NCBI GenBank assembly: GCA_036835125.1
Contig: DAITMO010000001.1
Span: 1 to 55,443 of the forward strand
Direction: 5' to 3'
Length of the DNA stretch: 55,443 nucleotides
Source: Patescibacteria group bacterium
GTDB lineage: Bacteria; Patescibacteriota; Microgenomatia; UBA8517
Part shown: positions 1 through 55,443 of the stretch, piece after piece
Layout of the letters: every line of letters starts with the position of its first letter
Position numbering within the stretch: position 1 is the first letter of the stretch
Position numbers and translations under genes: made by a program
Notes under the pieces: model-generated
The model's input: the letters and a program-made list of their open reading frames with translations, nothing else
Told to the model about the DNA's origin: nothing
Databases searched by the model: none

Positions 1-55
1 AATATTCAACTTGTGGCAAGGGTTGCGCTCGTTACCCCACTGAAGGGAACACCCT

Positions 56-907
56 CTGTTCTAATTAAAGAACAACTGACTATACCTTCATCCTCTCTCC
101 TAAAATAAGAGTAGGCGTTGGCGTGTTAGGTAAATTATAAAAAATACCTCTTTTCGTATTATCGAAAAAGTCGATACGGGGTCAAGAAATTTTATATATC
201 ATACTGGAATGAGTATATGGAGAAACCAGATCAAAAAATCTTTTTATGGATTCGTTTGATACTCTTAGTTTTCCATTTTTATGAAGAGTACTTTTAATAT
301 TAAACCTTCTTAAAAGCAAATCTTTCAAATTTTGTCTGCTTGTTAAATCAAAACCGTCAGTTGCAATTTTAACATTGCGACCTTCGGAATAATTACCATC
401 ATCCATATACCAAACCGCAAGAGATAAGGCAGAAACATATTTTTCAAAAGTCTTTGGAAAAATCTTTTTACCTTTTGGATAAAATTCTTTCCTCCAACTT
501 ATAAAATATTGTCTCAACCAAAATCTAATTTGCGAGTAATTTTTGTTATATCGATTATCAAATCTAGTTACTTCAGTTGGCGCTCCATACGATAAACTTT
601 TTAGTTCCTCGTACTTCCATAATAAATATGGTTTTTGAGATATGCTTTGAGCTATCTGAAACTGTCCTCTTGGAGAGATATAACCATCCCCCAAAAGTGA
701 ACCAACCAAGATTTCAATCTGACGATTACTGATAATTAATTTTAGATTTTTACGAGCTTTTAGTTCCAGCATGTTAAATTTCCGACTTCCCTCGGTATTG
801 CCTTAATATAATATAATCCGAAAATTATACGAAAATCAAGGGTTTCACCGATATGAGCCAAATTTTGCTTCCAAATTACTTCGGAAGGCCGCAGCGGTGT
901 ATTGTCT
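56..907 (-). mobile_element. Group I intron in 16S rRNA after U1078 (E. coli numbering), about 852 nt
   Basis: Removal restores CUCGUGCCGU|AGGGUGUUCCC. The 5' exon ends in U and the intron ends in G. P1: GCCGU pairs with GCGGC (U-G at the splice site). P10: ACACC(G)CU pairs with 3' exon AGGGUGU. Core-like elements AUCGGUGAAAC, GGCAAUACCGAG, CGUAUCGACU and GAAGGUAUAGUC occur in the expected order. Confidence 0.9.
182..772 (-). CDS. Intron-encoded LAGLIDADG homing endonuclease (I-SceI-like, two motifs)
   Basis: Motifs ILVGSLLGDG and LSLAVWYMDDG; lies between the Q and R core elements (P6 region) of the S1078 intron. Confidence 0.92.
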   Translation of the reverse strand: MLELKARKNLKLIISNRQIEILVGSLLGDGYISPRGQFQIAQSISQKPYLLWKYEELKSLSYGAPTEVTRFDNRYNKNYSQIRFWLRQYFISWRKEFYPKGKKIFPKTFEKYVSALSLAVWYMDDGNYSEGRNVKIATDGFDLTSRQNLKDLLLRRFNIKSTLHKNGKLRVSNESIKRFFDLVSPYTHSSMIYKIS

Positions 908-911
908 ACGG

Positions 912-942
<31 letters not shown>

Positions 943-1058
943 TCAACCATCAATATTTCTAAAGATAGGCTCCTATTTCTAGGTGCTTAAAACGGTTGTA
1001 TGTCAAGGCTGGGTGAGGTCTTTCGTTTCGTCTCGAATTAAACCACATGCTCCACTGG

Positions 1059-1090
<32 letters not shown>

Positions 1091-1206
1091 TAACCTTGCG
1101 GTCGTACTCCCCAGGCGGCTCGCTTAACGCGTTAGCTTACGAGGCTCACTCTTGCGAGCAAACCTCTAGCGAGCAAAGTTTACGGCTAGGACTACAGGGG
1201 TCTCTA

Positions 1207-2238
1207 CTGTCTGTTACTTGCTACGATTTAATACGTAGTCTCACAATCGCTTGTGAGGTCGGACTATATCTTTATCCTAAAAATTGAGGAAGATTATAAA
1301 TCTTGGCATTATTACCATAAGATGATAATGCCAGTGATAAAACTTGGTTCTTTTCCCAACCCTGCCAATAGGCAGAATGTTGAGTTATTTTAACTCCTTT
1401 GATAAAACCAACTTTTTCATAAAATTTTTGCAAGTCTTCTCTTTTTTCAATTCGAAGCTTATTATCTTTTAGTAAAAGTCTTGCACGAATACCTAAAATT
1501 TTTAATAATCTTAAGTAATCTTTTTGGAGTTGCGGATGTTTGCAAGCTAAAAATACACTACGAATCAAATGCTTATATCCATTTCTATGATTCGCTACAT
1601 ATAAATTAACTCCCCCATCACAACTAAAAGCTGCTTTTAAAAAAACCGATAATAGATTTTTACTCGTTGTATTATTAAATGGTATTTTTGTAGCGGGATA
1701 GATTACCCCATCTTTTACCGTTTTATAAGCAAGAGTTCTAAAAGTACCATATTTGGAATTTAAAATATTTCCACAATATCCACTATCAACAATTGCTTTA
1801 TAAAAAGGTTTACCATTAATTATTTTTTCAGATATTCTAATTCTTTTGTTTTCTAATCCAAAAACATTAATCATACATTTTCTAAACGTATTTATGATTT
1901 CAGATGAAGTGTTGCTAAGATAAAATCTCCAACAATTCTCTGATTTTTTGGATAAGCATCCATCAGTATATAAAATACCTAATAAAGTTGCTTCATCATT
2001 ACTCACTTCTCCTCGCTTAGGATATTCGACATGTAGTCTCTGAGGGTTCCCCTTTCGAGGTCTTCCCTGCTGATTGACTGCACTTATAGCATTTTCAGTT
2101 AAAGAAATCGGCATTAATTCAGTATTACCCGAATATAATACGAAGTCAATAACTAGCTTAAGATACTCAGTTATTCCAGCATATAGTCGAATTTTTTTGC
2201 CATTAATTACTTAATGGAGGAACTAGAGTTTAAACCCT
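1207..2238 (-). mobile_element. Group I intron in 16S rRNA after U788, about 1032 nt
   Basis: Removal restores GGGAU|UAGAGACCCC, with U at the 5' splice site and a terminal G. IGS CUCUAGUUCCU pairs with 5' exon AGGGAU (P1) and 3' exon UAGAG (P10). Canonical P (AUAUGCUGGAAU), Q (AAUCAGCAGG), R (CUCAGAGACUACA) and S (AAGAUAUAGUCC) elements are present. Confidence 0.93.
1272..2114 (-). CDS. Intron-encoded double-motif LAGLIDADG homing endonuclease (start uncertain: ATG 2114 or GTG 2006)
   Basis: Motifs ATLLGILYTDG and VFLKAAFSCDGG; the bulk lies between R and S (P8 loop). Confidence 0.88.
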   Translation of the reverse strand: MPISLTENAISAVNQQGRPRKGNPQRLHVEYPKRGEVSNDEATLLGILYTDGCLSKKSENCWRFYLSNTSSEIINTFRKCMINVFGLENKRIRISEKIINGKPFYKAIVDSGYCGNILNSKYGTFRTLAYKTVKDGVIYPATKIPFNNTTSKNLLSVFLKAAFSCDGGVNLYVANHRNGYKHLIRSVFLACKHPQLQKDYLRLLKILGIRARLLLKDNKLRIEKREDLQKFYEKVGFIKGVKITQHSAYWQGWEKNQVLSLALSSYGNNAKIYNLPQFLG

Positions 2239-3281
2239 ATCCCTTTCGCTCCCCTAGCTGTCGTTCCTCAGTGTCAAAAAATGATTAGCTTCCTGCCTTC
2301 GCCCTTGGAGTTCCTGATGATATCAACGTATTTCACTACTACACCATCAGTTCCAGAAGCCCCATCACCTTTCAATCTAAATAGTATTACTCCCCTTCCC
2401 CCGGTTGAGCCGTGGTCTTTGAAGAATAACTTATCTAGAAACCTACGAAACGCTTTACGCCCAATAAATCCGGATAACGCTTGCACCCTCTGTATTACCG
2501 CGGCTGCTGGCACAGAGTTAGCAGGTGCTTATTCTCAATAACTTCTCAATTACTGTAAAAGGAGTTTACAACCCGAAGGCCTTCATCCCCCACGCGGCAT
2601 TGCGACGTCAGGCTTTCGCCCATTGCGTACGATTCCCTGTTGCTGCCGACCGTAGTCGTATGGACCGTGTCTCAGTTCCATTCTGGGGAAACGCGCTCTC
2701 ACGCCCCCTACCCGTCATAGCCTTGGTAGGCCATTACCCTACCAACAAGCTGATGGGAGATAGGCTCATCCATCGGCGCGCAGTGAAGCGCTTTTCTCTT
2801 TCGAGGTCATGCGGTATTAGCCCTACTTTCGAAGGGGTATTCCACACCATTGGGGAGATTCCTATCCATTACTCAGCCGTTCGCAACTGAAAGTATTGCT
2901 ACTTTCCGTTCTACTTGCATGCATTAGGCATGCCGCCAGCGTTAATCCTGGGCCAGGATCAAACCCTCAAATAGTGTCTAATTAACAAATAAATGTTAAA
3001 AGACGAATCCTGTTTCCAATCACGTTTTGAATTCCAAAACATGTTTTCTTCCCAGACTTCGCACAGAGGTCTAGGAAATTTGTATTAACCTGTTAATCTT
3101 TGGATTTTAAGGTGCTTAAAATCTTTAAGGTAAAAACGACAGTCATAAATACTAACGGACTAACTTAAAAATAAACTAATTCGGGTCCTTCTTATTTAAA
3201 ACTGTGATTTGTACCTTAAAATGTGCTTGGAGAGTTATCAACCTATGAGGCGAGTCAACTTATTCCTTCAGTGTAGGTAGT

Positions 3282-3310
3282 AGTATATATCAGACCCTCT
3301 ACTTCGTCAA
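3282..3310 (-). promoter_or_regulatory. Sigma70-type promoter for the 16S rRNA gene
   Basis: Minus strand TTGACG-17 nt-TATACT, about 300 nt upstream of the 16S 5' end. Confidence 0.7.
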
Positions 3311-3363
3311 TCATTGAATCCAAATGATTTGCAGTTTTTCCGATATTGTTTCATTTTTAGTTA

Positions 3364-3939
3364 ATGTCTAAAACTTCAAAGAAAAAGATAACTGCAAAAT
3401 ATCTTAAAAGTATTGGTGTCCCAGGAATTCTGATTGCAGGATTTATCACTGCTCACATGTTGGGGTGGGATGCAAAAGCTTTGGAAAGAATTAACAATTA
3501 TCACAAATTAAGGACCCCTTTTCTCAAAACAGGGATTGTAGAAGAAATATTAGATGATGATACATTTGTACTCAAAAATGGCGTAACGGTCCGTATGATA
3601 GGTATTAATACTCCTGAAGGTGAATCCTCGGGAAGTGCATATTTAAAGAAAAAAGTGCTCGGTAACAAAGTCTATTTAGAATATGACCGTTATCAAGATG
3701 ATAAATTTAGTAGGGTTCTTGCATGGGTATGGATAGACTGTGAGAAGTCTCCCACTTTCCTTCCTGCCGATTATATGCATAAAAGCAACAATGAAAGTAA
3801 TGAGGGTTTGGTGGAAAATCCTAAAGGATGCAAAAAAGGAAAACTAATAAATGAGGAACTAGTTATTCTTCAATATGCTGATCCTGTTACCTATAAAGAT
3901 AGAGGTGAACTAAAATACGAAAAACGTATAAATATATAG
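3364..3939 (+). CDS. Thermonuclease (SNase-like) family protein with N-terminal membrane anchor
   Basis: DDDTF..NG.TVRMIGINTPE, VYLEYD..QDDKFSRVLAWVW and LINEELV match the staphylococcal nuclease fold pattern. Confidence 0.8.
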   Translation: MSKTSKKKITAKYLKSIGVPGILIAGFITAHMLGWDAKALERINNYHKLRTPFLKTGIVEEILDDDTFVLKNGVTVRMIGINTPEGESSGSAYLKKKVLGNKVYLEYDRYQDDKFSRVLAWVWIDCEKSPTFLPADYMHKSNNESNEGLVENPKGCKKGKLINEELVILQYADPVTYKDRGELKYEKRINI

Positions 3940-3981
3940 TTATTTTTTATATTCAAGTATTTTTTTCTTATAAACAAAGCG

Positions 3982-4245
3982 TTATTCAATAAAAACATTA
4001 GAGGTGTTTATTATTCTTCCCGATAAACACGAGATTTCATTATCAATCAAAAATCTTCCTGTTGTTTCATCTATTGAACGGGAACTTGTACACTGTAATA
4101 TTAAATGTAATTCATCAGTGTTTATAGGTATTAGTTTATGTATATTTTCTCTACCTTTTAGGTTAAGGGTATATGAATCATTATTGTCTGGAATTTTTAA
4201 AATATTTTCGATTTTATATTCAACCGGGGTTCGAATTTCTATCAT
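3982..4245 (-). CDS. Hypothetical protein (87 aa)
   Basis: ORF filling an intergenic gap; no recognisable motif. Confidence 0.4.
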   Translation of the reverse strand: MIEIRTPVEYKIENILKIPDNNDSYTLNLKGRENIHKLIPINTDELHLILQCTSSRSIDETTGRFLIDNEISCLSGRIINTSNVFIE

Positions 4246-4377
4246 ATTATTAGTTCAATTTAGTCATCTTCTGCAGAAATATCCATTGAGTTTTCTAATC
4301 AGCAATACCCTCTAGGTGATAAATTGTTTCCTTTTTCTTTGAATGAAGTTTACTCTTACGTTTTATAGAAATCAAAT

Positions 4378-6189
4378 TCAGCCAGCTCCTCCCCCACCTC
4401 CACCTCCACCACCTCCACCACCACCAGAAAAGCCACCACTACTGCCCACACCTGAGGCTCCATAGCTTCCAAATGAGGACGAAAGTGCACTAAAAGAAGA
4501 ATTAAAACTTGTCATTGCGCTTATACTGCTACCTTTTAAATAGAAAGCTGAATATATTGGTGAGTGTGATGAAGCAGTATTACTAAAATCGATTGGTAGT
4601 TCTGAAAGAGCTTTAGTAGATATTCCAAGCACACTACCATAAACCAAGTATTTTTCCCACAAAATAACTGAATCTATTGGGTATCTTTTTGTGACCGAAT
4701 AGTCTTTAAGCCATTTTTTGAAAGCTTTCCATCCTGAAAGTTCTACCCCACCCCATTTACTTTTCTTCCGCATTGAGGCAACCGAAACAAAAAACAAAAT
4801 GTCACATATAAATAAAATTACAAAACCAAAAGGCAATAAATTAAAAGCACTAGAAGCTAAATAAACAATGTTTATGATTATCCAAAAAATAACTTCAAAA
4901 ACACTTTTATCTTGCATATCCAGGCTTGTTTTTTCATAGAAGCCCAAATCTTCAAGACCTTTTTTGGCTTTTTCGGTATAACTTTTCCAAAACTCACGAG
5001 TTCTTGTGGGATTAAACCTTGGTATGTTTTTTATTTCATCAAAATCAATTTTTGATCCTACTTTTGCTTTACTACCGAAAAATAGAAAATCTAATAATTT
5101 ATTCTCAATAAAAGTAACTTTATCTTTATATGAATCTGAGTTTAATACTAAATAATATTTGTCCTTATTTCCAAAAAGTGTCTTTTTACCATTTTTTAAA
5201 TACTCTATCTTTAAAACCTTTTTTCTTACTAATTCCAAAATTGTTGCAACAACAGATTTTCCAGTTGGGACACCATTTAATATGGTTTCTACATATACTG
5301 GCTCCAAATCACTCGGTGGTTCATGAAGAGTACCTGCAAGGTTTGTTTCAGGAATAGGATCGTCTTTTCCAAACTTACGCCAACGAATAAACCAAATAAT
5401 CGCCCGATAAACAAACAAAATCAGGATTAACGATATAGCAATTGTCCAAAACACATTTCGTCTTTCTTCCTTTCCACTATATGATTTTTCTTCATTTAGA
5501 ATTGAATCAAGAGTTTCATTGCCCAAGATTGCATTAGTAAATGAAGTGTTTAGTGGGAAAACAATTCTGACTTCAAATAATGTTTCTGGTGGTAAATTGG
5601 AGGCACTAAAATCTACTTCATTATTTGTAACTATATAAATATTTCCATTTAGTGGTCCATGCCCAAATGCCCAAATTTCATCATCGGGTACAGAGTATGG
5701 TAGAAGTACCTTTGCAGTTACCTCCCCCACTCCTTTTTGCCACCCATCTCCAATTAGTTGCCAATAGAATTCTGAATTATCTTTGTTGTTAATAATTGCA
5801 TTATCAATTTTGTACTTGAGAGTAAATATTTTTTGCTCACTCAAAGCTTTGTAATACCATTTGACATAGAGTTTTCCCTCACTCTCTTCAATACTGAAGG
5901 TTTTTGGCAAGCTTGATGTATTTTTGGAATATTCCGTCTCTCCTTCCCATATCTCAAAATTGGAAATTTTTGATTTACCGGTATTAATCCATTCATCTGC
6001 CCACGAAAAACTCCCATCAAAATCATACGTTCTTATCTCAGTAACGTTTGCTGATCCATCATTGTTTATCTGTACATTAAAAGTGGCGGAAGAAATCGAG
6101 TAATCCTTGGCTAGGATACTAGCTGGAGAACTAACAAAAAAGAAAAGTAGACCAAAAAAAGAGAATAAAACCTTTAGACATATTTTCAT
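4378..6189 (-). CDS. DUF2207 family membrane protein
   Basis: Signal peptide, YSISSATFNVQINNDGSANVTE, EFYWQLIG..W, WEKYLVYG..LG, Gly-rich C-terminal tail GGFSGGGGGGGG. Confidence 0.85.
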   Translation of the reverse strand: MKICLKVLFSFFGLLFFFVSSPASILAKDYSISSATFNVQINNDGSANVTEIRTYDFDGSFSWADEWINTGKSKISNFEIWEGETEYSKNTSSLPKTFSIEESEGKLYVKWYYKALSEQKIFTLKYKIDNAIINNKDNSEFYWQLIGDGWQKGVGEVTAKVLLPYSVPDDEIWAFGHGPLNGNIYIVTNNEVDFSASNLPPETLFEVRIVFPLNTSFTNAILGNETLDSILNEEKSYSGKEERRNVFWTIAISLILILFVYRAIIWFIRWRKFGKDDPIPETNLAGTLHEPPSDLEPVYVETILNGVPTGKSVVATILELVRKKVLKIEYLKNGKKTLFGNKDKYYLVLNSDSYKDKVTFIENKLLDFLFFGSKAKVGSKIDFDEIKNIPRFNPTRTREFWKSYTEKAKKGLEDLGFYEKTSLDMQDKSVFEVIFWIIINIVYLASSAFNLLPFGFVILFICDILFFVSVASMRKKSKWGGVELSGWKAFKKWLKDYSVTKRYPIDSVILWEKYLVYGSVLGISTKALSELPIDFSNTASSHSPIYSAFYLKGSSISAMTSFNSSFSALSSSFGSYGASGVGSSGGFSGGGGGGGGGGGGGAG

Positions 6190-6275
6190 ACCAAATAAAG
6201 TATAGCAAAAGATTAATCTATCTTAAGGTGATTCTTTGGTTTCCCTAATACAATATATTTCTTTTAAGTAAACTA

Positions 6276-6446
6276 TTACAATTTAAGAAATTCCAAAAGT
6301 TTTATTACAACAAGAACTGGCCATACAATTGCTTTTAAAAATGCCAATACTCCTTGACCAAAAGTCTCCGCGTGACCAATAAAATAGATTGCTGCTCCTA
6401 TAAAGCCCATTCCATAGACAGCTCCACAACCTGCACTTTTCTTCAT
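6276..6446 (-). CDS. Small 56-aa membrane protein (not in the ORF track)
   Basis: MKKSAGCGAVYGMGFIGAAIYFIGHAETFGQGVLAFLKAIVWPVLVVIKLLEFLKL; two hydrophobic segments; AGGGGG SD-like motif upstream. Confidence 0.7.
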   Translation of the reverse strand: MKKSAGCGAVYGMGFIGAAIYFIGHAETFGQGVLAFLKAIVWPVLVVIKLLEFLKL

Positions 6447-6526
6447 AATGTCCACCCCCTATTCATAAGTACATGATAATAGAATCATTTTCTTATATCA
6501 AACGATAATGAAGATAATTTAATAAG

Positions 6527-8014
6527 TTATAAACCACCAAAGAAAATACTTTGATCAATATTTTTTCCGTTTGTAACTATAAAGGAGGGAGCCAATACAC
6601 CACTTAAAAATTTTAGAAATTGTAGACACTCAGGTGGTAAATCATAAATTGTTCTTGCCTTGACAACAGATTTTCCGTCCCAGCTTGGAAGTTTATGAAT
6701 CTCACCAACAACCTGATTCCAATGCCATTGATAAGGACGATAGGGTTCTAAATTACCATTGATTTTGGAGCGGTAGTTTTTAACTATCCTAATTTCATCA
6801 TCTTGATGGTTTGAATCAAGATGTGTCACAGCAATTGAATTGTATTTAGAAACTTTTCGAAGATGTCTCATTATTACCAAATCAATTGGATATATTCCTC
6901 TGTCTCTCCCTGTTGATCTACCTCTCTCATCATTTTCAGTTCTATACATAGATGCATGTTCGTCATCCATGCTGTAAGGTGGAACCCTTGAACCAACACT
7001 AGACATATACGGAGTTTTCAGAACGCTTATTCTTCTTGCTATATCTTCATATATAATCACACCTTCTGTAGAATCTGGTATTCCCACTCTTCCTATGGGC
7101 CTACTGGAAGTCACATCTGAATATACTCCATGATATGGATCAAGCCCCGCTCCTTGAGCTCCTTCAAAGGTAAAAGGAACTTTAAGTTGATTTTCCCATA
7201 CATCTTTATAAATTGGCATTGCATCAACCACAAAACTTAAAATTGCTTTTCTTGCTTCTTCGAGTTGATCAAGATATTCATTGATGCTTCCAACTCTCAC
7301 CCTATCTCTTTTACCTTCAAGATTTAATCTATTAACAGTCTCTGAGGATAATATATCAACTCCACCCATGAGATCGGCATAGAAATTGTATTGTTTGGCA
7401 AAAATCTCTCTCCAATTTGGAGAAACAAAATCTGAAACAGTTATTGCTCTTTTTTCAAGCCATGTAGAATAACCTTGTGCTACCCCACTTCCAGTTGCCC
7501 CATGTCCAACATCTAATTTTCTATTTGTAAAACTTTCGTATGCAGAATGGACGTCGGTTATTATTACAGCATTTGAATCGATAATAATTTTTCCAGGAAG
7601 CTTGTCAGTTCCAATCCTATTTTTTGTATAATTCATTTCTGTAACTAGATCATTAGGATGAATTAGCATTCCCCGTCCCAAAATTGCAGTAGCGCCTTCC
7701 TGAGTACAAGCAACGGGAAGTTGATGAAGAGAAATCCCTATACCATTCACAAATATTTCGTGCCCAGCATTTCTTGTTCCATTCCATCTATATGAATAAA
7801 GAATTCCTCTTGGAGATTTTCTTATTAATTTATCGTTAATTTCTTGTGTTACTCTCCCTTTTCCTGAGTCTCCAAACGAAGTGTCTTCAATACATACTGA
7901 ATTTGGACGAATTTGAGTGTCTGTATTTGGGGGTACAACAAAACTCTCGGGACTAGGTGGTGCCGAATTGTAAACCTCGTTTATAAAATCAGAGATTCTT
8001 CTTTCTGTCTTCAT
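6527..8014 (-). CDS. purA: Adenylosuccinate synthetase family protein, divergent
   Basis: FGDSGKG, NAGH, FEGAQG..LD..HG.Y..VTSS, STGRDR and THLD align with PurA motifs. Confidence 0.85.
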   Translation of the reverse strand: MKTERRISDFINEVYNSAPPSPESFVVPPNTDTQIRPNSVCIEDTSFGDSGKGRVTQEINDKLIRKSPRGILYSYRWNGTRNAGHEIFVNGIGISLHQLPVACTQEGATAILGRGMLIHPNDLVTEMNYTKNRIGTDKLPGKIIIDSNAVIITDVHSAYESFTNRKLDVGHGATGSGVAQGYSTWLEKRAITVSDFVSPNWREIFAKQYNFYADLMGGVDILSSETVNRLNLEGKRDRVRVGSINEYLDQLEEARKAILSFVVDAMPIYKDVWENQLKVPFTFEGAQGAGLDPYHGVYSDVTSSRPIGRVGIPDSTEGVIIYEDIARRISVLKTPYMSSVGSRVPPYSMDDEHASMYRTENDERGRSTGRDRGIYPIDLVIMRHLRKVSKYNSIAVTHLDSNHQDDEIRIVKNYRSKINGNLEPYRPYQWHWNQVVGEIHKLPSWDGKSVVKARTIYDLPPECLQFLKFLSGVLAPSFIVTNGKNIDQSIFFGGL

Positions 8015-8073
8015 TTAAATACCAAACAGAAGCACTTTATATCTGAAAGAAATAGCTGTCAACAAGGAATTGT

Positions 8074-9084
8074 CTATTTTACAAACTCAAAACTTTCACC
8101 TGTAAAAAGAAGTTTTATATCAATTCCAATTAACTCTTTTGTGTACTGGTTGTATGTATTTAGTACATGTTTAAAGGTGCTTTCATTAAGTTCTTCACGG
8201 TTATGCACAAATTTATAAAGATGAAGAGGTGCTAATACTTCGGGGCTTACATCACGAGTATCATAGGCATTAAGTTTTCTATTAGCCAAGAATATATCTA
8301 TATTGTAGTTTTTACCTAAATTTTCCTTAGCTTTACTATTTTTGAAGTTCATCCCATCCCCTGTGTGCAGCAGTGTAAAACCATCAACTTCTACAAGATA
8401 CCAAGCATTTGGTTCCATGAAGTTTCCATCTCCCCTATGATCTGTCTGGAAAGCTGTAATTTTGACTCCCTCAATTTCAGTTTCTTTATCATATTCAAGC
8501 TCCATTAGGTTGGGATAGTTTTCATTACCAAAAACAAAACCAAAATTTTTTGGTAAAACTACTTTTTTACCGTTATCCAACGCTTTTTTCAAAAGCATGG
8601 GATCGTAATGGTCAGGGTCACCATGAGTAATTAAAATTACGTCCGCTATGTTTGCAATTTTTTTCTGGACAAGAGAAAGAGTTATATCTGAAGTGTCGAA
8701 AGCAATTATATGATTCTTGGTTTTTGTAACAACACCCATGTTCATAATGCTCCAAATTCGGATTTTACCAGTCTCAATTTCAGTATTTTTAATCTCCTCT
8801 ATTGCTCTTTTGATTCTAATTTCCGTCCACTTTCTATGATTTCCAATAATGTAATGGAAAATTGTTGGAGATTTATCTGGAATGACAGGAAGCCCTTTAG
8901 CCATAAATGTTTCTAGGTCAGAAGACAGGATAAGTCTTTTTTCATCAAGGACATTGGGATTGGACTCTTCAACCCGTTTATCCATTTCAACAACTGATTT
9001 TGGGATATAAAAATATAGAAGTGCTACTATTGCTAACAAGAATACCAAAGGAGAAAAGCTTTTGAAGAGTTTTTTGATAAACAT
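8074..9084 (-). CDS. Membrane-anchored MBL-fold metallo-hydrolase (UlaG-like); likely start 9084
   Basis: N-terminal TM, ITHGDPDHYD, TDH, LLHTGD and PLH metal-ligand motifs. Confidence 0.75.
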   Translation of the reverse strand: MFIKKLFKSFSPLVFLLAIVALLYFYIPKSVVEMDKRVEESNPNVLDEKRLILSSDLETFMAKGLPVIPDKSPTIFHYIIGNHRKWTEIRIKRAIEEIKNTEIETGKIRIWSIMNMGVVTKTKNHIIAFDTSDITLSLVQKKIANIADVILITHGDPDHYDPMLLKKALDNGKKVVLPKNFGFVFGNENYPNLMELEYDKETEIEGVKITAFQTDHRGDGNFMEPNAWYLVEVDGFTLLHTGDGMNFKNSKAKENLGKNYNIDIFLANRKLNAYDTRDVSPEVLAPLHLYKFVHNREELNESTFKHVLNTYNQYTKELIGIDIKLLFTGESFEFVK

Positions 9085-9091
9085 CAATGGG

Positions 9092-9895
9092 TTATGGAGC
9101 CAACCATGTCTCACCATCACTTACAGGTTCATCAATAGAGCCTGGATCAATAGTATTCCCACCAGTACTTCCACCTCCACCACCAGCTGTCGTACCGGGA
9201 GCAAGACCGCCATTTCCATTCTCAACAACATTATTTGCAGCTCCACCAGTTTTCACTTCCACTGTTTTTATATCAGAAACACCTACTCCTCCTGCCGAAG
9301 TCCCTGGGGCGAAAATAAGCTTACCACCACCTTCATAAACAACTCCTGATTCTCCACCTCCAGGACCTGTGCCTGGTGCCCAAACATGTTCTACTTTTTG
9401 GAAAAATTCTGTTTGTCCTTCACTACCATTTACTACTATTATTCTTTCTGCAACTTGGTTTACCACTCTCTCTTGAACCTGTACTACCTCTTGTTTCAAA
9501 TTATCTCCTACCTGTGTTTTGATTTGTTCCATTGTTTTTTGCTGTTCTATTGTTCTTTCAGCAACTATACCCAAAACTTCTCCATCAACTTTTCCAAGTA
9601 AATCATTTTGTTTTTCTTTTATATTTAAATAACTTTGAACCATGTTTTGAGCTTTCTCTTCATCTCCCCCCTCAATATAGTTTTGGGCCCAGACTAGTCT
9701 TTTTTCTGCATTATTTTCTAGTACTTGAACTTTGTTTTCAGTTTTATAAGTGAAGAAATATACAACTGCTTCCTCTATTTTTGTTATTACAGTCTCTCCA
9801 GTGGTTAAAGTGTCTGCGGCTAAAGTGTTTTTTGGAAACAAGAAGATTAAAGTCAAAAAGAGTAAAGCTAAAGACAGAGTTTTTTTCAAAAACAT
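9092..9895 (-). CDS. Secreted DUF5667-like protein with Gly-rich C-terminus; likely start 9895
   Basis: Signal peptide ending NTLAA, helical region KIEEAVVYFFT..ENK...NNAEKRL; low-complexity G/T tail. Confidence 0.6.
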   Translation of the reverse strand: MFLKKTLSLALLFLTLIFLFPKNTLAADTLTTGETVITKIEEAVVYFFTYKTENKVQVLENNAEKRLVWAQNYIEGGDEEKAQNMVQSYLNIKEKQNDLLGKVDGEVLGIVAERTIEQQKTMEQIKTQVGDNLKQEVVQVQERVVNQVAERIIVVNGSEGQTEFFQKVEHVWAPGTGPGGGESGVVYEGGGKLIFAPGTSAGGVGVSDIKTVEVKTGGAANNVVENGNGGLAPGTTAGGGGGSTGGNTIDPGSIDEPVSDGETWLAP

Positions 9896-9989
9896 CTCTA
9901 AGGAAATATTACACCTTTTTGGCAAGTCAAATCAAACTATCTACTAGAAAAATATGTTTGGCTCTATATAATGATTTTAATTTAGTCTT

Positions 9990-10778
9990 ATGGCTATGCC
10001 CGAAGCTGACAGACCACGAGCTCAACAAGTATTAAACGATATATTTACTTCCTACGCCTCCTCTTACCCTTACAATTTGATAGCAGAACCACCTTTTATT
10101 GGGGTAACAGATGTTGATTTTGCTTTTGACAGAAGAAATAAAATACTTCCACTGGTTTCCTCCCCTGAGTGGGATAGTCCTAGAAAAGAAAGAGATTCAT
10201 TTTTATCAGAATGGATTGTAATGCTTGGTTTCAAACGAATAATGGAAAGGTCAGGTTTAAATATAGAACTTGCTCCTCCTTATATGGAAATTGGAGCAAA
10301 TGGAAGAAAGGGAGTAGATCTTGTTGCGTCAAGATTTATAGAGAAAAAAGGAAGATATTTGCCTACATTTGCTATAAATGTAAAATTACAGCAATTAAAG
10401 CAAGGCAAGAGAACTGAAGTATATAAATACGATAGTCTTTTGGGTTGTCCTGCGGTTGAACTTTCATTGGGAGATTTTTCAATACAAACTAAAAAATCAG
10501 GTGAAGTTTCTATTGTCCCCTGGCTTAGACAAGTAGCTACACCAAATATTACAAATTCAGGAAAGATTCCAGATTTTTATTCATGGCAAAACTTCTTAAT
10601 ACAAAAAGTTTCTAAAACAATTTCTCACTATATGATCAAAATTGATGATTATTTATATGGTGATTACAAACCATCAAAAAATGAAACACACTTATTCCCC
10701 ACTAATGAATATGAATTTGAACGATTCTATAAAAACCTGACTTTTTCTTATTTGTTTTTTAAAGAGATGGGGAAATAA
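9990..10778 (+). CDS. Hypothetical protein, possible PD-(D/E)xK nuclease fold
   Basis: Helix with SEW, then GVDLV and FAINVK arranged like E..D..(E/N)xK. Confidence 0.5.
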   Translation: MAMPEADRPRAQQVLNDIFTSYASSYPYNLIAEPPFIGVTDVDFAFDRRNKILPLVSSPEWDSPRKERDSFLSEWIVMLGFKRIMERSGLNIELAPPYMEIGANGRKGVDLVASRFIEKKGRYLPTFAINVKLQQLKQGKRTEVYKYDSLLGCPAVELSLGDFSIQTKKSGEVSIVPWLRQVATPNITNSGKIPDFYSWQNFLIQKVSKTISHYMIKIDDYLYGDYKPSKNETHLFPTNEYEFERFYKNLTFSYLFFKEMGK

Positions 10779-10832
10779 ATTGGATGAGCATCATGGTCTA
10801 GAACCCTATTGTCCTATAACCAATGTTTCACT

Positions 10833-12518
10833 TTACTTACTGACTATAAAATCTCCAATAACAAGATGGTCTATTGGGTTTGAAAGAAAATCTTTTAACG
10901 CCTGGCGTGGATTTTCTACAATCGGCTCACCATCAACATTAAAACTGGTATTTAAAATACAAGGTATTCCAGTAGACTTATAAAACTTCTTGATTAGTTT
11001 ATAATACCTTCCATCTTCCCTGTTTACCATCTGAATTCTACAAGTATTATCTCTATGGACAATCGCAGATATTAAACTTTTTTTATTTTCTTTTACACAA
11101 AAACAAAAGTTCATAAAAGGAAAATTTGAGAAAGTCTTAGGTATTTCAAAAAGATCTTGTACATTTTCCTTAAGAACTGAACCCGCAAAGGGTCTAAACT
11201 TCTCTCTCCTCTTAATCAAATTTACAAACGATTTCATTTTATTATGCTTAGGGTTAGCTATAATTGATCGGGATCCGAGAGCTCTTGGCCCAAATTCCAT
11301 TTTTCCCTGAAACCATCCTAAAATATTATCTTTTACCAGTTTGTCGACGCAGCTGTCTAAAAGTTTTTCCTCGCTTTCAAATTTCTTATACTTAACACAT
11401 GAATCTTTGAGAATATTTTCAATATAATCATTCCTAAATGAAGAGCCAAGGCATAGGTTCGAAATTTGTTCTCGCCCCGGTTTATTTAAAACAGACTTAT
11501 ATACACATAAAGCAGCCCCAATTGCTGCTCCGTCATCGCCAGCTGCCCCAAAATTATAAATTTCTTTAAACAATGTATTTGCATATATTCTTCCATTAGC
11601 TAAAGAGTTTAAAGCAACTCCACCGCCTAGACATAAATTATCGCAGTCAGTTAAGCTGTGTAAATAACTAAGTATTCGAAAATAAATCATCTCTGTTACT
11701 GCTTGAACGCTGGCCGCTAGGTTTCTATCCCTTTCTGTAATTTTTCCGCCATATTTCCTCGGTTTCCCAAATTCTTTCTCAAACATTGGACTCCACATCT
11801 TAAAAGACTCCCTAAATGAGTAAAATTTTAAATTAAGTTTGAAACTTCCATCATTTTTTATATCTATCGTTTTTAAAATTTTGTTGACATATGCCGGCTT
11901 TCCATAAGCAGCAAGCCCCATCATTTTGTATTCGTCGTTATTAACCTTGAAACCTAAAAATGAGGTGAAGGTTGAATAAAAAAGACCTAGTGAGTGAGGA
12001 AAATTAATATTTTTTAAAGATTTTAATTGATTTCCGGTGGCCTTCCAAAGAACTGTTGTTTCATATTCACCAACGCCATCTATGGTTAAAACAGCTGCTT
12101 TTTTGAATGGGGACGGAAAATAAGATGCAGCAGCATGAGACATGTGATGCGGAATATAAAATATATCGTTCTTAAATTTAAGCTTTTTCCTTATAATATT
12201 TTCTATTTTAATTTTATAATCTAGCCACTCTGGCATACCTTTTATAAAAGGAGTTAAAGATTTTGGATACGTTTGCACAAACGTATCAATTATTCTCTCA
12301 AATTTCAAAAGGGGCTTTTCATAATATCCGATAAAATTTATATCGGATATCTTTAAATTAAACTCCTTTAAGCAATGTATTGCTGCATTATAAGGAAAGC
12401 TATTATCGTGTTTTATTCTCGTAAAGCGCTCTTCTTCAAATGCGCACAAAACCTTTCCGTTCCTAATTAAAGCCGCTGCACTATCGTGATAATAAGATGA
12501 GATACCAAGTATATACAT
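10833..12518 (-). CDS. Carbamoyltransferase (NodU/CmcH/SxtI family)
   Basis: YHDSAAAL, EEERFTRIKH, HHMSHAA, DGVGE, GGVALN, EFGPRALGSRSI, LNTSFN. Confidence 0.95.
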   Translation of the reverse strand: MYILGISSYYHDSAAALIRNGKVLCAFEEERFTRIKHDNSFPYNAAIHCLKEFNLKISDINFIGYYEKPLLKFERIIDTFVQTYPKSLTPFIKGMPEWLDYKIKIENIIRKKLKFKNDIFYIPHHMSHAAASYFPSPFKKAAVLTIDGVGEYETTVLWKATGNQLKSLKNINFPHSLGLFYSTFTSFLGFKVNNDEYKMMGLAAYGKPAYVNKILKTIDIKNDGSFKLNLKFYSFRESFKMWSPMFEKEFGKPRKYGGKITERDRNLAASVQAVTEMIYFRILSYLHSLTDCDNLCLGGGVALNSLANGRIYANTLFKEIYNFGAAGDDGAAIGAALCVYKSVLNKPGREQISNLCLGSSFRNDYIENILKDSCVKYKKFESEEKLLDSCVDKLVKDNILGWFQGKMEFGPRALGSRSIIANPKHNKMKSFVNLIKRREKFRPFAGSVLKENVQDLFEIPKTFSNFPFMNFCFCVKENKKSLISAIVHRDNTCRIQMVNREDGRYYKLIKKFYKSTGIPCILNTSFNVDGEPIVENPRQALKDFLSNPIDHLVIGDFIVSK

Positions 12519-12522
12519 ATAA

Positions 12523-12717
12523 CTAGTAGGGCGAAGAAAAATAGTTTTTCTTATCTAACACATCTGAAGGATTCTGCCAATAACTTTGTTCATTTGGATT
12601 ATCAAAGATGTACCTTAAACGATAAATTATAAATACAAACCCTATTACCAATAAATAAAAAACAAAGAGGATTGATGCTACAAAAGCCTGATTCAATAAT
12701 TTAATTACTTTCCTCAT
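12523..12717 (-). CDS. Short SxtJ-like membrane protein; start 12717 overlaps the upstream stop
   Basis: MRKVIKLLNQAFVASILFVFYLLVIG...SYWQ...YFSSPY resembles the SxtJ C-terminal region; position between DUF5989 and carbamoyltransferase. Confidence 0.6.
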   Translation of the reverse strand: MRKVIKLLNQAFVASILFVFYLLVIGFVFIIYRLRYIFDNPNEQSYWQNPSDVLDKKNYFSSPY

Positions 12718-12866
12718 ATAAGCGGATACAAAAAGACAGGAACCGGAGAAAGTTGAGCAGCAATAATCACTACTGAAATAATAATTAAGGCAATTATAAT
12801 TGGTATTAACCAAAATTTTTTGGACTTTGAAATCAATATAAAAAGCTGTTTAATTACTTCTAGCAT
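12714..12866 (-). CDS. DUF5989/SxtK-like 50-aa membrane protein (not in the ORF track)
   Basis: MLEVIKQLFILISKSKKFWLIPIIIALIIISVVIIAAQLSPVPVFLYPLI; KKFWL.P and P..F.Y signature; ATGA coupling to the next gene. Confidence 0.8.
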   Translation of the reverse strand: MLEVIKQLFILISKSKKFWLIPIIIALIIISVVIIAAQLSPVPVFLYPLI

Positions 12867-13006
12867 AAATCAGATCCATTATACCAAATACAATTGTTTA
12901 AAAATACATAATATTTTCAATATTTCTTAGTAACATAATTAGCCTATACAGAAGTCTTATTTCGGCAAAAATAGTATCTTAATATTGTTTATTGTATTAT
13001 TAACAA

Positions 13007-14188
13007 ATGAAACCGAGGATATTTTTTGCAATCATTTTTATACAGATATTAGTAACCGTAATCATTTTTTTTCAAATTCGTAATAGATCTTTCAGCACGT
13101 TTAACATATCAGGTAATAAATATGAAAATGAGAGAATACAAGAGTCTCTTGCAACGAATAACTCCAGTTACGCTTTACATCCATATTTGGGTTTTGTCTT
13201 AGATTATGGAATTGATCCAAACAGTAATAAATTTGGTTTCAATGGCCAAGATATCACTTTTAAAAACAACAGTAACGATTACATCGTTGGAATTTTTGGT
13301 GGCTCAGTAGCACAAATTTATTATGCTGAAGAAAAGGATAACTTTATAAAAGAATTAAACTCGAGGTTAAAAAACAAGAACATTAAAGTTTACTCTTTTG
13401 CATTGGGTGGTTATAAACAACCTCAACAATTAATGACCCTGCAATATCTACTTGCACTAGGTTATAAATTTGACCTTATTATCAATATTGATGGATTTAA
13501 CGAGGCAGCACTTCCGTTTAGTGAGAATTACCAAGATAATGTTTCAACTTATTTTCCCCGAGGTTGGATCCTATATTCAACACAATATTTTGACAAATCT
13601 ACAATTTCACTTATCAATACAATTAACTACTTAAAATCAATTAAAAATTTCTTCACAAAACTTCCATCTAATCTAGTATATTTTCCTAATATCATAGTTA
13701 ACAGCCTATACAACAAAAGCGAGTTAAATTTAGACAAAAGATTAAACCAAATTATGAAAACATATCAGACAAAAGGACCAGAACCATACATGGATAAATC
13801 CGAGAATGGAATTGAGCAAGATATTGTTAATGTGTGGTACAACTCCTCCTTGCAAATGGCACGTATTGCAAAATCAAATAATATTCAGTATTTAGAATTT
13901 CTGCAGCCAAATCAATATTTACCAAACTCAAAGCATTTTTCTCAAGAAGAATTAAACAAATATGTCAATATAAATCATCCATATGCTTATGCTACTAAAG
14001 AAATCTACCCTAAAATTATAGAGAGATTGCCAGAATTAAAAGAGAATGGTGTGTCAATTTACGACCTCACAAATATATTTATAAATGAATATGGTTCAAT
14101 TTATAACGACAACTGTTGCCATTATAACGAAAGGGGATTTTCTTTAATGACAAAAAATATCATCCCCACAATTAAAGTAAATTACTAA
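13007..14188 (+). CDS. Membrane-anchored SGNH/GDSL-hydrolase-like protein
   Basis: N-terminal TM; GIFGGSVA (block I), GGYKQPQQ, DGFNE (block III), DNCCHY (DxxH). Confidence 0.75.
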   Translation: MKPRIFFAIIFIQILVTVIIFFQIRNRSFSTFNISGNKYENERIQESLATNNSSYALHPYLGFVLDYGIDPNSNKFGFNGQDITFKNNSNDYIVGIFGGSVAQIYYAEEKDNFIKELNSRLKNKNIKVYSFALGGYKQPQQLMTLQYLLALGYKFDLIINIDGFNEAALPFSENYQDNVSTYFPRGWILYSTQYFDKSTISLINTINYLKSIKNFFTKLPSNLVYFPNIIVNSLYNKSELNLDKRLNQIMKTYQTKGPEPYMDKSENGIEQDIVNVWYNSSLQMARIAKSNNIQYLEFLQPNQYLPNSKHFSQEELNKYVNINHPYAYATKEIYPKIIERLPELKENGVSIYDLTNIFINEYGSIYNDNCCHYNERGFSLMTKNIIPTIKVNY

Positions 14189-14258
14189 AAATTTTAACTA
14201 AAAGTTATTCAAATATAAATCATCTTCAATACAAATTTGCCCATATGATCATTGTTTT

Positions 14259-14468
14259 TTAACTTATCGAGATAGCTATTTTTTCGGGAAAATTTACTTC
14301 TCGCATTAATTCTACACAACAACCTTTAGGTGTCTTAGCTGTTAGCTTAACGGCATCAACTTTTTCCCACATAACTTCATTAACCTTCATGCCCAACAGT
14401 TCTTTCAAACTATTTTTATACGTCTTTATTGCTCGTATTTTACGATCTCTAGATTCAACTTGACACAT
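14259..14468 (-). CDS. Hypothetical protein (69 aa)
   Basis: GGAGG SD just upstream of the ATG; no motif. Confidence 0.5.
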   Translation of the reverse strand: MCQVESRDRKIRAIKTYKNSLKELLGMKVNEVMWEKVDAVKLTAKTPKGCCVELMREVNFPEKIAISIS

Positions 14469-14516
14469 CTAACCTCCAAAGATAGTTTAATTTAAATAGC
14501 ATAAACTAATCGTTTC

Positions 14517-14540
14517 TGGCTCGGGAAAAGAGATTCGAAC
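14517..14540 (-). repeat. Degenerate copy of a tRNA 3' end
   Basis: GTTCGAATCTCTTTTCCCGAGCCA vs tRNA-Gln 3' end GTTCGAATCCAGGTTCCGCAGCCA (18 of 24 identical), about 110 nt downstream of the tRNA; no complete cloverleaf. Confidence 0.5.
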
Positions 14541-14650
14541 GGAGGTTTTTTGAGGATAAACGATGGTTATAGTCCTCGCTTTTAAAAATAGCTTTTTTGA
14601 AGGAAAATATGGGATATTCGAGGCACTCGGGTCACTTGGGGTGCATAGAC

Positions 14651-14724
14651 TGGCTGCGGAACCTGGATTCGAACCAAGATAACTGGGACCAAAACCCAGA
14701 GTCCTACCGTTAGACGATTCCGCA
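14651..14724 (-). tRNA. tRNA-Gln (TTG), CCA encoded
   Basis: Acceptor TGCGGAA/TTCCGCA, anticodon arm CTGGG-TTTTGGT-CCCAG, T-loop TTCGAAT. Confidence 0.95.
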
Positions 14725-14801
14725 TTATTTACACCAACCATGCGTATTTTATCACTTGATTGGGGAAATGGCCAAGATTATTTTGTTATTGAAGCTATTG
14801 T

Positions 14802-15437
14802 TTAAGAAATCAGAAATTTTAAAATACTCATAACACTTTCACACACTTCCTCTATGGGACGGTCTGCATCTATATCAACAATAGTCCAACCTTTTTGTGA
14901 CTGAATTGTACTAATTCTATCATCTAAATTTTTGTAGAATTCTGAATGCCTTTTTGAAATACCTTCTGTCGTGTCATCTTCTCTGTGTCTAGAACCAGTT
15001 AGCAATCTTTTTATGCATGTTTCGTTGGAGGCCTGAAGATAGAATAGAATTATTGATCCGTTTTTGCCGGTTTCTTCTAGTATTTTTGGTAATCCTTTTA
15101 TTTCTTCAACAGTTCTAAAACCTCCATCAATAATGAATCCTTTTTCTGTATCTGGATTTTCTAATCTTTTCTTAACAAGTTCTAGCAAGGTCTTTCCATC
15201 AAGATAGACATGATCTGAAAGAATCTTTCTACATTTATCTCCAGTTTCACTGGGATCATTTTTAGCTAAATCACGGATTATATCTCCTGTAGAAAAAGTT
15301 GCTTTTCCTGTAATCTCCCCCACCATTTTTGCTATTGTGGTTTTTCCAACACCCTCGGGTCCAATAAAACCAATGTTTATGTTACCCAAATTTAATTTTT
15401 CTTTTATTTCTTTCGTTTCTTTTGCTTCTATAAACAT
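14802..15437 (-). CDS. adk: Adenylate kinase family nucleoside monophosphate kinase; likely start 15437
   Basis: GPEGVGKTT P-loop, STGDIIR, GFIIDGG.RT, short LID R.DD. Confidence 0.8.
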   Translation of the reverse strand: MFIEAKETKEIKEKLNLGNINIGFIGPEGVGKTTIAKMVGEITGKATFSTGDIIRDLAKNDPSETGDKCRKILSDHVYLDGKTLLELVKKRLENPDTEKGFIIDGGFRTVEEIKGLPKILEETGKNGSIILFYLQASNETCIKRLLTGSRHREDDTTEGISKRHSEFYKNLDDRISTIQSQKGWTIVDIDADRPIEEVCESVMSILKFLIS

Positions 15438-15500
15438 GTTTGCAATATCACTGCTTTTATCACACAAAAAGAAACTATTTCAATAGGAGAAATTGAAGTG

Positions 15501-15575
15501 TGACCCCATTGGGATTCGAACCCAAGAATTTTCGGGATGAAAACCCGACGTCCTAGACCGCTAGACGATGGGGCC
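15501..15575 (-). tRNA. tRNA-Glu (TTC), CCA not encoded
   Basis: Acceptor GGCCCCA/TGGGGTC, anticodon loop TTTTCAT, TTCGAAT. Confidence 0.95.
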
Positions 15576-15601
15576 GTAAAAAAGTTACGACCAATTACCT
15601 G

Positions 15602-15673
15602 TGAGCCCAACAGGACTCGAACCTGTAACCGCTTCCTTAAAAGGGAATTGCTCTACCATTGAGCTATGGGCCC
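15602..15673 (-). tRNA. tRNA-Lys (TTT), CCA not encoded
   Basis: Acceptor GGGCCCA/TGGGCTC, anticodon loop CTTTTAA, T-arm ACAGG-TTCGAGT-CCTGT. Confidence 0.95.
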
Positions 15674-15805
15674 TCACATGAGGCATATTATAACTCATTT
15701 TTCATGGCTACTCCACACCGAAGACAAATTCCTTCAGTCCAACCGGTAATTTTTCTATTTAAATGAGTTTCTTACCAATTTTGACACACAACCAAAAAAA
15801 TAATT

Positions 15806-17413
15806 CTATTCTGTAAATATCTCTTCTTTTTTGGCTCTTACGAAGTGTACCCACTCCTCAAGAACTGCTAGGAAGGCTTTTAAGGGTGCTTCAATTATGA
15901 AATCAAAGATGAAACCTAGTACATTTAGTTTTGCTATTTGGGAGGAAAGCCAAGACCCCACTCTGATAATTGGAAGGAATAAAAAGTCAATGGTGGAAGA
16001 TATAACTCCTTCTTTAGATTCTTGATATATATAATCTTTTGAAATGCTACGTACTCTATATGCAAAGAATGAAACCACACAAAGGAAGAATATGAATATT
16101 GCCTGGGAAACGATATTAAAGTGAAGCCTTCCTAGACCCCAGAAAATAAATACAAATACTCCAATAAATAGTATTAAATAAATAATTGAGAACACTCTTT
16201 CAATAACACTTTTAGCCTTCTTTTTCTTACCTACCTCTATGATTTTTGAAACATCTTCGGTATATAAATATTCGTCTATTTTCTCAATTATTTGATTGGT
16301 ATTTTCTTCACTAGGAGTATGAATTTTTGCGTTTAAAAGGAACATTAGGCTAGGGGGAAAAAGAAGATTTATTCCAAGAGCCAAAAAGTTTGTCCTTCCC
16401 AGAAAAAGATCAAAAGGAAGCTCTAAGGCTAACCCTAAAACCATTTTTGTTAAAAAGATGTAAATAATACTTCTAGTTGACGCCCTAACTGATCTTCCTC
16501 TATTTTCTTCATACAGTCTTTCTAAAAGATCTTTGGTTTCTTTTTTTAATTCTTCTCTATTTTCAACTGTTTGAATAAATTTTTCAGGTTCTCTAATGAC
16601 CATCTCACGAATAACATTAAAGGGAGCTGACAACTTCCCCACTTCTCTTTTTACCTCCAATTTTAGTGGAAAAGATAAATCGCTATCTACTTCTTTTTTG
16701 GCTTCTAAAAATTCGTTGAATACATCTTTTGTATCGTTGGGAGCTGTTTTAAACCATTTTGGATACACTCCTTTTAAAAGATGGTATGCAATAAATATTT
16801 CGCTATTTTTGGCAAATGCACGCTCGGTAGCAATATAGACTTGAATATCTTTTTCTTTTTCATTTGTTACTCCGGTAATAGAAATTCTGGGTTGTAAACT
16901 TTCAGATACAAAATTAATTAGAAGCTGTGGGTATGGATTAAATACCAATGACTCTTCTATCTCACACCCTGCAAGTTGAAGTAGCCATTCCTTTAAGTCT
17001 CTATCACCTTTAGTGACTAACTTATCTTGAGAAGTTTCATCTTGTACTGTCTTAAATGCTATCTGGTATCTATCTATAATGTCTTCAATATCCGCAATTT
17101 TACTTACAGGAACACTACTATCTTTCATATATCTTGCCCAAACAAGCTCACGCAGAAGTAGTGGAGCAACCTTTTCTGATGGTTCTTTTAAAATTAACCT
17201 TCGTCTTAAGATCCTTACAATTGCTGCCTGGCGAATCAAATGATCACTTCTAAACTCAACTGCGTTTCTGGCAGCCTCGTATGCTACTGCTAAAGCTGAG
17301 GCGGCATCAGTGGTTTTGATTGTTTCTCCACTAGATTCAAGTTTTTTTAATGCAAAGCCAACTCCTTTTACAAAACTCACACCACTCTGGTTGAGGCTAT
17401 CCATATTCATCAA
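15806..17413 (-). CDS. Hypothetical polytopic membrane protein (535 aa)
   Basis: Long ORF with soluble N-terminal helical domain and 4-5 C-terminal TM segments. Confidence 0.8.
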   Translation of the reverse strand: MMNMDSLNQSGVSFVKGVGFALKKLESSGETIKTTDAASALAVAYEAARNAVEFRSDHLIRQAAIVRILRRRLILKEPSEKVAPLLLRELVWARYMKDSSVPVSKIADIEDIIDRYQIAFKTVQDETSQDKLVTKGDRDLKEWLLQLAGCEIEESLVFNPYPQLLINFVSESLQPRISITGVTNEKEKDIQVYIATERAFAKNSEIFIAYHLLKGVYPKWFKTAPNDTKDVFNEFLEAKKEVDSDLSFPLKLEVKREVGKLSAPFNVIREMVIREPEKFIQTVENREELKKETKDLLERLYEENRGRSVRASTRSIIYIFLTKMVLGLALELPFDLFLGRTNFLALGINLLFPPSLMFLLNAKIHTPSEENTNQIIEKIDEYLYTEDVSKIIEVGKKKKAKSVIERVFSIIYLILFIGVFVFIFWGLGRLHFNIVSQAIFIFFLCVVSFFAYRVRSISKDYIYQESKEGVISSTIDFLFLPIIRVGSWLSSQIAKLNVLGFIFDFIIEAPLKAFLAVLEEWVHFVRAKKEEIFTE

Positions 17414-17466
17414 AGGATAGTAGTAAAACTCACCAAAGTCAAAGACTTTGATATAATCAAAAACAT

Positions 17467-18009
17467 ATGGAAAAATTTAAACTTGGAGCAAAGGCATTAA
17501 GAAAAACTAAACCAACCCCCAAAACATTCAAAACGATTAAAAGAAACCCAATATATTTAGTTTTAGATCGAGTAATAGATACCTACAATATTGGCTCTTT
17601 ATTCCGTCTTTCTGATGCTATTGCTGCTCAGGAATTATACATTTGTGGAGACTCTGAGTACCCTCCAAATAGTAGAATACACAAAGCAGCGATCGGAACT
17701 GAAGAATGGGTTCCTTGGAAAAAATTTGAAAATACAAGTGATGCTATTGTCAAATTAAAGAAAATGGGTGTTCAAATAATTGCTGTCGAACAGTCCAAAA
17801 ATTCTATTCCTATGTCAGAAATTACTTCGCATATTCAATTCCCTTGTGCAATAGTTGTTGGAAATGAAACAGATGGAATAAGTAGTGAGGTCTTAGATAT
17901 GTCTGATATTGTGGTTGAGCTTCCAATGTTTGGAGTTAATAAATCTTTAAATGTTTGGGGAACTGCAGCTATTGCTGCATACAAAATCATTGAATCTTTA
18001 AAGGTCTAA
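17467..18009 (+). CDS. TrmH/SpoU family RNA 2'-O-methyltransferase
   Basis: LDRVIDTYNIGSLFR, VVGNETDG, LPMFGVNKSLNV SPOUT motifs. Confidence 0.92.
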   Translation: MEKFKLGAKALRKTKPTPKTFKTIKRNPIYLVLDRVIDTYNIGSLFRLSDAIAAQELYICGDSEYPPNSRIHKAAIGTEEWVPWKKFENTSDAIVKLKKMGVQIIAVEQSKNSIPMSEITSHIQFPCAIVVGNETDGISSEVLDMSDIVVELPMFGVNKSLNVWGTAAIAAYKIIESLKV

Positions 18010-18012
18010 GTA

Positions 18013-18834
18013 TTATTTGAGAGCCTCATCAACTGCGGACTGCATATCAGAAAAGCTGTATGCACCTGCAAAATTGGTTGTGTTAACAAAGAAGCCTGGT
18101 GTTCCTTGGATTCCTAAAGATATCGCTAAATCCTGATCACTTCCAAGTCTTGCATCATATTTTCCACTATCAAGACAAGATTTCATCGCTCCTGTATCAA
18201 CCACACTCTTTAAGAAATTAGCCATATCTCCTGATTTTGTTGTGTCATTTCCAATAACCAATGTGGCATTTTTCCCTTGTGAATCAGCACCGTTTTGTAT
18301 GGCATAACCTGGATCACTCATCAAAAGAGATTTTGCTTCCCAGAACTTACCTTGTTCATTAGCACAGTAAAGAGCTTTCATTGCCATTTCTCCGTTTCCA
18401 TGTCCAGGATAATAAATATAAACAAATGAAGCTTTTCCTTCTTTTACAAGCTTTTCCATTTCGGCAACTGGAGGGTTATATGTTCCACCCTCACTTACAT
18501 ATTTGAATCTTGCTCCAACTGCTTCAGCCAGTTTTGAGTTATGTCCACCTGCAATGTGACAATATGGACAAGAAGGATCACTCATTTCAACAAAAATTAG
18601 TTTACTGTCTTTGTTTCCAAACTTGATTAAATCCTTATCAAACAATCCTTTTATTGTGTCTATAGAAACCTCTACCTGTGTTGTTTCTGGGGTTGTTGCA
18701 GTATTTGCTGTTCCCTTTTCTATATTTTTTACTTTTTGAAATAATGTGCCTGAGAAGAAGGCAAGACCAATTGAAATCGCGACTAAAGCTGGAATAAAAA
18801 ACTGTTTTATTCCTTCTGAAGATTTTTCTGACAT
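18013..18834 (-). CDS. Membrane-anchored DsbA family thiol-disulfide oxidoreductase
   Basis: TM anchor, SDPSCPYCH, GIQGTPGFFVN, GAY. Confidence 0.9.
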   Translation of the reverse strand: MSEKSSEGIKQFFIPALVAISIGLAFFSGTLFQKVKNIEKGTANTATTPETTQVEVSIDTIKGLFDKDLIKFGNKDSKLIFVEMSDPSCPYCHIAGGHNSKLAEAVGARFKYVSEGGTYNPPVAEMEKLVKEGKASFVYIYYPGHGNGEMAMKALYCANEQGKFWEAKSLLMSDPGYAIQNGADSQGKNATLVIGNDTTKSGDMANFLKSVVDTGAMKSCLDSGKYDARLGSDQDLAISLGIQGTPGFFVNTTNFAGAYSFSDMQSAVDEALK

Positions 18835-18921
18835 GGGATAATTCTCTACTAATTTTGATATGTTGTCAACTTTACTTCCTTGATTACTAACAATTATGTT
18901 TTGTTTTTGAAGTTCTTTTGA

Positions 18922-19884
18922 TTATTGAGATTCTTCCAAATACTTTAATGCTTCCATCGCTGCAATACATCCCATACCTGAGGCTACAATTGCTTGTTTG
19001 AAATGTTTATCCATCACATCCCCTGCTGCAAATATTCCTTTGATGTTTGTTCCACAATGCCAATTTGTTTGATCAATATATCCTTTTTCATCTGTTTTTA
19101 TTACATCTTTGAATGCTTCACTTGATGGTTTATGCCCTATTGCAATAAATAGTCCATCAAAAGGAACTTCTGAAGTTTCACCTGTTTCATTGTTTTTTAA
19201 AGTTAAGCTCTCAAGTTTATTCTCTCCATTGGCGTAAGTTACTTCCGTATTCCACATAATTTTGATCTTGGGATTATCTTTTATCTTTTCCTGCATGGCA
19301 GCTGACGCTCTAAACTCATTTCTTCTATGAATTATAGTTACCTCAGAAGCATATTTGGTCAAAACATGTGCTTCTTCCATTGCACTGTCCCCCCCTCCAA
19401 CTACTGCAACTTTTTTATCCTTGAAGAATGGTGCATCACATGGTGCACAAGAAGAGATACCACGTCCTATTAGTTCTTTTACTCCAGGTGCATCAAGCCA
19501 AAGAGTTTGGGCACCTGTTGCAATTATTATAGATTTGGCTTTATAAATTTTGCCTCCTGCTTTAATTTCAAATGGAGATTTTGAAGAATCAATGCCTTCA
19601 ACCTTGGTGGGCACAAATTCTGCTCCAAAACGTTCTGCTTGAGACTTCATGTTGTTCATGAGGTCAGCTCCCAATATCCCTTCAGGAAAACCAGGAAAAT
19701 TATCAACAGTTGAAGTCAGCATGAGTTGCCCTCCCCAGGATTCTCCTCCAAAAATAATTGTTGAGGCAGCTCCTCTAGTTGTATAGACAGCTGCTGTAAA
19801 TCCTGAAGGACCGGAACCTATTATAGCAACATCCCATGGACCTTCTTCTTTCTCTGGTTTTGATGCAAAAATTTGTTTATCCAT
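18922..19884 (-). CDS. trxB: Thioredoxin reductase; likely start 19884
   Basis: IIGSGPSG, CAPCD redox motif, VVGGGDSAMEEA, FAAGDV. Confidence 0.95.
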   Translation of the reverse strand: MDKQIFASKPEKEEGPWDVAIIGSGPSGFTAAVYTTRGAASTIIFGGESWGGQLMLTSTVDNFPGFPEGILGADLMNNMKSQAERFGAEFVPTKVEGIDSSKSPFEIKAGGKIYKAKSIIIATGAQTLWLDAPGVKELIGRGISSCAPCDAPFFKDKKVAVVGGGDSAMEEAHVLTKYASEVTIIHRRNEFRASAAMQEKIKDNPKIKIMWNTEVTYANGENKLESLTLKNNETGETSEVPFDGLFIAIGHKPSSEAFKDVIKTDEKGYIDQTNWHCGTNIKGIFAAGDVMDKHFKQAIVASGMGCIAAMEALKYLEESQ

Positions 19885-19975
19885 ATTCTTTATAGAAACA
19901 GTCAATCGGTCATCAGTCTATCAAAAAAATAATAAACCGAAAACCGAATGACAGTTTGCTCTAACTAAAAGAGCA

Positions 19976-20266
19976 TTACACCGTTGGAGGTGTTGTGGCT
20001 GGAGGCATTTGTCCTCCACCCATATCTCCCTGGTCTGGTGTTGGTTCAACTGGTGCTACTGGTGCTTCAGGAGCTGGCATTGCCGGCTCTGGTGTAGCAA
20101 CTGGCTCTGGCATAACTGGTGCAACTGGCTCTGGTGTTACCGGAGGAGTTGGCATTGTTGGTTCAGCTGGTACTCCTGCATTAGGATCGGTAGCTGGTGC
20201 TCCCATTCCTGGATCAACAGCAGGCATAGGATTCATTGTTGGGTCTTGTGTTTGATTTGGATCCAT
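19976..20266 (-). CDS. Pro-rich low-complexity protein
   Basis: PEPVA/PAP repeats; start overlaps the trxA stop (TAATG coupling). Confidence 0.7.
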   Translation of the reverse strand: MDPNQTQDPTMNPMPAVDPGMGAPATDPNAGVPAEPTMPTPPVTPEPVAPVMPEPVATPEPAMPAPEAPVAPVEPTPDQGDMGGGQMPPATTPPTV

Positions 20267-20592
20267 TAAGATGTCACCCCCTTTTTAATTAACTCTTCAA
20301 AAGCTTCTTTTCCCGAAAAACCTGATACTCTACCAATTTCCACTCCACCTTTAAATAAAATGGTTGTGGGAATAGACATCACTCCTAATTTTTGTGCGTT
20401 TACCTGATTCTCATCAATATTAAGTTTCACCATTATTACTTTATCTTTATAACTTTCGGAAAGTTCTTCCAAGACAGGTCCGGCCATTTTGCATGGACCA
20501 CACCATGGAGCCCAGAAATCAACTAATACTGGAGTTGTGTTTTGAAGTACTTTAGTCTCAAAATCTTGATCTGTTATATCAAAAGTGGCCAT
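20266..20592 (-). CDS. trxA: Thioredoxin
   Basis: VDFWAPWCGPC, MSIPT. Confidence 0.97.
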   Translation of the reverse strand: MATFDITDQDFETKVLQNTTPVLVDFWAPWCGPCKMAGPVLEELSESYKDKVIMVKLNIDENQVNAQKLGVMSIPTTILFKGGVEIGRVSGFSGKEAFEELIKKGVTS

Positions 20593-20640
20593 TTTCGTTA
20601 TGAACCACTATACCTTTTCACGAGGATCTGCGTCAATAGT

Positions 20641-20913
20641 CTAATTGATTTGTATCTTCTCCCCTTTCACTAAAGCTCCTGCAACTTTCTTTCTGGCTGA
20701 AGATAGAATCCTTGCAAAAGTAGGTTGAGATATGCTCATTTTCTCTGCAGCTTCTTTCTGAGACAAATCATCCATATCATGGTATTTTAAGGCAGAAAAT
20801 TCATCCTTACCCAATAAAACGCCAGACAGACCCTTTATAGAGGGTTCATCTGGCTTAAAACAACTACAAATTGGTTTACAACACGATTTACGTGGTAATT
20901 TTGGCCTGCCCAT
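20641..20913 (-). CDS. DUF134 (UPF0251) HTH protein; likely start 20913
   Basis: MGRPKLPR, CC..CSCFKP, DEFSALK..D...LSQKEAAEKMSISQPTFARIL.SARKKVA.AL. Confidence 0.9.
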   Translation of the reverse strand: MGRPKLPRKSCCKPICSCFKPDEPSIKGLSGVLLGKDEFSALKYHDMDDLSQKEAAEKMSISQPTFARILSSARKKVAGALVKGEKIQIN

Positions 20914-20926
20914 ATATCTTTTATTT

Positions 20927-21010
20927 CTACTCACAACCGCACTTACAATCTTTACCACACTTGCACTCCCCACCGCAACAAGAACACATATTTTTCTTAT
21001 TTTTTTTCAT
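20927..21010 (-). CDS. Putative metallothionein-like microprotein (27 aa, 8 Cys; not in the ORF track)
   Basis: MKKNKKNMCSCCGGECKCGKDCKCGCE*; SD AAGGAGGTGA 7 nt before the ATG; promoter upstream. Confidence 0.75.
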   Translation of the reverse strand: MKKNKKNMCSCCGGECKCGKDCKCGCE

Positions 21011-21038
21011 TAATCTCTCACCTCCTTTCCCTACATTT

Positions 21039-21070
21039 ATGAATATATATTCATTATTCCCTTTTGTCAA
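21039..21070 (-). promoter_or_regulatory. Promoter TTGACA-17-TATATT overlapped by the perfect palindrome ATGAATATATATTCAT (operator 1)
   Basis: -35 at 21065-21070, -10 at 21042-21047, palindrome at 21039-21054 with TGAA-n6-TTCA core. Confidence 0.75.
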
Positions 21071-21091
21071 TGTCTTTGTTAAAATCATCTT

Positions 21092-22093
21092 GTGGACATA
21101 TTTATGGCCTTCATAACTGGTTTAACTACAGGGGGAATTTCTTGTTTTGCTGTACAAGGTAGTCTTCTTATGTCTTCAATTATAAGAGAGAAAAATGAGA
21201 ATAGCTCGAAAAGATTAGTGGTTAATAGTTTAGTTTTATTTCTTTTAGCAAAACTATTAGCTTACACAATACTTGGACTATTGCTCGGAATTCTTGGAAG
21301 CTTACTTACAATACCTCCTAAAATACAAGGGTTGTTTCAAATAATAATAGGAGTATATTTATTGATTGTTACTCTAAACCTTATCAACATTCACCCCTTT
21401 TTTAAGAAATTTGTTATTACTCCCCCAAAATTTGTTTTTAGAATTTTAAAAAACCAGTCAAAGGATAATTCTGTTTTTACTCCCATATTTCTTGGTCTTT
21501 TAACAATTCTAATCCCTTGTGGAATTACTCAAGGAATGATGCTATTGGCAGTTTCTGCCGCTTCCCCACTTACATCCCTACTTTTGATGTTTTCTTTTAC
21601 TTTAGGGACAATACCAATCTTTTTTCTAATTGGTCTTGCCACAACTGAACTTCTTAATAAGAAAGCTTTTACTTATATTGCTGCATTAGTAGTAGGAATA
21701 TTAGCCATAATTTCTATCAACAGTGGCCAGATCTTAAGAGGGTCAGCTCATACAATTCAAAATTATTGGAGAGTTGCCTTTGATTATAATAAAGCTTTAG
21801 AAAAAACTGCTCCAATCATTGACGGTTATCAAGAAGTTACTATTACGGTAAAGCCGCATGGATATGAGGCTTCGGCAAATATACTAAAGATTGATGTTCC
21901 TGTAAAACTTACATTGGTCACAAACTCAATTGCAAGTTGTTCTAGAGCATTCACAATACCCGATTACAAGATATCTAAAGTTCTACCTGTAACTGGTGTG
22001 GAAACAATTATTTTTACTCCTGAAAAACTAGGGAACATAACTTATACATGTAGCATGGGTATGTATTCAGGCTATTTTGATATTATCAACTAA
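21092..22093 (+). CDS. TauE/SafE (DsbD_2-like) membrane protein fused to a C-terminal cupredoxin-like domain
   Basis: GLTTGGISC.A..G, KLLAYTILG, LIPCG..Q, F.LGTIP; C-terminal SC..F.IP....YTCSMGMY. Confidence 0.85.
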   Translation: MDIFMAFITGLTTGGISCFAVQGSLLMSSIIREKNENSSKRLVVNSLVLFLLAKLLAYTILGLLLGILGSLLTIPPKIQGLFQIIIGVYLLIVTLNLINIHPFFKKFVITPPKFVFRILKNQSKDNSVFTPIFLGLLTILIPCGITQGMMLLAVSAASPLTSLLLMFSFTLGTIPIFFLIGLATTELLNKKAFTYIAALVVGILAIISINSGQILRGSAHTIQNYWRVAFDYNKALEKTAPIIDGYQEVTITVKPHGYEASANILKIDVPVKLTLVTNSIASCSRAFTIPDYKISKVLPVTGVETIIFTPEKLGNITYTCSMGMYSGYFDIIN

Positions 22094-22094
22094 T

Positions 22095-22301
22095 ATGACA
22101 AAGAATTATAAAATTAATGGCATTGATTGTCCAAATTGTGCCAAGATGATTGAGGTTGAACTTGAAGATTGTGGTATTAAATGTTCCTGTTCGTTTGAAA
22201 AAGAGATGCTTAAGGTTGAGGGTAGTCATAATATAAAAAAGATTAACAGTATTATTTCTAAACTGGGATGTAACATATCAATCCCTAAAGAAGTGATTTA
22301 A
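22095..22301 (+). CDS. Heavy-metal-associated (HMA) domain protein, copper-chaperone-like
   Basis: YKINGIDCPNCAKMIE. Confidence 0.8.
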   Translation: MTKNYKINGIDCPNCAKMIEVELEDCGIKCSCSFEKEMLKVEGSHNIKKINSIISKLGCNISIPKEVI

Positions 22302-22320
22302 TCTATATCAATTCTCTCTC

Positions 22321-22351
22321 TTTACAATATCTTATTTCGAATATATATTCA
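22321..22351 (+). promoter_or_regulatory. Promoter TTTACA-17-TATATT overlapped by operator 2 (GAATATATATTCA)
   Basis: Same 13-nt core as operator 1, in the same position over the -10 box. Confidence 0.7.
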
Positions 22352-22389
22352 TTATATATCAGTTTTCTTGACATGATAAAATAATAAGC

Positions 22390-22788
22390 ATGAATCATTT
22401 AAAGGGTAACAAATTTACAGTTATTACTTTATTAGCGACCATTATTATCATCATTGGTGGGGTTTTATTGTTTTCAAATAGCTCTAAAGATGCTTCTGAA
22501 CCAACCCCAAACATTCCTTCTGATTCATATGTTTATTTCTATGGTCAAGGTTGTACTCATTGCAAAAATGTAGAAGAATTTATGAATAGTTGGGAGAAAA
22601 AAGATTCAATCAATCTTACAAAATTGGAGGTTTGGTACAACAAAAATAATGCTAATATATTTGCGAGTGAAGCGGAAAAATGCGGGGTGTCTAAAAATGA
22701 TTTAGCAGTTCCCTTTTTGGTTACTCCCGATGGAAAATGTATGATGGGAGACACTCCGATTATTGATCATTTTAAAAATTTACAATGA
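22390..22788 (+). CDS. Membrane-anchored glutaredoxin/thioredoxin-like protein
   Basis: TM anchor, FYGQGCTHCKNV, cis-Pro motif AVPFL, second Cys pair. Confidence 0.8.
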   Translation: MNHLKGNKFTVITLLATIIIIIGGVLLFSNSSKDASEPTPNIPSDSYVYFYGQGCTHCKNVEEFMNSWEKKDSINLTKLEVWYNKNNANIFASEAEKCGVSKNDLAVPFLVTPDGKCMMGDTPIIDHFKNLQ

Positions 22789-23321
22789 ATATTTTTACAA
22801 AAAAAATTACAGTCTTTTTCTCAACTCTATTTTCATTATTCACTGTTTTTTACTTAGTATTTGCCAACAAAATTTCTGCCATGTGTCCTGTATGTACAAT
22901 TGCAGTTGGTGCAGGACTTGGACTTTCAAGATGGCTTGGAGTTGATGATGTAATCTCAGGTATATGGATAGGTGCGGTTTTACTATCTTCTGCGCTCTGG
23001 TTCTATAATTGGCTTGCGAAAAAATATTCTAAACTTGGTTCTAGGTATTTTCTTGCCCTTTCAATAATTGTAACTTTTGGTATTGTTCTCATTCCTCTAT
23101 TAAAGACAGGAGTAATTGGACACCCATTTAATACAATTCTTGGGATAGATAAGCTTGTTTTTGGAAATATATTAGGAGCTTTAACCTTTACTTTAAGCAT
23201 TTGGGCAGACAAAAAGGTGAGAAAAATAAAAGGTAAACAGCTTTTTCAATTTCAAAAAGTTGTTTTTCCTGTAGTTTTACTTATACTAGTTAGTGCTGTG
23301 ATGTTTTTCATAACTAAATAA
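22785..23321 (+). CDS. Hypothetical membrane protein with CPVC motif
   Basis: Signal-like N-terminus, ISAMCPVCTIAVGAGLGLSRWLGVDD, about 4 TM segments; ATGA coupling. Confidence 0.75.
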   Translation: MNIFTKKITVFFSTLFSLFTVFYLVFANKISAMCPVCTIAVGAGLGLSRWLGVDDVISGIWIGAVLLSSALWFYNWLAKKYSKLGSRYFLALSIIVTFGIVLIPLLKTGVIGHPFNTILGIDKLVFGNILGALTFTLSIWADKKVRKIKGKQLFQFQKVVFPVVLLILVSAVMFFITK

Positions 23322-23830
23322 TGGCCATAAAAACATACAAAGATTTATTAAAAAGAGTTGAGAACTTCAAGATTGAGCAAAGCTTGGATTTATCTTCTGG
23401 TGAAGATCTTTCGATTGGAATAATGAACTTAATTTCTATTGAAGAACATCTCTTCTATACATATGGAAAACTCAAAAAACATAAATATTTAGATCTTTTA
23501 AATGAAGTTAGGCTCATGAGAACTGAGCTTTTAAAGGGTATTATCAAAGACTATGAAGGAGAGGTTTGGTGTATAAGTAAACACCTCTTGGCGGCTAGTA
23601 TGAGAGTTATGGAGGTTGGAACAAAGGAACTTAAAAAAGGAAACAAGAAGAAAGCTGAAGAACTGTTCCAAAAATCATACAAACTATATACTCTATTTTG
23701 GGGTTTGAACCTTTCTGAACAATCAGAATCAGGCAAAAAAGTTGACACAACAAGCTTAAGAGGTGGATCAACTGTATTCTCAAAACTAAACAGTATCATT
23801 CAAAAATCGCTTGATTGCTGCAGAGAATAA
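23321..23830 (+). CDS. Hypothetical helical protein with His/Cys motifs
   Basis: IEEH, WCISKH, C-terminal DCCRE; TAATG coupling. Confidence 0.7.
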   Translation: MAIKTYKDLLKRVENFKIEQSLDLSSGEDLSIGIMNLISIEEHLFYTYGKLKKHKYLDLLNEVRLMRTELLKGIIKDYEGEVWCISKHLLAASMRVMEVGTKELKKGNKKKAEELFQKSYKLYTLFWGLNLSEQSESGKKVDTTSLRGGSTVFSKLNSIIQKSLDCCRE

Positions 23831-23833
23831 TAC

Positions 23834-24352
23834 ATGACCACGTTCTATATCTTCAGGCATGGAAACACAAAGAATACAGAAGGGGTAAATTCTATAATTA
23901 AGCGTTTTGTGAGTGTTGGAGGTGGATCTAGGGATTTGCCCATACTTCCCAAAAGTAGATATGCTCTAGAAAAGATGGGAGAATATCTAAAAAATATTCC
24001 AACAGATGCAAACTTCACTTCTCCATATTTAAGATGCAGGCAGTCTTCAGAAATTGTTGAAGAAAAAACAGGAAAGAAGTTTATCATCGATGAAAGGATT
24101 CGCGAGCTTAGAGATGATTTAAAAGGAGCCATAAAATTTGAAAAGAGAGTTAAAGATTTTTTAGAAGAAATTGAAAGAAAAGAATATAAGTCTGTTGCAA
24201 TATGTACACATGGAGCAGTAATTGCAGCAATTAAACATATTGTTCGTGAAGGAAGGTTTTTCTATTTTCAAGGAATTGATTTCCCCTCCCCTGGGAAACT
24301 GATGATATTAAAAGATAAGAAAGTGGAAATTTTAAATTTCAATAAAAAGTAA
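23834..24352 (+). CDS. Histidine phosphatase family protein
   Basis: IFRHG, TSPYLRCRQS, DERIRE, ICTHG. Confidence 0.88.
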   Translation: MTTFYIFRHGNTKNTEGVNSIIKRFVSVGGGSRDLPILPKSRYALEKMGEYLKNIPTDANFTSPYLRCRQSSEIVEEKTGKKFIIDERIRELRDDLKGAIKFEKRVKDFLEEIERKEYKSVAICTHGAVIAAIKHIVREGRFFYFQGIDFPSPGKLMILKDKKVEILNFNKK

Positions 24353-24361
24353 TTTTTTCCC

Positions 24362-24405
24362 AAAGAAAAAGACCACTCTTTTTTGTTGCTCATTTGAGTG
24401 GTCTT
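24362..24405 (-). terminator. Probable intrinsic terminator between convergent genes
   Basis: AAGACCACTC / GAGTGGTCTT inverted repeat followed on the minus strand by TTTTTCTTT. Confidence 0.55.
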
Positions 24406-24410
24406 CAAAC

Positions 24411-24767
24411 TTACTTTTTTTCCTTTTTCTTCCTGTACTGACGCCCAGCCATATAGCCATAGCAAGGAATCTCTTCCCAACCATTGTCTAGGAGCCAGAC
24501 CGCAATTGGATTTGCGAATTCGACAGCAAAACCATCATTTTGCAATCCACACATCCACAGAACCATTGTTGGTTCGTTTATGTATTTGAACCGATCAAGT
24601 CTGGGATTGGTTTTTAGCTCTGCAGGTGCAATAATGTCCTTGAACTTTTTCTCGACTTCGCAAACTTGAGCATACAGCTCCTTTTCAAGCTTTATCTTAC
24701 CCCGCCCTCGAATTTCGATTTTAACAGAGGTATTTAGCGCCTCTATATAAACCTGCAATTCTTCCAT
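24411..24767 (-). CDS. Hypothetical protein (118 aa)
   Basis: GGAGGAGG SD before the ATG; no motif. Confidence 0.6.
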   Translation of the reverse strand: MEELQVYIEALNTSVKIEIRGRGKIKLEKELYAQVCEVEKKFKDIIAPAELKTNPRLDRFKYINEPTMVLWMCGLQNDGFAVEFANPIAVWLLDNGWEEIPCYGYMAGRQYRKKKEKK

Positions 24768-24885
24768 TCCTCCTCCAAGTCTTTCTGAATATGATTTTAA
24801 ATTGTCAAAAAGAAAAATATATGCAAATGATATTTTTCTCAGCTAGGCTTGAATATTAACATGTATTAGTAGAAAAGCAAATAAA

Positions 24886-26154
24886 TTAAATTCTCCCTCG
24901 AAGCATCATTGCATCAATTATTCTTTTGAGACTTATGTAGTTAGCTGCACGTCTATATGAGATTCTTTTTTCTTTTTTGATTTTATCTATGTCTGTAAAT
25001 GCTTTTGTGATTAGTTTTTTAAGTTCATCATTTACTCGCACTGAAGGCCAATAATATCCATTTAAGTTTTGTACCCATTCAAAGTATGAAACTGTTACGC
25101 CTCCGGAATTACTTAAGATGTCAGGGATCACATCAATTCCCCTTTCATATAAGTAGTGATCGGCTTCAGTTGTGGTTGGCCCATTTGCCATTTCAATTAC
25201 AGTTTTTGCAGAAATTTTCTCCATATTATCCTTTGTTATGGCGTTTTCTAAAGCTGCTGGAACTAAAACATCAACTGAAAGTTCTAAAAGTTCTTCATTT
25301 GAAATAAGTTTCATTCCTCCTTTAACTGGATAATCTTTAAATGCTCCACCTTCATCTTTGTATTTGGCAAGTGTTTTTATATCAAATCCTTTCTCTGAGT
25401 AAATTCCGGAAGAAGAATCAGAAACTGCAACAACTTTAAATCCAAGTTCACTTGCTAATTTTGCAAAGTAATATCCAACATTTCCAAATCCTTGTACTGC
25501 AACTGTGGTTTTCTTTGGATCCATTTTCCTTAATTTTGTATATGCTTCCAAAACATATACTCCACCTTGTCCTGTTGCCTCAGTTCTACCAAGAGATCCA
25601 CCAAGTTCTATTGGTTTACCTGTAAATGTTCCTGGAGCTTGGTATCCAATTTTCTTTTCGTATTCTTCAAGCATATAGCTCATTATTTGTCCATCTGTAT
25701 TAACATCAGGTGCTGGAACGTCGCGCCAGGCGCCAATATAAGGAGCAATAAATCTTGCATATGCAACTGAAAGACTTTTTATTTCATCTTTTGTAAGTTT
25801 ACTTGGATCTACTGTTATTCCTCCTTTTGCCCCACCATATGGAATTCCGGCAACTGCACATTTAAGGCTCATTAGTGTTGCAAGAGCTTGAACTTCATCT
25901 AGACATACGTTTGGATGAAATCTAATTCCGCCTTTAAATGGACCTCTTGCGTCGTTGTGCTGTATTCTAAAGGCTTGAAAAGTCTTTTTCTTTCCTCCAT
26001 GACCGATTATTGAGATTTTTCCTTTAATTACTTTCTGGGGTTCTAATACTTTTTCTAATGCTTTTTTGAATCTTTTTGTGTCTGTATAGTCCTCAGATAG
26101 AAGTGTTGAAGTTTCTTTTATCTGATTAAGAGCAGCCGTTAACATTGCATTCAT
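24886..26154 (-). CDS. gdhA: Glu/Leu/Phe/Val dehydrogenase (glutamate dehydrogenase); likely start 26154
   Basis: GPFKGGIRFHP, GGAKGG, DVPAPDVNT, GRTEATG, QGFGNVG, EMANGP, SNSGGVTVSYFEW. Confidence 0.93.
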   Translation of the reverse strand: MNAMLTAALNQIKETSTLLSEDYTDTKRFKKALEKVLEPQKVIKGKISIIGHGGKKKTFQAFRIQHNDARGPFKGGIRFHPNVCLDEVQALATLMSLKCAVAGIPYGGAKGGITVDPSKLTKDEIKSLSVAYARFIAPYIGAWRDVPAPDVNTDGQIMSYMLEEYEKKIGYQAPGTFTGKPIELGGSLGRTEATGQGGVYVLEAYTKLRKMDPKKTTVAVQGFGNVGYYFAKLASELGFKVVAVSDSSSGIYSEKGFDIKTLAKYKDEGGAFKDYPVKGGMKLISNEELLELSVDVLVPAALENAITKDNMEKISAKTVIEMANGPTTTEADHYLYERGIDVIPDILSNSGGVTVSYFEWVQNLNGYYWPSVRVNDELKKLITKAFTDIDKIKKEKRISYRRAANYISLKRIIDAMMLRGRI

Positions 26155-26200
26155 AGAAGTGAATTTACAACAATATAAATGATTTGCCAACCCCCTATTT

Positions 26201-26734
26201 CTATATCAAAATCCCCATGAGAAGCGTTAGAAGCATTGTACTTAAAATATAAATCATTGAGTATTTTCTATCCATTTCTTTAGGGAAAAGGCTTCCCCAA
26301 TTGCCTAGGGTTTTTATATCTATGAAGTCAGCAAGCTGATCTACTGAAAGATGTATTAAAAATGCTAAAACTAGACCTTTTGCAAAAAGGGACGTTGAGG
26401 AAGATAAAACTAAAAATGCTAATACGAAAAATATTATTTGAAAAATAAAAGTGTGGAATACCAAACTTTTTCTTTCATATCTTGTTTCATAGAGAAGTGT
26501 AATTACTCTTTTTATATTTTTCCCTCTTAAGAGATGTCCCACTCTTTGTGCTGTTAATTCCTGTGGGTCAAGGAACAGTGCATAGATAATGTGGTCCAAA
26601 TCAGGCAATATTGTGCCTATTAGTCCCCCAACCCAAAATGGCCAATAACTAAATGTTAAATTGTTTCCTAATATTGTGAATAACACAAAGAAAGAAAACC
26701 AAAATGAAAAATGAATAAAAAATTCTCGTCGCAT
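26201..26734 (-). CDS. Membrane-bound metal-dependent hydrolase-like protein (YdjM-like)
   Basis: H, LPDLDH, FH and IH..D motifs within TM helices. Confidence 0.6.
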   Translation of the reverse strand: MRREFFIHFSFWFSFFVLFTILGNNLTFSYWPFWVGGLIGTILPDLDHIIYALFLDPQELTAQRVGHLLRGKNIKRVITLLYETRYERKSLVFHTFIFQIIFFVLAFLVLSSSTSLFAKGLVLAFLIHLSVDQLADFIDIKTLGNWGSLFPKEMDRKYSMIYILSTMLLTLLMGILI

Positions 26735-26762
26735 AGCAGTAACTTATTGTAACATGAAGAAA

Positions 26763-27080
26763 TTAGGATTCTGTTTTTTTATTATCGTTTTTCTTTGCTT
26801 CTTCTTTAAGTTGTTTTAACTTCCACATAAACAATCTTCCTTTTGAATATGCATTTGAGGCATCATTTACAAAACTACGGGCTTTTTCAAGAAGGATTCT
26901 TGGAGTCTCTTTGGCAAGTTTCATATAAAGAGATTTGTGAGGAAGATCGTTAAGCTCAACTGCAAGGTCATAGGCATACTTTTGAAATTCACGACTGACA
27001 TATTTGTCTTTATCTCCAAAAGTGCTTTTCTCTTCTACTTTGTATTTGTTAATAACGTCTCCAATTTTTTGCATAGACAT
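26763..27080 (-). CDS. Hypothetical protein; likely start 27080
   Basis: MSMQKIGDV...SREFQKYAYDLA..L.D..HKSLYMKLAK...LFMWK; TAAAAT just upstream. Confidence 0.6.
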   Translation of the reverse strand: MSMQKIGDVINKYKVEEKSTFGDKDKYVSREFQKYAYDLAVELNDLPHKSLYMKLAKETPRILLEKARSFVNDASNAYSKGRLFMWKLKQLKEEAKKNDNKKTES

Positions 27081-27117
27081 CTTGATTTTATCATTAAAAA
27101 ATAGTAAATTTGGCCAA

Positions 27118-27303
27118 ATGCCAGAACTTGATATAAAAGGTGATGCTATTTTTATTAATGATGGTAGAGGGAACCCTCCAAAAGAAATTCCCATTAATAG
27201 TCGTGACGGTAGAGTGGCTTTAAATGAACTTTCTGTAAGATTCAATATACCTTATGAGAAGATACAAGAATGGTTAGAAAATGAGTGTCCTATTGAGATT
27301 TAA
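27118..27303 (+). CDS. Hypothetical protein (61 aa)
   Basis: C-terminal part of ORF 27004-27303 from ATG 27118, filling the gap between neighbouring genes. Confidence 0.4.
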   Translation: MPELDIKGDAIFINDGRGNPPKEIPINSRDGRVALNELSVRFNIPYEKIQEWLENECPIEI

Positions 27304-27787
27304 ATTTTTTTAGTAATTCTTTTGCAATTTTTTCTATAGTTTTATTTAACATTTCTTTTTCTTCCTTGTTGTAACTTTGAAGTACATATTCTTCCCCCAT
27401 TACTCTATTATCCATCGGTCTATTGTCAACTCCTACTCTCACATGCCAATATTGGTTTGAACCCAAAGCTTCATCAATTGATTTAAGACCGTTATGGTCT
27501 TTTGGTCCTTTTCCAAATTGAATTTTAGGTCCCCTTCCAAGCTTTATATCCAAATCATCATGAATTACAAAGAGATCTTGAGGGTTTATGTTGTATTTTT
27601 TAACCAAGTTTAAAACAAACTCTCCAGAGTTATTCATAAACTCGTCTGATTCTTTTAAAACAACATTTTTTGGAAATTTACCTTTATCTTGAAGCCCTTT
27701 GAGTTTTTTAATAGCAACAATTCCTGCATTATGCCAGGTGTCTAAATATTCCAAACCGGGGTTACCAATACCAACAATGAGTTTCAT
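27290..27787 (-). CDS. pth: Peptidyl-tRNA hydrolase
   Basis: LIVGIGNPG..Y..T.HNAG, FMNNSG, IHDDLD, HNGLKS, RVGV, YVL. Confidence 0.93.
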   Translation of the reverse strand: MKLIVGIGNPGLEYLDTWHNAGIVAIKKLKGLQDKGKFPKNVVLKESDEFMNNSGEFVLNLVKKYNINPQDLFVIHDDLDIKLGRGPKIQFGKGPKDHNGLKSIDEALGSNQYWHVRVGVDNRPMDNRVMGEEYVLQSYNKEEKEMLNKTIEKIAKELLKKFKSQ

Positions 27788-27849
27788 ACGACTATTCTAC
27801 CCCAACTGGGGTTGTTTATGAAATTTAACACGAGCGAACTCGTGATTCT

Positions 27850-28176
27850 TCATTTTTTGAATATTGCTTTTGTGATTTTGTTTATAACTGGAACCTCCCA
27901 CTGTTCTCCTTGCCAAGCCTTATAAATTAAGACCAACCAAAGAATGAAAGATACCAATCCAACAAGTGCTGATAATGGGAATAATATAATTGTTATTCCA
28001 AGCACCCATTGCAAAACAAAAAGAGTCACAAAAACAACAGTTGACTGCTTAGCATGGAACTTAACAAATGGATCTTTGGTGGTTACAAGGAAAAATATTC
28101 CTGTAATTGGCCCTAGTACATATGCCAAGGCTCCTGCTGTTTCTTTTTTAAGTCCTAAATCTTTTTTCTCTGCCAT
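27850..28176 (-). CDS. DUF4870 family small membrane protein
   Basis: GALAYVLG...G, FVKFHAKQS, W.VPVI. Confidence 0.75.
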   Translation of the reverse strand: MAEKKDLGLKKETAGALAYVLGPITGIFFLVTTKDPFVKFHAKQSTVVFVTLFVLQWVLGITIILFPLSALVGLVSFILWLVLIYKAWQGEQWEVPVINKITKAIFKK

Positions 28177-28243
28177 ATACTTTTCACCTCCAATTCTTCC
28201 TACATCTTTTCACAAAAACACATATTTGGTCAACAGGCATATT

Positions 28244-29644
28244 TTACAAAAATGAAAGCAAAGTTTTTATTGAGAAGAAACCAAAAAATATAAACATAAA
28301 AAGAAGAACTCCCATTCTAAATAAAGAAGGTCTAATTGGTTTTTCTAGCTTTTTATAGTTTAGATATGCAACAAGACCAATATATACAAACATTGATAGG
28401 GCGTTTAATACAGCAGATAGTGTTAGAAGTGTCAAAGGTTCTGAAAAACCAATTGCCAGAATTATAATTCCCAGTATTATCTGAATCCACAAAAATACAT
28501 AGAAATTTCTTCTTATTGAGCTTGAGGGAAATTTATTGGGAGAAATCAAAGTTAGGTTTTCAGTCAAAATTCTAGAAGTTGTATCCATTACTCCAAGCTG
28601 AGTTGAAAAAAGCATGAGGGAAGCAATTATCAAGAATAAACTACCAACAAAAGGAAATGTTTTTTGACCAATTACTAAAGCTTCACTAAAAACAAATGAT
28701 AAATTGTTTACTCCTCCACTCCCAAATACTGTGAGATAGGAAAGAAATGCCAAAAGAACTATTGTAATAGCTCCCATTGCCCAAAATACTATCCCATGTT
28801 CAATGTTTATAAGTCTCCACCATTTTTTGAATCTCGAGACTTGTTCGTCGTTAATCTCAAACTTTGTTCCTGTTAAATCTATGTTTTCACTTTTACCTGT
28901 AAGAAGGCTTGTTATTCTTCCTGCAAATTTTCCCATTCCAAAACCTTTTTCTTTTATATAAAAAGATTGGGCAAGGTTTAAGTTTCCTCCTGCACCCGCA
29001 TAGGCAATTGCCCCCAAAAATGATGCAAAGGGAATTGTGGCAGGTAAAAACCAATAATCTAGCCCTTTTCCTATCAGTCCCTGTCCCAAGGCAGACCAGT
29101 CTGGAGCTTTTGCTAAAACTAAGACCAAAAGAAATATAAATGGAGTACCTATTAGAATCATATATTTTTGTACAAATTCTTGGGTTTTATAGAGAACTGG
29201 ACCGAGAGTCAGGATTACTCCAACGAGTATTAAAAGAATTATTGAGAATAACCTTGTATTGGTTATTCCCAAAACATTTCCTAGAATTGTTGCACTTGAA
29301 GTTATTATTCCTGGCCACATCCAAGGAATAATTGTTGAAAAAATAAACCAAAAAGGAAAGAGTTTTCCAAATCTAGCAAGGCCTACAAATATGCTTTCCC
29401 CACGCACCAGTGCATACCTTTCTATCTCCATATTGATGAAAAACTGCATTGTAATTCCTATTACCGCTGCCCAGATTATCCCCATGCCAAACTTGCTTGT
29501 AAGATATGGCCACATGATTAGCTCCCCACTTCCAAGTCCAAGCCCCAAAAGAATAAAGGAAGGACCAAGAAGTTTTTTAAAAGATGGAGCTTTTGGAATT
29601 TCTTCAATTTTATGCTGATTAAGCACATTCTGATCTTTAAGCAT
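28244..29644 (-). CDS. Nramp/MntH-related divalent metal transporter (YcsG-like)
   Basis: LGPSFILLGLGLGSGELIMWP, ERYAL..GES, about 11 TM segments. Confidence 0.8.
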   Translation of the reverse strand: MLKDQNVLNQHKIEEIPKAPSFKKLLGPSFILLGLGLGSGELIMWPYLTSKFGMGIIWAAVIGITMQFFINMEIERYALVRGESIFVGLARFGKLFPFWFIFSTIIPWMWPGIITSSATILGNVLGITNTRLFSIILLILVGVILTLGPVLYKTQEFVQKYMILIGTPFIFLLVLVLAKAPDWSALGQGLIGKGLDYWFLPATIPFASFLGAIAYAGAGGNLNLAQSFYIKEKGFGMGKFAGRITSLLTGKSENIDLTGTKFEINDEQVSRFKKWWRLINIEHGIVFWAMGAITIVLLAFLSYLTVFGSGGVNNLSFVFSEALVIGQKTFPFVGSLFLIIASLMLFSTQLGVMDTTSRILTENLTLISPNKFPSSSIRRNFYVFLWIQIILGIIILAIGFSEPLTLLTLSAVLNALSMFVYIGLVAYLNYKKLEKPIRPSLFRMGVLLFMFIFFGFFSIKTLLSFL

Positions 29645-29670
29645 TAATTAATCCTAACATATTATGTATA

Positions 29671-31374
29671 TTAGGATTTTTGAATTTTATGAATGGCTTT
29701 TAATTCATCAATATCTGTTACATTGGAAAATCCTCTATCATCTCTAAAGCGAACTAATCTGGGAAATCTTAAGGCTAGGCCTGCAGTATGTTTGGGGCTA
29801 ACTGTTATCTCATCTGCTGCAAGCTCAACTACAACTTTGGGAAGTGCCCAAAAGTCTGGTTCTAGATCTTTATCTACCACATATTCTTTTGGTTTTTCTT
29901 TTGAGACAACTTCTTTTAACCTTCTCTTTAATTCTCTAAACTGATCATCTGTTAGTCCAGTTCCTACTTTGGTAACAGTTTTGAAAGTATCTTTATCTTT
30001 CACTCCTGCTAAAAATTGACCTATTCCAAACCCTACTCTTTTACCTTTCCCTGCAGTGTAACCCATGACAACGCAGTCAATAGTATCTGATAGCTTACCC
30101 CTTGTTCCCTCTACTTCTTTCATCTTTACCCAATTCCAACCAGTACGACCTGAAACATAACCTGCACTAATTCTTTTTGCTATTATTCCTTCAAGCCCCA
30201 TCTTTAGATATTTTTTATGAAAGGTTCTTATTACCTCAGGATCTTTTGTAATTGTATTTTCATCTACTCTTAAGAGTTTTCCTGAGATAATCGTTTTTTC
30301 AAGTTCTTTTCTTCTTTCAATATATGGTTTATCCATGAAACTCTTTCCATTCTTTAAAAGAATATCAAAAACTTGAAACTGAAGAGGAATATCGTTTGCA
30401 GTTTGCCCAACATCATGTTTTCTTCTCCTTTGGATTGTTTTTTGGAAGTCTAAAAATATTTGTCTTTTCTCATCAATCCCAATTCCTTCAGAGTCCAAAA
30501 TCACTTCATCTGCTTTTATGAATTTTCCCACTTCTTTTAGTTCTGGAAAAGTATCTAGGGAAATTGAATTCATGTTTCTTGTAAATATTTTTGTTTCCTC
30601 TCCTTTTTTATAATGGATAAAAATCCTTAAACCATCAAATTTTGGTTCAACTGATACTTCCCCCATCTTTTTAATCATGTCGGTAGGACTATTGAGGCGT
30701 GCAGCAAGCATGGGAACAACAGGAACTCCAATTTCAGGTTTGGCAGATTCTAATTTGTTTTCTTTTACAAGTTTTGCAATGTACCCGATGTCTGGCCTTA
30801 TGTTGTATGCTTCTTCAATTTTACCAGCGGGAACCTGGGTAACTTTCGAGAGTGCATCAATTACTGTTTTTTCTGAAAAACCTAAACGAAGTCTTCCTAC
30901 TGGGATTCTGGCAATAAATCTGGCAGAAAGTGGGTCTATTACTTTTAGAATATCTGCCATTTTTGAGATCTTTCTATCTTGACTTCCTTCTCCCCCATCT
31001 TTGGCAATATTTAACAACTTTTCGTAGATTTCAATTGTGCTTAGAACTTTTATTTTATTATCATTCTTATTCTTGTTTATGTTTAGTTCTTCCGCAGTGT
31101 TACCAATATCTCCCAGTTTTTTATAAAGTGTTCTTACTTCATCAGTAGGCACTCCATATGCTTCAGAAAGAACTCTAATCATCATCTTTTCTGCCAAGTT
31201 TAAGATTATCCCTTCGTAATTTGGAGCTAGTATTCCGAGAGATAAATAAACAATTTTGTCTATTTCAGAAGCTTCAGATTTCTCAAAAAGTTGAGATAAT
31301 ATTTTGGTAATTTCAAGCCTGGAGGGAGTCTTTTCTAGTCTATCTAAATAGAGAGAAAATTCTGACAAATTCAT
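29671..31374 (-). CDS. lig: ATP-dependent DNA ligase with N-terminal DNA-binding domain
   Basis: EPKFDG adenylation motif, ILDSE, EGIIAK, WVKMK, KVGTG, LRFPR. Confidence 0.95.
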   Translation of the reverse strand: MNLSEFSLYLDRLEKTPSRLEITKILSQLFEKSEASEIDKIVYLSLGILAPNYEGIILNLAEKMMIRVLSEAYGVPTDEVRTLYKKLGDIGNTAEELNINKNKNDNKIKVLSTIEIYEKLLNIAKDGGEGSQDRKISKMADILKVIDPLSARFIARIPVGRLRLGFSEKTVIDALSKVTQVPAGKIEEAYNIRPDIGYIAKLVKENKLESAKPEIGVPVVPMLAARLNSPTDMIKKMGEVSVEPKFDGLRIFIHYKKGEETKIFTRNMNSISLDTFPELKEVGKFIKADEVILDSEGIGIDEKRQIFLDFQKTIQRRRKHDVGQTANDIPLQFQVFDILLKNGKSFMDKPYIERRKELEKTIISGKLLRVDENTITKDPEVIRTFHKKYLKMGLEGIIAKRISAGYVSGRTGWNWVKMKEVEGTRGKLSDTIDCVVMGYTAGKGKRVGFGIGQFLAGVKDKDTFKTVTKVGTGLTDDQFRELKRRLKEVVSKEKPKEYVVDKDLEPDFWALPKVVVELAADEITVSPKHTAGLALRFPRLVRFRDDRGFSNVTDIDELKAIHKIQKS

Positions 31375-31392
31375 TGTAATCCGATTATATTG

Positions 31393-31602
31393 CTATATGC
31401 TTACATTTGCCATCATGAAATTTGTGAAGAAAAAGTAGGCAAAAATGACTAAACCAATGAAAAGAAATCCAAAAAGAATAGAAACTACTCCATTATTCTC
31501 TTCATGACAAATTTTATTAATTCCTTCACCAACTAAAGTCAATCCGAAAAGACTCGGTACAATCAAAATCATGTACAAGACCTGTGGGTCGTTAATGCTC
31601 AT
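31393..31602 (-). CDS. Small two-TM membrane protein
   Basis: Two hydrophobic helices with LTLVGEG..K. Confidence 0.6.
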   Translation of the reverse strand: MSINDPQVLYMILIVPSLFGLTLVGEGINKICHEENNGVVSILFGFLFIGLVIFAYFFFTNFMMANVSI

Positions 31603-31642
31603 TTACGTTTATAGCAAAATTTATTTACACTGAAAGCAAAAT

Positions 31643-32707
31643 TTATTTATTTGCAATCACATATTTACTTGCTTTAGTACTTCCCGTTTTCTTTAATATT
31701 CCTTTACTCAAAAGGTCTCTTAATTCTCTTAAAATTGTGTCTTCGGAAACCATTGAGAGAACTTTTTTAAGCTCCGCCATGCCTCCACTACCTTGATCTG
31801 AGATATATTCAATTAGCCTCATTTGGCGTTCATTTAAAGCAACTTGTTCGCCAAACTTTACCTTAAGCCTTGAATCAACTGAAAGCTTCCTCACTTTATC
31901 TTTTATCTTTTCAAGTTCAGCAGCAACAACTTCAGTGAAATACTCAAGCCATGGAGTGATATCACGCATTCCAATATTGGGAGACTGTTTATCTACTTGC
32001 CCTAAAGCTTCATAGTAGGCAGCAGGGTCGTCATCAAAATGTTCTTCGAGTGAGAAAAACTTTTTAATATCATAACCCTCTCTCATGAGAACCAGTGTTG
32101 AAAAAGCCCTGACAGTTCTACCATTTCCTTCAACAAACGGATGAATTGCAACGAGTATATAGTGAGCAATGGCCGATCTTAAAATTGGATGCATTTGACT
32201 AGCAGTAGCGTCATTTAACCATTCAATAAAGTCATCTAGTAGAAAAGGAACCTCATGAGAAGGAGGTGGTTGAAATATAACTTTTCCTGTTCCCTCTTCT
32301 TTAATTACAACCTCTGTACTTCTAAAAACCCCAACTTTTTCGGGAACTATAATTCTGTCAACTGTTAGTTTATGGATATCTTTAAGCATATCTGTCTCAT
32401 ACCCCCCTCTTTTAACAGCTAGTTCATCAAGAAGAGTCATTACATTTCTGTAGTTAATAACTTCCTGGATATCACGAGCCCGTCCATATACTTCAGCTCC
32501 TTCTAGGATTTTCTTTGTCTGATAGAGGGTTAAATCATTTCCTTCAATGTGAGTACCGTGGTGGATTGTACGAACCTGTGCATCACTTTGGAACTGTTTT
32601 GCAAATGATGGGACTAAAGGAGCATTCTCAATGACTTCACGGCTTGCTTCAATTGAACCTATGTTTTTTAATACTTTGTTACTGATTACATATTTTGGCT
32701 GATACAT
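31643..32707 (-). CDS. Fic family protein with C-terminal DeoR-like HTH
   Basis: HPFVEGNGRTVR full Fic motif; N-terminal THIEGN; SEDTILREL..L..KG. Confidence 0.92.
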   Translation of the reverse strand: MYQPKYVISNKVLKNIGSIEASREVIENAPLVPSFAKQFQSDAQVRTIHHGTHIEGNDLTLYQTKKILEGAEVYGRARDIQEVINYRNVMTLLDELAVKRGGYETDMLKDIHKLTVDRIIVPEKVGVFRSTEVVIKEEGTGKVIFQPPPSHEVPFLLDDFIEWLNDATASQMHPILRSAIAHYILVAIHPFVEGNGRTVRAFSTLVLMREGYDIKKFFSLEEHFDDDPAAYYEALGQVDKQSPNIGMRDITPWLEYFTEVVAAELEKIKDKVRKLSVDSRLKVKFGEQVALNERQMRLIEYISDQGSGGMAELKKVLSMVSEDTILRELRDLLSKGILKKTGSTKASKYVIANK

Positions 32708-32719
32708 ACTACTTATATA

Positions 32720-33559
32720 TTAACGCAAAAGCTGCGGTAAAAGAAGAGGGATTTTATTTGCTAAATCATCAGCATTGTAGGCAGTACCAACTTCTTCAAA
32801 CAATCTATCAGATGTGTTCTTTATAATATATGAAGCAGCAGCTCCTGCTATAAATGGATCGTTTTTGGACAGAAGTGCTGTAGTAAGCCCAGCCTGGACA
32901 TCCCCTGTTCCCCCTTTGGTAAGTCCTGCATTTCCACCTTTAACTATTACACATTTATCAGAAGAACAAACAATGGTTTCAGGTTTTTTATATACAATTG
33001 TGCAATTGTATTTTTGGGAAGCTTGGGATACTTCCATATTTCCAAATAAATTTTTATATTCTTTTTGGTTTGGGGTAAGTACTGCACTTCTCGGAATCCA
33101 TTCTTTTTCAAGAACTTGGAGAGCTCCTCCATCAATGACCCATTTTTTGTTTGGAAATTTTGTTAAAAACTTCTTTACCATCTGAGAAGATTGTCGGCAT
33201 GCTTCATCACACATTAATCTTTCTTCTTCTGTTGATTTTTCACTTCGATAACGCATAAGACCAGGCCCTATTAAAATAGCATCTGATTTTTCAATATAGC
33301 TTTCAACTTCATTCCAAGGAACCCAAATAAAAGAAAATAGTTTTGATTTGATAGAGTTAGCAACTTCACCAACACTTTTCTCTGGTGAACTAAAATAGAC
33401 CATATCCACAAACCTTGAAGCTGTGACTAGGGACAAGAGAGGTGCCCCATGAAAGAGATTGGAACCTCCTATTATTGTTATCTGGCCATTATTGCCTTTG
33501 TTCGAGTTTGGATCTGGAACAAATAAATTTTTTATGTCTTTTGGATCAAAGATTTGCAT
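32720..33559 (-). CDS. nnrD: ADP-dependent NAD(P)H-hydrate dehydratase
   Basis: KG.NG....IGGS....GAP, IGPG, VIDGGAL, LTPN..E, TKGGTGDV. Confidence 0.88.
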   Translation of the reverse strand: MQIFDPKDIKNLFVPDPNSNKGNNGQITIIGGSNLFHGAPLLSLVTASRFVDMVYFSSPEKSVGEVANSIKSKLFSFIWVPWNEVESYIEKSDAILIGPGLMRYRSEKSTEEERLMCDEACRQSSQMVKKFLTKFPNKKWVIDGGALQVLEKEWIPRSAVLTPNQKEYKNLFGNMEVSQASQKYNCTIVYKKPETIVCSSDKCVIVKGGNAGLTKGGTGDVQAGLTTALLSKNDPFIAGAAASYIIKNTSDRLFEEVGTAYNADDLANKIPLLLPQLLR

Positions 33560-33579
33560 AATAATATATACTTAAGTAT

Positions 33580-33849
33580 ATGCCAAAAAGCATACATAAA
33601 ATAAGGAGTGATGCCAAAAAAGTCAAAAAAGAAATCATGACTCAGATGCTTACCTTGGCAACAAGCGGATTTGGTCTTGTGGCAGCTTTAGCCTGGAACA
33701 ACCTAATACAGGAGTTTGTGGAGGCGTATATCAAGCCTTTGGTTGGGGGTGCTTCAGGAATTATTTCACTTCTAATTTATGCAGTTTTGGTGACGGCGCT
33801 TGCGGTATTAATTACCTACAATTTATCAAAACTTGTGAAAAAAAATTAA
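33580..33849 (+). CDS. DUF5654 family membrane protein
   Basis: LATSGFGLVAALAWN..IQ, LIYAVLVT. Confidence 0.8.
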   Translation: MPKSIHKIRSDAKKVKKEIMTQMLTLATSGFGLVAALAWNNLIQEFVEAYIKPLVGGASGIISLLIYAVLVTALAVLITYNLSKLVKKN

Positions 33850-34199
33850 TCATCTTTCGCTCCACCCATTGGTCGTCCGGCTGCATCAAATTTTTCTGCA
33901 GCTCTTTTTCCTAGAGCAGCAATGTCAACAGGCCTATCATCTTTTGTTTCTTGAACTGGTTTGGACGCATTTATCCAAAGTTCAATTTCCCTATCTGTTG
34001 GGTATCCGCTCATTAAAGTATCGATTACACTAGAAGTAAGAGCTGGAGGTCTGCCGTGTACTCTATTTGAAGCATCAACAAAAAGCTTGGCTCTCTTTTT
34101 TGAAACCTCTAACATTTCACTGGAGGTAAGACCTTCCATTTTATCTCTCCAATATCTACCCGGGTCAAACGGTTCACCTTCTTTTGGACTATATTCCAT
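33846..34199 (-). CDS. Hypothetical protein (117 aa)
   Basis: ORF in line with recF; no motif. Confidence 0.55.
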   Translation of the reverse strand: MEYSPKEGEPFDPGRYWRDKMEGLTSSEMLEVSKKRAKLFVDASNRVHGRPPALTSSVIDTLMSGYPTDREIELWINASKPVQETKDDRPVDIAALGKRAAEKFDAAGRPMGGAKDD

Positions 34200-34209
34200 G
34201 TTTTTTATT

Positions 34210-35259
34210 TTATCTTGTTAAATCAATTTTCTCCACTTTTTTTAAGTCTTTTGCAAAATTGTCATCAACTGAAGTAATTATTGTTTGTTGTTTATCTGCT
34301 ATACCTAAAACAATGGATCTATGTTCATCATCAAGTTCTGAGAATATATCGTCCAATAGTAGTGTAGGTCTTTCTTCTATTTTTCCTTCAATAAAAGAAA
34401 GTTCTGCCATTTTTAGCCACAAAACTCCCATTCTTTGTTCTCCCCTACTTCCAAAACTAGAAAGGCTTCTTTCCCCTTTATTAAAAATAAAATCATCTCT
34501 ATGGGGACCTACTAATGTTGTTGCTGCTAAAACTTCTTCATCTTTATATTCTTCTAGTCTTCCGTTTGAGATAACACTTCTGTCATAGAAAAGGTTTAAT
34601 TTTAGACTGTTTATTTGAAAATTAAGGTCATTTACAAAATTGATAAATTCTTCTCGTTTTTTAGTAATATAGTCTCCGTTTTTAACAAGTAGTTGGTTCC
34701 AAAAAAGTAATCTATCACGGGTAGTATTTCCTTCCCTAATATCTAGAAGCACTCTATTTCTTTGTCTTAAACCTTTTTCGTATGAAAGAATCGATCTTCG
34801 ATATTCCTTATCTACTTGTGAGAGAACTGAGTCCAAAAACTTCCGTCTTATCGAGGGAGATTCTGTAACAAGGTCCATATCCCAAGGACCAAAAAGAACT
34901 GCTCTAAAGTTTCCTGAAAAATCTATCATTCGCCTGGCAACTCCATTCACTAAAAGCTTTTTTCTGGGAGCTTTCTCGAGCCTTTCCGCACCTATATCAA
35001 TAGTGCCGTTTGTTATAACTATCTCAAGTTTGGTTTCTGGCAAAGTTCCTGAGATCCTTGCAATATCTTTCTTATAATTAATAACTTCAGCTTCCAAATT
35101 TGCTTTAAAGCTCTTGCCTGTTGAGAGGAAATACAAACTTTCTAGAATATTAGTTTTCCCTGAAGCATTGGGGCCAAGAATTAGAGTGATTCCGGGAAGA
35201 AAACCAATTTCTTTATTTTTAAAATTTCTAAAATTTGTTAGTTTAATACTTTTTATCAT
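34210..35259 (-). CDS. recF: DNA replication and repair protein RecF
   Basis: GPNASGKTNILE, GPHRDD, GSRGEQR, LLLDDIFSELD. Confidence 0.95.
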   Translation of the reverse strand: MIKSIKLTNFRNFKNKEIGFLPGITLILGPNASGKTNILESLYFLSTGKSFKANLEAEVINYKKDIARISGTLPETKLEIVITNGTIDIGAERLEKAPRKKLLVNGVARRMIDFSGNFRAVLFGPWDMDLVTESPSIRRKFLDSVLSQVDKEYRRSILSYEKGLRQRNRVLLDIREGNTTRDRLLFWNQLLVKNGDYITKKREEFINFVNDLNFQINSLKLNLFYDRSVISNGRLEEYKDEEVLAATTLVGPHRDDFIFNKGERSLSSFGSRGEQRMGVLWLKMAELSFIEGKIEERPTLLLDDIFSELDDEHRSIVLGIADKQQTIITSVDDNFAKDLKKVEKIDLTR

Positions 35260-35286
35260 TTTTTTAAATTCTCTTTGTATATTTAT

Positions 35287-36132
35287 TTATTTCTGGCAGA
35301 CTGGACAAAAGTAAGTTCCACGTCCACTTAAAAAATATTTTTTAATTATGGACTTATGGCACCGGGAACAAGGTTGTCCTTCATGTCCATATACCAGAGT
35401 ATGGTTTTGATAGCTTCCTTCAGTTCCATCTGGAGTTACGAAGGCAAGTTCGGAGGCTCCCCCATATTTAATTCCTTCTTTTAAGACAGATATTATTGCT
35501 TCAAAAAGTGCTTTTTGTTCTTTTGAATCTAGACTATTTGATTTGCGTTTTGGATCAATACCAGATAGCCACAAAGCATCATTTGCATAAATGTTCCCTA
35601 CTCCTCCAATTTTTGTTTGATCCATGAGAATAATTTTTATAGCTCTTGAGGTTTTGGTAAGAATTTCTTTAAAGTTTTCTAATGTTAAATCTTTGAATGG
35701 TTCGGGACCTAATTTTTTGATGAAAGGTTCCTGCCCTACATCCTTTGTTTTTACAATTCTAATCCAACCAAAACGCCTGACATCGTTGTAGTACAATCTT
35801 CCACCTCGGTCTAGATTAAAGATTACTAAGGTGTGAGGTCCGGGAATTCCACCAATTACTTTTTTAGATAATTCTTTGGGGTTTAAAAGATTTGGACCTC
35901 TATAAATAAATTGTCCTGTCAGTTTTACATGGGCAAGGATTGAATAACCATTTGAAAGATCAATTACAGCCACCTTTCCAAATCTCCTAGTACCAGTTAC
36001 TTTTGAATCTAATATTGGCTTTGAATCCATTTCAAATTTTGGATTTTTAACTTCAACAGATTCAATTTTGTGACCTTTTAGATATTTTCCAAGTTGGAGT
36101 TTGATTGATTCTACCTCAGGTAATTCCGGCAT
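35287..36132 (-). CDS. mutM: Formamidopyrimidine-DNA glycosylase
   Basis: MPELPEVE, H.KLTG, D.RRFG, MDQ..IGGVGNIYA, zinc finger CSRC..CPVC. Confidence 0.96.
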   Translation of the reverse strand: MPELPEVESIKLQLGKYLKGHKIESVEVKNPKFEMDSKPILDSKVTGTRRFGKVAVIDLSNGYSILAHVKLTGQFIYRGPNLLNPKELSKKVIGGIPGPHTLVIFNLDRGGRLYYNDVRRFGWIRIVKTKDVGQEPFIKKLGPEPFKDLTLENFKEILTKTSRAIKIILMDQTKIGGVGNIYANDALWLSGIDPKRKSNSLDSKEQKALFEAIISVLKEGIKYGGASELAFVTPDGTEGSYQNHTLVYGHEGQPCSRCHKSIIKKYFLSGRGTYFCPVCQK

Positions 36133-36205
36133 GAGCCAATGTTATCACAAAGCAGCTGCTTGACAAACAAATTCTGTCAATATAGACTCAGGCCATATTT
36201 AAATC

Positions 36206-36703
36206 ATGTCAGCAGACAATAAACCACAAGTCATTTTGAACGAGCACAACGATAAAGTACCTTTTAGTGAACTTGTGGAAGTGCTTACCAATATGGGCTT
36301 AGAGACAAGATTGAAGCCAGAAATTTGTTCTTTTGCCAAGTTTAAAATTACTAAAGAAGGTAGAGATGTAAATAGAGTTACTATTGAAGTCCAGCGTCCC
36401 AATGGACGTGTTGCCCGTTGTTTTTTATCTAGACATTACGGAGAAGGTGAGGGCGAGCCTGTTGCTGTGTATCTAGGGTTTGCTAGTGAATATAATCCCA
36501 AAGAACTCGAGGAAAAACATGACATTGTAGAAGTTGAAGGAGTCTCTGTCTATGGGAGTTACCCTCTCCCGATTAAAGCTATACAGTCAGACAAAGACAT
36601 CAAAAGAAAATGGAATACAATATATTTCATATGTAAACCTTTACCAAACCAGATAGGAAAAGTGTTGAACATAAATCAAAACGGAATTATCAATCTTCAA
36701 TAA
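36206..36703 (+). CDS. Hypothetical protein (165 aa)
   Basis: ORF on the opposite strand between mutM and the GT; no motif. Confidence 0.6.
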   Translation: MSADNKPQVILNEHNDKVPFSELVEVLTNMGLETRLKPEICSFAKFKITKEGRDVNRVTIEVQRPNGRVARCFLSRHYGEGEGEPVAVYLGFASEYNPKELEEKHDIVEVEGVSVYGSYPLPIKAIQSDKDIKRKWNTIYFICKPLPNQIGKVLNINQNGIINLQ

Positions 36704-37802
36704 TTCTATCCACACATTCACTCAATTTTTTTCCAAATCTTTCTTTTGAAAACTTTTCTGCATTTCTAACTATTTCTTCTTTATTCCATTTTGTGCTTAG
36801 TAGCTTTTTGACCCCTATTTCTAAATCTTTCTCACTTGTTGAATCTACAAATATTCCGGTTTTTCCTTCAATTACAGATTCTTTATATCCTCCACCATTG
36901 TATGCAAGTATTGGAATTCCTGCTGCTTGAGCTTCAACCAGAGTCATTCCAAAATCTTCATCACGAGCTAGAGCTATGAATCCTTTTGCTTTTCCTAAAA
37001 GTTCATACATTTTTTCATCACTTATTCTTCCGGTAAGCTCAATGTTTCCACCTGAAAGTTTTTTTAGTCTTTCCTCTACATCGGCAAAACCATGCGATTC
37101 ACCAACTATTTTTAGGTTTATTCCTAGGCTCTTCATAACTTTTGCAGTTTCTTCTAATCCTTTTGCTCCGACAAGCCGGGAAACTACAATTAAGTAATCT
37201 TCTTGTTTTAAATCTTTGGTTGCCTTTTTTATTTTTTCTACTTCTATTGGAGGATAAATCACAGTGGAATCTTTTCCGTAATATTTTTTGATACGCCCTG
37301 CAACATTTTTTGAATTTGCTATCCAGTAATTAATTTTTTGTGCAGTTTTATAATCATATTTACGCATAAAATACCCAACAATCTTTGCGTAGATTTTTAC
37401 TGGCCAATATTTTGTAAATCCAACAGAGGTTTCATATCCATAAAGCCATCTGGGTGGTGTGTGGCAATATGCTATAACCTTTGTATTCTGTCCAACTTTA
37501 AAACCCCGGGTTATATACCAGCTGCAAGAAGTTATTACTAAATCATATTTTGAAAGATCAAAAGAACCCCAAATAAGAGGAGTCAAAAATCTCAATGGTG
37601 AATAAAGCCTCCAAATTTTTAAGATGGGAGCAAGTTTACTTTCAACAATATTTTTACCTTTAAATTCTTTTTCCGCGGTGGAATCCTTAACAGAAAATGC
37701 TGTATAAATTGGAGCTTCAGGATACATATCAGAAAGAGTTTTTAATACTCTTTCTGCTCCCCCAAATTCTTTTATATAATCATGAACTAGTGCTATTTTC
37801 AT
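36690..37802 (-). CDS. Glycosyltransferase family 4; likely start 37802
   Basis: MKIALVHD....GGAERVL, YCHTPPR, EDFGMT.VEAQAAG.P. Confidence 0.92.
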   Translation of the reverse strand: MKIALVHDYIKEFGGAERVLKTLSDMYPEAPIYTAFSVKDSTAEKEFKGKNIVESKLAPILKIWRLYSPLRFLTPLIWGSFDLSKYDLVITSCSWYITRGFKVGQNTKVIAYCHTPPRWLYGYETSVGFTKYWPVKIYAKIVGYFMRKYDYKTAQKINYWIANSKNVAGRIKKYYGKDSTVIYPPIEVEKIKKATKDLKQEDYLIVVSRLVGAKGLEETAKVMKSLGINLKIVGESHGFADVEERLKKLSGGNIELTGRISDEKMYELLGKAKGFIALARDEDFGMTLVEAQAAGIPILAYNGGGYKESVIEGKTGIFVDSTSEKDLEIGVKKLLSTKWNKEEIVRNAEKFSKERFGKKLSECVDRIIED

Positions 37803-37809
37803 AAATAAA

Positions 37810-38712
37810 TCAGAAAAGACTTGTCTGTTTTTCTGCTTCAACTGACTTTCCTACTTTTTTAATTCTATCGCTTAAGGTTTTAAAACCAAAATCTTCAAAT
37901 AGTTTTAATACTTCTTTTGAGTCCACCTGCCACTTCTCCATTTGCAGGAAATCAATTTTGATTGGAACGTCTCTTACCACTGTTGCAAGTCTGTGGAAAA
38001 GTTTAGCCTCAGACGATCCTCTCTCAAGTTTTTGCCTGATTTTCGGCTCAATATCTTTTAAATGTGCATAAATATTATCCACACTTTCATAATCTTTTAA
38101 GAGTTTCTCCGCAGTTTTTGGACCTATTCCTGTTACTCCCGGATAGTTGTCTGACGGATCTCCAACGAGTGCTTTATAGTCGGGAATTAAATGGGGAGGA
38201 ACACCCATCCGCGCTAACGCTTCTTTTTCGTTAAATAGTTTGGCGTTTGATAATCCGAGAACTGGCATATAGAGCATTGTGTTCTTCTTATCATCAACCA
38301 GTTGCAAGAGGTCTCTATCCCCTGTTACTACTACTTTGCTTTCTTCTTTTGGGGAACTCTCACAAATTGTTGCGATAACATCATCTGCTTCAAACCCGGG
38401 TTTTGAATAAACGGGAACATTTACTGCGGCAAAAAAATCTCTGGCTTTTTCAAACTGTGAAGATAGATCCTCATGTGTTGGGGGGCGTTGTGATTGATAC
38501 TCTTCAAATTCTTTGTGCCTAAATGTCTTTTCTTTTTCATCAAAAGTTACAACAATTGAATTAGGTTTCAAATCCTGAACAATCCTTAAAAACATTGAAA
38601 CAAGCCCGTAAACAGCATTTATTGGTTCACCACTTCTTGTGGTTAGAGGAGGCATAGCATGGAAAGCTCTATGCATGATTGCGTTACCATCTATTATTAC
38701 GAGTTTGCCCAT
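37810..38712 (-). CDS. Stand-alone 5'-3' exonuclease (Pol I N-terminal domain)
   Basis: IDGN....RAFHA, GFEADDVIAT, TGDRDL.Q, GDPSDNYPGV.GIGPKTA; no polymerase domain. Confidence 0.93.
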   Translation of the reverse strand: MGKLVIIDGNAIMHRAFHAMPPLTTRSGEPINAVYGLVSMFLRIVQDLKPNSIVVTFDEKEKTFRHKEFEEYQSQRPPTHEDLSSQFEKARDFFAAVNVPVYSKPGFEADDVIATICESSPKEESKVVVTGDRDLLQLVDDKKNTMLYMPVLGLSNAKLFNEKEALARMGVPPHLIPDYKALVGDPSDNYPGVTGIGPKTAEKLLKDYESVDNIYAHLKDIEPKIRQKLERGSSEAKLFHRLATVVRDVPIKIDFLQMEKWQVDSKEVLKLFEDFGFKTLSDRIKKVGKSVEAEKQTSLF

Positions 38713-38727
38713 TGAGGATATTTTACC

Positions 38728-40617
38728 TTATTTCTTCCCCACAATCTTTTCGAAGTCATCCCTGTCCAGAGTTTCGTTCTTAAGAAGTGCATCACTCACT
38801 TTATCAAGAAGTTTTCTTTTTGCTTTTATAATTTTGGTTGCTTCTTTCATACCATGATCCAAAAATTTCTTTGTTTCTGTATCAATCTTTTCCATAAAGG
38901 CAGGACTGTTTTGGGCTCCTTCATACCATTCCATTTGTCCAAAATCCCCCAATCCCATATCTGGACCAAAATTGATGGGTCCAATGTCACTCATACCAAA
39001 CTCAACAACCATTGCTTTTGCTATCTTTGTAGCTTGAGCAATATCACTTGCTGCTCCTGAAGTCATTTCATTAAATACTATTTCCTCAGCTGCCCTACCC
39101 CCAAGCATGGCTGTAATTTGTTCTAAGAGTCTACTTTTAGTCTCATGGGTTCTATCAGCTGCAGGTGGAATTAAGGTATGCCCAAGGCTCATTCCCCTGG
39201 CCACAATGGAAATCTGGTGGACTGGATCTGTCTTTTTCAGAAAATGAGTTACCAAAGCATGGCCCGCTTCATGATATGCAGTTATTTTTTTATCTTCCTC
39301 ACTCTGAAGTCTCTTTTTAGCAGGACCAAGTTTAACTTTGGTTGATGATTCTTCAATGTCTTCCATTGTTATCTCATTTTTTCCTGCTCTTGCTGCCCCA
39401 ATTGCAGCTTCATTAAGCATATTTTCAAGGTCAGCTCCAGAAAATCCAATTGTACGATCTGCTACTCTAGTCCATGTAACATTTTTATCAAACTTTTTAC
39501 CTTTTGAATGAATCTTTAAGATCGCAAGCCTTCCATCTTTATCTGGCATATCAAGAACCACTCTTCTATCAAATCTACCAGGCCTTAGAAGAGCTGGGTC
39601 AAGTAAATCTCCCCTATTGGTAGCAGCAATAACTATTACATTGTCATTTGGGGTAAATCCATCCATTTCAACCAAGATTTGGTTTAGAGTTTGTTCCCTT
39701 TCATCATGTCCACCCATCATTCCCCTGCCTCTTTGACGCCCAATAGCATCAATTTCATCAATAAATATTATCGAAGGAGCACTTGCTTTCGCTTGAGCAA
39801 ACAAGTCGCGTGCACGGGAAGCACCAACTCCAACAAGCATTTCCATGAACTCACTTCCTGCCATTGAGAAGAATGGAACCCCTGCTTCCCCTGCAACAGC
39901 TTTCGCAAGGAGTGTTTTTCCAACACCCGATGGACCAACTAAAAGAGCTCCTTTAGGGGTACGTGCTCCAATTTTTCTATATTTGAGCGGGTTTTTAAGA
40001 AAATCGACCAACTCTTCAAGTTCTTTTTTGGCATCATCTACTCCTGCAACATCCTTGAATGTTACGTTTTGCTTTCCTTTAGCAAACATCTTTGCTTTAC
40101 TTCTTCCAAATGAGAATATATCTTGGGCTCCTCTACTTTGAGCTTTCATAATAAAATAGAAAAATCCAACCATCAGAAGAATTGGCAACACTGTTCCTGC
40201 AATATCAATTATTGTTTTTGTTAAAGATTGATCCAAAATTTCGTAATTTACAGTTCCCGGATCAATTTCGTAATTTTTAAGTAAATCTGAGAAGCTTTCC
40301 GTATCTTCTTTTGTAGAAATTTTAACTGAGCTATCTTTATATGTAACAAGCATTTTACTTCCCTCAACACTTACTTTTTCTACTTTTCCTTCTTTGATAT
40401 CCCCCATCATTTGAGAGACTGTTTCTTTAGAAGAACCACCAAAGGTTTGAACTGCTGCAATGAATCCTGGGATTACAAAAAAGACAATGAGGATTGTTCC
40501 TAAAATTGTCCACAGGTTTATTTTAAGCTTAACTTTTACCTGCTTTTGGTTTTTCTTGTTGGAGCTTGTTTTCTTTTCTTGTTTAAATAAATTATTTGGA
40601 TCCATACGATCGTACAT
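38728..40617 (-). CDS. ftsH: ATP-dependent zinc metalloprotease FtsH
   Basis: [33 protein letters not shown]. Confidence 0.97.
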
Positions 40618-40626
40618 TGTACACTA

Positions 40627-40977
40627 TTAGCGTACTTTTGTCCCGTTTTCTACCTTCTTTTGTGGCTCAAAAAGTATTGTTGGAGTTTCTTCATCTTCCC
40701 CAGGGACTGCCATAATCATCATCGCTTCAGATAGTTCCTTTTCGGGACCAATTTTTCTGGGTTCAAGGTTCACTACAAATGGGAATTGTTTTCCTACTAA
40801 ATCTTCAGGCTTAAAAAATTTCATTATACCTGAAAAACAAATTTTCTCTCCCAGTTCCTCTCCTAAATCAACTTTCAGCCTCATTACCCAATGACTCCAT
40901 TCTGGAACTGAGGCTTCGGTAACAGTTCCAATTCTTATATCCACCTTTTCAAAATCTGTGTATTCAATTGTGTCCAT
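40627..40977 (-). CDS. tRNA-binding protein (Trbp111/CsaA/MetRS C-terminal-like); likely start 40977
   Basis: DFEKVDIRIGTV, VDLG, VVNLEPR, SEAM. Confidence 0.85.
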   Translation of the reverse strand: MDTIEYTDFEKVDIRIGTVTEASVPEWSHWVMRLKVDLGEELGEKICFSGIMKFFKPEDLVGKQFPFVVNLEPRKIGPEKELSEAMMIMAVPGEDEETPTILFEPQKKVENGTKVR

Positions 40978-40998
40978 TACTCTGTATAATATCATATT

Positions 40999-41292
40999 AT
41001 GGCCGACCAATTAGACTCTCGTACTCCACCAACAACAGATCAAATATTAGAATGGCAAAAACAAGATTTAGATAGGCGCAGAGAAAAAAGAACACCGAAG
41101 GTAAAACCAACAGAATTTTCTAGGCCTCCATTGGCAGGAAAAACCCCAGGTCCAGGCAGGGCAGAATTAGAAGGATCTGCTTTTGAACCAGGGAGAAGTA
41201 ATCTACCACCAAACACTTTTGGATATAGACCTGATGCAAGAAACCCTGAGGATATAATGGTTGCAAGGGAAGAGAAAAAAGGGAGTATTTAA
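40999..41292 (+). CDS. Hypothetical low-complexity protein
   Basis: TATAAT upstream of the ATG; Pro/Arg-rich. Confidence 0.45.
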   Translation: MADQLDSRTPPTTDQILEWQKQDLDRRREKRTPKVKPTEFSRPPLAGKTPGPGRAELEGSAFEPGRSNLPPNTFGYRPDARNPEDIMVAREEKKGSI

Positions 41293-42272
41293 ATCAAACC
41301 TATTTTATTTTTAACTTCGGTAATGGTTTCTTGAGCAATTTTTCTGGCTTTCTCTGCTCCTTCTTTGATTATTTTATTCACCTCTTTTGGATTATCTTCA
41401 TAATATTTTCTTTTCTCTTGAATTGAGGCAAGTTCTTTATAAATAGCTTCAGCAAGTTCAGATTTTAAGTCTCCATAACGAATCCCTTCTCCAAGATATT
41501 TAGCTTCATATTCTTTTCTTTTATCAACTCCTTCAAAAAGTTCAACAAATTTTAGTAGATTAGCCACACCGCCTTTTTCTGGAATTTGTTCTCCTTTACC
41601 AGAATCTGTTGGGGCACCTGATAGTTTCTTTTTAATCTCATCAATCGAATCAGTTAAGTTTATGAAACTTCCTTCAACACTTTTGCTCATTTTTCCCTCC
41701 CCTGTTAGACTTGGTACATATTCCCCTTTTGTGGCAAAACGTTTTGGTTCTGGAAAATCTAACCCAAACTTATCATTCATTTTTCTGGCTATTTCTCGAG
41801 CAACTTCCAAATGAGGTTCTTGATCAATTCCTACAGGAACTAGACCTGCTTTATAAAGAAGGATGTCTGCTGCCATCAATACTGGATAATTTAGAAGTGC
41901 CATGGTTACGTTATCAGGGTGTTGTTTTACCTTTTCTTTAAATGTTGGAAGGTGCTGCATTCTGGCAACTGTTATTTCGGAAGATAGAATATGAGCTAAA
42001 TATGTATGCTCTGGAACTAAAGATTGTGCTGTAATTATTGATTTTTCAGGATCAAGCCCACAAGCTAAATAATCCATAATTACATTTCTGGTATTCTCTG
42101 CAAGCTTGTCTTTATCATACGGTGTCGTTATTGCATGCAAATCCATCACCATATAAATGGTTTCATACTCAGGGTTATCGGAAAGCTCCATATAACCCTT
42201 GACCGCGCCTAGGTAATTGCCTAAATGCAGTCTTCCTGTTGCTCTTGTTCCTGAAAATACTCTTTTCTTCAT
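41289..42272 (-). CDS. trpS: Tryptophan--tRNA ligase
   Basis: HLGN (HIGH), YPVLMAADIL, PVG.DQ..H.E, KMSKS. Confidence 0.96.
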   Translation of the reverse strand: MKKRVFSGTRATGRLHLGNYLGAVKGYMELSDNPEYETIYMVMDLHAITTPYDKDKLAENTRNVIMDYLACGLDPEKSIITAQSLVPEHTYLAHILSSEITVARMQHLPTFKEKVKQHPDNVTMALLNYPVLMAADILLYKAGLVPVGIDQEPHLEVAREIARKMNDKFGLDFPEPKRFATKGEYVPSLTGEGKMSKSVEGSFINLTDSIDEIKKKLSGAPTDSGKGEQIPEKGGVANLLKFVELFEGVDKRKEYEAKYLGEGIRYGDLKSELAEAIYKELASIQEKRKYYEDNPKEVNKIIKEGAEKARKIAQETITEVKNKIGLI

Positions 42273-42297
42273 ATTTTTAGTTTATCAGAAATTCCAC

Positions 42298-42409
42298 AAA
42301 AAAATCCGTCCCTCATTTATATAAGGACGGATAATCCGTGGTGCCACCTTAATTACTTCTTAATTGTTTCTAAAAGCTCCGGAGTTCCAACCTTCTCCAT
42401 CATTGCTTT
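42298..42409 (-). ncRNA. Putative minimal T-box riboswitch (Trp) with intrinsic terminator upstream of trpS
   Basis: K-turn Stem I AAAGC-AAUGA-UGGAG-[AAGGUUGGAA]-CUCCG-GA-GCUUU with UGG in the loop; antiterminator UAAGG-UGGCACC-ACGGA-UUA-UCCGU-CCUUA; overlapping terminator AUCCGUCC..GGACGGAU plus U-tract. Confidence 0.8.
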
Positions 42410-42418
42410 ATCTTCGTG

Positions 42419-42487
42419 TTGCGGGGTTGGGAGTTGCGCCCAACCTGTGAGATTATGAGCCTCACGTGCACTGTACACTACCCCGCA
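42419..42487 (-). tRNA. Non-canonical tRNA (CAT), initiator-like acceptor stem, degenerate D- and T-loops
   Basis: TGCGGGG/CCCCGCA acceptor; TGAGG-CTCATAA-TCTCA anticodon arm; D-loop ACAGT without GG; T-loop CGCAACT; extended -10 TGcTATAAT upstream. Confidence 0.65.
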
Positions 42488-42547
42488 TATAGAACTAACG
42501 ACTGCAATTATAGCACAAGGGTGCGTAAAATGGTAAAATACGGCAAT

Positions 42548-42621
42548 GTCAAGGTAGCTCAGTTGGTTAGAGCACGGCAATCATAACGCTGAGGTCGAGG
42601 GTTCGAATCCCTCCCTTGACA
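42548..42621 (+). tRNA. tRNA (CAT), elongator Met or Ile2; CCA not encoded
   Basis: GTCAAGG/CCTTGAC acceptor, GAGGG-TTCGAAT-CCCTC T-arm, anticodon loop ATCATAA; extended -10 TGgTAAAAT upstream. Confidence 0.9.
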
Positions 42622-42623
42622 CA

Positions 42624-43013
42624 CTATAAAAATAGCTTCTTCCACTTCATCCAATTAGGATCAGGGAGTGAATTTTCGATAGTACTTAGGGGTGGTGCAA
42701 AGCTTTTAACTATTTCTTCATCAGGCAAAACCACCATTGCTTCCCCTTCTTTTGTGAGTCCAAGCTTATCTCTCATTTGTTTTTCAATAAATTCAGTTCC
42801 TTGAGCCTCATTTATTTGTGTCTGAAGGGCTTTATTTTCGGCCTCCATTTTTTCTACTCTAACTCTTTCTTCTTCTACTTGTTTTCTAATGCTAACCACC
42901 CTACTTATATTCTTCACTGTAGAAATTGAGAAAATAACAATTAGTCCCCATATTGTATACCCAATAAGCTTTCCAAACTTCTTTTTTACCAGTTCTAATC
43001 TTTTTTCGTTCAT
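42624..43013 (-). CDS. Septum formation initiator (FtsB/DivIC) family protein
   Basis: TM, coiled coil, FIEKQMRDKLGL.K.GE..V. Confidence 0.85.
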   Translation of the reverse strand: MNEKRLELVKKKFGKLIGYTIWGLIVIFSISTVKNISRVVSIRKQVEEERVRVEKMEAENKALQTQINEAQGTEFIEKQMRDKLGLTKEGEAMVVLPDEEIVKSFAPPLSTIENSLPDPNWMKWKKLFL

Positions 43014-43094
43014 ATCTTATTATACCCTGTAATTATTTGACTATTTCTTAAAATAGACTATAATTGCTTCACAACTGCCTAATTTTTATTATAT

Positions 43095-43958
43095 ATGGCA
43101 CAAGAACCTATTAAAAATCTGCTTCCAAAGTTTATAGATTCATTAACCGAGAAAAAAAGGTCTCCAGCAACCATTTTGGCCTACAGGAGTGACCTTACAC
43201 AGCTCGTGGATTTTTTGATTAGACGCGAAAAAGTTCTTCCAGAACAAGTAAGACCTGATGATTTAGATGGATTCAGGGATACTCTTTTGAATGACAAATA
43301 CACTCCAAAATCTGTCAGTAGGAAGCTAAACGCAGTTAAAACATTCTTTAGGTGGATGATTTCTGAAAATATTATTTCAACCGACGTTTCTTCATCCGTT
43401 GCCCATCCAAAAATTGAAAGTGCCCTTCCAAAATTTCTTTCCCCTATGGAATATAGATCTCTTAGAGACATTGTAAGAAGTGATGTTAGAATTGCTGCAA
43501 TTATTGAACTCATTCTACAAACTGGTCTTAGAATCTCAGAGGTTGCAAGCTTGAAATCTGAAAATATTAAAGATGGTGTCATGAAGATTGAAGCATATGC
43601 TACTCAACCTGAGCGTAGCGTTCCTCTAAATAAACCAAGCCAGGATGTTTTAAATGCATATTTGGTAGTTCGTCCAAAAGTTGAATCTCCTTTTGTTTTT
43701 ATTAGTAAAAATGGAAAAGCGCTAGCAGTAAGAAACATTAGGGCTTCAATTGCAAGATACGTTCAAAAAGCAGAACTTCCAGCATATTCTGTAAATGACC
43801 TCAGAACCACGTTTATTGTTGAAAACTTGAAAGCTGGAGTTGATATAGTTCTTCTTTCTCAAGTTTCAGGACACAAACGTCTTTCAACAACTGAAAGGTA
43901 CCTTGAACTTGCTCAAATAACAGATCCTGGAAAGAAACAGACTTTGATTGAATTATAA
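43095..43958 (+). CDS. Tyrosine recombinase, XerC/D-like
   Basis: SPATILAYRSDL, SVSRKL.A.K.FF, TGLRISE, NDLR, SGH..LSTTERY. Confidence 0.88.
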   Translation: MAQEPIKNLLPKFIDSLTEKKRSPATILAYRSDLTQLVDFLIRREKVLPEQVRPDDLDGFRDTLLNDKYTPKSVSRKLNAVKTFFRWMISENIISTDVSSSVAHPKIESALPKFLSPMEYRSLRDIVRSDVRIAAIIELILQTGLRISEVASLKSENIKDGVMKIEAYATQPERSVPLNKPSQDVLNAYLVVRPKVESPFVFISKNGKALAVRNIRASIARYVQKAELPAYSVNDLRTTFIVENLKAGVDIVLLSQVSGHKRLSTTERYLELAQITDPGKKQTLIEL

Positions 43959-43961
43959 AAT

Positions 43962-44303
43962 ATGGAACACGAAAGTGTGTTTATCCTTGATGATGACCCT
44001 GTTGCTCTAGAACTCGCTTCAGAAATTATAGAATCTGACGCAAAACATGAAATTGTTGGTAAGGCCGATTCTTTTGGTGCAGCTGAGAACATTTTCAAGC
44101 AGGGAATTATAAAACCTACAGTAGCAATTCTAGATAATAGTTGTGGAGGACAAGAATTAGCAAATATTATCAAAGAACACAACAACAATACTGTCATAAT
44201 TTCCTATTCCACAGACAAAGGACTTACTTGGGGAGATAAAAATTGGTATAAAGGAGAAGGATTGGGCAAACTACCCCAAAAATTAACAGAGCTTCAACAC
44301 TAA
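43962..44303 (+). CDS. Stand-alone response regulator receiver domain
   Basis: FILDDD acidic pocket, AILD phospho-acceptor, ISYST, K. Confidence 0.75.
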   Translation: MEHESVFILDDDPVALELASEIIESDAKHEIVGKADSFGAAENIFKQGIIKPTVAILDNSCGGQELANIIKEHNNNTVIISYSTDKGLTWGDKNWYKGEGLGKLPQKLTELQH

Positions 44304-44309
44304 TAATTT

Positions 44310-44507
44310 GTGGACCCAATAGAGTCGAACTATCCCTTTGGTTCTTATATCACGTTTCGCAATGCACAATATAAAAGAACTGTTGTGGGCCTGAATGGAG
44401 TCGGACCATTATCTCGAATTTATAAGATTCGCGTCCTAACCGCTGAACGACAGGCCCATCTTTGTTACAAGACTCCCACCCTAACAAAATGGAAAAGGTT
44501 CCAATGA
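44310..44507 (+). CDS. Possible hypothetical protein (65 aa)
   Basis: GTG start just after the receiver gene; no motif. Confidence 0.3.
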   Translation: MDPIESNYPFGSYITFRNAQYKRTVVGLNGVGPLSRIYKIRVLTAERQAHLCYKTPTLTKWKRFQ

Positions 44508-44528
44508 GGCTATTATAGCATCCTAGGC

Positions 44529-45371
44529 TTATTTTTTCTTGAAGGCTTGAGGAAGATCTTCCCAATCACGATTTTTCCTGATTTTTAAGTTTTCTTCCCA
44601 AACAGCCTTAAGAGCAGGCATTTCTACATTTATTTCTTTTGCTAGTCCGAGAATTCCAACCATATCTTTCGGAAAACATGCTTGTCCAAATCCAAATTCT
44701 CCATCCCAGCCAGGAACTTTTAAGAAAGTGCCAATTCTAGGATCTGCTTCCACTGCTTCTCTGACTTTATCATATGTAGCTCCTACTTTTTCTGCTAGGA
44801 AGTAGAATTCATTTCCAAGCATAATTTTGCTTGCTAGAAGAAGGTTACTCATATATTTTGTTAGTTCTGCACTTGTTGGATCCATCACAAAGTATTTTTG
44901 ATCTGGATTTAGTATTGTTTTATAAAGTTCAATCATTTTATTGGCGTTTTCTTCTGAACTTGAGCCTATTACAGTTCTTGAAGGGTTAAGGAAATCTGCG
45001 TTTGCATTTTTCTGAGTTAAAAATTCTGGGTTCATCACAAAGTTTACTTCAGGATATTTTTCTGACATTTTCTTTATAGTTCCGGGGAGTGATGTGGATT
45101 TAAGAATCAGAATCTTATCTGTTCCTTTGATTTTTGGAGCTATATCATCAATAACCCCCTCGACTATGCTCATATCCATTCCCGAATAGTCATCAAAAAT
45201 TGGGGTTGGAACACAAACAAAAATAAAGTCGCTCTTTTCTATCACTTCATCCAAGGTATTTGGACTTTCTTTGAACTTATCAAACCAGAAGATGTTGTTT
45301 TCGGGATTTGAAGAAAAACCCTCTCCAGTTGCCCTTCCTACAAAACCGTATCCAATTACTCCGATATTCAT
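44529..45371 (-). CDS. UDP-glucose/GDP-mannose dehydrogenase family, lacking the C-terminal domain
   Basis: GYGFVG, FVCVPTP, KST, NPEFL, AELTKY..N, GFGQACFPKD. Confidence 0.88.
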   Translation of the reverse strand: MNIGVIGYGFVGRATGEGFSSNPENNIFWFDKFKESPNTLDEVIEKSDFIFVCVPTPIFDDYSGMDMSIVEGVIDDIAPKIKGTDKILILKSTSLPGTIKKMSEKYPEVNFVMNPEFLTQKNANADFLNPSRTVIGSSSEENANKMIELYKTILNPDQKYFVMDPTSAELTKYMSNLLLASKIMLGNEFYFLAEKVGATYDKVREAVEADPRIGTFLKVPGWDGEFGFGQACFPKDMVGILGLAKEINVEMPALKAVWEENLKIRKNRDWEDLPQAFKKK

Positions 45372-45420
45372 AAAACAAGTATAACAAGAATGCTTTTAAG
45401 TTCAAGAATAAGAAGCAGGT

Positions 45421-47754
45421 TTACATATTTGAACGTCTGGATATTTCTGCTTCAACTAATTTTTCGTCGCGTCCATACTTAAGTCTACTCATTTCTTTTA
45501 TTATCTCGGCAACCCTGGTGCTTTCCATCTCTTTTATCTTTGTTAAGTCTTTTGTTGTGTCTAGGGAGAATGGTGGAACAGGTTCATTGTTTACAATTGT
45601 TTTACAGTAGGCATGATAGCGTTCAACATTTAATAGATCATCTTCTCCAAATGTTGGAGTAAATTCATGTTGAAGATAGTTTGCATCAGTCACTCCAACT
45701 CTAAATGAGATCAAAGTTCCAACGTTTCCAAATACTGCATTTTTAACCTCTTCCTCAACCTGTCCAATAAACTGATTTGCTACACATAGTCCTAAACCAT
45801 ATTTTCTTGCTTCAGATAGAATTACTGCAAAGTCAGGTGTGGCAAAGTTTTGGAACTCATCAACATAGAAATAAAAGTCTTTTCTCTGTTCTTTACTAAG
45901 ATTTGCCCTACTCATTGCGGCCATTAGAATTCGGGGAACAAGAAGAAGTCCCAAGAAATTACTATTCTCTTCTCCAAGCGTACCTTTAGCTAAATTAATA
46001 AGAAGAATTTTACCTTCATCCATAATTTTCCTTACATCAAATGAACTTTGAGATTGCCCTATGATATTTCTTATAAGTTTATTCGTAACAAAACGACCGA
46101 ACTTTGAAACTGTATAGTCCAAAACTTCTGATTTATGGAAGTCCGAAGTCTGTGCAATCTGATCCGTCCAATAGCGCCTTACAATTGGATCTGTGACGTG
46201 AGGGAGAAGTTCTTGAACATACTTAGCATCCGTCATGATTCTCATAATTTCAACAAAGGTGTTACCAGGTACACTCATTGCAGTAAGCATGGCGTTTCTA
46301 ACTCCATGCTCAAAACGTGGGCCCACAATACCAGTCTTATAGGGATCAAAAAGTTTATACATAAGGTTAATTATTGAGGTTGCCGCAAAGTGTTTTTCAT
46401 CCTCAGTTCTTGCCTCCAATAGGTTCATTCCCAGGGGTCGTTCCACATCACTTGGGTTGAAATAAATTACATCCTCTGCACGCTCAGGAGGAATGAGTTT
46501 AAGAATATCCTCAACTGCATCTCCATGAGGATCCATGAAACAAACTCCTTTACCTGCTTTTATGTCTTGTAAAATAAGATCTTTTAGAAGTTCCGATTTT
46601 CCAACACCAGTTTTTCCAATAACATAAATGTGTTGCATTCTATCTTTATCACTTAAGTAAACTGGTCTTTTGACTCCCCTATATGCACTCATACCAATAT
46701 GAAGGCCTTCTGTTGGGATCTGAGCTGGGGCAGGAGCAGTTTTGGCATTCAACCAGTAAATATGCGGGGTTGTTACTTGTTTGTTTGGTAAATGGAATAT
46801 GGATGCTAATTCTTCTGAATTTAAGATTGATCCGTGATTTCCTAAAACATTGAACATTGGCTGATATCTATATAAAAAGTCCTCCATAAAACTCGACTTC
46901 CTATATATTTTTCTACTTTTGAGATTGTTTAAATCACTAGCAAATTGGGAAAAGGCTCCCACAATATTGGTAACAGTGCTCTTTGCAGTCTCTTCATTTT
47001 CTGAAACTGCAATGATTCTTATGGAAGTTTCAAAGCCAGGTTTTGCAATTTTTGATTCAATTGCCTCTAGGGTTTTGCCTGAGGTTGAGAATTTGGCTTT
47101 TTCGGCATCACTTTCATTCTTTTTGGTGTCGGAAACAAACTTTCCACCTTCTTTTTGCCAATCGGATTCTACCGGTGAAATAATAATTTGGATCACTGCA
47201 GCGTCCTTGGGGCCCATTTTGGCTAGAGCTGATGTTAAAGAAAGCATTGGATCAGTTGCTAAATCTTTAAATGTTTTTAGAGGGTAATAATTATTTTTCC
47301 CAAGCTGTAGTGCCTTATATGCAACTTTTCCGTTGTTTTCAAAAATATTATATTCATCTACCTCCAATATCTCTGCTTCAGGGAATGCACCATTAATTTG
47401 TTTTTCTATTAAATCTTTAAGTTTTGTTGGTGTCCAGACATAGAAACGGATATCTTCTTGCCTGGCTACAATTTCAAAGGAAATTGATGGTTGAACCGAA
47501 AACTTTTGCTTCCATCCACCTTTTTTAATTGAATAGAGGCTTGCAAAGAGTTGTTCCATTGCATCAATTTTTGTTTCATTATTCCTAGGAACTGCAATTT
47601 GCAAAATTACTGAATCAATTGAAGCCTTTTCTCTATCCCTGTTTTTAAAGAAAATAAAAACAGAGTATCCTAATGCAACAAGTAAAAATACTAATATTGC
47701 AATTAAAATAGCTACTGCCAAAATTTCAGAATAGTTTATCGCATCAAGTTGCAT
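45421..47754 (-). CDS. VirD4/TraD/HerA-like ATPase with N-terminal TM
   Basis: H.YVIGKTGVGKS, DPHGD, YVDEFQNF, LSEARKY.L.L..ANQ. Confidence 0.88.
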   Translation of the reverse strand: MQLDAINYSEILAVAILIAILVFLLVALGYSVFIFFKNRDREKASIDSVILQIAVPRNNETKIDAMEQLFASLYSIKKGGWKQKFSVQPSISFEIVARQEDIRFYVWTPTKLKDLIEKQINGAFPEAEILEVDEYNIFENNGKVAYKALQLGKNNYYPLKTFKDLATDPMLSLTSALAKMGPKDAAVIQIIISPVESDWQKEGGKFVSDTKKNESDAEKAKFSTSGKTLEAIESKIAKPGFETSIRIIAVSENEETAKSTVTNIVGAFSQFASDLNNLKSRKIYRKSSFMEDFLYRYQPMFNVLGNHGSILNSEELASIFHLPNKQVTTPHIYWLNAKTAPAPAQIPTEGLHIGMSAYRGVKRPVYLSDKDRMQHIYVIGKTGVGKSELLKDLILQDIKAGKGVCFMDPHGDAVEDILKLIPPERAEDVIYFNPSDVERPLGMNLLEARTEDEKHFAATSIINLMYKLFDPYKTGIVGPRFEHGVRNAMLTAMSVPGNTFVEIMRIMTDAKYVQELLPHVTDPIVRRYWTDQIAQTSDFHKSEVLDYTVSKFGRFVTNKLIRNIIGQSQSSFDVRKIMDEGKILLINLAKGTLGEENSNFLGLLLVPRILMAAMSRANLSKEQRKDFYFYVDEFQNFATPDFAVILSEARKYGLGLCVANQFIGQVEEEVKNAVFGNVGTLISFRVGVTDANYLQHEFTPTFGEDDLLNVERYHAYCKTIVNNEPVPPFSLDTTKDLTKIKEMESTRVAEIIKEMSRLKYGRDEKLVEAEISRRSNM

Positions 47755-48091
47755 TTTCTGGAATCTCCTTTCCTACTATTTTCCACCCCAGGGCAATTGC
47801 TTTTTTGATAATTCTTAACCAAAACATTCCAAGCCAACTTTGAGAAGAAGTAATTGAACCTTTGGACCAACCAGCGAGAGTAATGTCATCGGTGGGAGGC
47901 GTTATAGTAATAACTTGTGCAGGGGGTGCTTGAACCAAAGGTTGTCCATTGGTATTTTTAATCTGTGTTTTAAAATTTTTTTGAACAACTTGAACACCAG
48001 TTTTTTGTTGGAGAGTTTCTGGGATAATAAACTCTTCCTGGCGTTCAGTTATCTGAGTCTCAGGTCTTGGTATTTCAGGTGTGGCAGGCAT
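47744..48091 (-). CDS. Hypothetical protein (115 aa)
   Basis: Extended -10 TGcTACAAT 6 nt before the ATG; C-terminal amphipathic helix; overlaps the ATPase start. Confidence 0.65.
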   Translation of the reverse strand: MPATPEIPRPETQITERQEEFIIPETLQQKTGVQVVQKNFKTQIKNTNGQPLVQAPPAQVITITPPTDDITLAGWSKGSITSSQSWLGMFWLRIIKKAIALGWKIVGKEIPENAT

Positions 48092-48155
48092 ATAGTTATT
48101 GTAGCATTAAATTTGACATATTTGACTATCGTAAGCCTGAGTATATAATTGTGTC

Positions 48156-48332
48156 ATGAAAGTTGAAAAAGGAGAAACCGGAGATATAAATTGTGCTGTA
48201 CTTGACGTCCCACGGGGGATTGATATTCAAATAGATACATGCACAATGAATCCAAATTCCAATGACTTGGAACGCATAAAAAATTTACCACATATAAGTA
48301 ATGTTTGTGATTTTGAATCGGAACCTGAATAA
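48156..48332 (+). CDS. Hypothetical 58-aa protein (not in the ORF track)
   Basis: MKVEKGETGDINCAVLDVPRG...CDFESEPE*; TTGACT-16-TATAAT promoter ends 6 nt before the ATG. Confidence 0.5.
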   Translation: MKVEKGETGDINCAVLDVPRGIDIQIDTCTMNPNSNDLERIKNLPHISNVCDFESEPE

Positions 48333-48342
48333 ATATCTCTTT

Positions 48343-48870
48343 CTATTTAGTTATCCAAGTAGATTCCTTAACCCCTTTTCTGAAGTTTATATAACGAGCT
48401 AAAGTAAACAAATAGTCACTAAGTCTGTTAATAAAAATTAGTGTGGAATCTGAAATTTTTATTTCTAAATTTTTTGCATGAACAAGAAGCCTTTCTAATC
48501 TTCTAACAACCGTCCTTGCCGTATATAAAGATGCTGCGGATGGACATCCTCCCGGAAAAATAAAGTTTGAAAGTTTCGGCATTCCCTCTGTCCATTCATC
48601 AATTTCCTTTTCGTATTTGGCAACTATAGATTTTGAAATAGACCCTTTCGTTCCTGCGACAATTGATCCTAATTTAAAAAGAGTTTTTTGAACTTGAGTG
48701 ATTTTGTTAACTAAATATTTTTCTTCTAGAAAAGATGTTGAGAGTCCTAAAAAACTATTTGCTTCATCAATTGTCCCTAAAATTTCAATTTGAAGTGAAT
48801 CCTTTGAGATTCTTTTTCCTTCCAAGGTTCCTGTTTCACCTTTGTCCCCTTTTTTTGTATATATAGGCAT
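48343..48870 (-). CDS. pduO: ATP:cob(I)alamin adenosyltransferase, PduO type
   Basis: IYTKKGDKGET, GTIDEANS, F..PGG, AR.V.RR.ER, INRLSDYLF..AR. Confidence 0.95.
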   Translation of the reverse strand: MPIYTKKGDKGETGTLEGKRISKDSLQIEILGTIDEANSFLGLSTSFLEEKYLVNKITQVQKTLFKLGSIVAGTKGSISKSIVAKYEKEIDEWTEGMPKLSNFIFPGGCPSAASLYTARTVVRRLERLLVHAKNLEIKISDSTLIFINRLSDYLFTLARYINFRKGVKESTWITK

Positions 48871-48907
48871 GTTGCCAATTTACTCTACTTTTGTGAATCT
48901 ATCAACT

Positions 48908-51292
48908 TTATTTGTGAATTATTTTTGTTGCTTCAGATTTTTTACTGTCTCCTGTTGGTACAAATTCAATTTCACAAGCTCCTGCACTACATGCAACTTC
49001 TTGTGCTGCTTTTGTATAATCTTCCTCTTCATATCTCCAAAGCTTAGAAAAGTCTATATCAGGGAATTTTGAATTAAGCTCTTCATATTTTTCCTTTGTA
49101 ATTTCCTCATATGGCATCTGAGCATATTTAGCATCACTTGCAGGAAGGAAGCTCATTCCCCCAATCATATCTTTATGTTCCCAAACCCATTTAACAAGGT
49201 CTAATATTTCGTTTGGTTGATAGGTAATCGTGACGCTTGGATTGTGTTCTGTCCAGAAGATTTTACTCTTTAACCAATATTCACACTGTTCAATTGCAGA
49301 TCTTTCTTTCCTCGTAATTGCACTTTCTGGGGATTTAACCGGAAAATGAACGACCCAGGTGTTGGCTGTATCTTCAGTTTGCCCGTTTTCAGGATCCATT
49401 GGAACTCCTGCATCCTTTAATACTTTGAAAAGGGGTGTGAATGCTCCAACTCTAACATTTCTGACATAATATGGGGCCCATCTTGTATGAATTCCGCTAG
49501 AACAATTGAAAAGTTGAGATGAGTTTCCAGATGGTTTTACACAGGTCACTGCAGCTGCAGGATTAATTCCTAGTTTTTTGGCATATATTCTATTTGTTTC
49601 AACTGCAACCTGCCTTAATTTAGCCATTATGGAAGGATCTTGAACTGCTGGACAATCCATCTGCCCATTTATATCAACTCCCAAAAGTCTTTCATCCTCA
49701 CAATTTTTCTTCCAAATGGGTCTTAGACCTGGGAAATTGGTTGCCATTGCCTGGATTGTTCCTATGATTGCGGCAACTTGTACTTTATCTTTGAGGGTTT
49801 CATATGTATCGTCTTTTCTGGCTATGGCGATACTCAAATTACAAAATTCGTATGGTCTTAGATTGATTTCTCCACAAGGGTTACTTCCAAAATCTGCTTC
49901 CTTTCTTCTTTCGGGTCTAAATTTATTACTCCCTGGTCTATTAAAGATTCCAGGTTCCCCTCTTTGAGTTTCATGCATATCAAGCATTAATTTTATCCAT
50001 TCTTCCTGAGAAAGACCGCGGTCAGGAATTACTACAGAATTATTTGCATTCCATCTTTGCCAATTGTCTCTCTCAAAGTCTCCGTCTTTTGCATGCCTCA
50101 TTTCTGCATCTTCCCAATCAAAAAGTGAAATCATGGCAGTTCTTCTTACTCCTCCTGAAACTGCAGCGTAGCCAACCATACACATAATGTCGTGGGCATC
50201 AATTGGACGAAGGAAACTTCCTTGTCTAGCTAAAATTCTTTCCCTGACAAAATCAAGCATTACTCTTAAAGGTTCTGGACCCGATGCGCGTCCTCCTTTA
50301 ATTTTTAAAATTGACCCTGCTGGTCTTAATTTTGAAAAATCAAAGGTAATATCTTTTCCATCAAACCAGGTATTCATTCCAATTCTTAAAGAATCTTCCC
50401 ATCCTTCAGTTGTATCTGGAATTACATATGTTTTTACTTTTCCAGCTGTTTGTCTTTTTATTCTTGGAAGTTTTTCAACATACTTACTCTCTACAGAGAA
50501 TCCTACTCCACAACCACTCATAGAGATGAGAAGTGCTTCACAAAAAGCATCTATGCTATCTGCTGGTAAATATGAACAATTATAAATACTGATGTTTTGT
50601 CGTCTCGCACTTTCTCCAGCTGAAGCAAGAAGTCTCATAGAGGTCATTGCCTTCATTTCAAGCATAAACTTTCTTATTTTTGTGTAGGTTTTTTGATCCA
50701 ACTTATTCTTTGATATCTCTTTAAGATAACTTACTGCTCTATCAATTGTTTCTGTCCAAGTTTCACGCCTTCCTAAGTCATAGTTAAATCTTGAGTATTT
50801 ATCAAAAAATTGAAACTTCTGAAGCTGAGTTGGAAAATATTTATCTGATTCTTCAAATGCCTTTTTAACATTTGTTGGGATTGGTCTAACTTCTCTTAAC
50901 TTCGCATGTTCTGCTCTATAAAGAATATAGTGTTTGGCTGCTTCAAACTCTTCAGAAGATTGCAAAACAAGCTCAACCATGTCCTGAATATTTTCAACTG
51001 TAGGTTTTTCGAATCTTACTGAAACTAGATTAACTACTCTTTGGGTAAGGTCGATTATTGATGTTTTAGGTGTTGTTTTTAGTGATTTAAAACACTTTTC
51101 AATTGCAACCAAAATTTTTTGTGGATTAAATTCTTCCTCACTACCATCTCTTTTTGTAATTACTTTTGGCCACGGGAGAGTAGCTTTCCCATTTACATGT
51201 TCCTCTTTAACTACACCATTTTTTTGTGGACGACCTTTCTTTTTTTTCAATCCTCCTACTATTTGTTGTAATAATAATTTTTCTTCTGCCAT
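48908..51292 (-). CDS. nrdJ: Class II adenosylcobalamin-dependent ribonucleotide reductase with N-terminal ATP-cone
   Basis: ITKRDG ATP-cone, YNCSY, GCGVGFSV, GGVRR.A, NPCGEI, CNLS, TCVKPSG, C-terminal CSAGACE. Confidence 0.93.
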   Translation of the reverse strand: MAEEKLLLQQIVGGLKKKKGRPQKNGVVKEEHVNGKATLPWPKVITKRDGSEEEFNPQKILVAIEKCFKSLKTTPKTSIIDLTQRVVNLVSVRFEKPTVENIQDMVELVLQSSEEFEAAKHYILYRAEHAKLREVRPIPTNVKKAFEESDKYFPTQLQKFQFFDKYSRFNYDLGRRETWTETIDRAVSYLKEISKNKLDQKTYTKIRKFMLEMKAMTSMRLLASAGESARRQNISIYNCSYLPADSIDAFCEALLISMSGCGVGFSVESKYVEKLPRIKRQTAGKVKTYVIPDTTEGWEDSLRIGMNTWFDGKDITFDFSKLRPAGSILKIKGGRASGPEPLRVMLDFVRERILARQGSFLRPIDAHDIMCMVGYAAVSGGVRRTAMISLFDWEDAEMRHAKDGDFERDNWQRWNANNSVVIPDRGLSQEEWIKLMLDMHETQRGEPGIFNRPGSNKFRPERRKEADFGSNPCGEINLRPYEFCNLSIAIARKDDTYETLKDKVQVAAIIGTIQAMATNFPGLRPIWKKNCEDERLLGVDINGQMDCPAVQDPSIMAKLRQVAVETNRIYAKKLGINPAAAVTCVKPSGNSSQLFNCSSGIHTRWAPYYVRNVRVGAFTPLFKVLKDAGVPMDPENGQTEDTANTWVVHFPVKSPESAITRKERSAIEQCEYWLKSKIFWTEHNPSVTITYQPNEILDLVKWVWEHKDMIGGMSFLPASDAKYAQMPYEEITKEKYEELNSKFPDIDFSKLWRYEEEDYTKAAQEVACSAGACEIEFVPTGDSKKSEATKIIHK

Positions 51293-51316
51293 ATTTTTAT
51301 TTTTTTGAAAACAAAC

Positions 51317-51754
51317 TTATTTATCAATCAATTTTTCAAAGTCACTTAAATCTTCAAACTCTAAATAAACACTAGCAAACCGGAGCCAGGCTACTTTATC
51401 TACTTTTTTCAGTTTTTTCAAGACTGCATTTCCTATGCTTCTTGCTGGTACTTCCTGTTTATCGCTTCTTAACATCTCCATTTCTACTTGATCTACTATT
51501 TCATCTACCAGCTCAAGAGAAACCGGACGCTTTTCTATTGCTCTTAGTATCCCCTTTTTAATCTTTTCTTTATCAAACACTTCTCTGTTACCATTTTTCT
51601 TTACTACCCAAAGAAAACTTTTTTTGACTTGCTCTATTGTAGTAAACCTTTTGTTGCATTTCCCACACTCTCTTCTTCTTCTTATAGAGCCATCATCCAT
51701 TGATCTACTTTCCAAAACACTTGTTTCAACAGCTCTACAAAAAGGACACTTCAT
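51317..51754 (-). CDS. nrdR: Transcriptional repressor NrdR; likely start 51754
   Basis: MKCPFC, IRRRRECGKC..RFTT.E, ATP-cone, VAWLRFASVY..F. Confidence 0.96.
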   Translation of the reverse strand: MKCPFCRAVETSVLESRSMDDGSIRRRRECGKCNKRFTTIEQVKKSFLWVVKKNGNREVFDKEKIKKGILRAIEKRPVSLELVDEIVDQVEMEMLRSDKQEVPARSIGNAVLKKLKKVDKVAWLRFASVYLEFEDLSDFEKLIDK

Positions 51755-51778
51755 ATGTTTCACGCATGTAAAGAAATT

Positions 51779-51831
51779 ACTCTACAAATAGTGATTGTTA
51801 TGATTAAAAAACACTACCCCTAGACTGTCAA
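51779..51831 (-). promoter_or_regulatory. nrdR-nrdJ-pduO promoter with tandem NrdR boxes
   Basis: ACTCTACAAATAGTGA (51779-51794) and ACACTACCCCTAGACT (51811-51826), 32 bp apart; minus strand TTGACA-17-TTTAAT. Confidence 0.7.
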
Positions 51832-51976
51832 CTAGTAAGTTTTTGTTCAAAATATATCACCCTAGCCATGAGCCAAGCCTGGAAACTTAAAAATTCCTGA
51901 AGTTTTTTGCGGGAATATTATTTCCCTCATTAGACCAAAAGAATATTAGTGTAAAAAAATGAAGCAAAAGTCATGT

Positions 51977-52597
51977 TTATTCCCCTACAAATGGGTTTTT
52001 TGGTATAGGAAGATTGCGACAGTTTAAAGCATCACGGACACTATTATAAGCATCTATGGAATATTTTTTATTTTCCAAAATTACTCCTTTTGCCTCCTCT
52101 GGCACTAAATGTATCAAACTCTCTATAATTTCCTGGTGTCTTATGATTGACAAGGCAAATTTGGTTAAGAATTGGTCTGTATCCACTCCTCCTTCTCTTG
52201 CTACCCTCTCTTCTCTAACAGCAACCTTTAAATACTCTTCTCCTTTTATAAATGTAGATAGAGCAATGTCATTTTTACCTTGTTTAAAAAGACTTTCAGC
52301 AATTAAAATTCTTTTATCTGCAAATAGTAGTGCTAATTCAGCTCTTCTTATATGAGTAGGGGTTATTCCAAACCATACTTTATCCCTCAGTTCTTTTAAT
52401 CCCCAAAGAGGACCATCTGGCAAAACTGTACCTATATAAAGAGGTTTGCCTGTTGGCTGTAAGATTAGTCTTCCATCTGTTGAGACAATACCATTTTGGT
52501 AAAAAGAATATGTAATTGAAGAGGAATTAAAAATTGATATAAAAAGTATTGTAAAAGCAAAAAGGGATGCAACAATTGCAAACAAATACTTTTTCAT
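51977..52597 (-). CDS. DUF5667 domain protein
   Basis: TM, VLPDGPLWGLKELRDKVW...T....RAEL.LLFADKR. Confidence 0.8.
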   Translation of the reverse strand: MKKYLFAIVASLFAFTILFISIFNSSSITYSFYQNGIVSTDGRLILQPTGKPLYIGTVLPDGPLWGLKELRDKVWFGITPTHIRRAELALLFADKRILIAESLFKQGKNDIALSTFIKGEEYLKVAVREERVAREGGVDTDQFLTKFALSIIRHQEIIESLIHLVPEEAKGVILENKKYSIDAYNSVRDALNCRNLPIPKNPFVGE

Positions 52598-52663
52598 TTT
52601 TAAGTAACTATCATCCTAATTCGAACCAGCTATCAGTGTCAAGCCATAGACTGTTTTGAAATA

Positions 52664-53314
52664 CTATCTAAAAAGAATAATTGGCCATTCCCACATTACA
52701 TGGAGCAGAATTGAGCCAAAAATATTTTTTGTTCTCCCGAAAATGAAAGCTGATCCAATTCCAAAGATTGCAGTTAGAAGTAAGTATAATAGCGCCGGTA
52801 TCAAAGACAGTTTCCACACGAAAAAGGCTATTGGAACATGGACCAGGGTCCAGATTAGAGAGCTTGTGATATTTGCTGCCCATTCATCACGAAGAGCTAG
52901 GTTTAATCTTCCAAAAATATATCCTCTAAAAGAGATCTCTTCAGAAAAAGCCGTTGCAAAAGATAACCCTAAAGATGCCAAAATTGGTAAATCTCCAATG
53001 TTTGCAGCAAAGTTCAACCTTCCATATTTGAAAAAGTTGGTTAGAATTGCTTCAATAACAAAGATTGCCCCAAGTCCTAGTGATAAATAAATTGAAGGAA
53101 ATAAGTTTTTAAAAGTAATTCCCAAGGAAGACAAAGACATTTTTTCTTTAAAAGAAAGCCAAAATATAGGGAGTAGCCAAACAATGGGTTTAACAAACAA
53201 TTCTTCAATATTATCTGGAAGTTTAAAAAGAAATCTATAAAGAGCCCATATCAACACTAAAAATGCTGAATATATGGTTACATGCTTAACAAATGTTGTT
53301 TTGGCAGTTTTCAT
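52664..53314 (-). CDS. CPBP (CAAX/Abi) family intramembrane metalloprotease; likely start 53314
   Basis: SEEISFRG, W..VH, H..W. Confidence 0.88.
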   Translation of the reverse strand: MKTAKTTFVKHVTIYSAFLVLIWALYRFLFKLPDNIEELFVKPIVWLLPIFWLSFKEKMSLSSLGITFKNLFPSIYLSLGLGAIFVIEAILTNFFKYGRLNFAANIGDLPILASLGLSFATAFSEEISFRGYIFGRLNLALRDEWAANITSSLIWTLVHVPIAFFVWKLSLIPALLYLLLTAIFGIGSAFIFGRTKNIFGSILLHVMWEWPIILFR

Positions 53315-53321
53315 TTGTACT

Positions 53322-53837
53322 TTATATTTTACACCCAATAAATGCCTCGTCCATTGCATCTATTACCATATTTATTCTATTTTTTGCTTCAGGGAGAGTT
53401 AGAGCATTCTTTTCATTTGGAAACCAATGAAAGGTAAGATTTCTACAAAGTCTCCAAGTATCCCAAAGTTTATCTGCAAGCTCACTTCCACCACAATATT
53501 TCACCAATTTTTCATATACATTTTCGCGTTTATATTTTTTGGGAAGTGAAGGATTTAAGGACCTTCCAATTCTAAAATGCTTGCCAAAATAGTCCTCTTC
53601 AGAAATAAAACCTAAACTCAGAAATAGTTTTTTCAAAAAACCTTCATATGCTTTAGCTGCCGGGAAAACAATAAATGAATAGTCATCAAACTTTTCTTTA
53701 CCTCCAGGTAAGTCTGCCCCCCATCCTTCTACGACACTATATAGAAACTCAGATGTCCCAAGAAGTTTTTGAATATCTTCTCCCAAATATCCCCACCAGG
53801 ATTTTGATTCAAGTTCATTAAATGTATCTGTATCCAC
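53322..53837 (-). CDS. Stand-alone RnlA-like HEPN domain protein
   Basis: DYS.IVFPAAKAYEGFLK and RNLTFH (R-x4-H) resemble the RnlA/LsoA C-terminal HEPN domain. Confidence 0.6.
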   Translation of the reverse strand: MDTDTFNELESKSWWGYLGEDIQKLLGTSEFLYSVVEGWGADLPGGKEKFDDYSFIVFPAAKAYEGFLKKLFLSLGFISEEDYFGKHFRIGRSLNPSLPKKYKRENVYEKLVKYCGGSELADKLWDTWRLCRNLTFHWFPNEKNALTLPEAKNRINMVIDAMDEAFIGCKI

Positions 53838-53978
53838 AATATTATTGTATCAGAAACTTTGTCCCATCATTTCAATATTATTTTAAAAGGAATATATTAA
53901 AAAAATACAATTGTAGGTTGCTCGTTAAAAAATTCAGTTATACTATATGTATTCCAATATGTTTCTTAAGACTTTCGA

Positions 53979-55443
53979 ATGAAAATCAATACTAAATTTA
54001 TAACCAAAGAAAAATTAAAAAACCTTTTTACAACCAGGCGTGGAATTAAAGCGCTTGTTTTTTGGGTTCCTGTTGTTGCAATTTTTACATATCTTTTTTG
54101 GGGAATGCCTTTTCCTACCAAACTTATATCAGAAACTCTTCCTGTTTCAACAAAGATATTTGATAGAAATGGAGAGCTTATCTACGAAATTTATACAGAC
54201 AAAAAAAGAACACCTGTAAAGATTAATGAAGTCCCAAAACATTTGAAGGATGCAACAATTTCTATTGAAGATAAAAATTTTTATAAACATAAAGGGGTAG
54301 ATATCTTAGGTATTGTTAGAGGCCTTTCCAAAACCATTACTCAAGGTAGGGCTGAAGGTGGTTCAACTTTAACTCAACAGCTTGTAAAAAATTCTCTTTT
54401 AACTAACGAAAGAACAATAAGAAGGAAAGCTCAGGAATTAATTCTTACCGTAATCATTGAATCAATTTATACAAAAGATCAAATACTGGAAATGTATCTT
54501 AATACAATCCCCTATGGTGGCACTGCATACGGAATTGAGTCAGCAAGTGAAACGTATTTTGGAAAAGAAACAAAAGATTTAAATCTTGCCGAATCAGCAC
54601 TTCTTGCAGGTCTTCCACAAAGACCATCGACCTATTCCCCATTTGGAGCACATCCTGAAATGGCAAAAGGAAGACAACAAGAAGTCTTAAAACAAATGGT
54701 CGCAAATAAATATATAACTCAGGAAGAAGCAGATAATGCATACAATGAAAGCCTTTTGTATGCCAATATTTCTCCAACTCAGGCTCCACATTTTGCTCTC
54801 TGGATAAAAGAACAATTGGCAGAAAAATATGGGGAGAAAAAAGTTGAACAAGGAGGTCTTAGAGTTTATACAACCTTAGACCTTGAAATACAAAATCTAG
54901 CTCAAGCAGCTGTCGCTACAGAGGTTGGTAAACTCAAAAAACAAATGGTTGGAAATGGAGCTGCTATTGTAACAAGACCATCTACCGGTGAAATACTAGC
55001 AATGGTTGGTTCCAAAGATTACTTTGCAACAGATGAGGATGGAAAGGTAAACGTTGTTTTATCCCAAAGACAACCAGGAAGCTCTATTAAGCCCCTTAAT
55101 TATGCACTCGCTTTAAGAGACAAAAAGATTACTCTTGCTACAGCTTTTGCTGATGTTCCTACCTGTTTTGGAGTTTTTGGACAAGCTAATTATTGTCCTG
55201 TTAACTATGATGGGTCATATCATGGACTTATACAAACGAGGTTTGCACTTGGAAATTCATACAACATTCCAGCAGTTAAAATTCTCGCATTAAATGGGGT
55301 TGAAAATTTTATCAGTTTTGGAAAAGAAATGGGTTTAACCACCCTAACTGAAGCTAAAGATTATGGTTTATCAGCTACTCTTGGAGGACTTTTGGTTCGT
55401 CCCTATGATATGGCTGTTGCTTTCGGAGTTTTCGCAAATCAAG
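53979..55443 (+). CDS. Class A penicillin-binding protein (transglycosylase-transpeptidase), truncated by the window end
   Basis: Translated by hand: TM, IEDKNFYKHKGVD, GGSTLTQQLVKN, RQPGSSIKP (SxxK), SYN (SxN); not in the ORF track because no stop lies in the window. Confidence 0.93.
   Translation, partial: MKINTKFITKEKLKNLFTTRRGIKALVFWVPVVAIFTYLFWGMPFPTKLISETLPVSTKIFDRNGELIYEIYTDKKRTPVKINEVPKHLKDATISIEDKNFYKHKGVDILGIVRGLSKTITQGRAEGGSTLTQQLVKNSLLTNERTIRRKAQELILTVIIESIYTKDQILEMYLNTIPYGGTAYGIESASETYFGKETKDLNLAESALLAGLPQRPSTYSPFGAHPEMAKGRQQEVLKQMVANKYITQEEADNAYNESLLYANISPTQAPHFALWIKEQLAEKYGEKKVEQGGLRVYTTLDLEIQNLAQAAVATEVGKLKKQMVGNGAAIVTRPSTGEILAMVGSKDYFATDEDGKVNVVLSQRQPGSSIKPLNYALALRDKKITLATAFADVPTCFGVFGQANYCPVNYDGSYHGLIQTRFALGNSYNIPAVKILALNGVENFISFGKEMGLTTLTEAKDYGLSATLGGLLVRPYDMAVAFGVFANQ

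Follow-up and report, generated by a model that had tools for sequence, protein, structure and literature searches.

Conserved, Largely Unannotated Cysteine-Rich Peptides of Patescibacteria: A Probable Metallothionein-Like Family Adjoining DUF134 Genes

Introduction

The short copper metallothioneins of fungi (Neurospora crassa/Agaricus type) have about 25 residues, 7 of which are cysteines. In bacteria, SmtA is a protein of about 56 residues that has both histidine and cysteine ligands and a zinc-finger-like fold with aromatic residues.

Reviews list only two families of characterized bacterial metallothioneins, SmtA/BmtA and MymT (PMC7558416). MymT of Mycobacterium tuberculosis was first missed as a nonannotated open reading frame (ORF); it has a link to copper resistance, and a thiolate core with several Cu(I) ions is predicted for it (PMC7558416). 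More recently, DeepMetagenome gave hundreds of metagenomic metallothionein-like sequences, and 20 of the 23 that were tested raised the tolerance of Escherichia coli to copper or cadmium (Li et al. 2024, PMC11705764). That set was drawn from called proteins, it contains on average 10.6% cysteine and 13.3% histidine, and its analysis led to the conclusion that prokaryotic metallothioneins prefer histidine (PMC11705764).

Here we analyze a contig stretch of 55,443 nucleotides of a Patescibacteria group bacterium (the whole stretch is called the window in what follows). A sequence-only reading of this DNA had drawn attention to an ORF of 27 codons with a very high cysteine content, and had proposed that it belongs to a possibly undescribed metallothionein family of the candidate phyla radiation (CPR) that gene callers miss. 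Loci of other genomes and metagenomic contigs are designated by L numbers and database proteins by P numbers.

Results

A Cysteine-Rich Peptide at the Head of a Thioredoxin Operon

The peptide gene is the first cistron of an operon in which it is followed by genes for a DUF134 protein, TrxA, a proline-rich product, TrxB, and a DsbA-like protein. The operon and its expression signals are as follows.

21042..21070, minus strand: sigma-70-like promoter TTGACA-17-TATATT, 11 of 12 consensus positions
21039..21054, no strand: perfect 16-bp palindrome ATGAATATATATTCAT, putative DUF134 operator, overlapping the -10 box
21018..21027, minus strand: Shine-Dalgarno site AAGGAGGTGA, 7 nt 5′ of the ATG
20927..21010 (stop included), minus strand: gene of the 27-aa cysteine-rich peptide MKKNKKNMCSCCGGECKCGKDCKCGCE, from its translation; first cistron
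20641..20913, minus strand: DUF134 (UPF0251) helix-turn-helix protein with a cysteine-rich N-terminal arm, RKSCCKPICSCFKPD (PF02001, E 1.2e-18, plus a Sigma70_r4_2-like HTH); second cistron
20266..20592, minus strand: thioredoxin TrxA (PF00085, E 6e-30); third cistron
19976..20266, minus strand: conserved proline-rich ORF of 96 aa between trxA and trxB, with no Pfam match
18922..19905, minus strand: thioredoxin-disulfide reductase TrxB (TIGR01292, 385 bits, cut-off 343)
18013..18834, minus strand: membrane-anchored DsbA-like protein with a thioredoxin fold (PF13462, E 5.5e-16, plus PF01323)

Cysteines account for 8 of the 27 residues of the peptide (30%) and lie at positions 9, 11, 12, 16, 18, 22, 24, and 26; histidine and aromatic residues are absent. 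The translation agrees exactly with the pattern given in the sequence-only reading, CxCC-x3-CxC-x3-CxCxC, with 8 cysteines in the 18 residues from 9 to 26. The strong Shine-Dalgarno site with its 7-nt spacing, the promoter, the putative operator over the -10 box, and the first place in the operon were likewise found as that reading had described them. Its range of 20927 to 21030 covers the ORF and the Shine-Dalgarno site together, but the ORF itself ends at 21010. Its description of the gene as unannotated needs a qualification: public protein sets do contain the ORF, as a nameless 53-aa product (P0001) with a wrong start upstream at 21088 that reads through the promoter. The thioredoxin and disulfide context of the operon had been overlooked.

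The DUF134 gene begins 13 nt past the stop codon of the peptide gene, and its product scores 67.9 bits with PF02001, against a gathering score of 27. TTGACA is also found at L001 and L081. Over its six frames, the window has a single stretch with at least 8 cysteines within 19 residues, and 100 dinucleotide shuffles produced no such stretch; a chance ORF was rejected on this test together with the conservation described below. A fusion or frameshift with the DUF134 gene was also rejected, as peptide and DUF134 protein are read in different frames (checked in the window and in L081) and the peptide persists in loci without DUF134.

A Conserved Family That Gene Finders Mostly Miss

A test free of bias was made with the 30 closest relatives of the DUF134 protein of the window (56%–74% identity), among which the DNA of eight, picked regardless of the peptide, was inspected. 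All eight (L251–L258, from eight different samples) have a cysteine-rich ORF of 23–46 aa placed 2–26 nt upstream of the DUF134 gene; GGAGGTGA or GGGGGTGA stands ahead of each ORF, and 33–70 nt further upstream comes the exact palindrome. Gene finders had called the ORF in three of these relatives and missed it in the other five; other ORFs were called with a wrong start or were read in another frame that runs into the DUF134 gene. The same slot holds a homologous ORF in 14 syntenic lineages.

Among 80 DUF134 loci of species-representative genomes, for the most part of Microgenomates-type Patescibacteria, a cysteine-rich ORF was found only in the closest one, L001. Its DUF134 protein is 69% identical to that of the window, and the ORF lies in the identical slot; the palindrome and the order of genes are shared as well. 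Searches of protein databases, in which the extended window ORF of 53 aa was used within the alignments, gave four called relatives of 30–39 aa (P0002–P0005), all without a name. A DNA-pattern scan of metagenomes gave further syntenic loci, including at least L153, L177/L210, L182, L211, and L232. The collection, which rests partly on this raw pattern scan, filtered afterwards, holds at least 18 distinct peptides. With default settings (SEG and composition statistics on), tblastn returned zero matches for the cysteine-rich queries, their own loci included.

The collected peptides have 23–46 aa and 6–16 cysteines (24%–36%), and none of the 18 contains phenylalanine, tryptophan, tyrosine, or histidine. 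The hallmarks of the family are a cysteine content of about 30%, an N-terminus rich in lysine and glutamate, and repeated CxC-G-K-D modules. GGAGGTGA, GGGGGTGA, or GGTGGTGA is found upstream of the ATG in every member (18–40 nt inspected), and the members are located on CPR/Patescibacteria-type contigs. The closest homolog of the window peptide, MRMKKNTCECCGKECKCGKDCKCSCNK of L251, likewise has 27 aa, and the cysteine spacing 1-0-3-1-3-1-1 is identical in four lineages (window, L251, L253, and L255). Within the subfamily of the window, all eight cysteine columns are invariant, three of them alternating between TGT and TGC, and most of the other positions are variable. In a second subfamily, named MADKEEKKK, synonymous sites are saturated (pS 0.65–1.2), pN is 0.01–0.12, and indel lengths are all multiples of three. 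The similarity between the two subfamilies is no higher than that to unrelated cysteine-rich ORFs, and their homology is deduced from synteny and from intermediates such as L232. The conserved slot, the invariant cysteines, and the low values of pN relative to pS are therefore strong evidence for translation of the peptide and for purifying selection acting on it. The gene is real, and it belongs to a conserved family that has largely escaped annotation. The number of members, their presence in all eight unbiased relatives, the Patescibacteria-type contigs, and the selection on the sequence agree with the undescribed CPR family that had been proposed, and the five uncalled relatives and the misplaced start in the window with the proposal that gene callers miss it.

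Comparison with Known Metallothioneins

With a mass below 10 kDa, many cysteines in CxC and CC arrangements, and no histidine or aromatic residue in any collected member, the family has the composition by which metallothioneins are recognized. The model of SmtA/BmtA (PF02069) matched neither the window peptide nor five other members at E ≤ 10. The best hits to metallothionein models of Pfam were below threshold (Metallothio_2, E 0.4; Metallothio_5, E 0.15–1.5), no NCBIfam model matched the family, and the sole profile match in the PDB, wheat Ec-1 (2KAK), was not significant (E 0.1). Among 1.84 billion representative proteins, the family profile retrieved at E ≤ 1e-3 only P0002 and P0004, both of them members; short cysteine-rich profiles have low power, and these results are compatible with a distant homology to known metallothioneins. 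Searches of the literature found neither the sequence motifs of the peptide nor a link of metallothioneins to the candidate phyla radiation, and the papers that mention metallothionein and Patescibacteria together are, judging by their titles, unrelated. Hence, the claim that the peptide is distinct from SmtA/BmtA and other metallothioneins agrees with the lack of a matching model, structure, or paper in these searches.

Among bacterial proteins, MymT resembles the peptide in being small, cytosolic, rich in cysteine, and overlooked by annotation. It differs in its actinobacterial origin and in its length, which is about double (4.9 kDa), whereas the peptide has a DUF134 regulator and an operon with trxA and trxB. 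The SmtA/BmtA systems with SmtB provide another parallel: in both cases, the gene of the small protein adjoins that of a presumed metal-sensing repressor, and an operator-promoter region lies between divergent units. However, the peptide lacks histidine and aromatic residues and does not match the SmtA profile, and its candidate repressor is a DUF134 protein encoded downstream and cotranscribed, whereas that of the SmtA system belongs to ArsR/SmtB. The DeepMetagenome set also consists of short, unannotated, metallothionein-like metagenomic ORFs, but the present family has about 30% cysteine, no histidine, and mostly lies below the length limit of gene callers.

Eukaryotic metallothioneins are closer in composition. 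Going by the usual description of the short fungal copper metallothioneins, these share with the peptide the size, the cysteine content of about 30%, the CxC repeats with a CxC-x3-CxC core, and the absence of aromatic residues and histidine. The peptide differs from them by its bacterial host, lysine-rich N-terminus, G-K-D module, position as the first gene of a polycistronic unit, and lack of a Pfam metallothionein match. The resemblance is most likely the result of convergence. Wheat Ec-1 has CxC-G-x-x-C-x-C segments like those of the family, but it is a plant zinc metallothionein with histidine ligands and two domains.

The DUF134 Regulator and Its Putative Operator

The palindrome is closely associated with DUF134 genes. 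With at most one mismatch, the 53 kb upstream of these genes contain 36 copies of it and the other 520 kb of the same loci 3 copies, an enrichment of about 100-fold. At the same stringency, the palindrome is found within 700 nt upstream in 36 of 76 DUF134 loci, including those of two Methanocellales archaea, and all 14 syntenic loci have it without a mismatch; the chance expectation, even with two mismatches allowed, is 0.11 per window. This phylogenetic footprint indicates that ATGAATATATATTCAT is most likely an operator by which DUF134 proteins regulate their own genes.

The N-terminal 24 residues of ordinary DUF134 proteins contain zero to two cysteines, and three to five are found in every protein encoded after a cysteine-rich peptide and only there. 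All 30 closest relatives of the window protein bear such an arm. Examples are RKSCCKPICSCFKPD and KRCNCCKPACVCFKPE, the latter with the same CxCC-x3-CxC spacing as the peptide, and several arms match in this way. Ordinary DUF134 proteins are instead preceded by a DUF5320 gene (PF17253), by a gene for a CPxC-ribbon protein, or by neither. The covariation of arm and peptide suggests that the arm senses by means of thiolates and is matched to the peptide.

One may go further and consider, tentatively and as a possibility that we hold to be rather doubtful, that the cysteine-armed DUF134 proteins are thiolate-based sensors of metal (or of metal and redox state) that form a class of their own, not described before. 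The arm would then copy the CxCC-x3-CxC of the peptide, and the two would form a matched pair of buffer and sensor that exchange metal and so set the threshold of induction. This would give DUF134/UPF0251 its first function and operator, and the DUF5320 proteins could be analogous ligand-handling partners. No functional studies of DUF134/UPF0251/COG1342 or of DUF5320 were found in the literature.

Metal-Related Neighbors and Peptides without DUF134

Divergently from the peptide operon, the window contains the following features.

21092..22093, plus strand: membrane protein with a DsbD_2 (UreH-like) transmembrane domain fused to Cupredoxin_1 (PF13386, E 9e-27; PF13473, E 2e-8)
22095..22301, plus strand: HMA protein of 68 aa with a GIDCPNC motif (PF00403, E 5.8e-4, 20.6 bits, below the gathering score of 24.8)
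22337..22352, no strand: second operator-like site, TCGAATATATATTCAT, with two mismatches; it overlaps the -10 box of the promoter (TTTACA-17-TATATT) that precedes the operon at 22390
22390..22788, plus strand: membrane-anchored (TM) thioredoxin-like protein with a CTHC motif, a conserved partner of the locus
22785..23321, plus strand: membrane protein of 178 aa with an N-terminal CPVC, a conserved partner without family match
23321..23830, plus strand: protein of 169 aa, a conserved partner without family match

The DsbD_2-cupredoxin gene, whose public call starts at 21104, is syntenic in L001, L081, L232, and L251–L257, and the three partners between 22390 and 23830 are kept beside the peptide locus in L177, L182, L211, and L232. 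No second copy of the palindrome was seen in the 14 syntenic loci scanned. The cupredoxin-like domains of the syntenic loci have a C-[SG]-M-x-M motif (C-S-M-G-M in the window), which is plausibly a Cu(I) site. In 9 of 11 lineages, the HMA orthologs have G[ML]DCxxC, and an aspartate before the first cysteine is presumably a signature of ZntA/ZiaA-type proteins for zinc, cadmium, or lead.

The window contains no CopA-type ATPase. However, in four other loci (L085, L154, L155, and L160), a homologous peptide of 30 aa, with its own strong Shine-Dalgarno site, directly follows the gene of a P-type ATPase. This ATPase scores 643 bits with the model for copper-translocating enzymes (TIGR01511, cut-off 397) and has the motifs CPC, YN(x4)P, and MAASS, a combination that we take to be the signature of P1B-1 Cu(I) transporters. 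In L085, a Cupredoxin_1 protein is encoded upstream of the ATPase. The evidence on the metal is ambiguous between copper and zinc or cadmium, because the HMA motif points to zinc or cadmium, and the copper-type ATPase and C-x-M-x-M to copper.

The same loci separate the peptide from DUF134. In L085, the DUF134 gene downstream of the peptide is reduced to a 5′ remnant of 11 codons (MSRPKIPQKTC...). In L154 and L155, which are short contigs, the peptide gene precedes trxA and DUF134 was not detected on the contig; the order in L155 is ATPase, peptide, trxA, proline-rich ORF, and trxB, so that trxA still follows the peptide where DUF134 is lost. The retention of the peptide after the loss of DUF134 argues against a mere leader peptide and against an obligate partner of DUF134.

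Other small ORFs with the motif CxCGKDCxC, of seemingly unrelated families, adjoin P1B ATPases on the high-GC contigs of L146, L168, and L163. The viral contigs with this motif encode unrelated proteins, with the exception of a few metallothionein-like ORFs.

Discussion

The reading that we favor, and hold with moderate confidence, is that the peptide is a translated, cytosolic, metallothionein-like thiolate peptide, which would belong to an undescribed family of one clade of Patescibacteria/CPR, would bind most likely Cu(I) and possibly zinc or cadmium, and would be encoded in an operon controlled by DUF134. As a whole, the family is most likely a new family of bacterial metallothionein-like peptides with a new type of regulator. 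From gene context and composition, we infer that the peptide binds metal, which metal this would be, and that DUF134 acts as a repressor, and on this basis the locus could work as follows. The DUF134 repressor, with its cysteine-rich arm (CC-x3-CxC), would occupy the palindrome over the -10 box until a soft metal, most likely Cu(I) and possibly zinc or cadmium, or the oxidation of thiols engages the arm and releases it. The operon would then be transcribed, and the strong Shine-Dalgarno site would make the peptide abundant. Its eight thiolates would wrap a small metal-thiolate cluster and thereby buffer the metal, with the cotranscribed TrxA and TrxB holding the thiols reduced. At the membrane, the divergent DsbD_2-cupredoxin and HMA proteins, or a CopA-type ATPase encoded elsewhere, might handle the metal.

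Most genes that share the operon encode thiol-disulfide enzymes (TrxA, TrxB, and the DsbA-like protein), and CxxC motifs are found in the locus partners. The main competing idea is a role of the peptide in thiol redox chemistry with no physiological part in metal handling, and some of the evidence suits it just as well. The peptide would then be a sacrificial or buffering polythiol, or a sensor or decoy in disulfide stress, reduced by TrxA and TrxB in a host without glutathione. The order of peptide and trxA survives in L154 and L155 without a detected DUF134 (in L155 with the proline-rich ORF and trxB as well), and in L142 a related-looking ORF of 48 aa with 16 cysteines lies ahead of VKOR and DsbA genes, both of which fit this idea. 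Yet, it leaves unexplained the HMA protein, the C-x-M-x-M of the cupredoxin-like domains, and the copper-type P1B ATPase of at least four loci, and the fixed CxC spacing and the G-K-D modules are typical of metallothioneins that form clusters and not of simple thiol buffers. We regard it as unlikely. Known metallothioneins combine metal and redox roles, and it is therefore in part a subcase of the metallothionein reading. A role centered on the regulator, in which the peptide donates metal to DUF134, accepts it, or acts as an antirepressor and so sets the threshold of the sensor, has about as small a share of our belief, and a slightly smaller one. It would account for the strict co-occurrence of peptide and cysteine-rich arm with their common CxCC-x3-CxC spacing, for the gaps of only 2–26 nt, which suggest translational coupling, and for the parallel with ordinary DUF134 loci, which usually have a small DUF5320 or CPxC-ribbon gene between palindrome and DUF134. 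However, in the loci that lack DUF134 or have only a remnant of it (L085, L154, and L155), the peptide is intact, keeps its Shine-Dalgarno site, and is under purifying selection. Across the family, moreover, its number of cysteines and its length vary to an extent that is unusual for a specific protein-protein partner.

Two further explanations are poorly supported. A short ORF, first in its operon, rich in one amino acid, and close to the next cistron has the appearance of a cis-acting leader peptide or upstream ORF, in which the supply of Cys-tRNA or ribosome stalling would control the downstream genes and the product itself would be without function. But attenuation leaders come with a terminator or antiterminator and with conservation limited to the regulatory codons. 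The stretch from 20000 to 22500 showed no terminator-like site, cysteine-biosynthesis genes are absent downstream, and dN/dS is much lower than 1, with both the exact cysteine spacing and the residues other than cysteine conserved. The ORF also stands in a different operon context, after the ATPase, and its very strong Shine-Dalgarno site argues for a high output, all of which makes a leader very improbable. Small cysteine-rich precursors of 30–50 aa are typical of several classes of RiPPs, and by size and cysteine content the peptide could be such a precursor, SCIFF/ranthipeptide-like or sactipeptide-like, that is modified or secreted. Nevertheless, radical-SAM enzymes, cyclases, proteases, and exporters were not seen within about 2–4 kb on either side in the window and in the syntenic loci inspected, and the peptide has no leader/core architecture and no signal peptide, its cysteines being spread throughout; we give this explanation hardly any weight.

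If the metallothionein-like reading is correct, the family would bring a cysteine-only, eukaryote-like composition to bacterial metallothionein-like peptides, in products of as few as 23–27 residues, and it would do so in CPR bacteria, about whose handling of metals and redox chemistry hardly anything is known. It also exposes a blind spot of annotation, as gene callers skip such tiny ORFs or give them a wrong start. For the DUF134 family, which is widespread and has no known function, the locus offers a hypothesis that links regulator, operator, and effector. The peptides are short enough for chemical synthesis, and they could become compact metal-binding tags or parts for bioremediation.

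A Putative Operator of DUF134 Genes and the Small Genes Behind It

The −10 box of the peptide promoter lies under a perfect 16-bp palindrome that is kept 5′ of DUF134 genes, and a second, less exact site is found elsewhere in the window:

window 21039-21054, DNA site, palindrome ATGAATATATATTCAT
window 22337-22352, second operator-like site (two mismatches), overlapping the −10 box within a promoter-like sequence ahead of the operon at 22390

With at most one mismatch allowed, ATGAATATATATTCAT occurs upstream of DUF134 in 36 of 76 loci (e.g., L002 at 3608, L046 at 2710, and L061 at 3976), with hosts across Patescibacteria and two Methanocellales archaea. Its enrichment upstream of DUF134 genes is about 100-fold relative to the remainder of the same loci. 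As judged from sequence, this palindrome is probably a general, if still putative, operator of the DUF134 family; no published description of it as an operator was found in the literature. A scan of the 14 syntenic loci showed no second copy in any of them.

Ordinary DUF134 loci usually carry, between the palindrome and DUF134 itself, either a small CPxC zinc-ribbon-like gene or a gene of the DUF5320 family (PF17253, E = 8e-13). Examples are:

L034 3738-3998, small gene in this slot
L004 3726-3932, small gene in this slot

The same arrangement recurs in many further DUF134 loci, and DUF134 is therefore usually accompanied by a small Cys-containing partner. Several DUF134 proteins in public sets (P0014, P0029, P0030, and the one at L087 4131-4448) bear IVNV-rich N-terminal extensions. 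These are a gene-caller artefact, the product of reading the Cys-rich peptide ORF in the wrong frame. The DUF134 protein of the window is called at 105 aa, versus 90 aa for the proper protein.

Neighboring Genes in the Window

Between trxA and trxB lies a conserved ORF of low complexity, rich in Pro and about 55-96 aa long, for which no family match was found:

window 19976-20266 (−), Pro-rich ORF
L001 4681-4908, Pro-rich ORF
L155 1087-1254, Pro-rich ORF

The small HMA protein, at window 22095-22301 and with orthologues in L251-L257, L001, and L081, has the motif G[ML]DCxxC in 9 of 11 lineages, L232 having GMHCASC instead. The Asp of this motif is the divalent-metal signature of the ZntA/ZiaA type, and it conflicts with the context of a copper-type ATPase.

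The 16S rRNA match also has an insertion. The match at window 1114-2966 (−) covers model positions 9-873, yet spans 1853 nt, and the insertion contains an ORF:

window 1272-2114 (−), 280-aa ORF encoding a LAGLIDADG_3 domain (PF14528, E = 2e-10)

From its sequence the insertion appears to be an rRNA intron that encodes a homing endonuclease, a kind of element common in CPR bacteria.

Other Cys-Rich Small ORFs

The motif CxCGKDCxC is common to other families of small ORFs on high-GC contigs (L146, L168, L149, L163, L171, L197, L198, and further metagenome loci). One family combines a signal peptide with CKKTGKNCPMNDKKECNCGKDCGC and is divergent from a P1B ATPase (L146, L168); another, MKCKACGETxCxCDKGGxCNCGKDCACAKK, directly follows an ATPase in L163. 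Viral contigs also carry metallothionein-like sequences, a 23-aa ORF, MNCNCNSCTCGKDCGCTSCTCSK, at L129 3819-3893 and a protein of 117 aa with 36 Cys at L100, about 5140-5500. On a contig of 40% GC, a Cys-rich ORF precedes two genes:

L142 186-332, 48-aa ORF containing 16 Cys, preceded by a strong SD site
L142 399-830 and 827-1453, VKOR homologue and DsbA-like gene, 3′ of this ORF

L142 is a further case of a Cys-rich small ORF paired with disulfide machinery.

Follow-up and report, generated by a model that had tools for sequence, protein, structure and literature searches.

Two palindromes lie on the -10 boxes of two promoters

The stretch of DNA analysed here (the window, 55,443 nucleotides from a Patescibacteria group bacterium) holds two similar palindromes, which raise the question of which protein, if any, reads them and which genes are controlled in this way. 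A preliminary description had located them at 21039-21054 and 22338-22352, had called the first a perfect palindrome and had seen each overlap a -10 box with 17-nucleotide promoter spacing; these observations held, the overlap being confirmed for both sites by a consensus promoter scan. Site 1, ATGAATATATATTCAT, is a perfect palindrome of 16 nucleotides with the core TGAATATATATTCA at 21040-21053, and site 2, cGAATATATATTCAT (given as CGAATATATATTCAT, 22338-22352), deviates from the palindrome at a single position, the first core base, where T is replaced by C. The mirror image of this mismatch, TATTCG, was seen at genuine DUF134 promoters in two other loci (L056 and L073). The promoter at site 1 reads TTGACA-17-TATATT on the minus strand from 21070 to 21042 (-35 box at 21065-21070, -10 box within the operator at 21042-21047) and matches the consensus at 11 of 12 positions, and that at site 2 reads TTTACA-17-TATATT on the plus strand from 22321 to 22349 (-35 box at 22321-22326, -10 box at 22344-22349) and matches at 10 of 12. 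At both promoters, which are of the sigma-70 type, TATATT is the centre of the palindrome, and thus each site overlaps the -10 box. The leftward direction of the site 1 promoter, which leads first into a 27-amino acid Cys-rich ORF and then into DUF134, had been absent from the preliminary description.

The 14-mer GAATATATATTCAT common to both sites was found three times in the window, site 1 counting on both strands, against a first-order Markov expectation of 0.0015 (window, both strands); on the same basis the common 17-mer GAATATATATTCATTAT is expected 4e-5 times and TGAATA-NN-TATTCA, as an exact core, 0.016 times. Because these expectations are so low, a chance origin of the palindromes was excluded. 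Beyond sites 1 and 2 the window contained no further site at up to one mismatch and no other regulon member, and the matches with two mismatches elsewhere in it (9751, 22056, 22786 and 35276) are at chance level, with 6 observed versus 8.5 expected. Eight related genomes lack a counterpart of site 2, so that only its sequence and promoter geometry speak for its function. The sequence supports the view that both palindromes are real operators placed on -10 boxes.

Genes flanking the two sites

Behind the leftward promoter, the Shine-Dalgarno sequence GGAGGTGA (21018-21025, minus strand) stands 7 nucleotides ahead of the ATG of a 27-amino acid peptide, MKKNKKNMCSCCGGECKCGKDCKCGCE (20927-21010, minus strand), whose 8 cysteines, about 30% of its residues and arranged in CxC/CxxC arrays, together with its lack of aromatics give it a metallothionein-like composition. 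The same slot in nine loci is occupied by peptides of 27-46 amino acids that contain 8-12 Cys and share CxCGKDCxC repeats; none of the Pfam metallothionein families was matched significantly by the Cys-rich peptides (best E 0.34-0.40, far below the cut-offs). The following gene (20641-20913, minus strand) encodes the 90-amino acid DUF134/UPF0251 protein (PF02001, E 1e-18), our proposed repressor. Downstream of it and in the same direction lies a thioredoxin gene in conserved synteny (20266-20592), which may have a promoter of its own, TTGACG-18-TATAGT, from 20636 to 20607; further genes on the minus strand encode a thioredoxin reductase-like flavoprotein (TrxB, 18922-19905; Pyr_redox_2, E 1e-51) and a DsbA-like thiol:disulfide oxidoreductase (18013-18834; Thioredoxin_4/DSBA).

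Divergent from site 1, a membrane protein with matches to the DsbD_2 and Cupredoxin_1 domains is encoded at 21092-22093 on the plus strand, and such a gene is divergent from DUF134 in 8 of 8 related loci. An extended -10 box, TGtTAAAAT (21077-21085, plus strand), read from the sequence and putatively assigned to this gene, lies just 6 nucleotides before the GTG at 21092, and thus the mRNA is probably leaderless; TGTTAGAAT is kept at the same place in three loci (L001, L183 and L184). A small HMA-like protein with CPNC is encoded at 22095-22301 (plus strand; PF00403, E 6e-4, below the Pfam cut-off), HMA being called in the relatives as well. The first gene past site 2 encodes a membrane-anchored thioredoxin/glutaredoxin-like protein with CTHC (22390-22788), and it is followed in the same operon by genes for a membrane protein whose first helix contains CPVC (22785-23321) and a 169-amino acid protein (23321-23830), all on the plus strand and the latter two without a Pfam match. 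Homologues of the CTHC protein (E 6e-38) occur in motif-controlled operons of 23 other loci and are divergent from the DUF134 operator in loci L010 and L017, and the families of the CPVC protein and of the 169-amino acid protein each recur in 6 motif-adjacent operons. No P1B-type ATPase was found in the window, which therefore offers no copper-efflux context.

The operator is conserved and linked to DUF134 in Bacteria and Archaea

Phylogenetic footprinting, for which the preliminary description had called, was carried out on nine orthologous loci whose DUF134 proteins are 60-74% identical. Site 1 was invariant in all of them: TTGACAA, ATGAATATATATTCATAA and the Shine-Dalgarno sequence (GGnGGTGA) were kept and nothing else, the flanks varying and carrying indels. 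The consensus operator is TGAATA-NN-TATTCA, and its extended form, TATwA-TGAATA-nn-TATTCA-TwATA, is an 11-2-11 palindrome in which the outer arms, TATwAT, match the consensus of a -10 box.

A scan starting from bacterial DUF134 genes found 69 exact cores in 590 kb where 0.18 were expected; no locus had more than one, and every copy lay upstream of the operon encoding DUF134. With one mismatch allowed, the site was present at 73 of the 76 bacterial DUF134 loci that had enough upstream DNA. The archaeal DUF134 loci carried 48 exact and 8 one-mismatch sites (56 of 72), and here the operator begins 14-15 nucleotides past the TATA box. What the operator covers differs between groups: the -10 box in the window type, the -10/TSS in mainstream CPR and the stretch from TATA box to TSS in archaea. 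A motif scan had likewise been suggested in the preliminary description and, run with TATWATGAATANNTATTCATWATA against 185,579 GTDB species genomes, it returned 97 matching stretches; in 62 of them the 8-kb locus included DUF134, in nearly every case immediately downstream. About one-third of the matches adjoin unrelated genes and represent background or other regulators, and those without DUF134 in ordinary bacteria, which stand beside heterogeneous genes (patatin, metallophosphoesterase, TetR with HlyD), were taken as background. Counted over 167 site-adjacent operons, DUF134 is present in 107 and ArsR in 2.

The pairing of DUF134 with this operator, of which we found no report in the searchable literature, is conserved across bacteria and archaea. 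It would be a rare case of a single operator kept across the bacterial-archaeal divide, and the 24-bp pattern is specific enough for direct annotation of DUF134-controlled promoters. Clustered at 50% identity, the family falls into 4,450 or more clusters; Pfam and NCBIfam give no function for DUF134 or DUF5320, both of which are widespread, the closest NCBIfam model being named 'hypothetical protein', and our search of the literature on DUF134, UPF0251, DUF5320 and the motif yielded nothing relevant and no published DUF134 function.

The half-site covaries with the recognition helix of DUF134

Sets of loci retrieved by patterns that fix the recognition helix revealed a correspondence between helix and half-site. 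DUF134 proteins with the helix SQPTFxR go with TGAATA-type sites, and the window protein (ISQPTFARIL) fits this class. Among 68 usable loci with SRQTFGR, from Deltaproteobacteria, Planctomycetota, Spirochaetota and Acidobacteriota, none had a TGAATA-type site at up to two mismatches in the 120 bp upstream of the ATG, and 38 of the 68 carried in its place TGAGCA-NN-TGCTCA (up to two mismatches) between TTGACA and TAAT. This repeat emerged de novo as the commonest inverted repeat of the SRQTFGR loci, was found at up to one mismatch within 1.2 kb upstream in 21 of them and hardly ever occurs in the 1.74 Mb of loci of the SQPTF type. Both operator types fit the general form TGAnnA-NN-TnnTCA. The SRQTFGR genomes, however, have a higher GC content (50%), even though the flanking tta/taat and the central TA remain AT-rich. 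The covariation of the half-site with the recognition helix points to DUF134 as the protein that reads the site.

The window protein consists of an N-terminal arm, CCKPICSC, and an HTH, with nothing C-terminal of it in the 90 amino acids and no SorC effector domain. Its AlphaFold model (pLDDT 83) has an HTH like that of sigma-4 or the DeoR DNA-binding domain and not a winged helix. The best PDB match, both by sequence (E 7e-4) and by fold (Foldseek, rmsd 0.7 A, 35% identity), was the DNA-binding domain of Bacillus subtilis DeoR; the PDB holds HTH-level matches only and no solved DUF134 protein, and against the NCBIfam DeoR model only residues 47-76 align, at 20 bits for a cut-off of 420. The DeoR dimer binds ATTGAACAAAATTTCAAT, that is TGAA-N6-TTCA, and the G of TGAA is touched by its R39, a residue of ISRPTVSRLL (PMC11229326); the Arg aligned with R39 is invariant in DUF134. 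DeoR (SorC family; operator half OL18; PDB 7bhy, 8r7y) resembles DUF134 in its HTH, its conserved Arg and, if DUF134 binds as proposed below, in placing a dimer on TGAA-N6-TTCA. However, DeoR has 313 amino acids and a sugar-phosphate-binding SorC domain, and its tetramer acts on an operator of 39 bp that spans -60 to -21, whereas DUF134 has an N-terminal arm and HTH only, or else Cys-rich or NifX-like additions, with an operator placed on the core promoter.

DUF134 as the proposed repressor and its signal

We infer, with a probability of about 0.78, that both palindromes are operators of the DUF134 (UPF0251) protein encoded at 20641-20913. In a DUF134 dimer, one of the two sigma-70 region-4-like HTH units would bind TGAATA and the other TATTCA, half-sites in a 6-2-6 arrangement that amounts to TGAA-N6-TTCA, and since the palindrome centre is the -10 hexamer TATATT in this genome, bound DUF134 is proposed to exclude RNA polymerase. 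Through site 1 the protein would autorepress the operon of the Cys-rich peptide and DUF134, probably including thioredoxin, TrxB and DsbA, and through site 2 it would repress the operon of the thioredoxin-like CxxC protein, the CPxC membrane protein and the 169-amino acid protein. The proposed trigger of derepression is thiolate-based and would be a thiophilic metal or else thiol oxidation/Fe-S status. Its sensor would be the Cys-rich arm (CCKPxCxC) at the N-terminus of this subgroup of DUF134, the small Cys-rich partner whose gene lies between operator and DUF134, or both.

That the signal is a thiolate metal or redox one is, in our estimate, slightly short of an even bet. Metal derepression, as put forward in the preliminary description, is plausible because the first gene is metallothionein-like, the DUF134 arm is Cys-rich, HMA and cupredoxin genes are nearby and ZIP/CDF/Feo transporters occur elsewhere; with thioredoxin, TrxB and DsbA among the genes, thiol oxidation or Fe-S status would be just as good a fit. 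The 27-amino acid peptide may be the sensor partner of DUF134. In archaea DUF134 is fused to a Cys-rich ribbon and in some bacteria to Nitro_FeMo-Co, and in CPR an ORF of its own, placed after the operator and ahead of DUF134, encodes that Cys-rich ribbon or DUF5320. No DUF5320 homologue was detected in the window. The regulon in other lineages contains ZIP, CDF, FeoAB, ferritin-like, NifU/Mrp and NifX-like genes, and this first DUF134 regulon also holds thioredoxin-like and DsbD-like envelope proteins, YibE/F, Mrp and Cys-rich peptides. CopY is a Cys-cluster repressor (CxCx4CxC) with the cop box TACAnnTGTA, and RsrA-SigR controls trxBA. DUF134 resembles such CopY-type and RsrA systems in being a small repressor, as proposed, with a short Cys cluster, metal-handling or thioredoxin genes and an operator over the promoter. 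It differs from the CopY type in fold and box, and its Cys cluster is N-terminal and present only in the subgroup of the window.

Small genomes would be expected to hold fewer standard regulators, and to our knowledge hardly any pairs of regulator and operator have been described for the uncultivated CPR, DPANN and Dependentiae. For the DUF134 family the window yields a predicted cognate operator, autoregulatory architecture, helix-to-half-site correspondence and first regulon, and with them a handle on transcriptional regulation in these organisms. A broader proposal, which we hold tentatively and give less than even odds, is that DUF134 may be a regulator family throughout Bacteria and Archaea, with a 6-2-6 operator in the core promoter and a code in which SQP specifies TGAATA and SRQ specifies TGAGCA. 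It would be a principal metal/Fe-S/thiol regulator of reduced CPR, Dependentiae and DPANN genomes, and would work with a detachable Cys-rich/DUF5320 sensor partner that is separate in CPR and fused in archaea, and whose place is taken in some bacteria by a NifX-like domain.

Alternative readers of the palindromes

Another trans-acting metal regulator, of the Fur, DtxR or other type, might read the palindrome, with DUF134 as a conserved target or co-factor. In five Asgard loci the same palindrome lies beside DUF5320 and a DtxR-like gene, with NifU/Mrp, FeoA and CDF also present and no DUF134 within 8 kb, and no Asgard DUF134 was among the best 80 loci of the archaeal scan; here another protein may read the palindrome. 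Fur genes, moreover, are present in 3 DUF134 operons, and Fur/Zur/DtxR regulons share with the DUF134 system the metal-handling gene content of other lineages and operators overlapping core promoters. However, these regulators belong to a different protein family with a different motif (the Fur box is the 7-1-7 repeat TGATAAT-N-ATTATCA, and our motif is unlike both it and the DtxR box), and for DUF134 a metal response is only proposed. Furthermore, no homologue of Fur or DtxR was detected in the window, the linkage to DUF134 is far stronger and extends over both domains of life, and the half-site covaries with the DUF134 helix, DeoR offering a precedent for an HTH of this type on TGAA-N6-TTCA. 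We therefore regard this explanation as improbable.

The preliminary description had rightly recognised TGAA-N6-TTCA as the core of ArsR/SmtB operators, exemplified by the 12-2-12 sequence AATACCTGAACA-GA-TGTTCAAGTATT (PMC8790569), and had named as candidate regulators a distant ArsR/SmtB protein and DUF134. The sites would then be 12-2-12 operators of a distant ArsR/SmtB sensor, and DUF134 and the Cys-rich peptide mere regulon members, comparable to SmtB-smtA. The likeness to the known systems (SmtB-smtA, ZiaR, CzrA, AzuR-nmtA) is considerable, comprising an imperfect palindrome at the promoter with a TGAA...TTCA core and AT-rich arms, repressor logic and a Cys-rich metallothionein-like target gene (PMC8790569), such as also stands first behind site 1. 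Nevertheless, the conserved core is TGAATA and not the ArsR-type TGAACA, a difference of one base per arm, and the cis-linked DUF134 is a 90-amino acid protein with a sigma-70 region-4-like fold, whereas ArsR/SmtB proteins (HTH_5) are winged helices, usually encoded next to their targets. In ArsR/SmtB systems metal releases the repressor from DNA, as it may do in the DUF134 system. As the preliminary description had stated, no homologue of ArsR turned up among the window ORFs, and DUF134 stands as the sole local HTH protein, NrdR (51317-51763) being a DNA-binding zinc-ribbon protein. One locus, L071, has arsR divergent from a DUF5320-DUF134 operon, but there the start codon of arsR is overlapped by a sequence of its own, TGAACTCATATTCA (3530-3543), apart from the DUF134-type site at 3627. 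An ArsR acting in trans would also leave the covariation with the DUF134 helix unexplained. Of the two candidates, DUF134 was thus strengthened by cis-linkage in two domains, covariation and DeoR homology, and ArsR/SmtB, occurring in only 2 of 167 site-adjacent operons, was rejected as very unlikely.

It is more unlikely still that no regulator is involved and that the palindromes are AT-rich promoter sequence (-10 or TATA-like) or chance low-complexity repeats. The genome has a GC content of about 35%, the outer arms equal the -10 consensus and two-mismatch matches do not exceed chance; against this, the exact 14-mer and the core are far in excess of Markov expectations, and shuffles likewise led us to reject such a background. 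In addition, the G and C of TGAATA/TATTCA, which fall in the spacer or downstream of the -10 box and are not promoter consensus, are yet kept at the 73 of 76 bacterial DUF134 promoters, in 9 of 9 orthologous loci and downstream of archaeal TATA boxes.

Action in the transcript, by a hairpin or attenuator of the 5'-UTR, is hardly credible. In mainstream CPR the operator starts at the last -10 base and is thus partly transcribed, but in the window the -10 box forms the middle of the palindrome, nearly all of which precedes the expected start site. Predicted hairpins are weak, at -2.8 and -5.5 kcal/mol, and fold no better than shuffled sequence (z-scores -0.5 and +0.4), and neither site matches an Rfam family. 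NrdR boxes, which are tandem 16-bp elements upstream of RNR genes, were also considered and rejected, for the sites are single and about 27 kb from the RNR/NrdR genes (48908-51763), and across genomes they track DUF134, not nrd genes.

Two palindromes over -10 boxes

The preliminary description placed two palindromes over -10 boxes with 17-nt spacing, and both the sequence and a promoter scan agree with it. Site 1, ATGAATATATATTCAT (21039-21054), is a perfect 16-nt palindrome, and site 2, CGAATATATATTCAT (22338-22352), is its near-copy. The scan returned sigma-70-type promoters TTGACA-17-TATATT on the minus strand at site 1 (21070->21042) and TTTACA-17-TATATT on the plus strand at site 2 (22321->22349), with the -10 hexamer forming the palindrome centre at both; the preliminary description did not mention that the site-1 promoter points leftwards. 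Under a first-order Markov model of the 35%-GC window, the chance expectation is 0.0015 for the 14-mer and 4e-5 for the 17-mer common to both sites, and 0.016 for the exact core TGAATA-NN-TATTCA, while two-mismatch matches occur in the window at chance level and none lies at a promoter.

Leftward from site 1, on the minus strand, a strong SD, GGAGGTGA, precedes a 27-aa ORF, MKKNKKNMCSCCGGECKCGKDCKCGCE (20927-21010), and 13 nt after it lies the gene of a 90-aa DUF134 protein (20641-20913; PF02001, E 1e-18; Sigma70_r4_2 signature), beyond which follow thioredoxin, a Pro-rich ORF, thioredoxin reductase and a DsbA-like protein. The Pro-rich ORF (96 aa, 19976-20266, minus strand) has no Pfam match, and its position between trx and trxB is kept in relatives, where it measures 64-88 aa. 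Rightward, a DsbD_2 + cupredoxin membrane protein gene (21092-22093) starts with GTG and has an extended -10 box, TGtTAAAAT, only 6 nt 5' of it, so that its mRNA is probably leaderless; this box lies 6-8 nt 5' of the start codon in the window (21077-21094) and in five loci from other genomes (L001, L183, L004, L006 and L186), and the gene appears leaderless in all of them. An HMA-like protein gene follows, then site 2, and then genes for a membrane-anchored thioredoxin-like CTHC protein, a CPVC membrane protein and a 169-aa protein. We found no P1B ATPase in the window and no homologue of ArsR, Fur, DtxR or DUF5320, which upholds the earlier statement that it has no ArsR gene.

The palindrome accompanies DUF134 in bacteria and archaea

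Judged by its gene content and its relatives, the organism belongs to the Patescibacteria (CPR); one close DUF134 homologue carries the name Saccharimonadales. The divergent arrangement is kept in eight related contigs, with DUF134 proteins 60-74% identical. Phylogenetic footprinting on the nine intergenic regions left only TTGACAA, ATGAATATATATTCATAA and the SD GGnGGTGA invariant, the palindrome block being among them, and outside these blocks the regions are variable, with indels. In each locus, the operator-to-DUF134 interval encodes a small peptide (27-46 aa) containing 8-12 Cys and CxCGKDCxC repeats. Since the second site is absent from all eight relatives, site 2 is, on this comparison, specific to the window's genome. 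In L004/L005 (5279-6673), DUF134 is separated from trx by an inserted ornithine carbamoyltransferase gene and a ParE/Phd toxin-antitoxin pair; it has remained next to the operator and not next to the thioredoxin genes.

For a broader view, 185,579 species genomes were searched for DUF134 relatives, and the best 80 bacterial loci, mostly Patescibacteria and Dependentiae, were combined with two unique contigs (L001, L004) into a set of 82. Exactly one TGAATA-NN-TATTCA was present in 69 of the 82 loci, where chance predicts 0.18 for the 590 kb; it lies 200-400 bp upstream of DUF134. When six contigs cut off upstream were excluded, 73/76 had the site at ≤1 mismatch. In the sequence logo, conservation reaches beyond the core and forms an 11-2-11 palindrome, TATwA-TGAATA-nn-TATTCA-TwATa. 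TTGACA stands 21-23 nt upstream, hence in the mainstream type the -10 box coincides with the left outer arm and the transcription start falls within the core. The window's subgroup has its operator about 10 bp nearer the -35 box, which brings the -10 box inside the palindrome. In most bacterial loci, DUF5320 (PF17253) occupies the interval between operator and DUF134.

A motif-first scan of the same genomes with TATWATGAATANNTATTCATWATA gave 97 stretches from Patescibacteria, Dependentiae, DPANN and Asgard archaea, Methanobacterium, Bathyarchaeota, Thermoplasmatales, Deltaproteobacteria and others. DUF134 was found within the 8-kb locus of 62 of them, nearly always directly downstream, and unrelated genes adjoin about a third of the matches. 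Of 72 loci in an archaeal DUF134-first scan, 48 had an exact site and 8 a site with one mismatch; the operator begins 14-15 nt after a BRE/TATA box. A second, weaker palindrome is frequent at archaeal DUF134 promoters, 24 ± 1 bp downstream of the first (L190, L192, L203, L222, L231, L235, L257, L265, L135 and L152; 38 bp in L129), which suggests that two dimers bind cooperatively. Five Asgard (Promethearchaeota) loci (L093, L112, L124, L149 and L153) have the same 24-bp palindrome, its centre mostly AATT, followed by DUF5320 + DtxR-like, Mrp/NBP35 + NifU + radical SAM, FeoA, or NifX-like + CDF genes. DUF134 was not found within 8 kb of the palindrome in these five; either it is encoded elsewhere or a different protein is the reader there.

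DUF134 as the probable reader of the palindrome

The preliminary description had taken the sites for ArsR/SmtB-type TGAA-n6-TTCA operators, read by a distant ArsR/SmtB protein or by DUF134. We conclude that DUF134 is very probably the reader, as predicted by three independent lines: cis-linkage, homology and covariation. Across 167 unique sites, the adjacent operon contained DUF134 in 107 and an ArsR gene in 2; of the two regulators proposed earlier, DUF134 is the one supported. The sites do resemble the 12-2-12 boxes of the ArsR/SmtB family, from which they are set apart by its defining feature, the winged-helix ArsR protein. Just two loci have arsR adjoining a DUF134 operon. In one of them (L071, 3480-3660), the arsR start codon is overlapped by a distinct TGAACTCATATTCA, which lies 97 bp away from the DUF134-type TGAATACGTATTCA, and ArsR-type and DUF134-type operators may lie there side by side.

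The AlphaFold model of the window's DUF134 (pLDDT 83) shows a three-helix HTH behind a disordered N-terminal arm, and the nearest solved structures to this fold are ECF sigma region 4 and the Bacillus subtilis DeoR DNA-binding domain. The latter superposes at an rmsd of 0.7 Å with 35% identity and heads the PDB sequence matches as well (E 7e-4). The DeoR (SorC) HTH is homologous to the DUF134 DNA-binding unit, whereas DUF134 lacks the SorC effector domain. A dimer of the DeoR domain binds ATTGAACAAAATTTCAAT, that is TGAA-N6-TTCA, in which the G of TGAA is contacted by R39 within ISRPTVSRLL (PMC11229326). Half-site start and spacing are identical in the DeoR operator and the DUF134 site, and the Arg of ISQPTFARIL aligned with R39 is invariant in DUF134.

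A library-wide profile search gave at least 4,450 DUF134 clusters, and among the best 150 representatives the recognition helix reads SQ(P/S)TFxR or SR(Q/P/A)TFxR; all DUF134 proteins adjoining TGAATA-type sites have the SQ type. We compared these with 80 SRQTFGR loci (68 usable) from Deltaproteobacteria, Planctomycetota, Spirochaetota and Acidobacteriota, the sets having been retrieved by patterns that include the recognition helix and differing in GC content. In none of the 68 did the 120 bp upstream of the ATG contain a TGAATA-type site, even with ≤2 mismatches allowed. Their commonest inverted repeat found de novo was AGCAT-ATGCT, as TGAGCA-TA-TGCTCA. Within 1.2 kb upstream, 7 loci have this repeat without mismatch, 21 with ≤1 and 42 with ≤2; in 38 it stands, with ≤2 mismatches, no more than 120 bp from the ATG. 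Of the 22 sites with ≤1 mismatch, 20 are placed between TTGACA and TAAT, 27-46 bp ahead of the DUF134 ATG. The 6-2-6 architecture and the tta...taat flanks are kept, and only half-site positions 4-5 differ, AT becoming GC; SQ-type loci, 1.74 Mb in all, are nearly devoid of the TGAGCA type. This pairing of half-site and helix is not accounted for by an ArsR or Fur protein acting in trans.

Predicted regulon and signal

With DUF134 as reader, the sites are predicted to work as operators of a classical repressor that controls its own synthesis, and their cis-linkage to DUF134 in bacteria and archaea alike, a hallmark of autoregulation, argues for this. The operator overlaps an RNA polymerase contact element, namely the -10 box in the window, the -10/transcription start in other CPR bacteria and the TATA-to-start interval in archaea, and a DUF134 dimer would repress by occlusion. 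Through site 1 it would control its own gene, that of the Cys-rich peptide and probably those of the thioredoxin system; thioredoxin may in addition be transcribed from a separate promoter (20636->20607). Site 2 would place the thioredoxin-like/CPxC operon under the same control, which is supported by the recurrence of its gene families next to DUF134 operators at other loci (23 for the thioredoxin-like domain, E 6e-38, and 6 each for the CPxC and 169-aa families) and by the site-2 mismatch CGAATA, mirrored as TATTCG at genuine DUF134 promoters (L056, L073). In L010 and L017, site-2-type genes diverge from the single DUF134 operator. Control of the divergent DsbD_2 gene in the window's genome is uncertain because the operator centre falls at about -45.5 from its probable leaderless start. 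In L004, L006 and L186, 4 nt separate the DsbD_2 ATG from the palindrome, and there the mirrored TATATT could be the DsbD_2 -10 box, one operator serving both directions.

As to the signal, a response to metal or thiol redox is our best guess, held at slightly under even odds, because of the DUF134 partner modules and the content of motif-adjacent operons. The modules point to thiolate or metal-cluster chemistry. Archaeal DUF134 proteins end in a Gly/Arg-rich linker and a Cys-rich ribbon, CxCxxCG...PCxxxKCPKCG, and in some CPR bacteria such a ribbon (CxCPxCG...PCxxxxCPxC) is encoded separately, by a small ORF that lies between operator and DUF134 (L011:3729-3935, L069:3788-3955); on this likeness, gene fusion links DUF134 to the small partner encoded upstream of it. 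Some bacterial DUF134 proteins are fused to a Nitro_FeMo-Co (NifX-like) domain, and in the window's subgroup the metallothionein-like peptides are paired with a Cys cluster, CCKPxCxC, in an otherwise Cys-poor DUF134 N-terminal arm. Motif-adjacent operons across lineages encode YibE/F, thioredoxins, ZIP, CDF, FeoA/B, ferritin-like proteins, NifU, Mrp/NBP35, Fur and DtxR-like proteins. In the archaeal proteins, the Gly/Arg-rich stretch that joins ribbon and DUF134 resembles the DUF5320 N-terminus. The commonest companions of DUF5320-DUF134 in CPR operons are YibE/F-like membrane proteins (PF07907) and a 398-aa glutaredoxin-like + membrane protein, in 16-18 DUF134 loci (e.g. L011:916-2046). We found no paper or curated family name giving a function or operator for DUF134/DUF5320 in the searchable literature; proposed here are an operator, a regulon outline and a recognition rule for an uncharacterised regulator family.

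Other features of the window

The 16S rRNA match (1-2966, minus strand) covers model positions 9-873 only, yet spans 1853 nt, and LAGLIDADG endonuclease ORFs lie in or beside it (1272-2114, 182-772); the gene is split by intron sequence, as is common in CPR bacteria. A tRNA-Ile (44385-44457) has the anticodon UAU, unusual in bacteria, and two divergent tRNA-Met genes lie at 42418-42622. The NrdR repressor, encoded 27 kb from the sites, adjoins a class II (B12-type) ribonucleotide reductase with an ATP cone (48908-51763), and an ATP-dependent DNA ligase is encoded at 29671-31374.

What the first reader, a model, noticed from the sequence alone, without database searches (positions are those of the whole stretch)
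42298..42409. Minimal transcriptional T-box riboswitch upstream of trpS, lacking both Stem II and the elbow-binding platform
Seen: (i) a 37-nt Stem I with a consensus K-turn (3-nt bulge, tandem G-A pairs) and an apical loop AAGGUUGGAA containing the Trp codon UGG; (ii) a 7-nt linker and a 5-bp Stem III-like hairpin; (iii) a textbook antiterminator with the 7-nt bulge UGGCACC; (iv) a mutually exclusive terminator with a U-tract about 25 nt before the trpS ATG. Established: the bulge UGGN pairs with the tRNA NCCA end, and C fits the G73 discriminator of bacterial tRNA-Trp. Canonical T-boxes use a long Stem I with interdigitated T-loops. Ultra-short Stem I T-boxes are known from actinobacterial ileS, where they act on translation and need Stem II. 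Inference: a third, stripped-down architecture of about 90 nt that reads only the anticodon and the CCA end, in a lineage not usually associated with T-boxes.
Basis: partly seen in the sequence, partly recalled or inferred. Interest (0 to 1): 0.88.

Follow-up and report, generated by a model that had tools for sequence, protein, structure and literature searches.

The report
Stripped-down tryptophan T-box leader of trpS
Just upstream of the tryptophanyl-tRNA synthetase gene of a Woesebacteria (CPR) genome sits a conserved RNA leader of about 112 nt that keeps only the codon-bearing hairpin and the tRNA-3'-end sensor/terminator of a T-box riboswitch. This is smaller than any T-box architecture described in the papers I could search.

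Summary
On the minus strand, 42409-42298, there is a 37-nt Stem I with a K-turn and an apical loop containing UGG. It is followed by a T-box antiterminator with the bulge UGGCACC and a mutually exclusive terminator with a U-tract 25 nt before the trpS ATG.

Rfam's T-box model matches end to end (43.2 bits, E 2.7e-6 over the window). That is below its gathering score of 93, with distal Stem I, Stem II/IIA-B and Stem III deleted.

Seven further distinct copies lie upstream of trpS in Woesebacteria/Microgenomates genomes and metagenome contigs. Stem I shows compensatory changes at six pairs. UUGG in the loop and UGGC in the bulge never vary.

- The 'Stem III-like hairpin' is not supported. What is conserved there is the purine string AGAAG.
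- The architecture was found only for Trp in this lineage. Relatives also carry longer Trp T-boxes.
- A -10-like hexamer sits 6 nt before the ATG, in a genome that looks largely leaderless. trpS therefore probably has a second promoter below the terminator.

Best reading: a tRNA-Trp-sensing transcription attenuator, a new minimal variant of the T-box. Function is untested.

The parts
42507..42536 (-). Promoter-like site P1 (TTACCA, 18 nt, TG-extended TATAAT). It lies upstream of the initiator-like tRNA and the leader.
   Evidence: Consensus scan, (10 of 12 matches, TG present). The same TGCTATAAT is seen in L003 and L079. Consensus match only.
42418..42487 (-). Atypical initiator-like tRNA(CAU) gene ending 5 nt before the leader. 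The leader is therefore probably co-transcribed with it in this genome.
   Evidence: ARAGORN. Not reported by Rfam's tRNA model at E<=10. Cloverleaf-like fold, z -2.7. The same gene precedes the leader in L003 and L079.
42373..42409 (-). Stem I (37 nt): 5-bp basal helix, K-turn (bulge AAU, tandem G-A with GA 42401-42400 and GA 42379-42378), 5-bp upper helix, 10-nt apical loop.
   Evidence: Sequence; folds; Rfam alignment. Six pairs have changes on both sides across 8 homologues. 0 of 500 shuffles reach the observed covariation score.
42387..42389 (-). Specifier codon UGG (Trp) in the apical loop, followed by a purine and preceded by an invariant U.
   Evidence: UUGG plus purine is invariant in 8 distinct homologues while other loop positions vary. 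The downstream gene is TrpRS.
42351..42372 (-). Single-stranded linker with the conserved purine string AGAAG (42360-42356).
   Evidence: Rfam aligns AAGAAG to the purines 5' of Stem III and deletes Stem III. Linker fold is 0.0 kcal/mol. The pairing is not conserved. The conserved sequence is RAGAAGYAAWUAAGG.
42323..42350 (-). Antiterminator: helix A1 AAGG/CCUU, 7-nt bulge UGGCACC (42346-42340) with UGGC at its 5' edge, helix A2 ACGGA/UCCGU.
   Evidence: Fold of the truncated leader; Rfam alignment. Invariant in the family, though part of that is by construction of the search pattern.
42298..42332 (-). Intrinsic terminator: 10-bp stem that re-uses the 3' strands of A2 and A1, a 9-nt loop, and a run of 7 U.
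   Evidence: MFE of the full leader. -13.9 kcal/mol against about -5.6 for the antiterminator segment. 96% of cells paired, with one compensatory pair in the family.
42279..42287 (-). TG-extended -10-like element TG-A-TAAACT, 6 nt upstream of the trpS ATG. Probable leaderless promoter P2 below the terminator.
   Evidence: Present at 6-7 nt in all 8 T-box loci and in many T-box-less trpS loci: 14 of 33 against 6.4 in shuffles. 20 of 42 window ORFs have such a hexamer and only 4 of 42 an SD-like tetramer. Inference; not shown to be active.
41289..42272 (-). trpS, tryptophanyl-tRNA synthetase, the regulated gene.
   Evidence: ORF; PF00579 E 8e-60; 59-86% identical to trpS-like genes of Woesebacteria/Microgenomates genomes (L001-L034).

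Best explanation
This is a reduced T-box riboswitch that senses uncharged tRNA-Trp and controls read-through of an intrinsic terminator in front of trpS.

Proposed mechanism:
- As the leader is transcribed, the 37-nt Stem I presents UGG in its apical loop to the CCA anticodon of tRNA-Trp. The K-turn at its base bends the chain back toward the tRNA acceptor end.
- A short purine-rich linker leads into the antiterminator. Its bulge UGGC pairs with the free 3' GCCA end of an uncharged tRNA-Trp. That stabilises the weak antiterminator, and the polymerase reads into trpS.
- With charged tRNA, or no tRNA, the much more stable terminator forms and transcription stops at the U-tract.
- The element has no distal Stem I platform for the tRNA elbow, no Stem II/IIA-B and, in most members, no Stem III. 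Recognition would rest on two base-paired contacts only.
- In this genome the leader is probably co-transcribed with an upstream initiator-like tRNA gene. trpS probably also has a basal leaderless promoter below the terminator, so the T-box would add expression on starvation rather than be the only source.

Shown: the sequence anatomy, the alternative folds, conservation and covariation, and the match of codon to gene.

Inferred: tRNA binding, charge sensing, antitermination, and the activity of either promoter.
For: - RF00230 matches model positions 1-219 with the K-turn, the purine string, the T-box sequence and A1/A2 aligned. Distal Stem I (74 positions to 8 nt), Stem II/IIA-B (40 to 0) and Stem III are deleted. 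Score 43.2 bits, E 2.7e-6 over the window.
- Full leader folds as Stem I plus terminator (-30.3 kcal/mol, z -2.75). The truncated leader folds as Stem I plus antiterminator with a 7-nt bulge.
- Terminator is -13 to -16.5 kcal/mol and the antiterminator segment about -5 in all 8 members, so the default state is OFF.
- Seven further distinct copies, each directly upstream of a trpS gene: L001, L003, L023 found through the protein; L051, L066, L070, L079 found through a codon-agnostic DNA pattern.
- Stem I has 6 pairs with changes on both sides. The covariation score is 0.216 against 0.087 in shuffles (0 of 500 reach it) and at most 0.10 when partners are slid.
- UUGG in the loop and C in UGGC were not part of the pattern and are invariant.
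- The bulge base tracks the tRNA-Trp discriminator in related loci. L027 has UGGC with tRNA-Trp G73-CCA. L008 has UGGU with tRNA-Trp A73.
- Five of the 8 members have a -10 box 6-10 nt before Stem I.
- The same lineage uses longer Trp T-boxes before trpB-trpA-trpS (L012), before tRNA-Trp plus trpS (L008) and before another operon ending in tRNA-Trp (L027). This is a coherent Trp regulon.
Against: - No experiment exists. tRNA-Trp of this genome is not in the window, so G73 is a prediction.
- The score is far below Rfam's gathering score (43 against 93).
[quoted passage not shown] An element lacking both may therefore bind tRNA too slowly or too weakly to act during transcription.
- Only about 75 nt separate the specifier loop from the terminator's 3' arm.
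- A -10-like hexamer 6 nt before the ATG, in a genome with few SD sites, suggests trpS can be transcribed independently of the leader. Read-through mRNA would have no SD.
- T-box-less relatives have a plain terminator at the same place after the tRNA gene: L007, L010, L026, L030.
- Invariance of the K-turn GA/GGAGC and of GGUGGNACCRCG...CGUCC in four of the eight members is by construction of the search pattern.
- Most trpS loci of the clade lack the element (30 of the 34 closely related loci, L001-L034).
Confidence: 0.75

Rival explanations
1. Relic T-box. The leader descends from a T-box but no longer responds to tRNA. Its hairpin plus U-tract simply terminates transcription coming from the upstream tRNA gene or promoter, and trpS is expressed from the leaderless promoter just below it.
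For: - T-box-less relatives have a plain terminator between the tRNA gene and trpS, followed by TAGAAT 6 nt before the ATG: L007, L026, L030.
- The window genome looks largely leaderless.
- The element lacks the parts held to be essential for transcriptional T-boxes (PMC7583486).
Against: - A mere terminator needs neither Stem I nor the bulge. Yet the loop's UUGG and the bulge's UGGC are invariant, and Stem I keeps pairing through compensatory changes, across loci whose TrpRS is only 63-86% identical.
- The terminator always overlaps the antiterminator in the switch geometry.
- Five members have their own -10 box right before Stem I, so the leader is a transcription start rather than a tRNA gene tail.
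Confidence: 0.12
2. A T-box that needs a helper. The minimal RNA binds tRNA-Trp only together with a trans-acting factor that replaces the missing elbow and Stem II contacts. Candidates are a K-turn-binding protein or the stand-alone tRNA-binding-domain protein encoded next to trpS.
For: - A PF01588 tRNA_bind protein is encoded just downstream of trpS. From my own knowledge, Trbp111-type proteins bind the outer corner of tRNA.
- PMC11404447 notes that many bacteria express K-turn-binding proteins.
Against: - The tRNA_bind gene follows trpS in at least 27 loci, most of which have no T-box, so the linkage is not specific to the leader.
- glyQS T-boxes work in vitro without proteins (PMC11404447).
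- No direct evidence of any kind.
Confidence: 0.08
3. Chance resemblance: an ordinary terminator and an unrelated hairpin that happen to look like T-box parts.
For: - The region is AT-rich.
- The Rfam score is below the gathering score.
- The z-score of the truncated leader's fold is unremarkable (0.26).
Against: - E 2.7e-6 over the window against all 4227 families, and it is the only T-box hit.
- It lies directly before trpS, with UGG in the loop.
- The family is conserved with covariation.
Confidence: 0.01
4. Translational T-box: the switch hides or exposes a ribosome-binding site, as in actinobacterial ileS leaders.
For: The short apical-loop Stem I is the hallmark of the translational class (PMC7583486).
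Against: - The 3' arm of the alternative hairpin is followed by 7 U and ends 25 nt before the ATG.
- There is no SD-like sequence between it and the ATG, and nothing near the start codon is sequestered.
Confidence: 0.02

Closest known systems
glyQS-type transcriptional T-boxes (Bacillus, Geobacillus, Oceanobacillus)
   Same: - Acts by terminator/antiterminator choice.
- K-turn at the base of Stem I.
- No Stem II or IIA/B.
- Short single-stranded linker into the discriminator.
- 7-nt bulge with UGGN next to helix A1.
- G-C-rich codon-anticodon pair.
   Different: - glyQS leaders have a long Stem I. The specifier sits in a side bulge, and the distal interdigitated T-loops stack on the tRNA elbow.
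- They also have a Stem III.
- Here Stem I ends at the specifier loop, and Stem III is absent or marginal.
Actinobacterial ileS T-boxes with 'ultrashort' Stem I (Mycobacterium; Sherwood et al. 2015, as summarised in PMC7583486)
   Same: - Short Stem I with the specifier mounted in the apical loop.
- No elbow-binding platform.
   Different: - Those leaders carry Stem II and the IIA/B pseudoknot, reported as essential when Stem I is truncated.
- They keep Stem III.
- They act on translation by hiding the SD.
- The present element has none of these and ends in an intrinsic terminator.
Longer Trp T-boxes of the same lineage (L008 about 8180-8449, L012 about 2905-3175, L027 12254-12550)
   Same: - Specifier hairpin with a GGUUGG or AAGGAUGGAG loop.
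- T-box bulge UGGU or UGGC.
- Terminator.
- Trp-related genes downstream.
- Same phylum-level group.
   Different: - About 150 nt more RNA between the specifier hairpin and the antiterminator.
- That extra RNA includes a IIA/B-like ACGG..CCGUUA element and a Stem III.
Rfam RF00230 T-box leader
   Same: Full-length alignment of the K-turn, the purine string, the T-box sequence and helices A1/A2.
   Different: - 43.2 bits against a gathering score of 93.
- Three of the model's helical domains are deleted, so routine annotation would not report it.

Membership tests
T-box leader (RF00230, broad sense) | Specifier codon in Stem I that matches the amino acid of the regulated gene, followed by a purine | tested here: met
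   UGG then A in the loop at 42389-42386. The downstream gene is TrpRS. UUGG plus purine is invariant in 8 homologues.
T-box leader (RF00230, broad sense) | Conserved T-box sequence forming an antiterminator with a 7-nt bulge, UGGN at its 5' edge next to helix A1 | tested here: met
   AAGG-UGGCACC-ACGGA...UCCGU-CCUU.
T-box leader (RF00230, broad sense) | Mutually exclusive, more stable terminator (or sequestrator) that re-uses the 3' side of the antiterminator | tested here: met
   -13.9 against about -5.6 kcal/mol, followed by 7 U.
T-box leader (RF00230, broad sense) | GA/K-turn motif at the base of Stem I | tested here: met
   3-nt bulge NNU, then GA opposite GA, invariant in the family. Four of the eight members were selected with TGA/GGAGC in the pattern.
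T-box leader (RF00230, broad sense) | Bulge base N complementary to the discriminator of the cognate tRNA | tested here: inconclusive
   tRNA-Trp is not in the window. In related loci C goes with G73 (L027) and U with A73 (L008).
T-box leader (RF00230, broad sense) | Score at or above Rfam's gathering threshold | tested here: not met
   43.2 bits against 93. Family members L051 and L066 reach only 30 bits.
T-box leader (RF00230, broad sense) | tRNA-dependent, charge-sensitive switching | not testable with these tools
   Needs transcription or binding assays.
Canonical transcriptional T-box (long Stem I class) | Distal Stem I with AG bulge and distal loop forming the elbow-binding platform | tested here: not met
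   Stem I is 37 nt and closes with the specifier loop. Rfam deletes 74 model positions to 8 nt.
Canonical transcriptional T-box (long Stem I class) | Stem II with S-turn, and the Stem IIA/B pseudoknot (absent only in glycyl leaders) | tested here: not met
   Only 22 nt lie between Stem I and helix A1. The 40 model positions are deleted to 0.
Canonical transcriptional T-box (long Stem I class) | Stem III flanked by conserved purines (RRRNG-Stem III-AA) | tested here: inconclusive
   The purines are kept (AGAAG...AA). The AAUUA/UAAUU hairpin has 0.0 kcal/mol and is not conserved. Only L023 has a stable hairpin there.
Translational 'ultrashort Stem I' T-box (actinobacterial ileS class) | Apical-loop specifier on a short Stem I | tested here: met
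Translational 'ultrashort Stem I' T-box (actinobacterial ileS class) | Stem II plus IIA/B present, and SD sequestration as the output | tested here: not met
   No Stem II. The hairpin is followed by a U-tract, with no SD before the ATG.

The most novel reading that the evidence does not exclude
A natural, self-sufficient T-box of about 90 nt that recognises tRNA-Trp through only two base-paired contacts: anticodon and 3' NCCA end. The first contact may be extended to four pairs by the invariant U before UGG pairing with A37. It would still work co-transcriptionally without an elbow platform, Stem II or Stem III. That would define the minimal functional core of the T-box mechanism and would extend T-boxes to the CPR/Patescibacteria.
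Probability: 0.5. Interest if true: 0.78.

Novelty: new variant of a known kind. Interest (0 to 1): 0.64.

Why it matters
Current accounts of the T-box mechanism (PMC7583486) make two claims. Transcriptional T-boxes need the long Stem I platform to capture tRNA fast enough, and Stem II becomes essential when that platform is missing.

A conserved natural leader that lacks both, and mostly Stem III as well, would test those claims directly.

- If it works, it shows how little RNA is needed to read both tRNA identity and charge. It would also be a compact part for engineered tRNA sensors.
- It shows that T-box regulation exists in CPR bacteria, where standard annotation misses it because the score falls below Rfam's threshold.
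- If it does not work on its own, it points to an unknown helper or to a decaying switch. That would be informative about how T-boxes are lost.

Tried and rejected
- **Rfam at gathering thresholds:** no T-box. It appears only in E-value mode.
- **Other T-boxes in the window:** none. None of nine other large ORFs is an aaRS, so other synthetases of this genome could not be examined.
- **Other amino acids in the lineage:** a regex for the T-box core and the covariance model R1, run over about 0.7 Mb of Microgenomates loci, found only Trp-related leaders.
- **Metagenome scan:** a codon-agnostic and discriminator-agnostic pattern gave 44 loci.
  - Only the Trp family had a properly closed short Stem I.
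  - Most of the others scored below 50 bits with R1.
  - Four of the six that were re-scanned with Rfam are 171-232-nt leaders, too long for a minimal Stem I.
- **L041/L067 and L043 (before glyS):** they look like analogous short-Stem-I Gly leaders, with GGA or GGC in the loop and UGGA in the bulge. Rfam's alignment of their 5' part is unconvincing, and a distant alternative partner strand exists for L041. I left this as tentative.
- **Stem III hairpin:** rejected as a conserved structure.
- **Link between the missing elbow platform and the neighbouring tRNA-binding-domain gene:** rejected as specific, because the gene follows trpS with or without a T-box.
- **tRNA-Trp of genomes carrying the minimal leader:** not present in any fetched locus.
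- **L027 510-aa and L008 468-aa T-box-controlled ORFs:** unrelated to each other and without a Pfam family.
- **Literature:** no paper combines T-box with CPR, Patescibacteria or Saccharibacteria, and none describes a leader lacking both platform and Stem II. Sherwood et al. 2015 could not be opened.

Full report
**1. What is there**

trpS is on the minus strand (41289..42272). It is a class I W/Y synthetase by Pfam (PF00579, E 8e-60) and 59-86% identical to the trpS-like genes of Candidatus Woesebacteria/Microgenomates genomes in loci L001-L034.

- a 37-nt Stem I (42409-42373): a 5-bp basal helix, a 3-nt bulge AAU, tandem G-A pairs, a 5-bp upper helix and the 10-nt apical loop AAGGUUGGAA;
- a 22-nt A-rich segment;
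- AAGG-UGGCACC-ACGGAUUAUCCGU-CCUU, a T-box antiterminator with a 7-nt bulge that starts with UGGC right next to helix A1;
- a 10-bp terminator (42332-42304) that re-uses the 3' strands of A2 and A1, followed by seven U ending at 42298, 25 nt before the ATG.

The full leader folds into Stem I plus terminator (-30.3 kcal/mol, z -2.75). Cut before the terminator's 3' arm, it folds into Stem I plus the bulged antiterminator.

**2. Is it more than chance?**

Rfam's T-box model does not reach its gathering score. In E-value mode it matches 42412-42320 over model positions 1-219 at 43.2 bits. E is 2.5e-8 for the region and 2.7e-6 for the whole window against all 4227 families, and this is the only T-box match in the window.

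The alignment is informative. The K-turn strands, a purine string, the T-box sequence and helices A1/A2 are aligned. The distal Stem I (74 model positions) is replaced by 8 nt, Stem II/IIA-B (40 positions) by nothing, and Stem III is deleted.

**3. Relatives**

I scanned one genome per species for relatives of the TrpRS. This gave 38 trpS-like loci, 34 of them closely related (59-86% identity) and almost all from Woesebacteria, Microgenomates or other Patescibacteria. Three of them (L001, L003, L023) carry the same leader directly before trpS.

I then scanned the metagenome collection with a pattern that fixes only four things: the K-turn letters, GGAGC, GGUGGNACCRCG and CGUCC. The loop, the bulge base N and all stems were left free. 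This returned 44 loci. Those with a properly closed short Stem I were L051 (=L076), L066, L070, L079 and L080 (=L023), again directly before trpS-like genes. Together with the window this makes eight distinct sequences (alignment A2).

On A2:
- The two Stem I helices have six pairs with changes on both sides, for example AAAGC/GCUUU to GAGGC/GCCUC, and GGAG/CUCC to CCAG/CUGG.
- The covariation score of the whole structure is 0.216, against 0.087 +/- 0.020 in 500 shuffles (none reaches it) and at most 0.10 when partners are slid.
- The terminator is paired in 96% of cells, with one compensatory pair.
- The loop always contains UUGG followed by a purine, while its other positions vary. The bulge is always UGGC. 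Neither feature was required by the pattern.

A caveat on circularity: the invariance of TGA, GGAGC and the T-box core in L051, L066, L070 and L079 is by construction. It is independent only for the window, L001, L003 and L023.

In every member the terminator (-13 to -16.5 kcal/mol) is far more stable than the antiterminator segment (about -5). This is the default-OFF arrangement expected of a T-box.

**4. The tRNA side**

No tRNA-Trp gene lies in the window or in any locus with the minimal leader. G73 is therefore a prediction for this genome.

Related loci give indirect support:
- L027 has a T-box with UGGC and a tRNA-Trp with G73-CCA.
- L008 has a T-box with UGGU and a tRNA-Trp with A73.

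The bulge base therefore follows the discriminator. The TBDB paper notes that 46% of known Trp T-boxes have U opposite G73 (PMC7778990), so either letter is acceptable in general.

**5. Correction: Stem III**

The complementary pentamers AAUUA/UAAUU exist in the window, but three observations count against a real hairpin:
- The linker has no predicted stability in the window, L001, L051 and L070 (0.0 kcal/mol).
- The proposed pairs hold in only 58-71% of cells, with no covariation.
- L051, L066 and L070 cannot form the hairpin.

What is conserved is the sequence RAGAAGYAAWUAAGG. Rfam places AAGAAG on the purines that precede Stem III in canonical leaders, and UAAUUAAGG on the AAaUaGGG that follows it. 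This matches the RRRNG-Stem III-AA motif quoted in PMC7778990.

The better reading is that Stem III itself has been lost and only its functionally important flanks remain. L023 alone keeps a stable G-C hairpin at that place.

**6. Context in the lineage**

The same group of bacteria also has longer Trp T-boxes. They have a similar specifier hairpin (loop GGUUGG or AAGGAUGGAG, with compensatory stem changes between L008 and L012) and about 150 nt more RNA. That extra RNA includes a IIA/B-like ACGG..CCGUUA element and a Stem III.

What they precede:
- L012: a small ORF, then trpB-trpA-trpS.
- L008: the tRNA-Trp gene itself, then a 468-aa ORF, then trpS.
- L027: a 510-aa ORF and a BtpA-family gene, followed by tRNA-Trp.

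The lineage thus has a coherent Trp T-box regulon, and the trpS-only leader is most simply a deletion derivative of the long form.

In about 0.7 Mb of Microgenomates DNA every T-box core I found was Trp-related. These loci were chosen around trpS, so this does not show that other synthetases lack T-boxes.

The only non-Trp look-alikes are L041/L067 and L043. They sit before a class II GlyRS gene of an AT-rich, Firmicute-like organism. They show a short hairpin after a GAA-GA K-turn-like motif, GGA or GGC in the loop, and UGGA in the bulge, as expected for U73. Their 5' structure is not secure.

**7. Transcription context**

In the window, L003 and L079 the leader starts 5 nt after an atypical initiator-like tRNA(CAU) gene. 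A promoter-like TTACCA-18-TGcTATAAT lies further upstream at 42536-42507, so leader and tRNA are probably co-transcribed. In the other five members a -10 box lies 6-10 nt before Stem I.

Below the terminator, all eight members have a TAnnnT hexamer 6-7 nt before the ATG. In the window this is TG-A-TAAACT at 42287-42279. Many T-box-less relatives have TAGAAT, TAAAAT or TATAAT at the same distance (14 of 33 loci against 6.4 expected from shuffles).

In the window as a whole, 20 of 42 ORFs of at least 150 aa have such a hexamer 5-9 nt before the start codon, and only 4 have an SD-like tetramer. The genome seems to rely largely on leaderless mRNAs, and trpS probably has its own basal promoter. The T-box would then gate additional transcription arriving from upstream rather than all trpS expression. 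This is inference from sequence only.

**8. Mechanism and rivals**

The best-supported explanation is a tRNA-Trp-sensing transcription attenuator working as in known T-boxes. Specifier-anticodon pairing combines with pairing of UGGC to the free GCCA end to stabilise the antiterminator. There is no elbow contact, no Stem II and, in most members, no Stem III.

Three points make this physically plausible:
- The proximal geometry (K-turn, short linker, discriminator) is that of glyQS leaders, which also lack Stem II. Their linkers can be as short as 5 nt (PMC11404447).
- UGG:CCA has two G-C pairs.
- The invariant U before UGG could add a fourth pair with A37 of the CUCCAAA anticodon loop seen in L008 and L027. 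This last point is speculation, and L027's own T-box has A at that position.

Against it stands the view, summarised in PMC7583486, that the platform is essential for transcriptional T-boxes and that Stem II is essential when Stem I is truncated.

Rivals:
- A relic T-box whose hairpin now only terminates upstream transcription. This is hard to square with the conserved specifier and bulge.
- A T-box that needs a protein helper. The neighbouring tRNA_bind gene is not specifically linked to the leader.
- Translational control. There is no SD, and a U-tract follows the hairpin.
- Chance. This is excluded.

**9. Comparison with what is known, and novelty**

The element combines the short apical-loop Stem I of the actinobacterial ileS class with the Stem II-less, terminator-based design of glyQS leaders, and it drops Stem III as well. 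The 2020 review lists long, intermediate and short Stem I forms but no leader lacking both the platform and Stem II (PMC7583486).

TBDB was built from Rfam-type hits and from an actinobacterial model, and it discarded sequences under 100 nt (PMC7778990). Searches of the held literature found nothing on T-boxes in CPR or Patescibacteria, and nothing on such an architecture. The library is incomplete, so absence there is not proof of novelty.

I rate it a new variant of a known kind. The core T-box features are met. The accessory domains, which already vary among accepted T-boxes, are missing all together.

**10. Verdict**

- Function is untested.
- Interest is moderately high, because a simple in vitro transcription experiment could test a widely held statement about what a transcriptional T-box needs.

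Noticed in passing
window 42279-42287 (-), and window-wide: TG-extended -10-like hexamer 6 nt before the trpS ATG. 20 of 42 ORFs in the window have a TAnnnT hexamer 5-9 nt before the start codon, and only 4 of 42 an SD-like tetramer. This suggests the genome uses mostly leaderless mRNAs.
   Followed up: partly
window 42418-42487 (-); also L003 446-515, L079 244-313: Initiator-like tRNA(CAU) (GCGGGG...CCCCGCAAC) with a very short D-loop lacking GG and a T-loop CGCAACU. ARAGORN calls it, but Rfam's tRNA model does not report it. CCA is not encoded. It lies 5 nt before the T-box.
   Followed up: partly
L066 2852-3036 (-): Group I intron (Rfam 81 bits) next to or inside the initiator-like tRNA(CAU) sequence just upstream of that locus's minimal T-box.
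   Followed up: no
L008 about 8180-8449, then 8450-8522: A long-form Trp T-box whose terminator U-tract runs directly into a tRNA-Trp gene (A73, no encoded CCA). A 468-aa ORF without a Pfam family and trpS follow. A T-box in front of its own ligand's gene is unusual.
   Followed up: partly
L027 12254-12550 and 12507-14996: Long-form Trp T-box before a 510-aa ORF with no Pfam family, a BtpA-family gene (PF03437) and a tRNA-Trp gene. These are possibly unrecognised Trp-related functions in a CPR genome.
   Followed up: partly
L012 about 2905-3175: Long-form Trp T-box before a small ORF, trpB, trpA and trpS in one direction. Its specifier hairpin differs from L008's by compensatory changes.
   Followed up: partly
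L041 13401-13545 (-), L067 1321-1465 (-), L043 232-409 (-): Possible short-Stem-I, Stem-II-less Gly T-boxes before a class II GlyRS gene of an AT-rich organism. The loop contains GGA or GGC and the bulge is UGGA. This would be a second amino acid with a similar reduced design, in another lineage.
   Followed up: partly
window 40627-41010 (-) and 27 loci: A stand-alone tRNA-binding-domain gene (PF01588) follows trpS throughout the Microgenomates loci, with or without a T-box.
   Followed up: yes
window 40999-41292 (+): In the window only, about 310 nt separate trpS from the tRNA_bind gene. They carry an antisense 97-aa ORF for a basic, Pro/Arg-rich protein, with TATAAT 8 nt before its ATG. In L001 the two genes nearly abut.
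   Followed up: no
window 1085-2966 (-): The 16S rRNA gene is interrupted. Model positions 9-873 span 1853 nt, with a weak group I intron match (1240-1334, 31 bits) and a 280-aa ORF (1272-2114) inside.
   Followed up: no

Follow-up and report, generated by a model that had tools for sequence, protein, structure and literature searches.

Organization of the locus

The window, by which we mean the whole stretch of 55,443 nucleotides of DNA that was analyzed, comes from a host that is assigned on sequence grounds to Candidatus Woesebacteria (Microgenomates, CPR). Its minus strand carries a putative promoter, a tRNA(CAU) gene, a short spacer, the leader of a tryptophan T-box with its terminator, and the regulated gene trpS. 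A second tRNA(CAU) gene diverges from this array (Table 1).

Table 1. Features of the tRNA–T-box–trpS locus, with their positions in the window and the basis of each assignment
Feature	Position	Strand	Basis
Canonical tRNA(CAU), divergent; G1-C72, normal D arm and T loop	42548..42622	(+)	ARAGORN; Rfam tRNA 65.7 bits
Putative promoter: -35 TTACCA (42536-42531), 18-nt spacer, extended -10 TGcTATAAT (42515-42507)	42507..42536	(-)	Promoter scan (candidate function)
Initiator-type tRNA(CAU) gene of 69 nt (tRNA positions 1-73)	42419..42487	(-)	ARAGORN, family model R1, family covariation
Spacer of 9 nt, CACGAAGAU, from A73 to the first Stem I pair; presumed 3' trailer	42410..42418	(-)	Coordinates; processing presumed
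T-box Stem I, ultrashort	42373..42409	(-)	Rfam alignment, fold, two-sided helix changes among relatives
Linker of 22 nt, UAGAAACAAUUAAGAAGUAAUU, unstructured	42351..42372	(-)	Rfam alignment: 40 + 18 model positions deleted
T-box sequence and antiterminator	42323..42350	(-)	Rfam alignment; truncated-leader fold
Intrinsic terminator, AUCCGUCCUUA-loop-GAGGGACGGAU, then U7	42298..42332	(-)	Minimum-free-energy folds
trpS, tryptophanyl-tRNA synthetase, 327 aa, regulated gene	41289..42272	(-)	PF00579 8e-60

ARAGORN placed a tRNA-Met(CAT) at 42418-42487 on the minus strand, and direct reading of the sequence assigns tRNA positions 1-73 to 42487->42419, with the anticodon CAT at 42457-42455 and no CCA at the encoded 3' end. 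The acceptor stem is UGCGGGG/CCCCGCA, with a U1-A72 pair and the discriminator A73. The D arm consists of the stem GUGU/GCAC and a 5-nt loop, ACAGU, which has a single G and no GG. The anticodon stem UGAGG/UCUCA provides the pairs A29-U41, G30-C40, and G31.U39 below the loop CUCAUAA, the variable loop is CAGG, and the T arm has the stem UUGGG/CCCAA and the loop CGCAACU (C54 G55 C56), without UUC. The original prediction described a 69-nt cloverleaf with intact acceptor, anticodon, and T stems, a U1-A72 pair, and an anticodon stem without the three G-C pairs of initiators. ARAGORN and direct reading bear out each of these points, and all four arms proved to be intact. Its statement that the D-loop GG and the T-loop TTC had been lost is correct for the motifs themselves, but G19, C56, A57, and A58 are kept. 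The elbow of the molecule reads A18 G19 / C54 G55 C56 / A58, compared to the canonical G18 G19 / T54 Psi55 C56 / A58.

General-purpose criteria spoke only weakly for this gene. Its folding energy is modest (z = -2.7; 3/200 shuffles were equally stable), and the minimum-free-energy fold mis-pairs the T arm. The Rfam tRNA model (RF00005, gathering 29 bits) did not report the gene at the gathering cut-off or at E<=10, where the element gave noise only (a Tymo_tRNA-like match of 19 bits and mir-3547 on the opposite strand). A covariance model, R1, was built from 60 members of the tRNA family described below, all from other genomes and all with G18G19 and UUC-type T loops, A18/G55 sequences being excluded. 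This model matched the window tRNA over its full length (1-70) with 88.9 bits and an E value of 1.7e-20, and it gave the remaining five window tRNAs 38 bits or less. By ARAGORN, Rfam, and model R1, the gene is the single initiator-like tRNA within the 55-kb window.

A CPR tRNA family with a short D arm

One genome per species was scanned with the pattern TGCACGNNNGGCTCATAATC, and at least 120 stretches matched, nearly all from Patescibacteria. The matches listed hold at least 111 tRNAs with at least 70 distinct sequences, and the family is present in more than 100 Patescibacteria (CPR) genomes. ARAGORN likewise found very similar tRNA(CAT) genes of 70-71 nt near trpS in many related loci. The members have a D arm reduced to a 4-bp stem with a loop of 5-6 nt, their lower anticodon stem follows the pattern au/GC/gu, and a -10 element about 19 nt upstream of the tRNA is kept in all lineages. 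The window tRNA is an A18/C54/G55 variant of this family.

Some of the uniformity of the family follows from the way in which it was collected. About 30 positions were prescribed by the pattern and a regular expression, and most of the acceptor and T stems had to be paired, so that invariance at the prescribed positions is by construction; the filter used for collection imposed the CUCAUAA loop, and its constancy is no evidence; pairs 30:40 and 31:39 were set in advance as well, as were the D arm and the lower part of the anticodon arm. Over an alignment of the 70 distinct sequences among the matches listed, 97.6% of the cells of the cloverleaf are paired, a figure that is in part by construction because the filter requires mostly paired acceptor and T stems. 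Two-sided changes were found in these sequences at 11/21 pairs, and 0/500 shuffles reached either value. When the 3' partners were slid as a control, pairing fell to 25-57%. The informative covariation lies at pairs 27:43, 28:42, and 29:41, in the T stem, and at acceptor pairs 6:67 and 7:66.

The gene is also better conserved than its surroundings. The tRNA is identical at 69/69 positions in the window and at the related loci L003, L103, and L089, where the flanks are only 48-83% identical. Set against this 69/69 identity, the upstream 60 nt are 68-83% identical, the T-box leader 77-78%, and the trpS DNA 63-82%. The extent of pairing, the two-sided changes, and the identity within diverged flanks together imply functional constraint.

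The unusual elbow is itself a shared trait. Among the 70 distinct sequences in the matches listed, A18 and G55 occur together in 10, each without the other in 0 and 0, and neither in 60 (Fisher 2.5e-12, kinship ignored). The A18 sequences have the D loops ACAGU, AGAGUU, and AGAGCU; they carry G55 in 10/10 and C54 in 9/10 cases, and G55 is present in 0/60 of the others. These comparisons indicate that A18, G55, and C54 substitute as a set for the G18-Psi55 contact and U54, with G19-C56, A57, and A58 being kept. Because acceptor ends with C1 and with U1 both carry the variant, it is either old or recurrent. The Rfam tRNA model found 0/7 tested A18/G55 relatives versus 10/10 tested members with G18G19/UUC (45-56 bits), and this blindness accounts for the failure of the window copy to be recognized as a tRNA.

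The same features could be taken for decay. A pseudogene, or a tRNA-derived relic of rearrangement or integration beside the tyrosine recombinase gene at 43095-43958, would account for the loss of G18, U54, and U55 and for the absent Rfam tRNA match; a conjugative coupling-protein gene also lies nearby, and L089 and L103 are rearranged relative to each other at the 3' end of the tRNA. This origin is highly improbable in view of the sequence identity at four loci with diverged flanks, the four intact stems with compensatory changes across the family, and the conserved promoter. The supposed defects are a strict pair that recurs in 10 distinct sequences among the matches listed and in at least two backgrounds. 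The window tRNA is, on this comparative evidence, under strong purifying selection. It is not degenerate, as had been proposed, because selection of this kind, covarying stems, and a coordinated D-loop/T-loop swap in many genomes all speak for a maintained gene.

The proposed likeness to mitochondrial tRNAs found no support either. The four arms are intact, and the au/GC/gu stem has been described as occurring naturally in bacteria (PMC5389676). Like metazoan mitochondrial tRNAs, the window tRNA has lost the canonical G18-Psi55 and T54 elbow signature. Unlike them, it keeps four arms, G19-C56, A58, and normal stems, and its change is a paired substitution rather than a general reduction.

Probable initiator identity

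Two of the features that mark bacterial initiators are present in the window tRNA and two are absent. First, the anticodon CAU lies in a CUCAUAA loop. Second, the pairs G2-C71 and C3-G70, which have been named as formyltransferase determinants (PMC5389676), are both present, as is the discriminator A73. Third, a non-Watson-Crick apposition at 1:72 is absent, U1-A72 being found instead. Fourth, the three G-C pairs 29:41, 30:40, and 31:39 are absent, the stack being A-U / G-C / G.U.

The likeness of the GCGGGG acceptor to tRNAfMet, which the original prediction had pointed out, was confirmed by a side-by-side reading against the sequence of the E. coli metZWV/metY tRNAfMet. Positions 2-7/66-71 (GCGGGG/CCCCGC), A73, and the CUCAUAA anticodon loop are the same in both. 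The E. coli sequence used occurs in about four copies per genome in 5426/5426 E. coli genomes, where it is annotated as tRNA-Met. Compared to E. coli tRNAfMet, the window tRNA has U1-A72 rather than a mismatch, A-U/G-C/G.U rather than three G-C pairs, A18/C54/G55 rather than G18/T54/Psi55, a D loop of 5 rather than 9 nt, and 69 rather than 74 nt before the CCA, which the window gene does not encode. E. coli tRNAfMet has A11-U24, and the window tRNA has U11-A24. Judged by E. coli rules, a tRNA with U1-A72, an elongator-like U11-A24, and one G-C of the three would make a poor initiator.

At 1:72, the family is divided. Among the 70 distinct sequences in the matches listed, pair 1:72 is C1xA72 in 35, U1-A72 in 34, and A1-U72 in 1. 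The C1xA72 members are non-Microgenomates and Levyibacteria-type, and the U1-A72 members are Microgenomates; those outside Microgenomates share C1xA72 with E. coli tRNAfMet. C3-G70, G4-C69, G5-C68, and A73 are found in 70/70 and G2-C71 in 68/70 of these sequences among the matches listed, the search having itself constrained the acceptor stem. The U1-A72 of Microgenomates would be a weak pair that stands in place of the C1xA72 mismatch. Formyltransferase may tolerate a weak U-A at 1:72.

The anticodon stem has precedents as well. The au/GC/gu pattern is a natural initiator exception in mycoplasmas and alpha-proteobacteria, which, like the window tRNA, keep three consecutive purine:pyrimidine pairs (PMC5389676). 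Compared to these variants, the window tRNA is also changed at the elbow and at 1:72, and it belongs to the CPR. To our knowledge, the mycoplasma and alpha-proteobacterial au/GC/gu initiators keep a normal D loop, a normal T loop, and the 1x72 mismatch.

The inventory of other CAU tRNAs is consistent with an initiator role. The original prediction had called for a search for a canonical fMet tRNA elsewhere; the other CAU tRNA that ARAGORN found in the window is a canonical molecule with G1-C72, and no canonical initiator was detected in the 55 kb; a second, canonical one may lie elsewhere in the genome. This divergent tRNA(CAU) scored 30.9 bits against the initiator-family model and appears to be elongator-type (or Ile2-type) and no initiator. 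A tRNA-Ile(UAU) was found by ARAGORN at 44385-44457. In relatives, the family member has neighbors from two further classes of CAU tRNA, both of which have G1-C72 and D and T loops of the usual kind; the three classes come from different genomes.

A functional CAU tRNA need not be an initiator, and the window gene could encode an elongator tRNA-Met or a tRNA-Ile2 (lysidine C34), with the true initiator elsewhere in the genome. The paired U1-A72, the elongator-like U11-A24, and the single G-C in the 29-31 stack would suit such a molecule, the inventory spans the 55-kb window, and the canonical CAU classes are assumed to be elongator-Met and Ile2. Nevertheless, we regard a non-initiator as unlikely: orthologues in other CPR with the same D and anticodon arms carry C1xA72, G2-C71, C3-G70, and A73; two further canonical CAU classes exist in relatives; and the canonical tRNA(CAU) together with tRNA-Ile(UAU) makes an Ile2(CAU) less needed. 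Initiator identity is favored because half of the family has C1xA72, G2-C71/C3-G70/A73 are kept, the acceptor resembles that of E. coli tRNAfMet, and other CAU classes lie nearby. The earlier idea of a relaxed initiator tRNA is thus upheld as far as an initiator-type molecule with relaxed canonical features is concerned, but its mitochondrial part is not. No evidence was found for the suggested tie to leaderless initiation.

In E. coli, the N-terminal domain of IF3 touches G19, Psi55, C56, and A57 of the initiator elbow (PMC9723500). Because Psi55 is among these contacts, the G55 variant may have a bearing on initiation fidelity. A broader, tentative suggestion is that Microgenomates possess a distinct initiator tRNA (5-nt D loop, U1-A72, au/GC/gu, and in a large sub-lineage A18-G55/C54) that could have co-evolved with altered initiation, either through changed or absent formylation or through IF3 contacts; we hold this possible, though the less probable case. 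A motif scan of the 55-kb window and the compared loci, a small sample, revealed no CPR fmt or def and, in the window, only pth, near 27772. A search of the accessible literature on CPR/Patescibacteria initiator tRNAs or T-boxes returned nothing relevant, and one on how fmt and def are distributed in CPR yielded nothing informative.

A minimal tryptophan T-box

The element that follows the tRNA is recognized by the Rfam T-box model (RF00230) at 42412-42320(-) with 43.2 bits and an E value of 2.7e-8, below the 93-bit gathering cut-off. Large parts of the model are replaced in this alignment: 74 positions of upper Stem I by 8 nt, 40 positions of the Stem II region by 0, and 18 positions of Stem III by 0. 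Stem II, the IIA/B pseudoknot, and Stem III are all absent from the window T-box in the Rfam alignment. What remains of Stem I is a basal helix AAAGC/GCUUU, a K-turn-like AAUGA..GGA, a helix GGAG/CUCC, and a 10-nt terminal loop, AAGGUUGGAA. The Trp specifier UGG, at 42389-42387 in the Stem I loop and followed by an A (42386), matches the regulated gene trpS. In the linker, the purine run AAGAAG flanks the expected Stem III site.

The 3' half of the leader has the parts of a classic attenuator. The antiterminator is composed of A1 (AAGG/CCUU), a 7-nt bulge (UGGCACC), and A2 (ACGGA/UCCGU), with the T-box sequence AAGGUGGCACCACGG. The UGGC of the bulge would pair with a tRNA 3' end GCCA and predicts G73 in tRNA-Trp. 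A tRNA-Trp with G73 is found in L020 and one with A73 in L008 (Woesebacteria, no T-box); the window is without a tRNA-Trp. The terminator overlaps the 3' half of the antiterminator and is the first one to follow the tRNA gene. When the leader is cut before the 3' arm of the terminator, it folds as antiterminator, and the full leader folds as terminator plus U7. A consensus terminator scan missed this terminator, its loop being counted as longer than the 8-nt limit of the scan.

The mini T-box design recurs in L001, L003, L103, L117, L023, and L187, where both Stem I helices change two-sidedly and the UGG-purine is kept; the specifier is UGG-purine in 8/8 mini T-boxes. The mini T-box of L023 retains a Stem III-like hairpin. 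On the strength of the alignment, the folds, and these changes, the T-box before trpS is considered real despite its sub-threshold Rfam score. The closest relatives of the window TrpS are 85-86% identical and come from MAGs of Candidatus Woesebacteria/Microgenomates. A generic scan with a Trp T-box pattern yielded mostly ordinary Firmicutes T-boxes and chance matches, half of the metagenome matches being due to chance.

Compared to T-boxes described so far, the window element combines several reductions. Like the actinobacterial "ultrashort" ileS T-box, it has a specifier without the distal elbow-binding platform; like the glyQS T-box, it has no Stem II; and like both types, it has an antiterminator with a UGGN bulge (PMC7583486). 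In the ileS types, Stem II/IIA/B is retained and regulation is translational, whereas the window T-box has a classic terminator. The glyQS types retain Stem III and a long Stem I, whereas in the window T-box distal Stem I, Stem II, and Stem III are all missing at once. A truncated Stem I has been stated to require Stem II for tRNA binding, and Stem III has been called indispensable (review PMC7583486). The minimal T-box may be a more unusual object than the adjoining tRNA.

The tRNA and the T-box as a probable single transcription unit

On the minus strand between 42150 and 42750, the sole sigma-70-like site lies at 42536-42507, upstream of the tRNA. This agrees with the prior observation that the only clear promoter (TGcTATAAT) precedes the tRNA, the full site being TTACCA-18-TATAAT. 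The predicted start at about 42500 would give a 5' leader of about 12 nt before the tRNA. The sequence TGCTATAATTGC is kept at equal distance upstream of the tRNA in L003, L103, L089, and L233. The tRNA was correctly said to end 9 nt before T-box Stem I, and this spacer is too short to leave room for a promoter. Consequently, the tRNA and the trpS T-box leader probably share one promoter. A weak internal promoter may exist, for example with the anticodon-loop CATAAT as a -10 element.

A sequence of events can be proposed for such a unit. Transcription would begin near 42500 from the extended -10 promoter, and RNA polymerase would pass the tRNA and then the Trp T-box leader, which here has no promoter of its own. 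RNase P would remove the 5' leader, a 3' endonuclease would cleave after A73, and the CCA-adding enzyme would finish the tRNA; the RNA left after tRNA excision would start with the T-box leader. With a single promoter upstream of the tRNA, tRNA maturation would at the same time set free the T-box-trpS RNA. As long as tRNA-Trp is charged, the terminator would stop most transcripts, and the same terminator would serve the tRNA gene. Uncharged tRNA-Trp would bind the UGG specifier and the UGGC bulge, favor the antiterminator, and allow trpS to be transcribed.

Operons of this general kind are familiar. In E. coli metY-nusA-infB and thrU-tyrU-glyT-thrT-tufB, promoter-proximal tRNA genes are followed by protein-coding genes in the same operon. 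The first gene of metY-nusA-infB is an initiator tRNA, and RNase P and 3' processing part the products. Compared to these operons, the partner of the window tRNA is a T-box attenuator 9 nt further on, whose terminator would end the tRNA transcript, and co-transcription is here a proposal.

The linkage was followed across relatives, as the original prediction had recommended. Direct fusion, with the two elements 6-10 nt apart and no -10 element between them, was found in three lineages, namely, that of the window, L003/L088/L233, and L103/L230/L232; the TrpS downstream of the fusion in the last of these is only 37% identical to that of the window. In other relatives, the pieces are separate. 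The order in L023, L097, and L117 is tRNAfMet, canonical tRNA-Met, T-box, and the -10 element directly before the T-box is clear in L023 and L117 and doubtful in L097. L001 has a canonical tRNA-Met, TAGTATAAT, and then the T-box; TAGTATAAT, TGGTATAAT, and GATATAAT are the -10 elements just before the T-box in relatives with an intervening tRNA. In L187, the mini T-box is preceded by a TATAAT of its own, with no tRNA lying closer than 400 nt. In L007, L010, and L026, the tRNAfMet-tRNA-Met-trpS synteny is found without a T-box, the initiator tRNA gene of L010 having its own terminator, and in L089 the identical tRNA and promoter are followed by unrelated DNA. Because relatives carry T-box and tRNA as separate pieces, the adjacency is best read as inherited tRNAfMet-(tRNA-Met)-trpS synteny that has been compacted, with no functional dependency.

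A closer bond would exist if the tRNA were a cis element of the T-box leader, serving either as a signal for the processing that creates the 5' end of the mRNA or as a scaffold in lieu of Stem II, Stem III, and the Stem I platform, all of which are missing here. A tRNA gene does lie 6-35 nt upstream in 7/8 mini-T-box loci inspected, L187 being the exception; the fusion is kept in three lineages, even at 37% TrpS identity; and the window T-box has none of the accessory contacts with tRNA that have been described as necessary (PMC7583486). A role of this kind is nonetheless very improbable given the free-standing mini T-box of L187, the intervening -10 elements of L001, L117, and L023, where the upstream tRNA is elongator-type, the trpS loci without a T-box in L007, L010, and L026, and the presence of the tRNA in more than 100 genomes, mostly far from any T-box. 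Two related readings were rejected. The "tRNA" is not the missing distal Stem I, as the Rfam T-box alignment starts after the tRNA, Stem I closes on itself, and most of the more than 100 genomes with the tRNA have no T-box nearby. A cis-scaffold that helps the minimal T-box was rejected on L187, L001, and L117.

The original prediction had offered a tRNA-like leader whose processing releases the T-box-trpS transcript. The position of the sole promoter-like site agrees with release, which would follow from processing, but a leader role dedicated to the T-box does not stand: mini T-boxes have their own -10 elements and no adjacent initiator tRNA in L187, L001, L117, and L023, and the tRNA is also found apart from a T-box, followed by its own terminator in L010 and by unrelated DNA in L089. 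Collectively, we think it quite probable that the gene at the window locus is a functional tRNAfMet gene of a CPR-wide family, cotranscribed with a Trp T-box, the two being independent modules joined by compaction.

Implications

The Rfam tRNA model misses the initiator tRNA in many CPR genomes, namely, Levyibacteria-type genomes and part of Woesebacteria. Infernal-based annotation may miss the variant, and such genomes may seem to be initiator-less; as a result, completeness estimates and tRNA inventories may be wrong, which a family-specific model remedies. The strict change from G18/U55 to A18/G55, with C54, is an instance of natural covariation at a tertiary contact of the elbow, and it occurs in the one tRNA whose elbow is read by IF3. 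The elbow swap, U1-A72, and au/GC/gu together constitute a natural test of which "universal" initiator features are required. The locus also illustrates economy in a reduced genome, in which the T-box attenuator would borrow the promoter of the tRNA and the tRNA gene would borrow the terminator of the attenuator. No known mechanism is overturned by these observations.

Elsewhere in the window, the 16S rRNA gene holds LAGLIDADG ORFs, which fits a CPR genome.

Minimal Trp T-box leader

The leader between the initiator tRNA gene (tRNAfMet) and trpS is predicted to be a minimal transcriptional Trp T-box, and the same design was found in seven related loci from other genomes (L001, L003, L103, L117, L023, L097, and L187). 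Its specifier is placed in the terminal loop, and Stem I shows covariation across lineages. In the window and in these loci, the leader lacks the distal Stem I platform, Stem II/IIA-B, and Stem III, with the exception of L023, which retains a Stem III-like hairpin. In contrast, the T-boxes reviewed previously require Stem III, which is described as indispensable, and also Stem II if Stem I is truncated, as a truncated Stem I without Stem II does not bind tRNA (PMC7583486). The predicted mini T-box would therefore have to bind tRNA-Trp in a way not explained by these requirements.

The UGGC bulge of the mini T-box leads to the expectation of G73 as the discriminator of tRNA-Trp. This nucleotide is present in the tRNA-Trp of locus L020 (2879-2954), and the tRNA-Trp of L008 (1450-1522), a Woesebacteria relative without a trpS T-box, carries A73.

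Features annotated in the window
Feature	Position	Strand	Remarks
Minimal Trp T-box	42298-42412	-	~115 nt, terminator included
16S rRNA match	1114-2966	-	
LAGLIDADG homing-endonuclease ORFs	1272-2114 and 182-772	both -	PF14528, PF03161
tRNA_bind protein gene	40627-41010	-	PF01588; 127 aa; just 3' of trpS
Tyrosine recombinase	43095-43958	+	Phage_integrase and SAM-like N-terminal domain; flanks tRNA cluster
TraG/VirD4-like coupling protein	45421-47754	-	flanks tRNA cluster
tRNA-Ile	44385-44457	-	anticodon UAU

Gene content and rearrangement around the module

A second type of TrpS, with only 37% identity to that of the window, lies behind the same tRNAfMet/mini-T-box module in L103, L230, and L232 (also L117 and L097). 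Such divergence behind a shared upstream module suggests either that the synthetase gene was swapped in place behind a conserved leader or that two T-box-regulated TrpS lineages exist in Woesebacteria. Downstream of the trpS match, PF01588 homologues occur in many of the trpS-centred relatives (e.g., L001, L003, L005, L007, and L012). The protein might help TrpS or the minimal T-box to handle tRNA. In the window, the 278-nt gap separating its gene from trpS contains a 97-aa ORF on the opposite strand, for which a Pfam search gave no match.

Loci L089 and L103 are identical over the 69-nt tRNAfMet and the 60 nt upstream of it but diverge completely within a few nucleotides past A73, which makes the 3' terminus of this tRNA gene a rearrangement breakpoint. 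The recombinase and the coupling protein around the tRNA cluster may mark a mobile-element neighbourhood, or the former may simply be XerC/D. Separately, L001 carries at ~2700-2870, directly upstream of the T-box promoter, tandem copies (period ~71 nt) of a segment ending in the 3' half of a canonical tRNA-Met; an assembly artefact or scars left by repeated integration could account for them.

The UAU anticodon is rare in bacteria, and the presence of a tRNA-Ile(UAU) is relevant to any need for a lysidine-modified tRNA-Ile2(CAU). The tRNA-Ile(UAU) gene is also close to the tRNA-Met cluster in several relatives.

Interrupted 16S rRNA gene and database records

Judged from the match to the model, the 16S rRNA gene of the window contains an insertion of ~1 kb, since 1853 nt cover only model positions 9-873. 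The LAGLIDADG ORFs lie both inside this match and outside its bounds.

The titles "uncultured Gammaproteobacteria" and "Pseudomonadales" are evidently wrong for many TPA_asm MAG records (among the matches listed, L001, L002, L004, L008, L009, and many of L040-L158), which encode Woesebacteria-like TrpS (81-86% identity) and also carry the CPR-type initiator tRNA.
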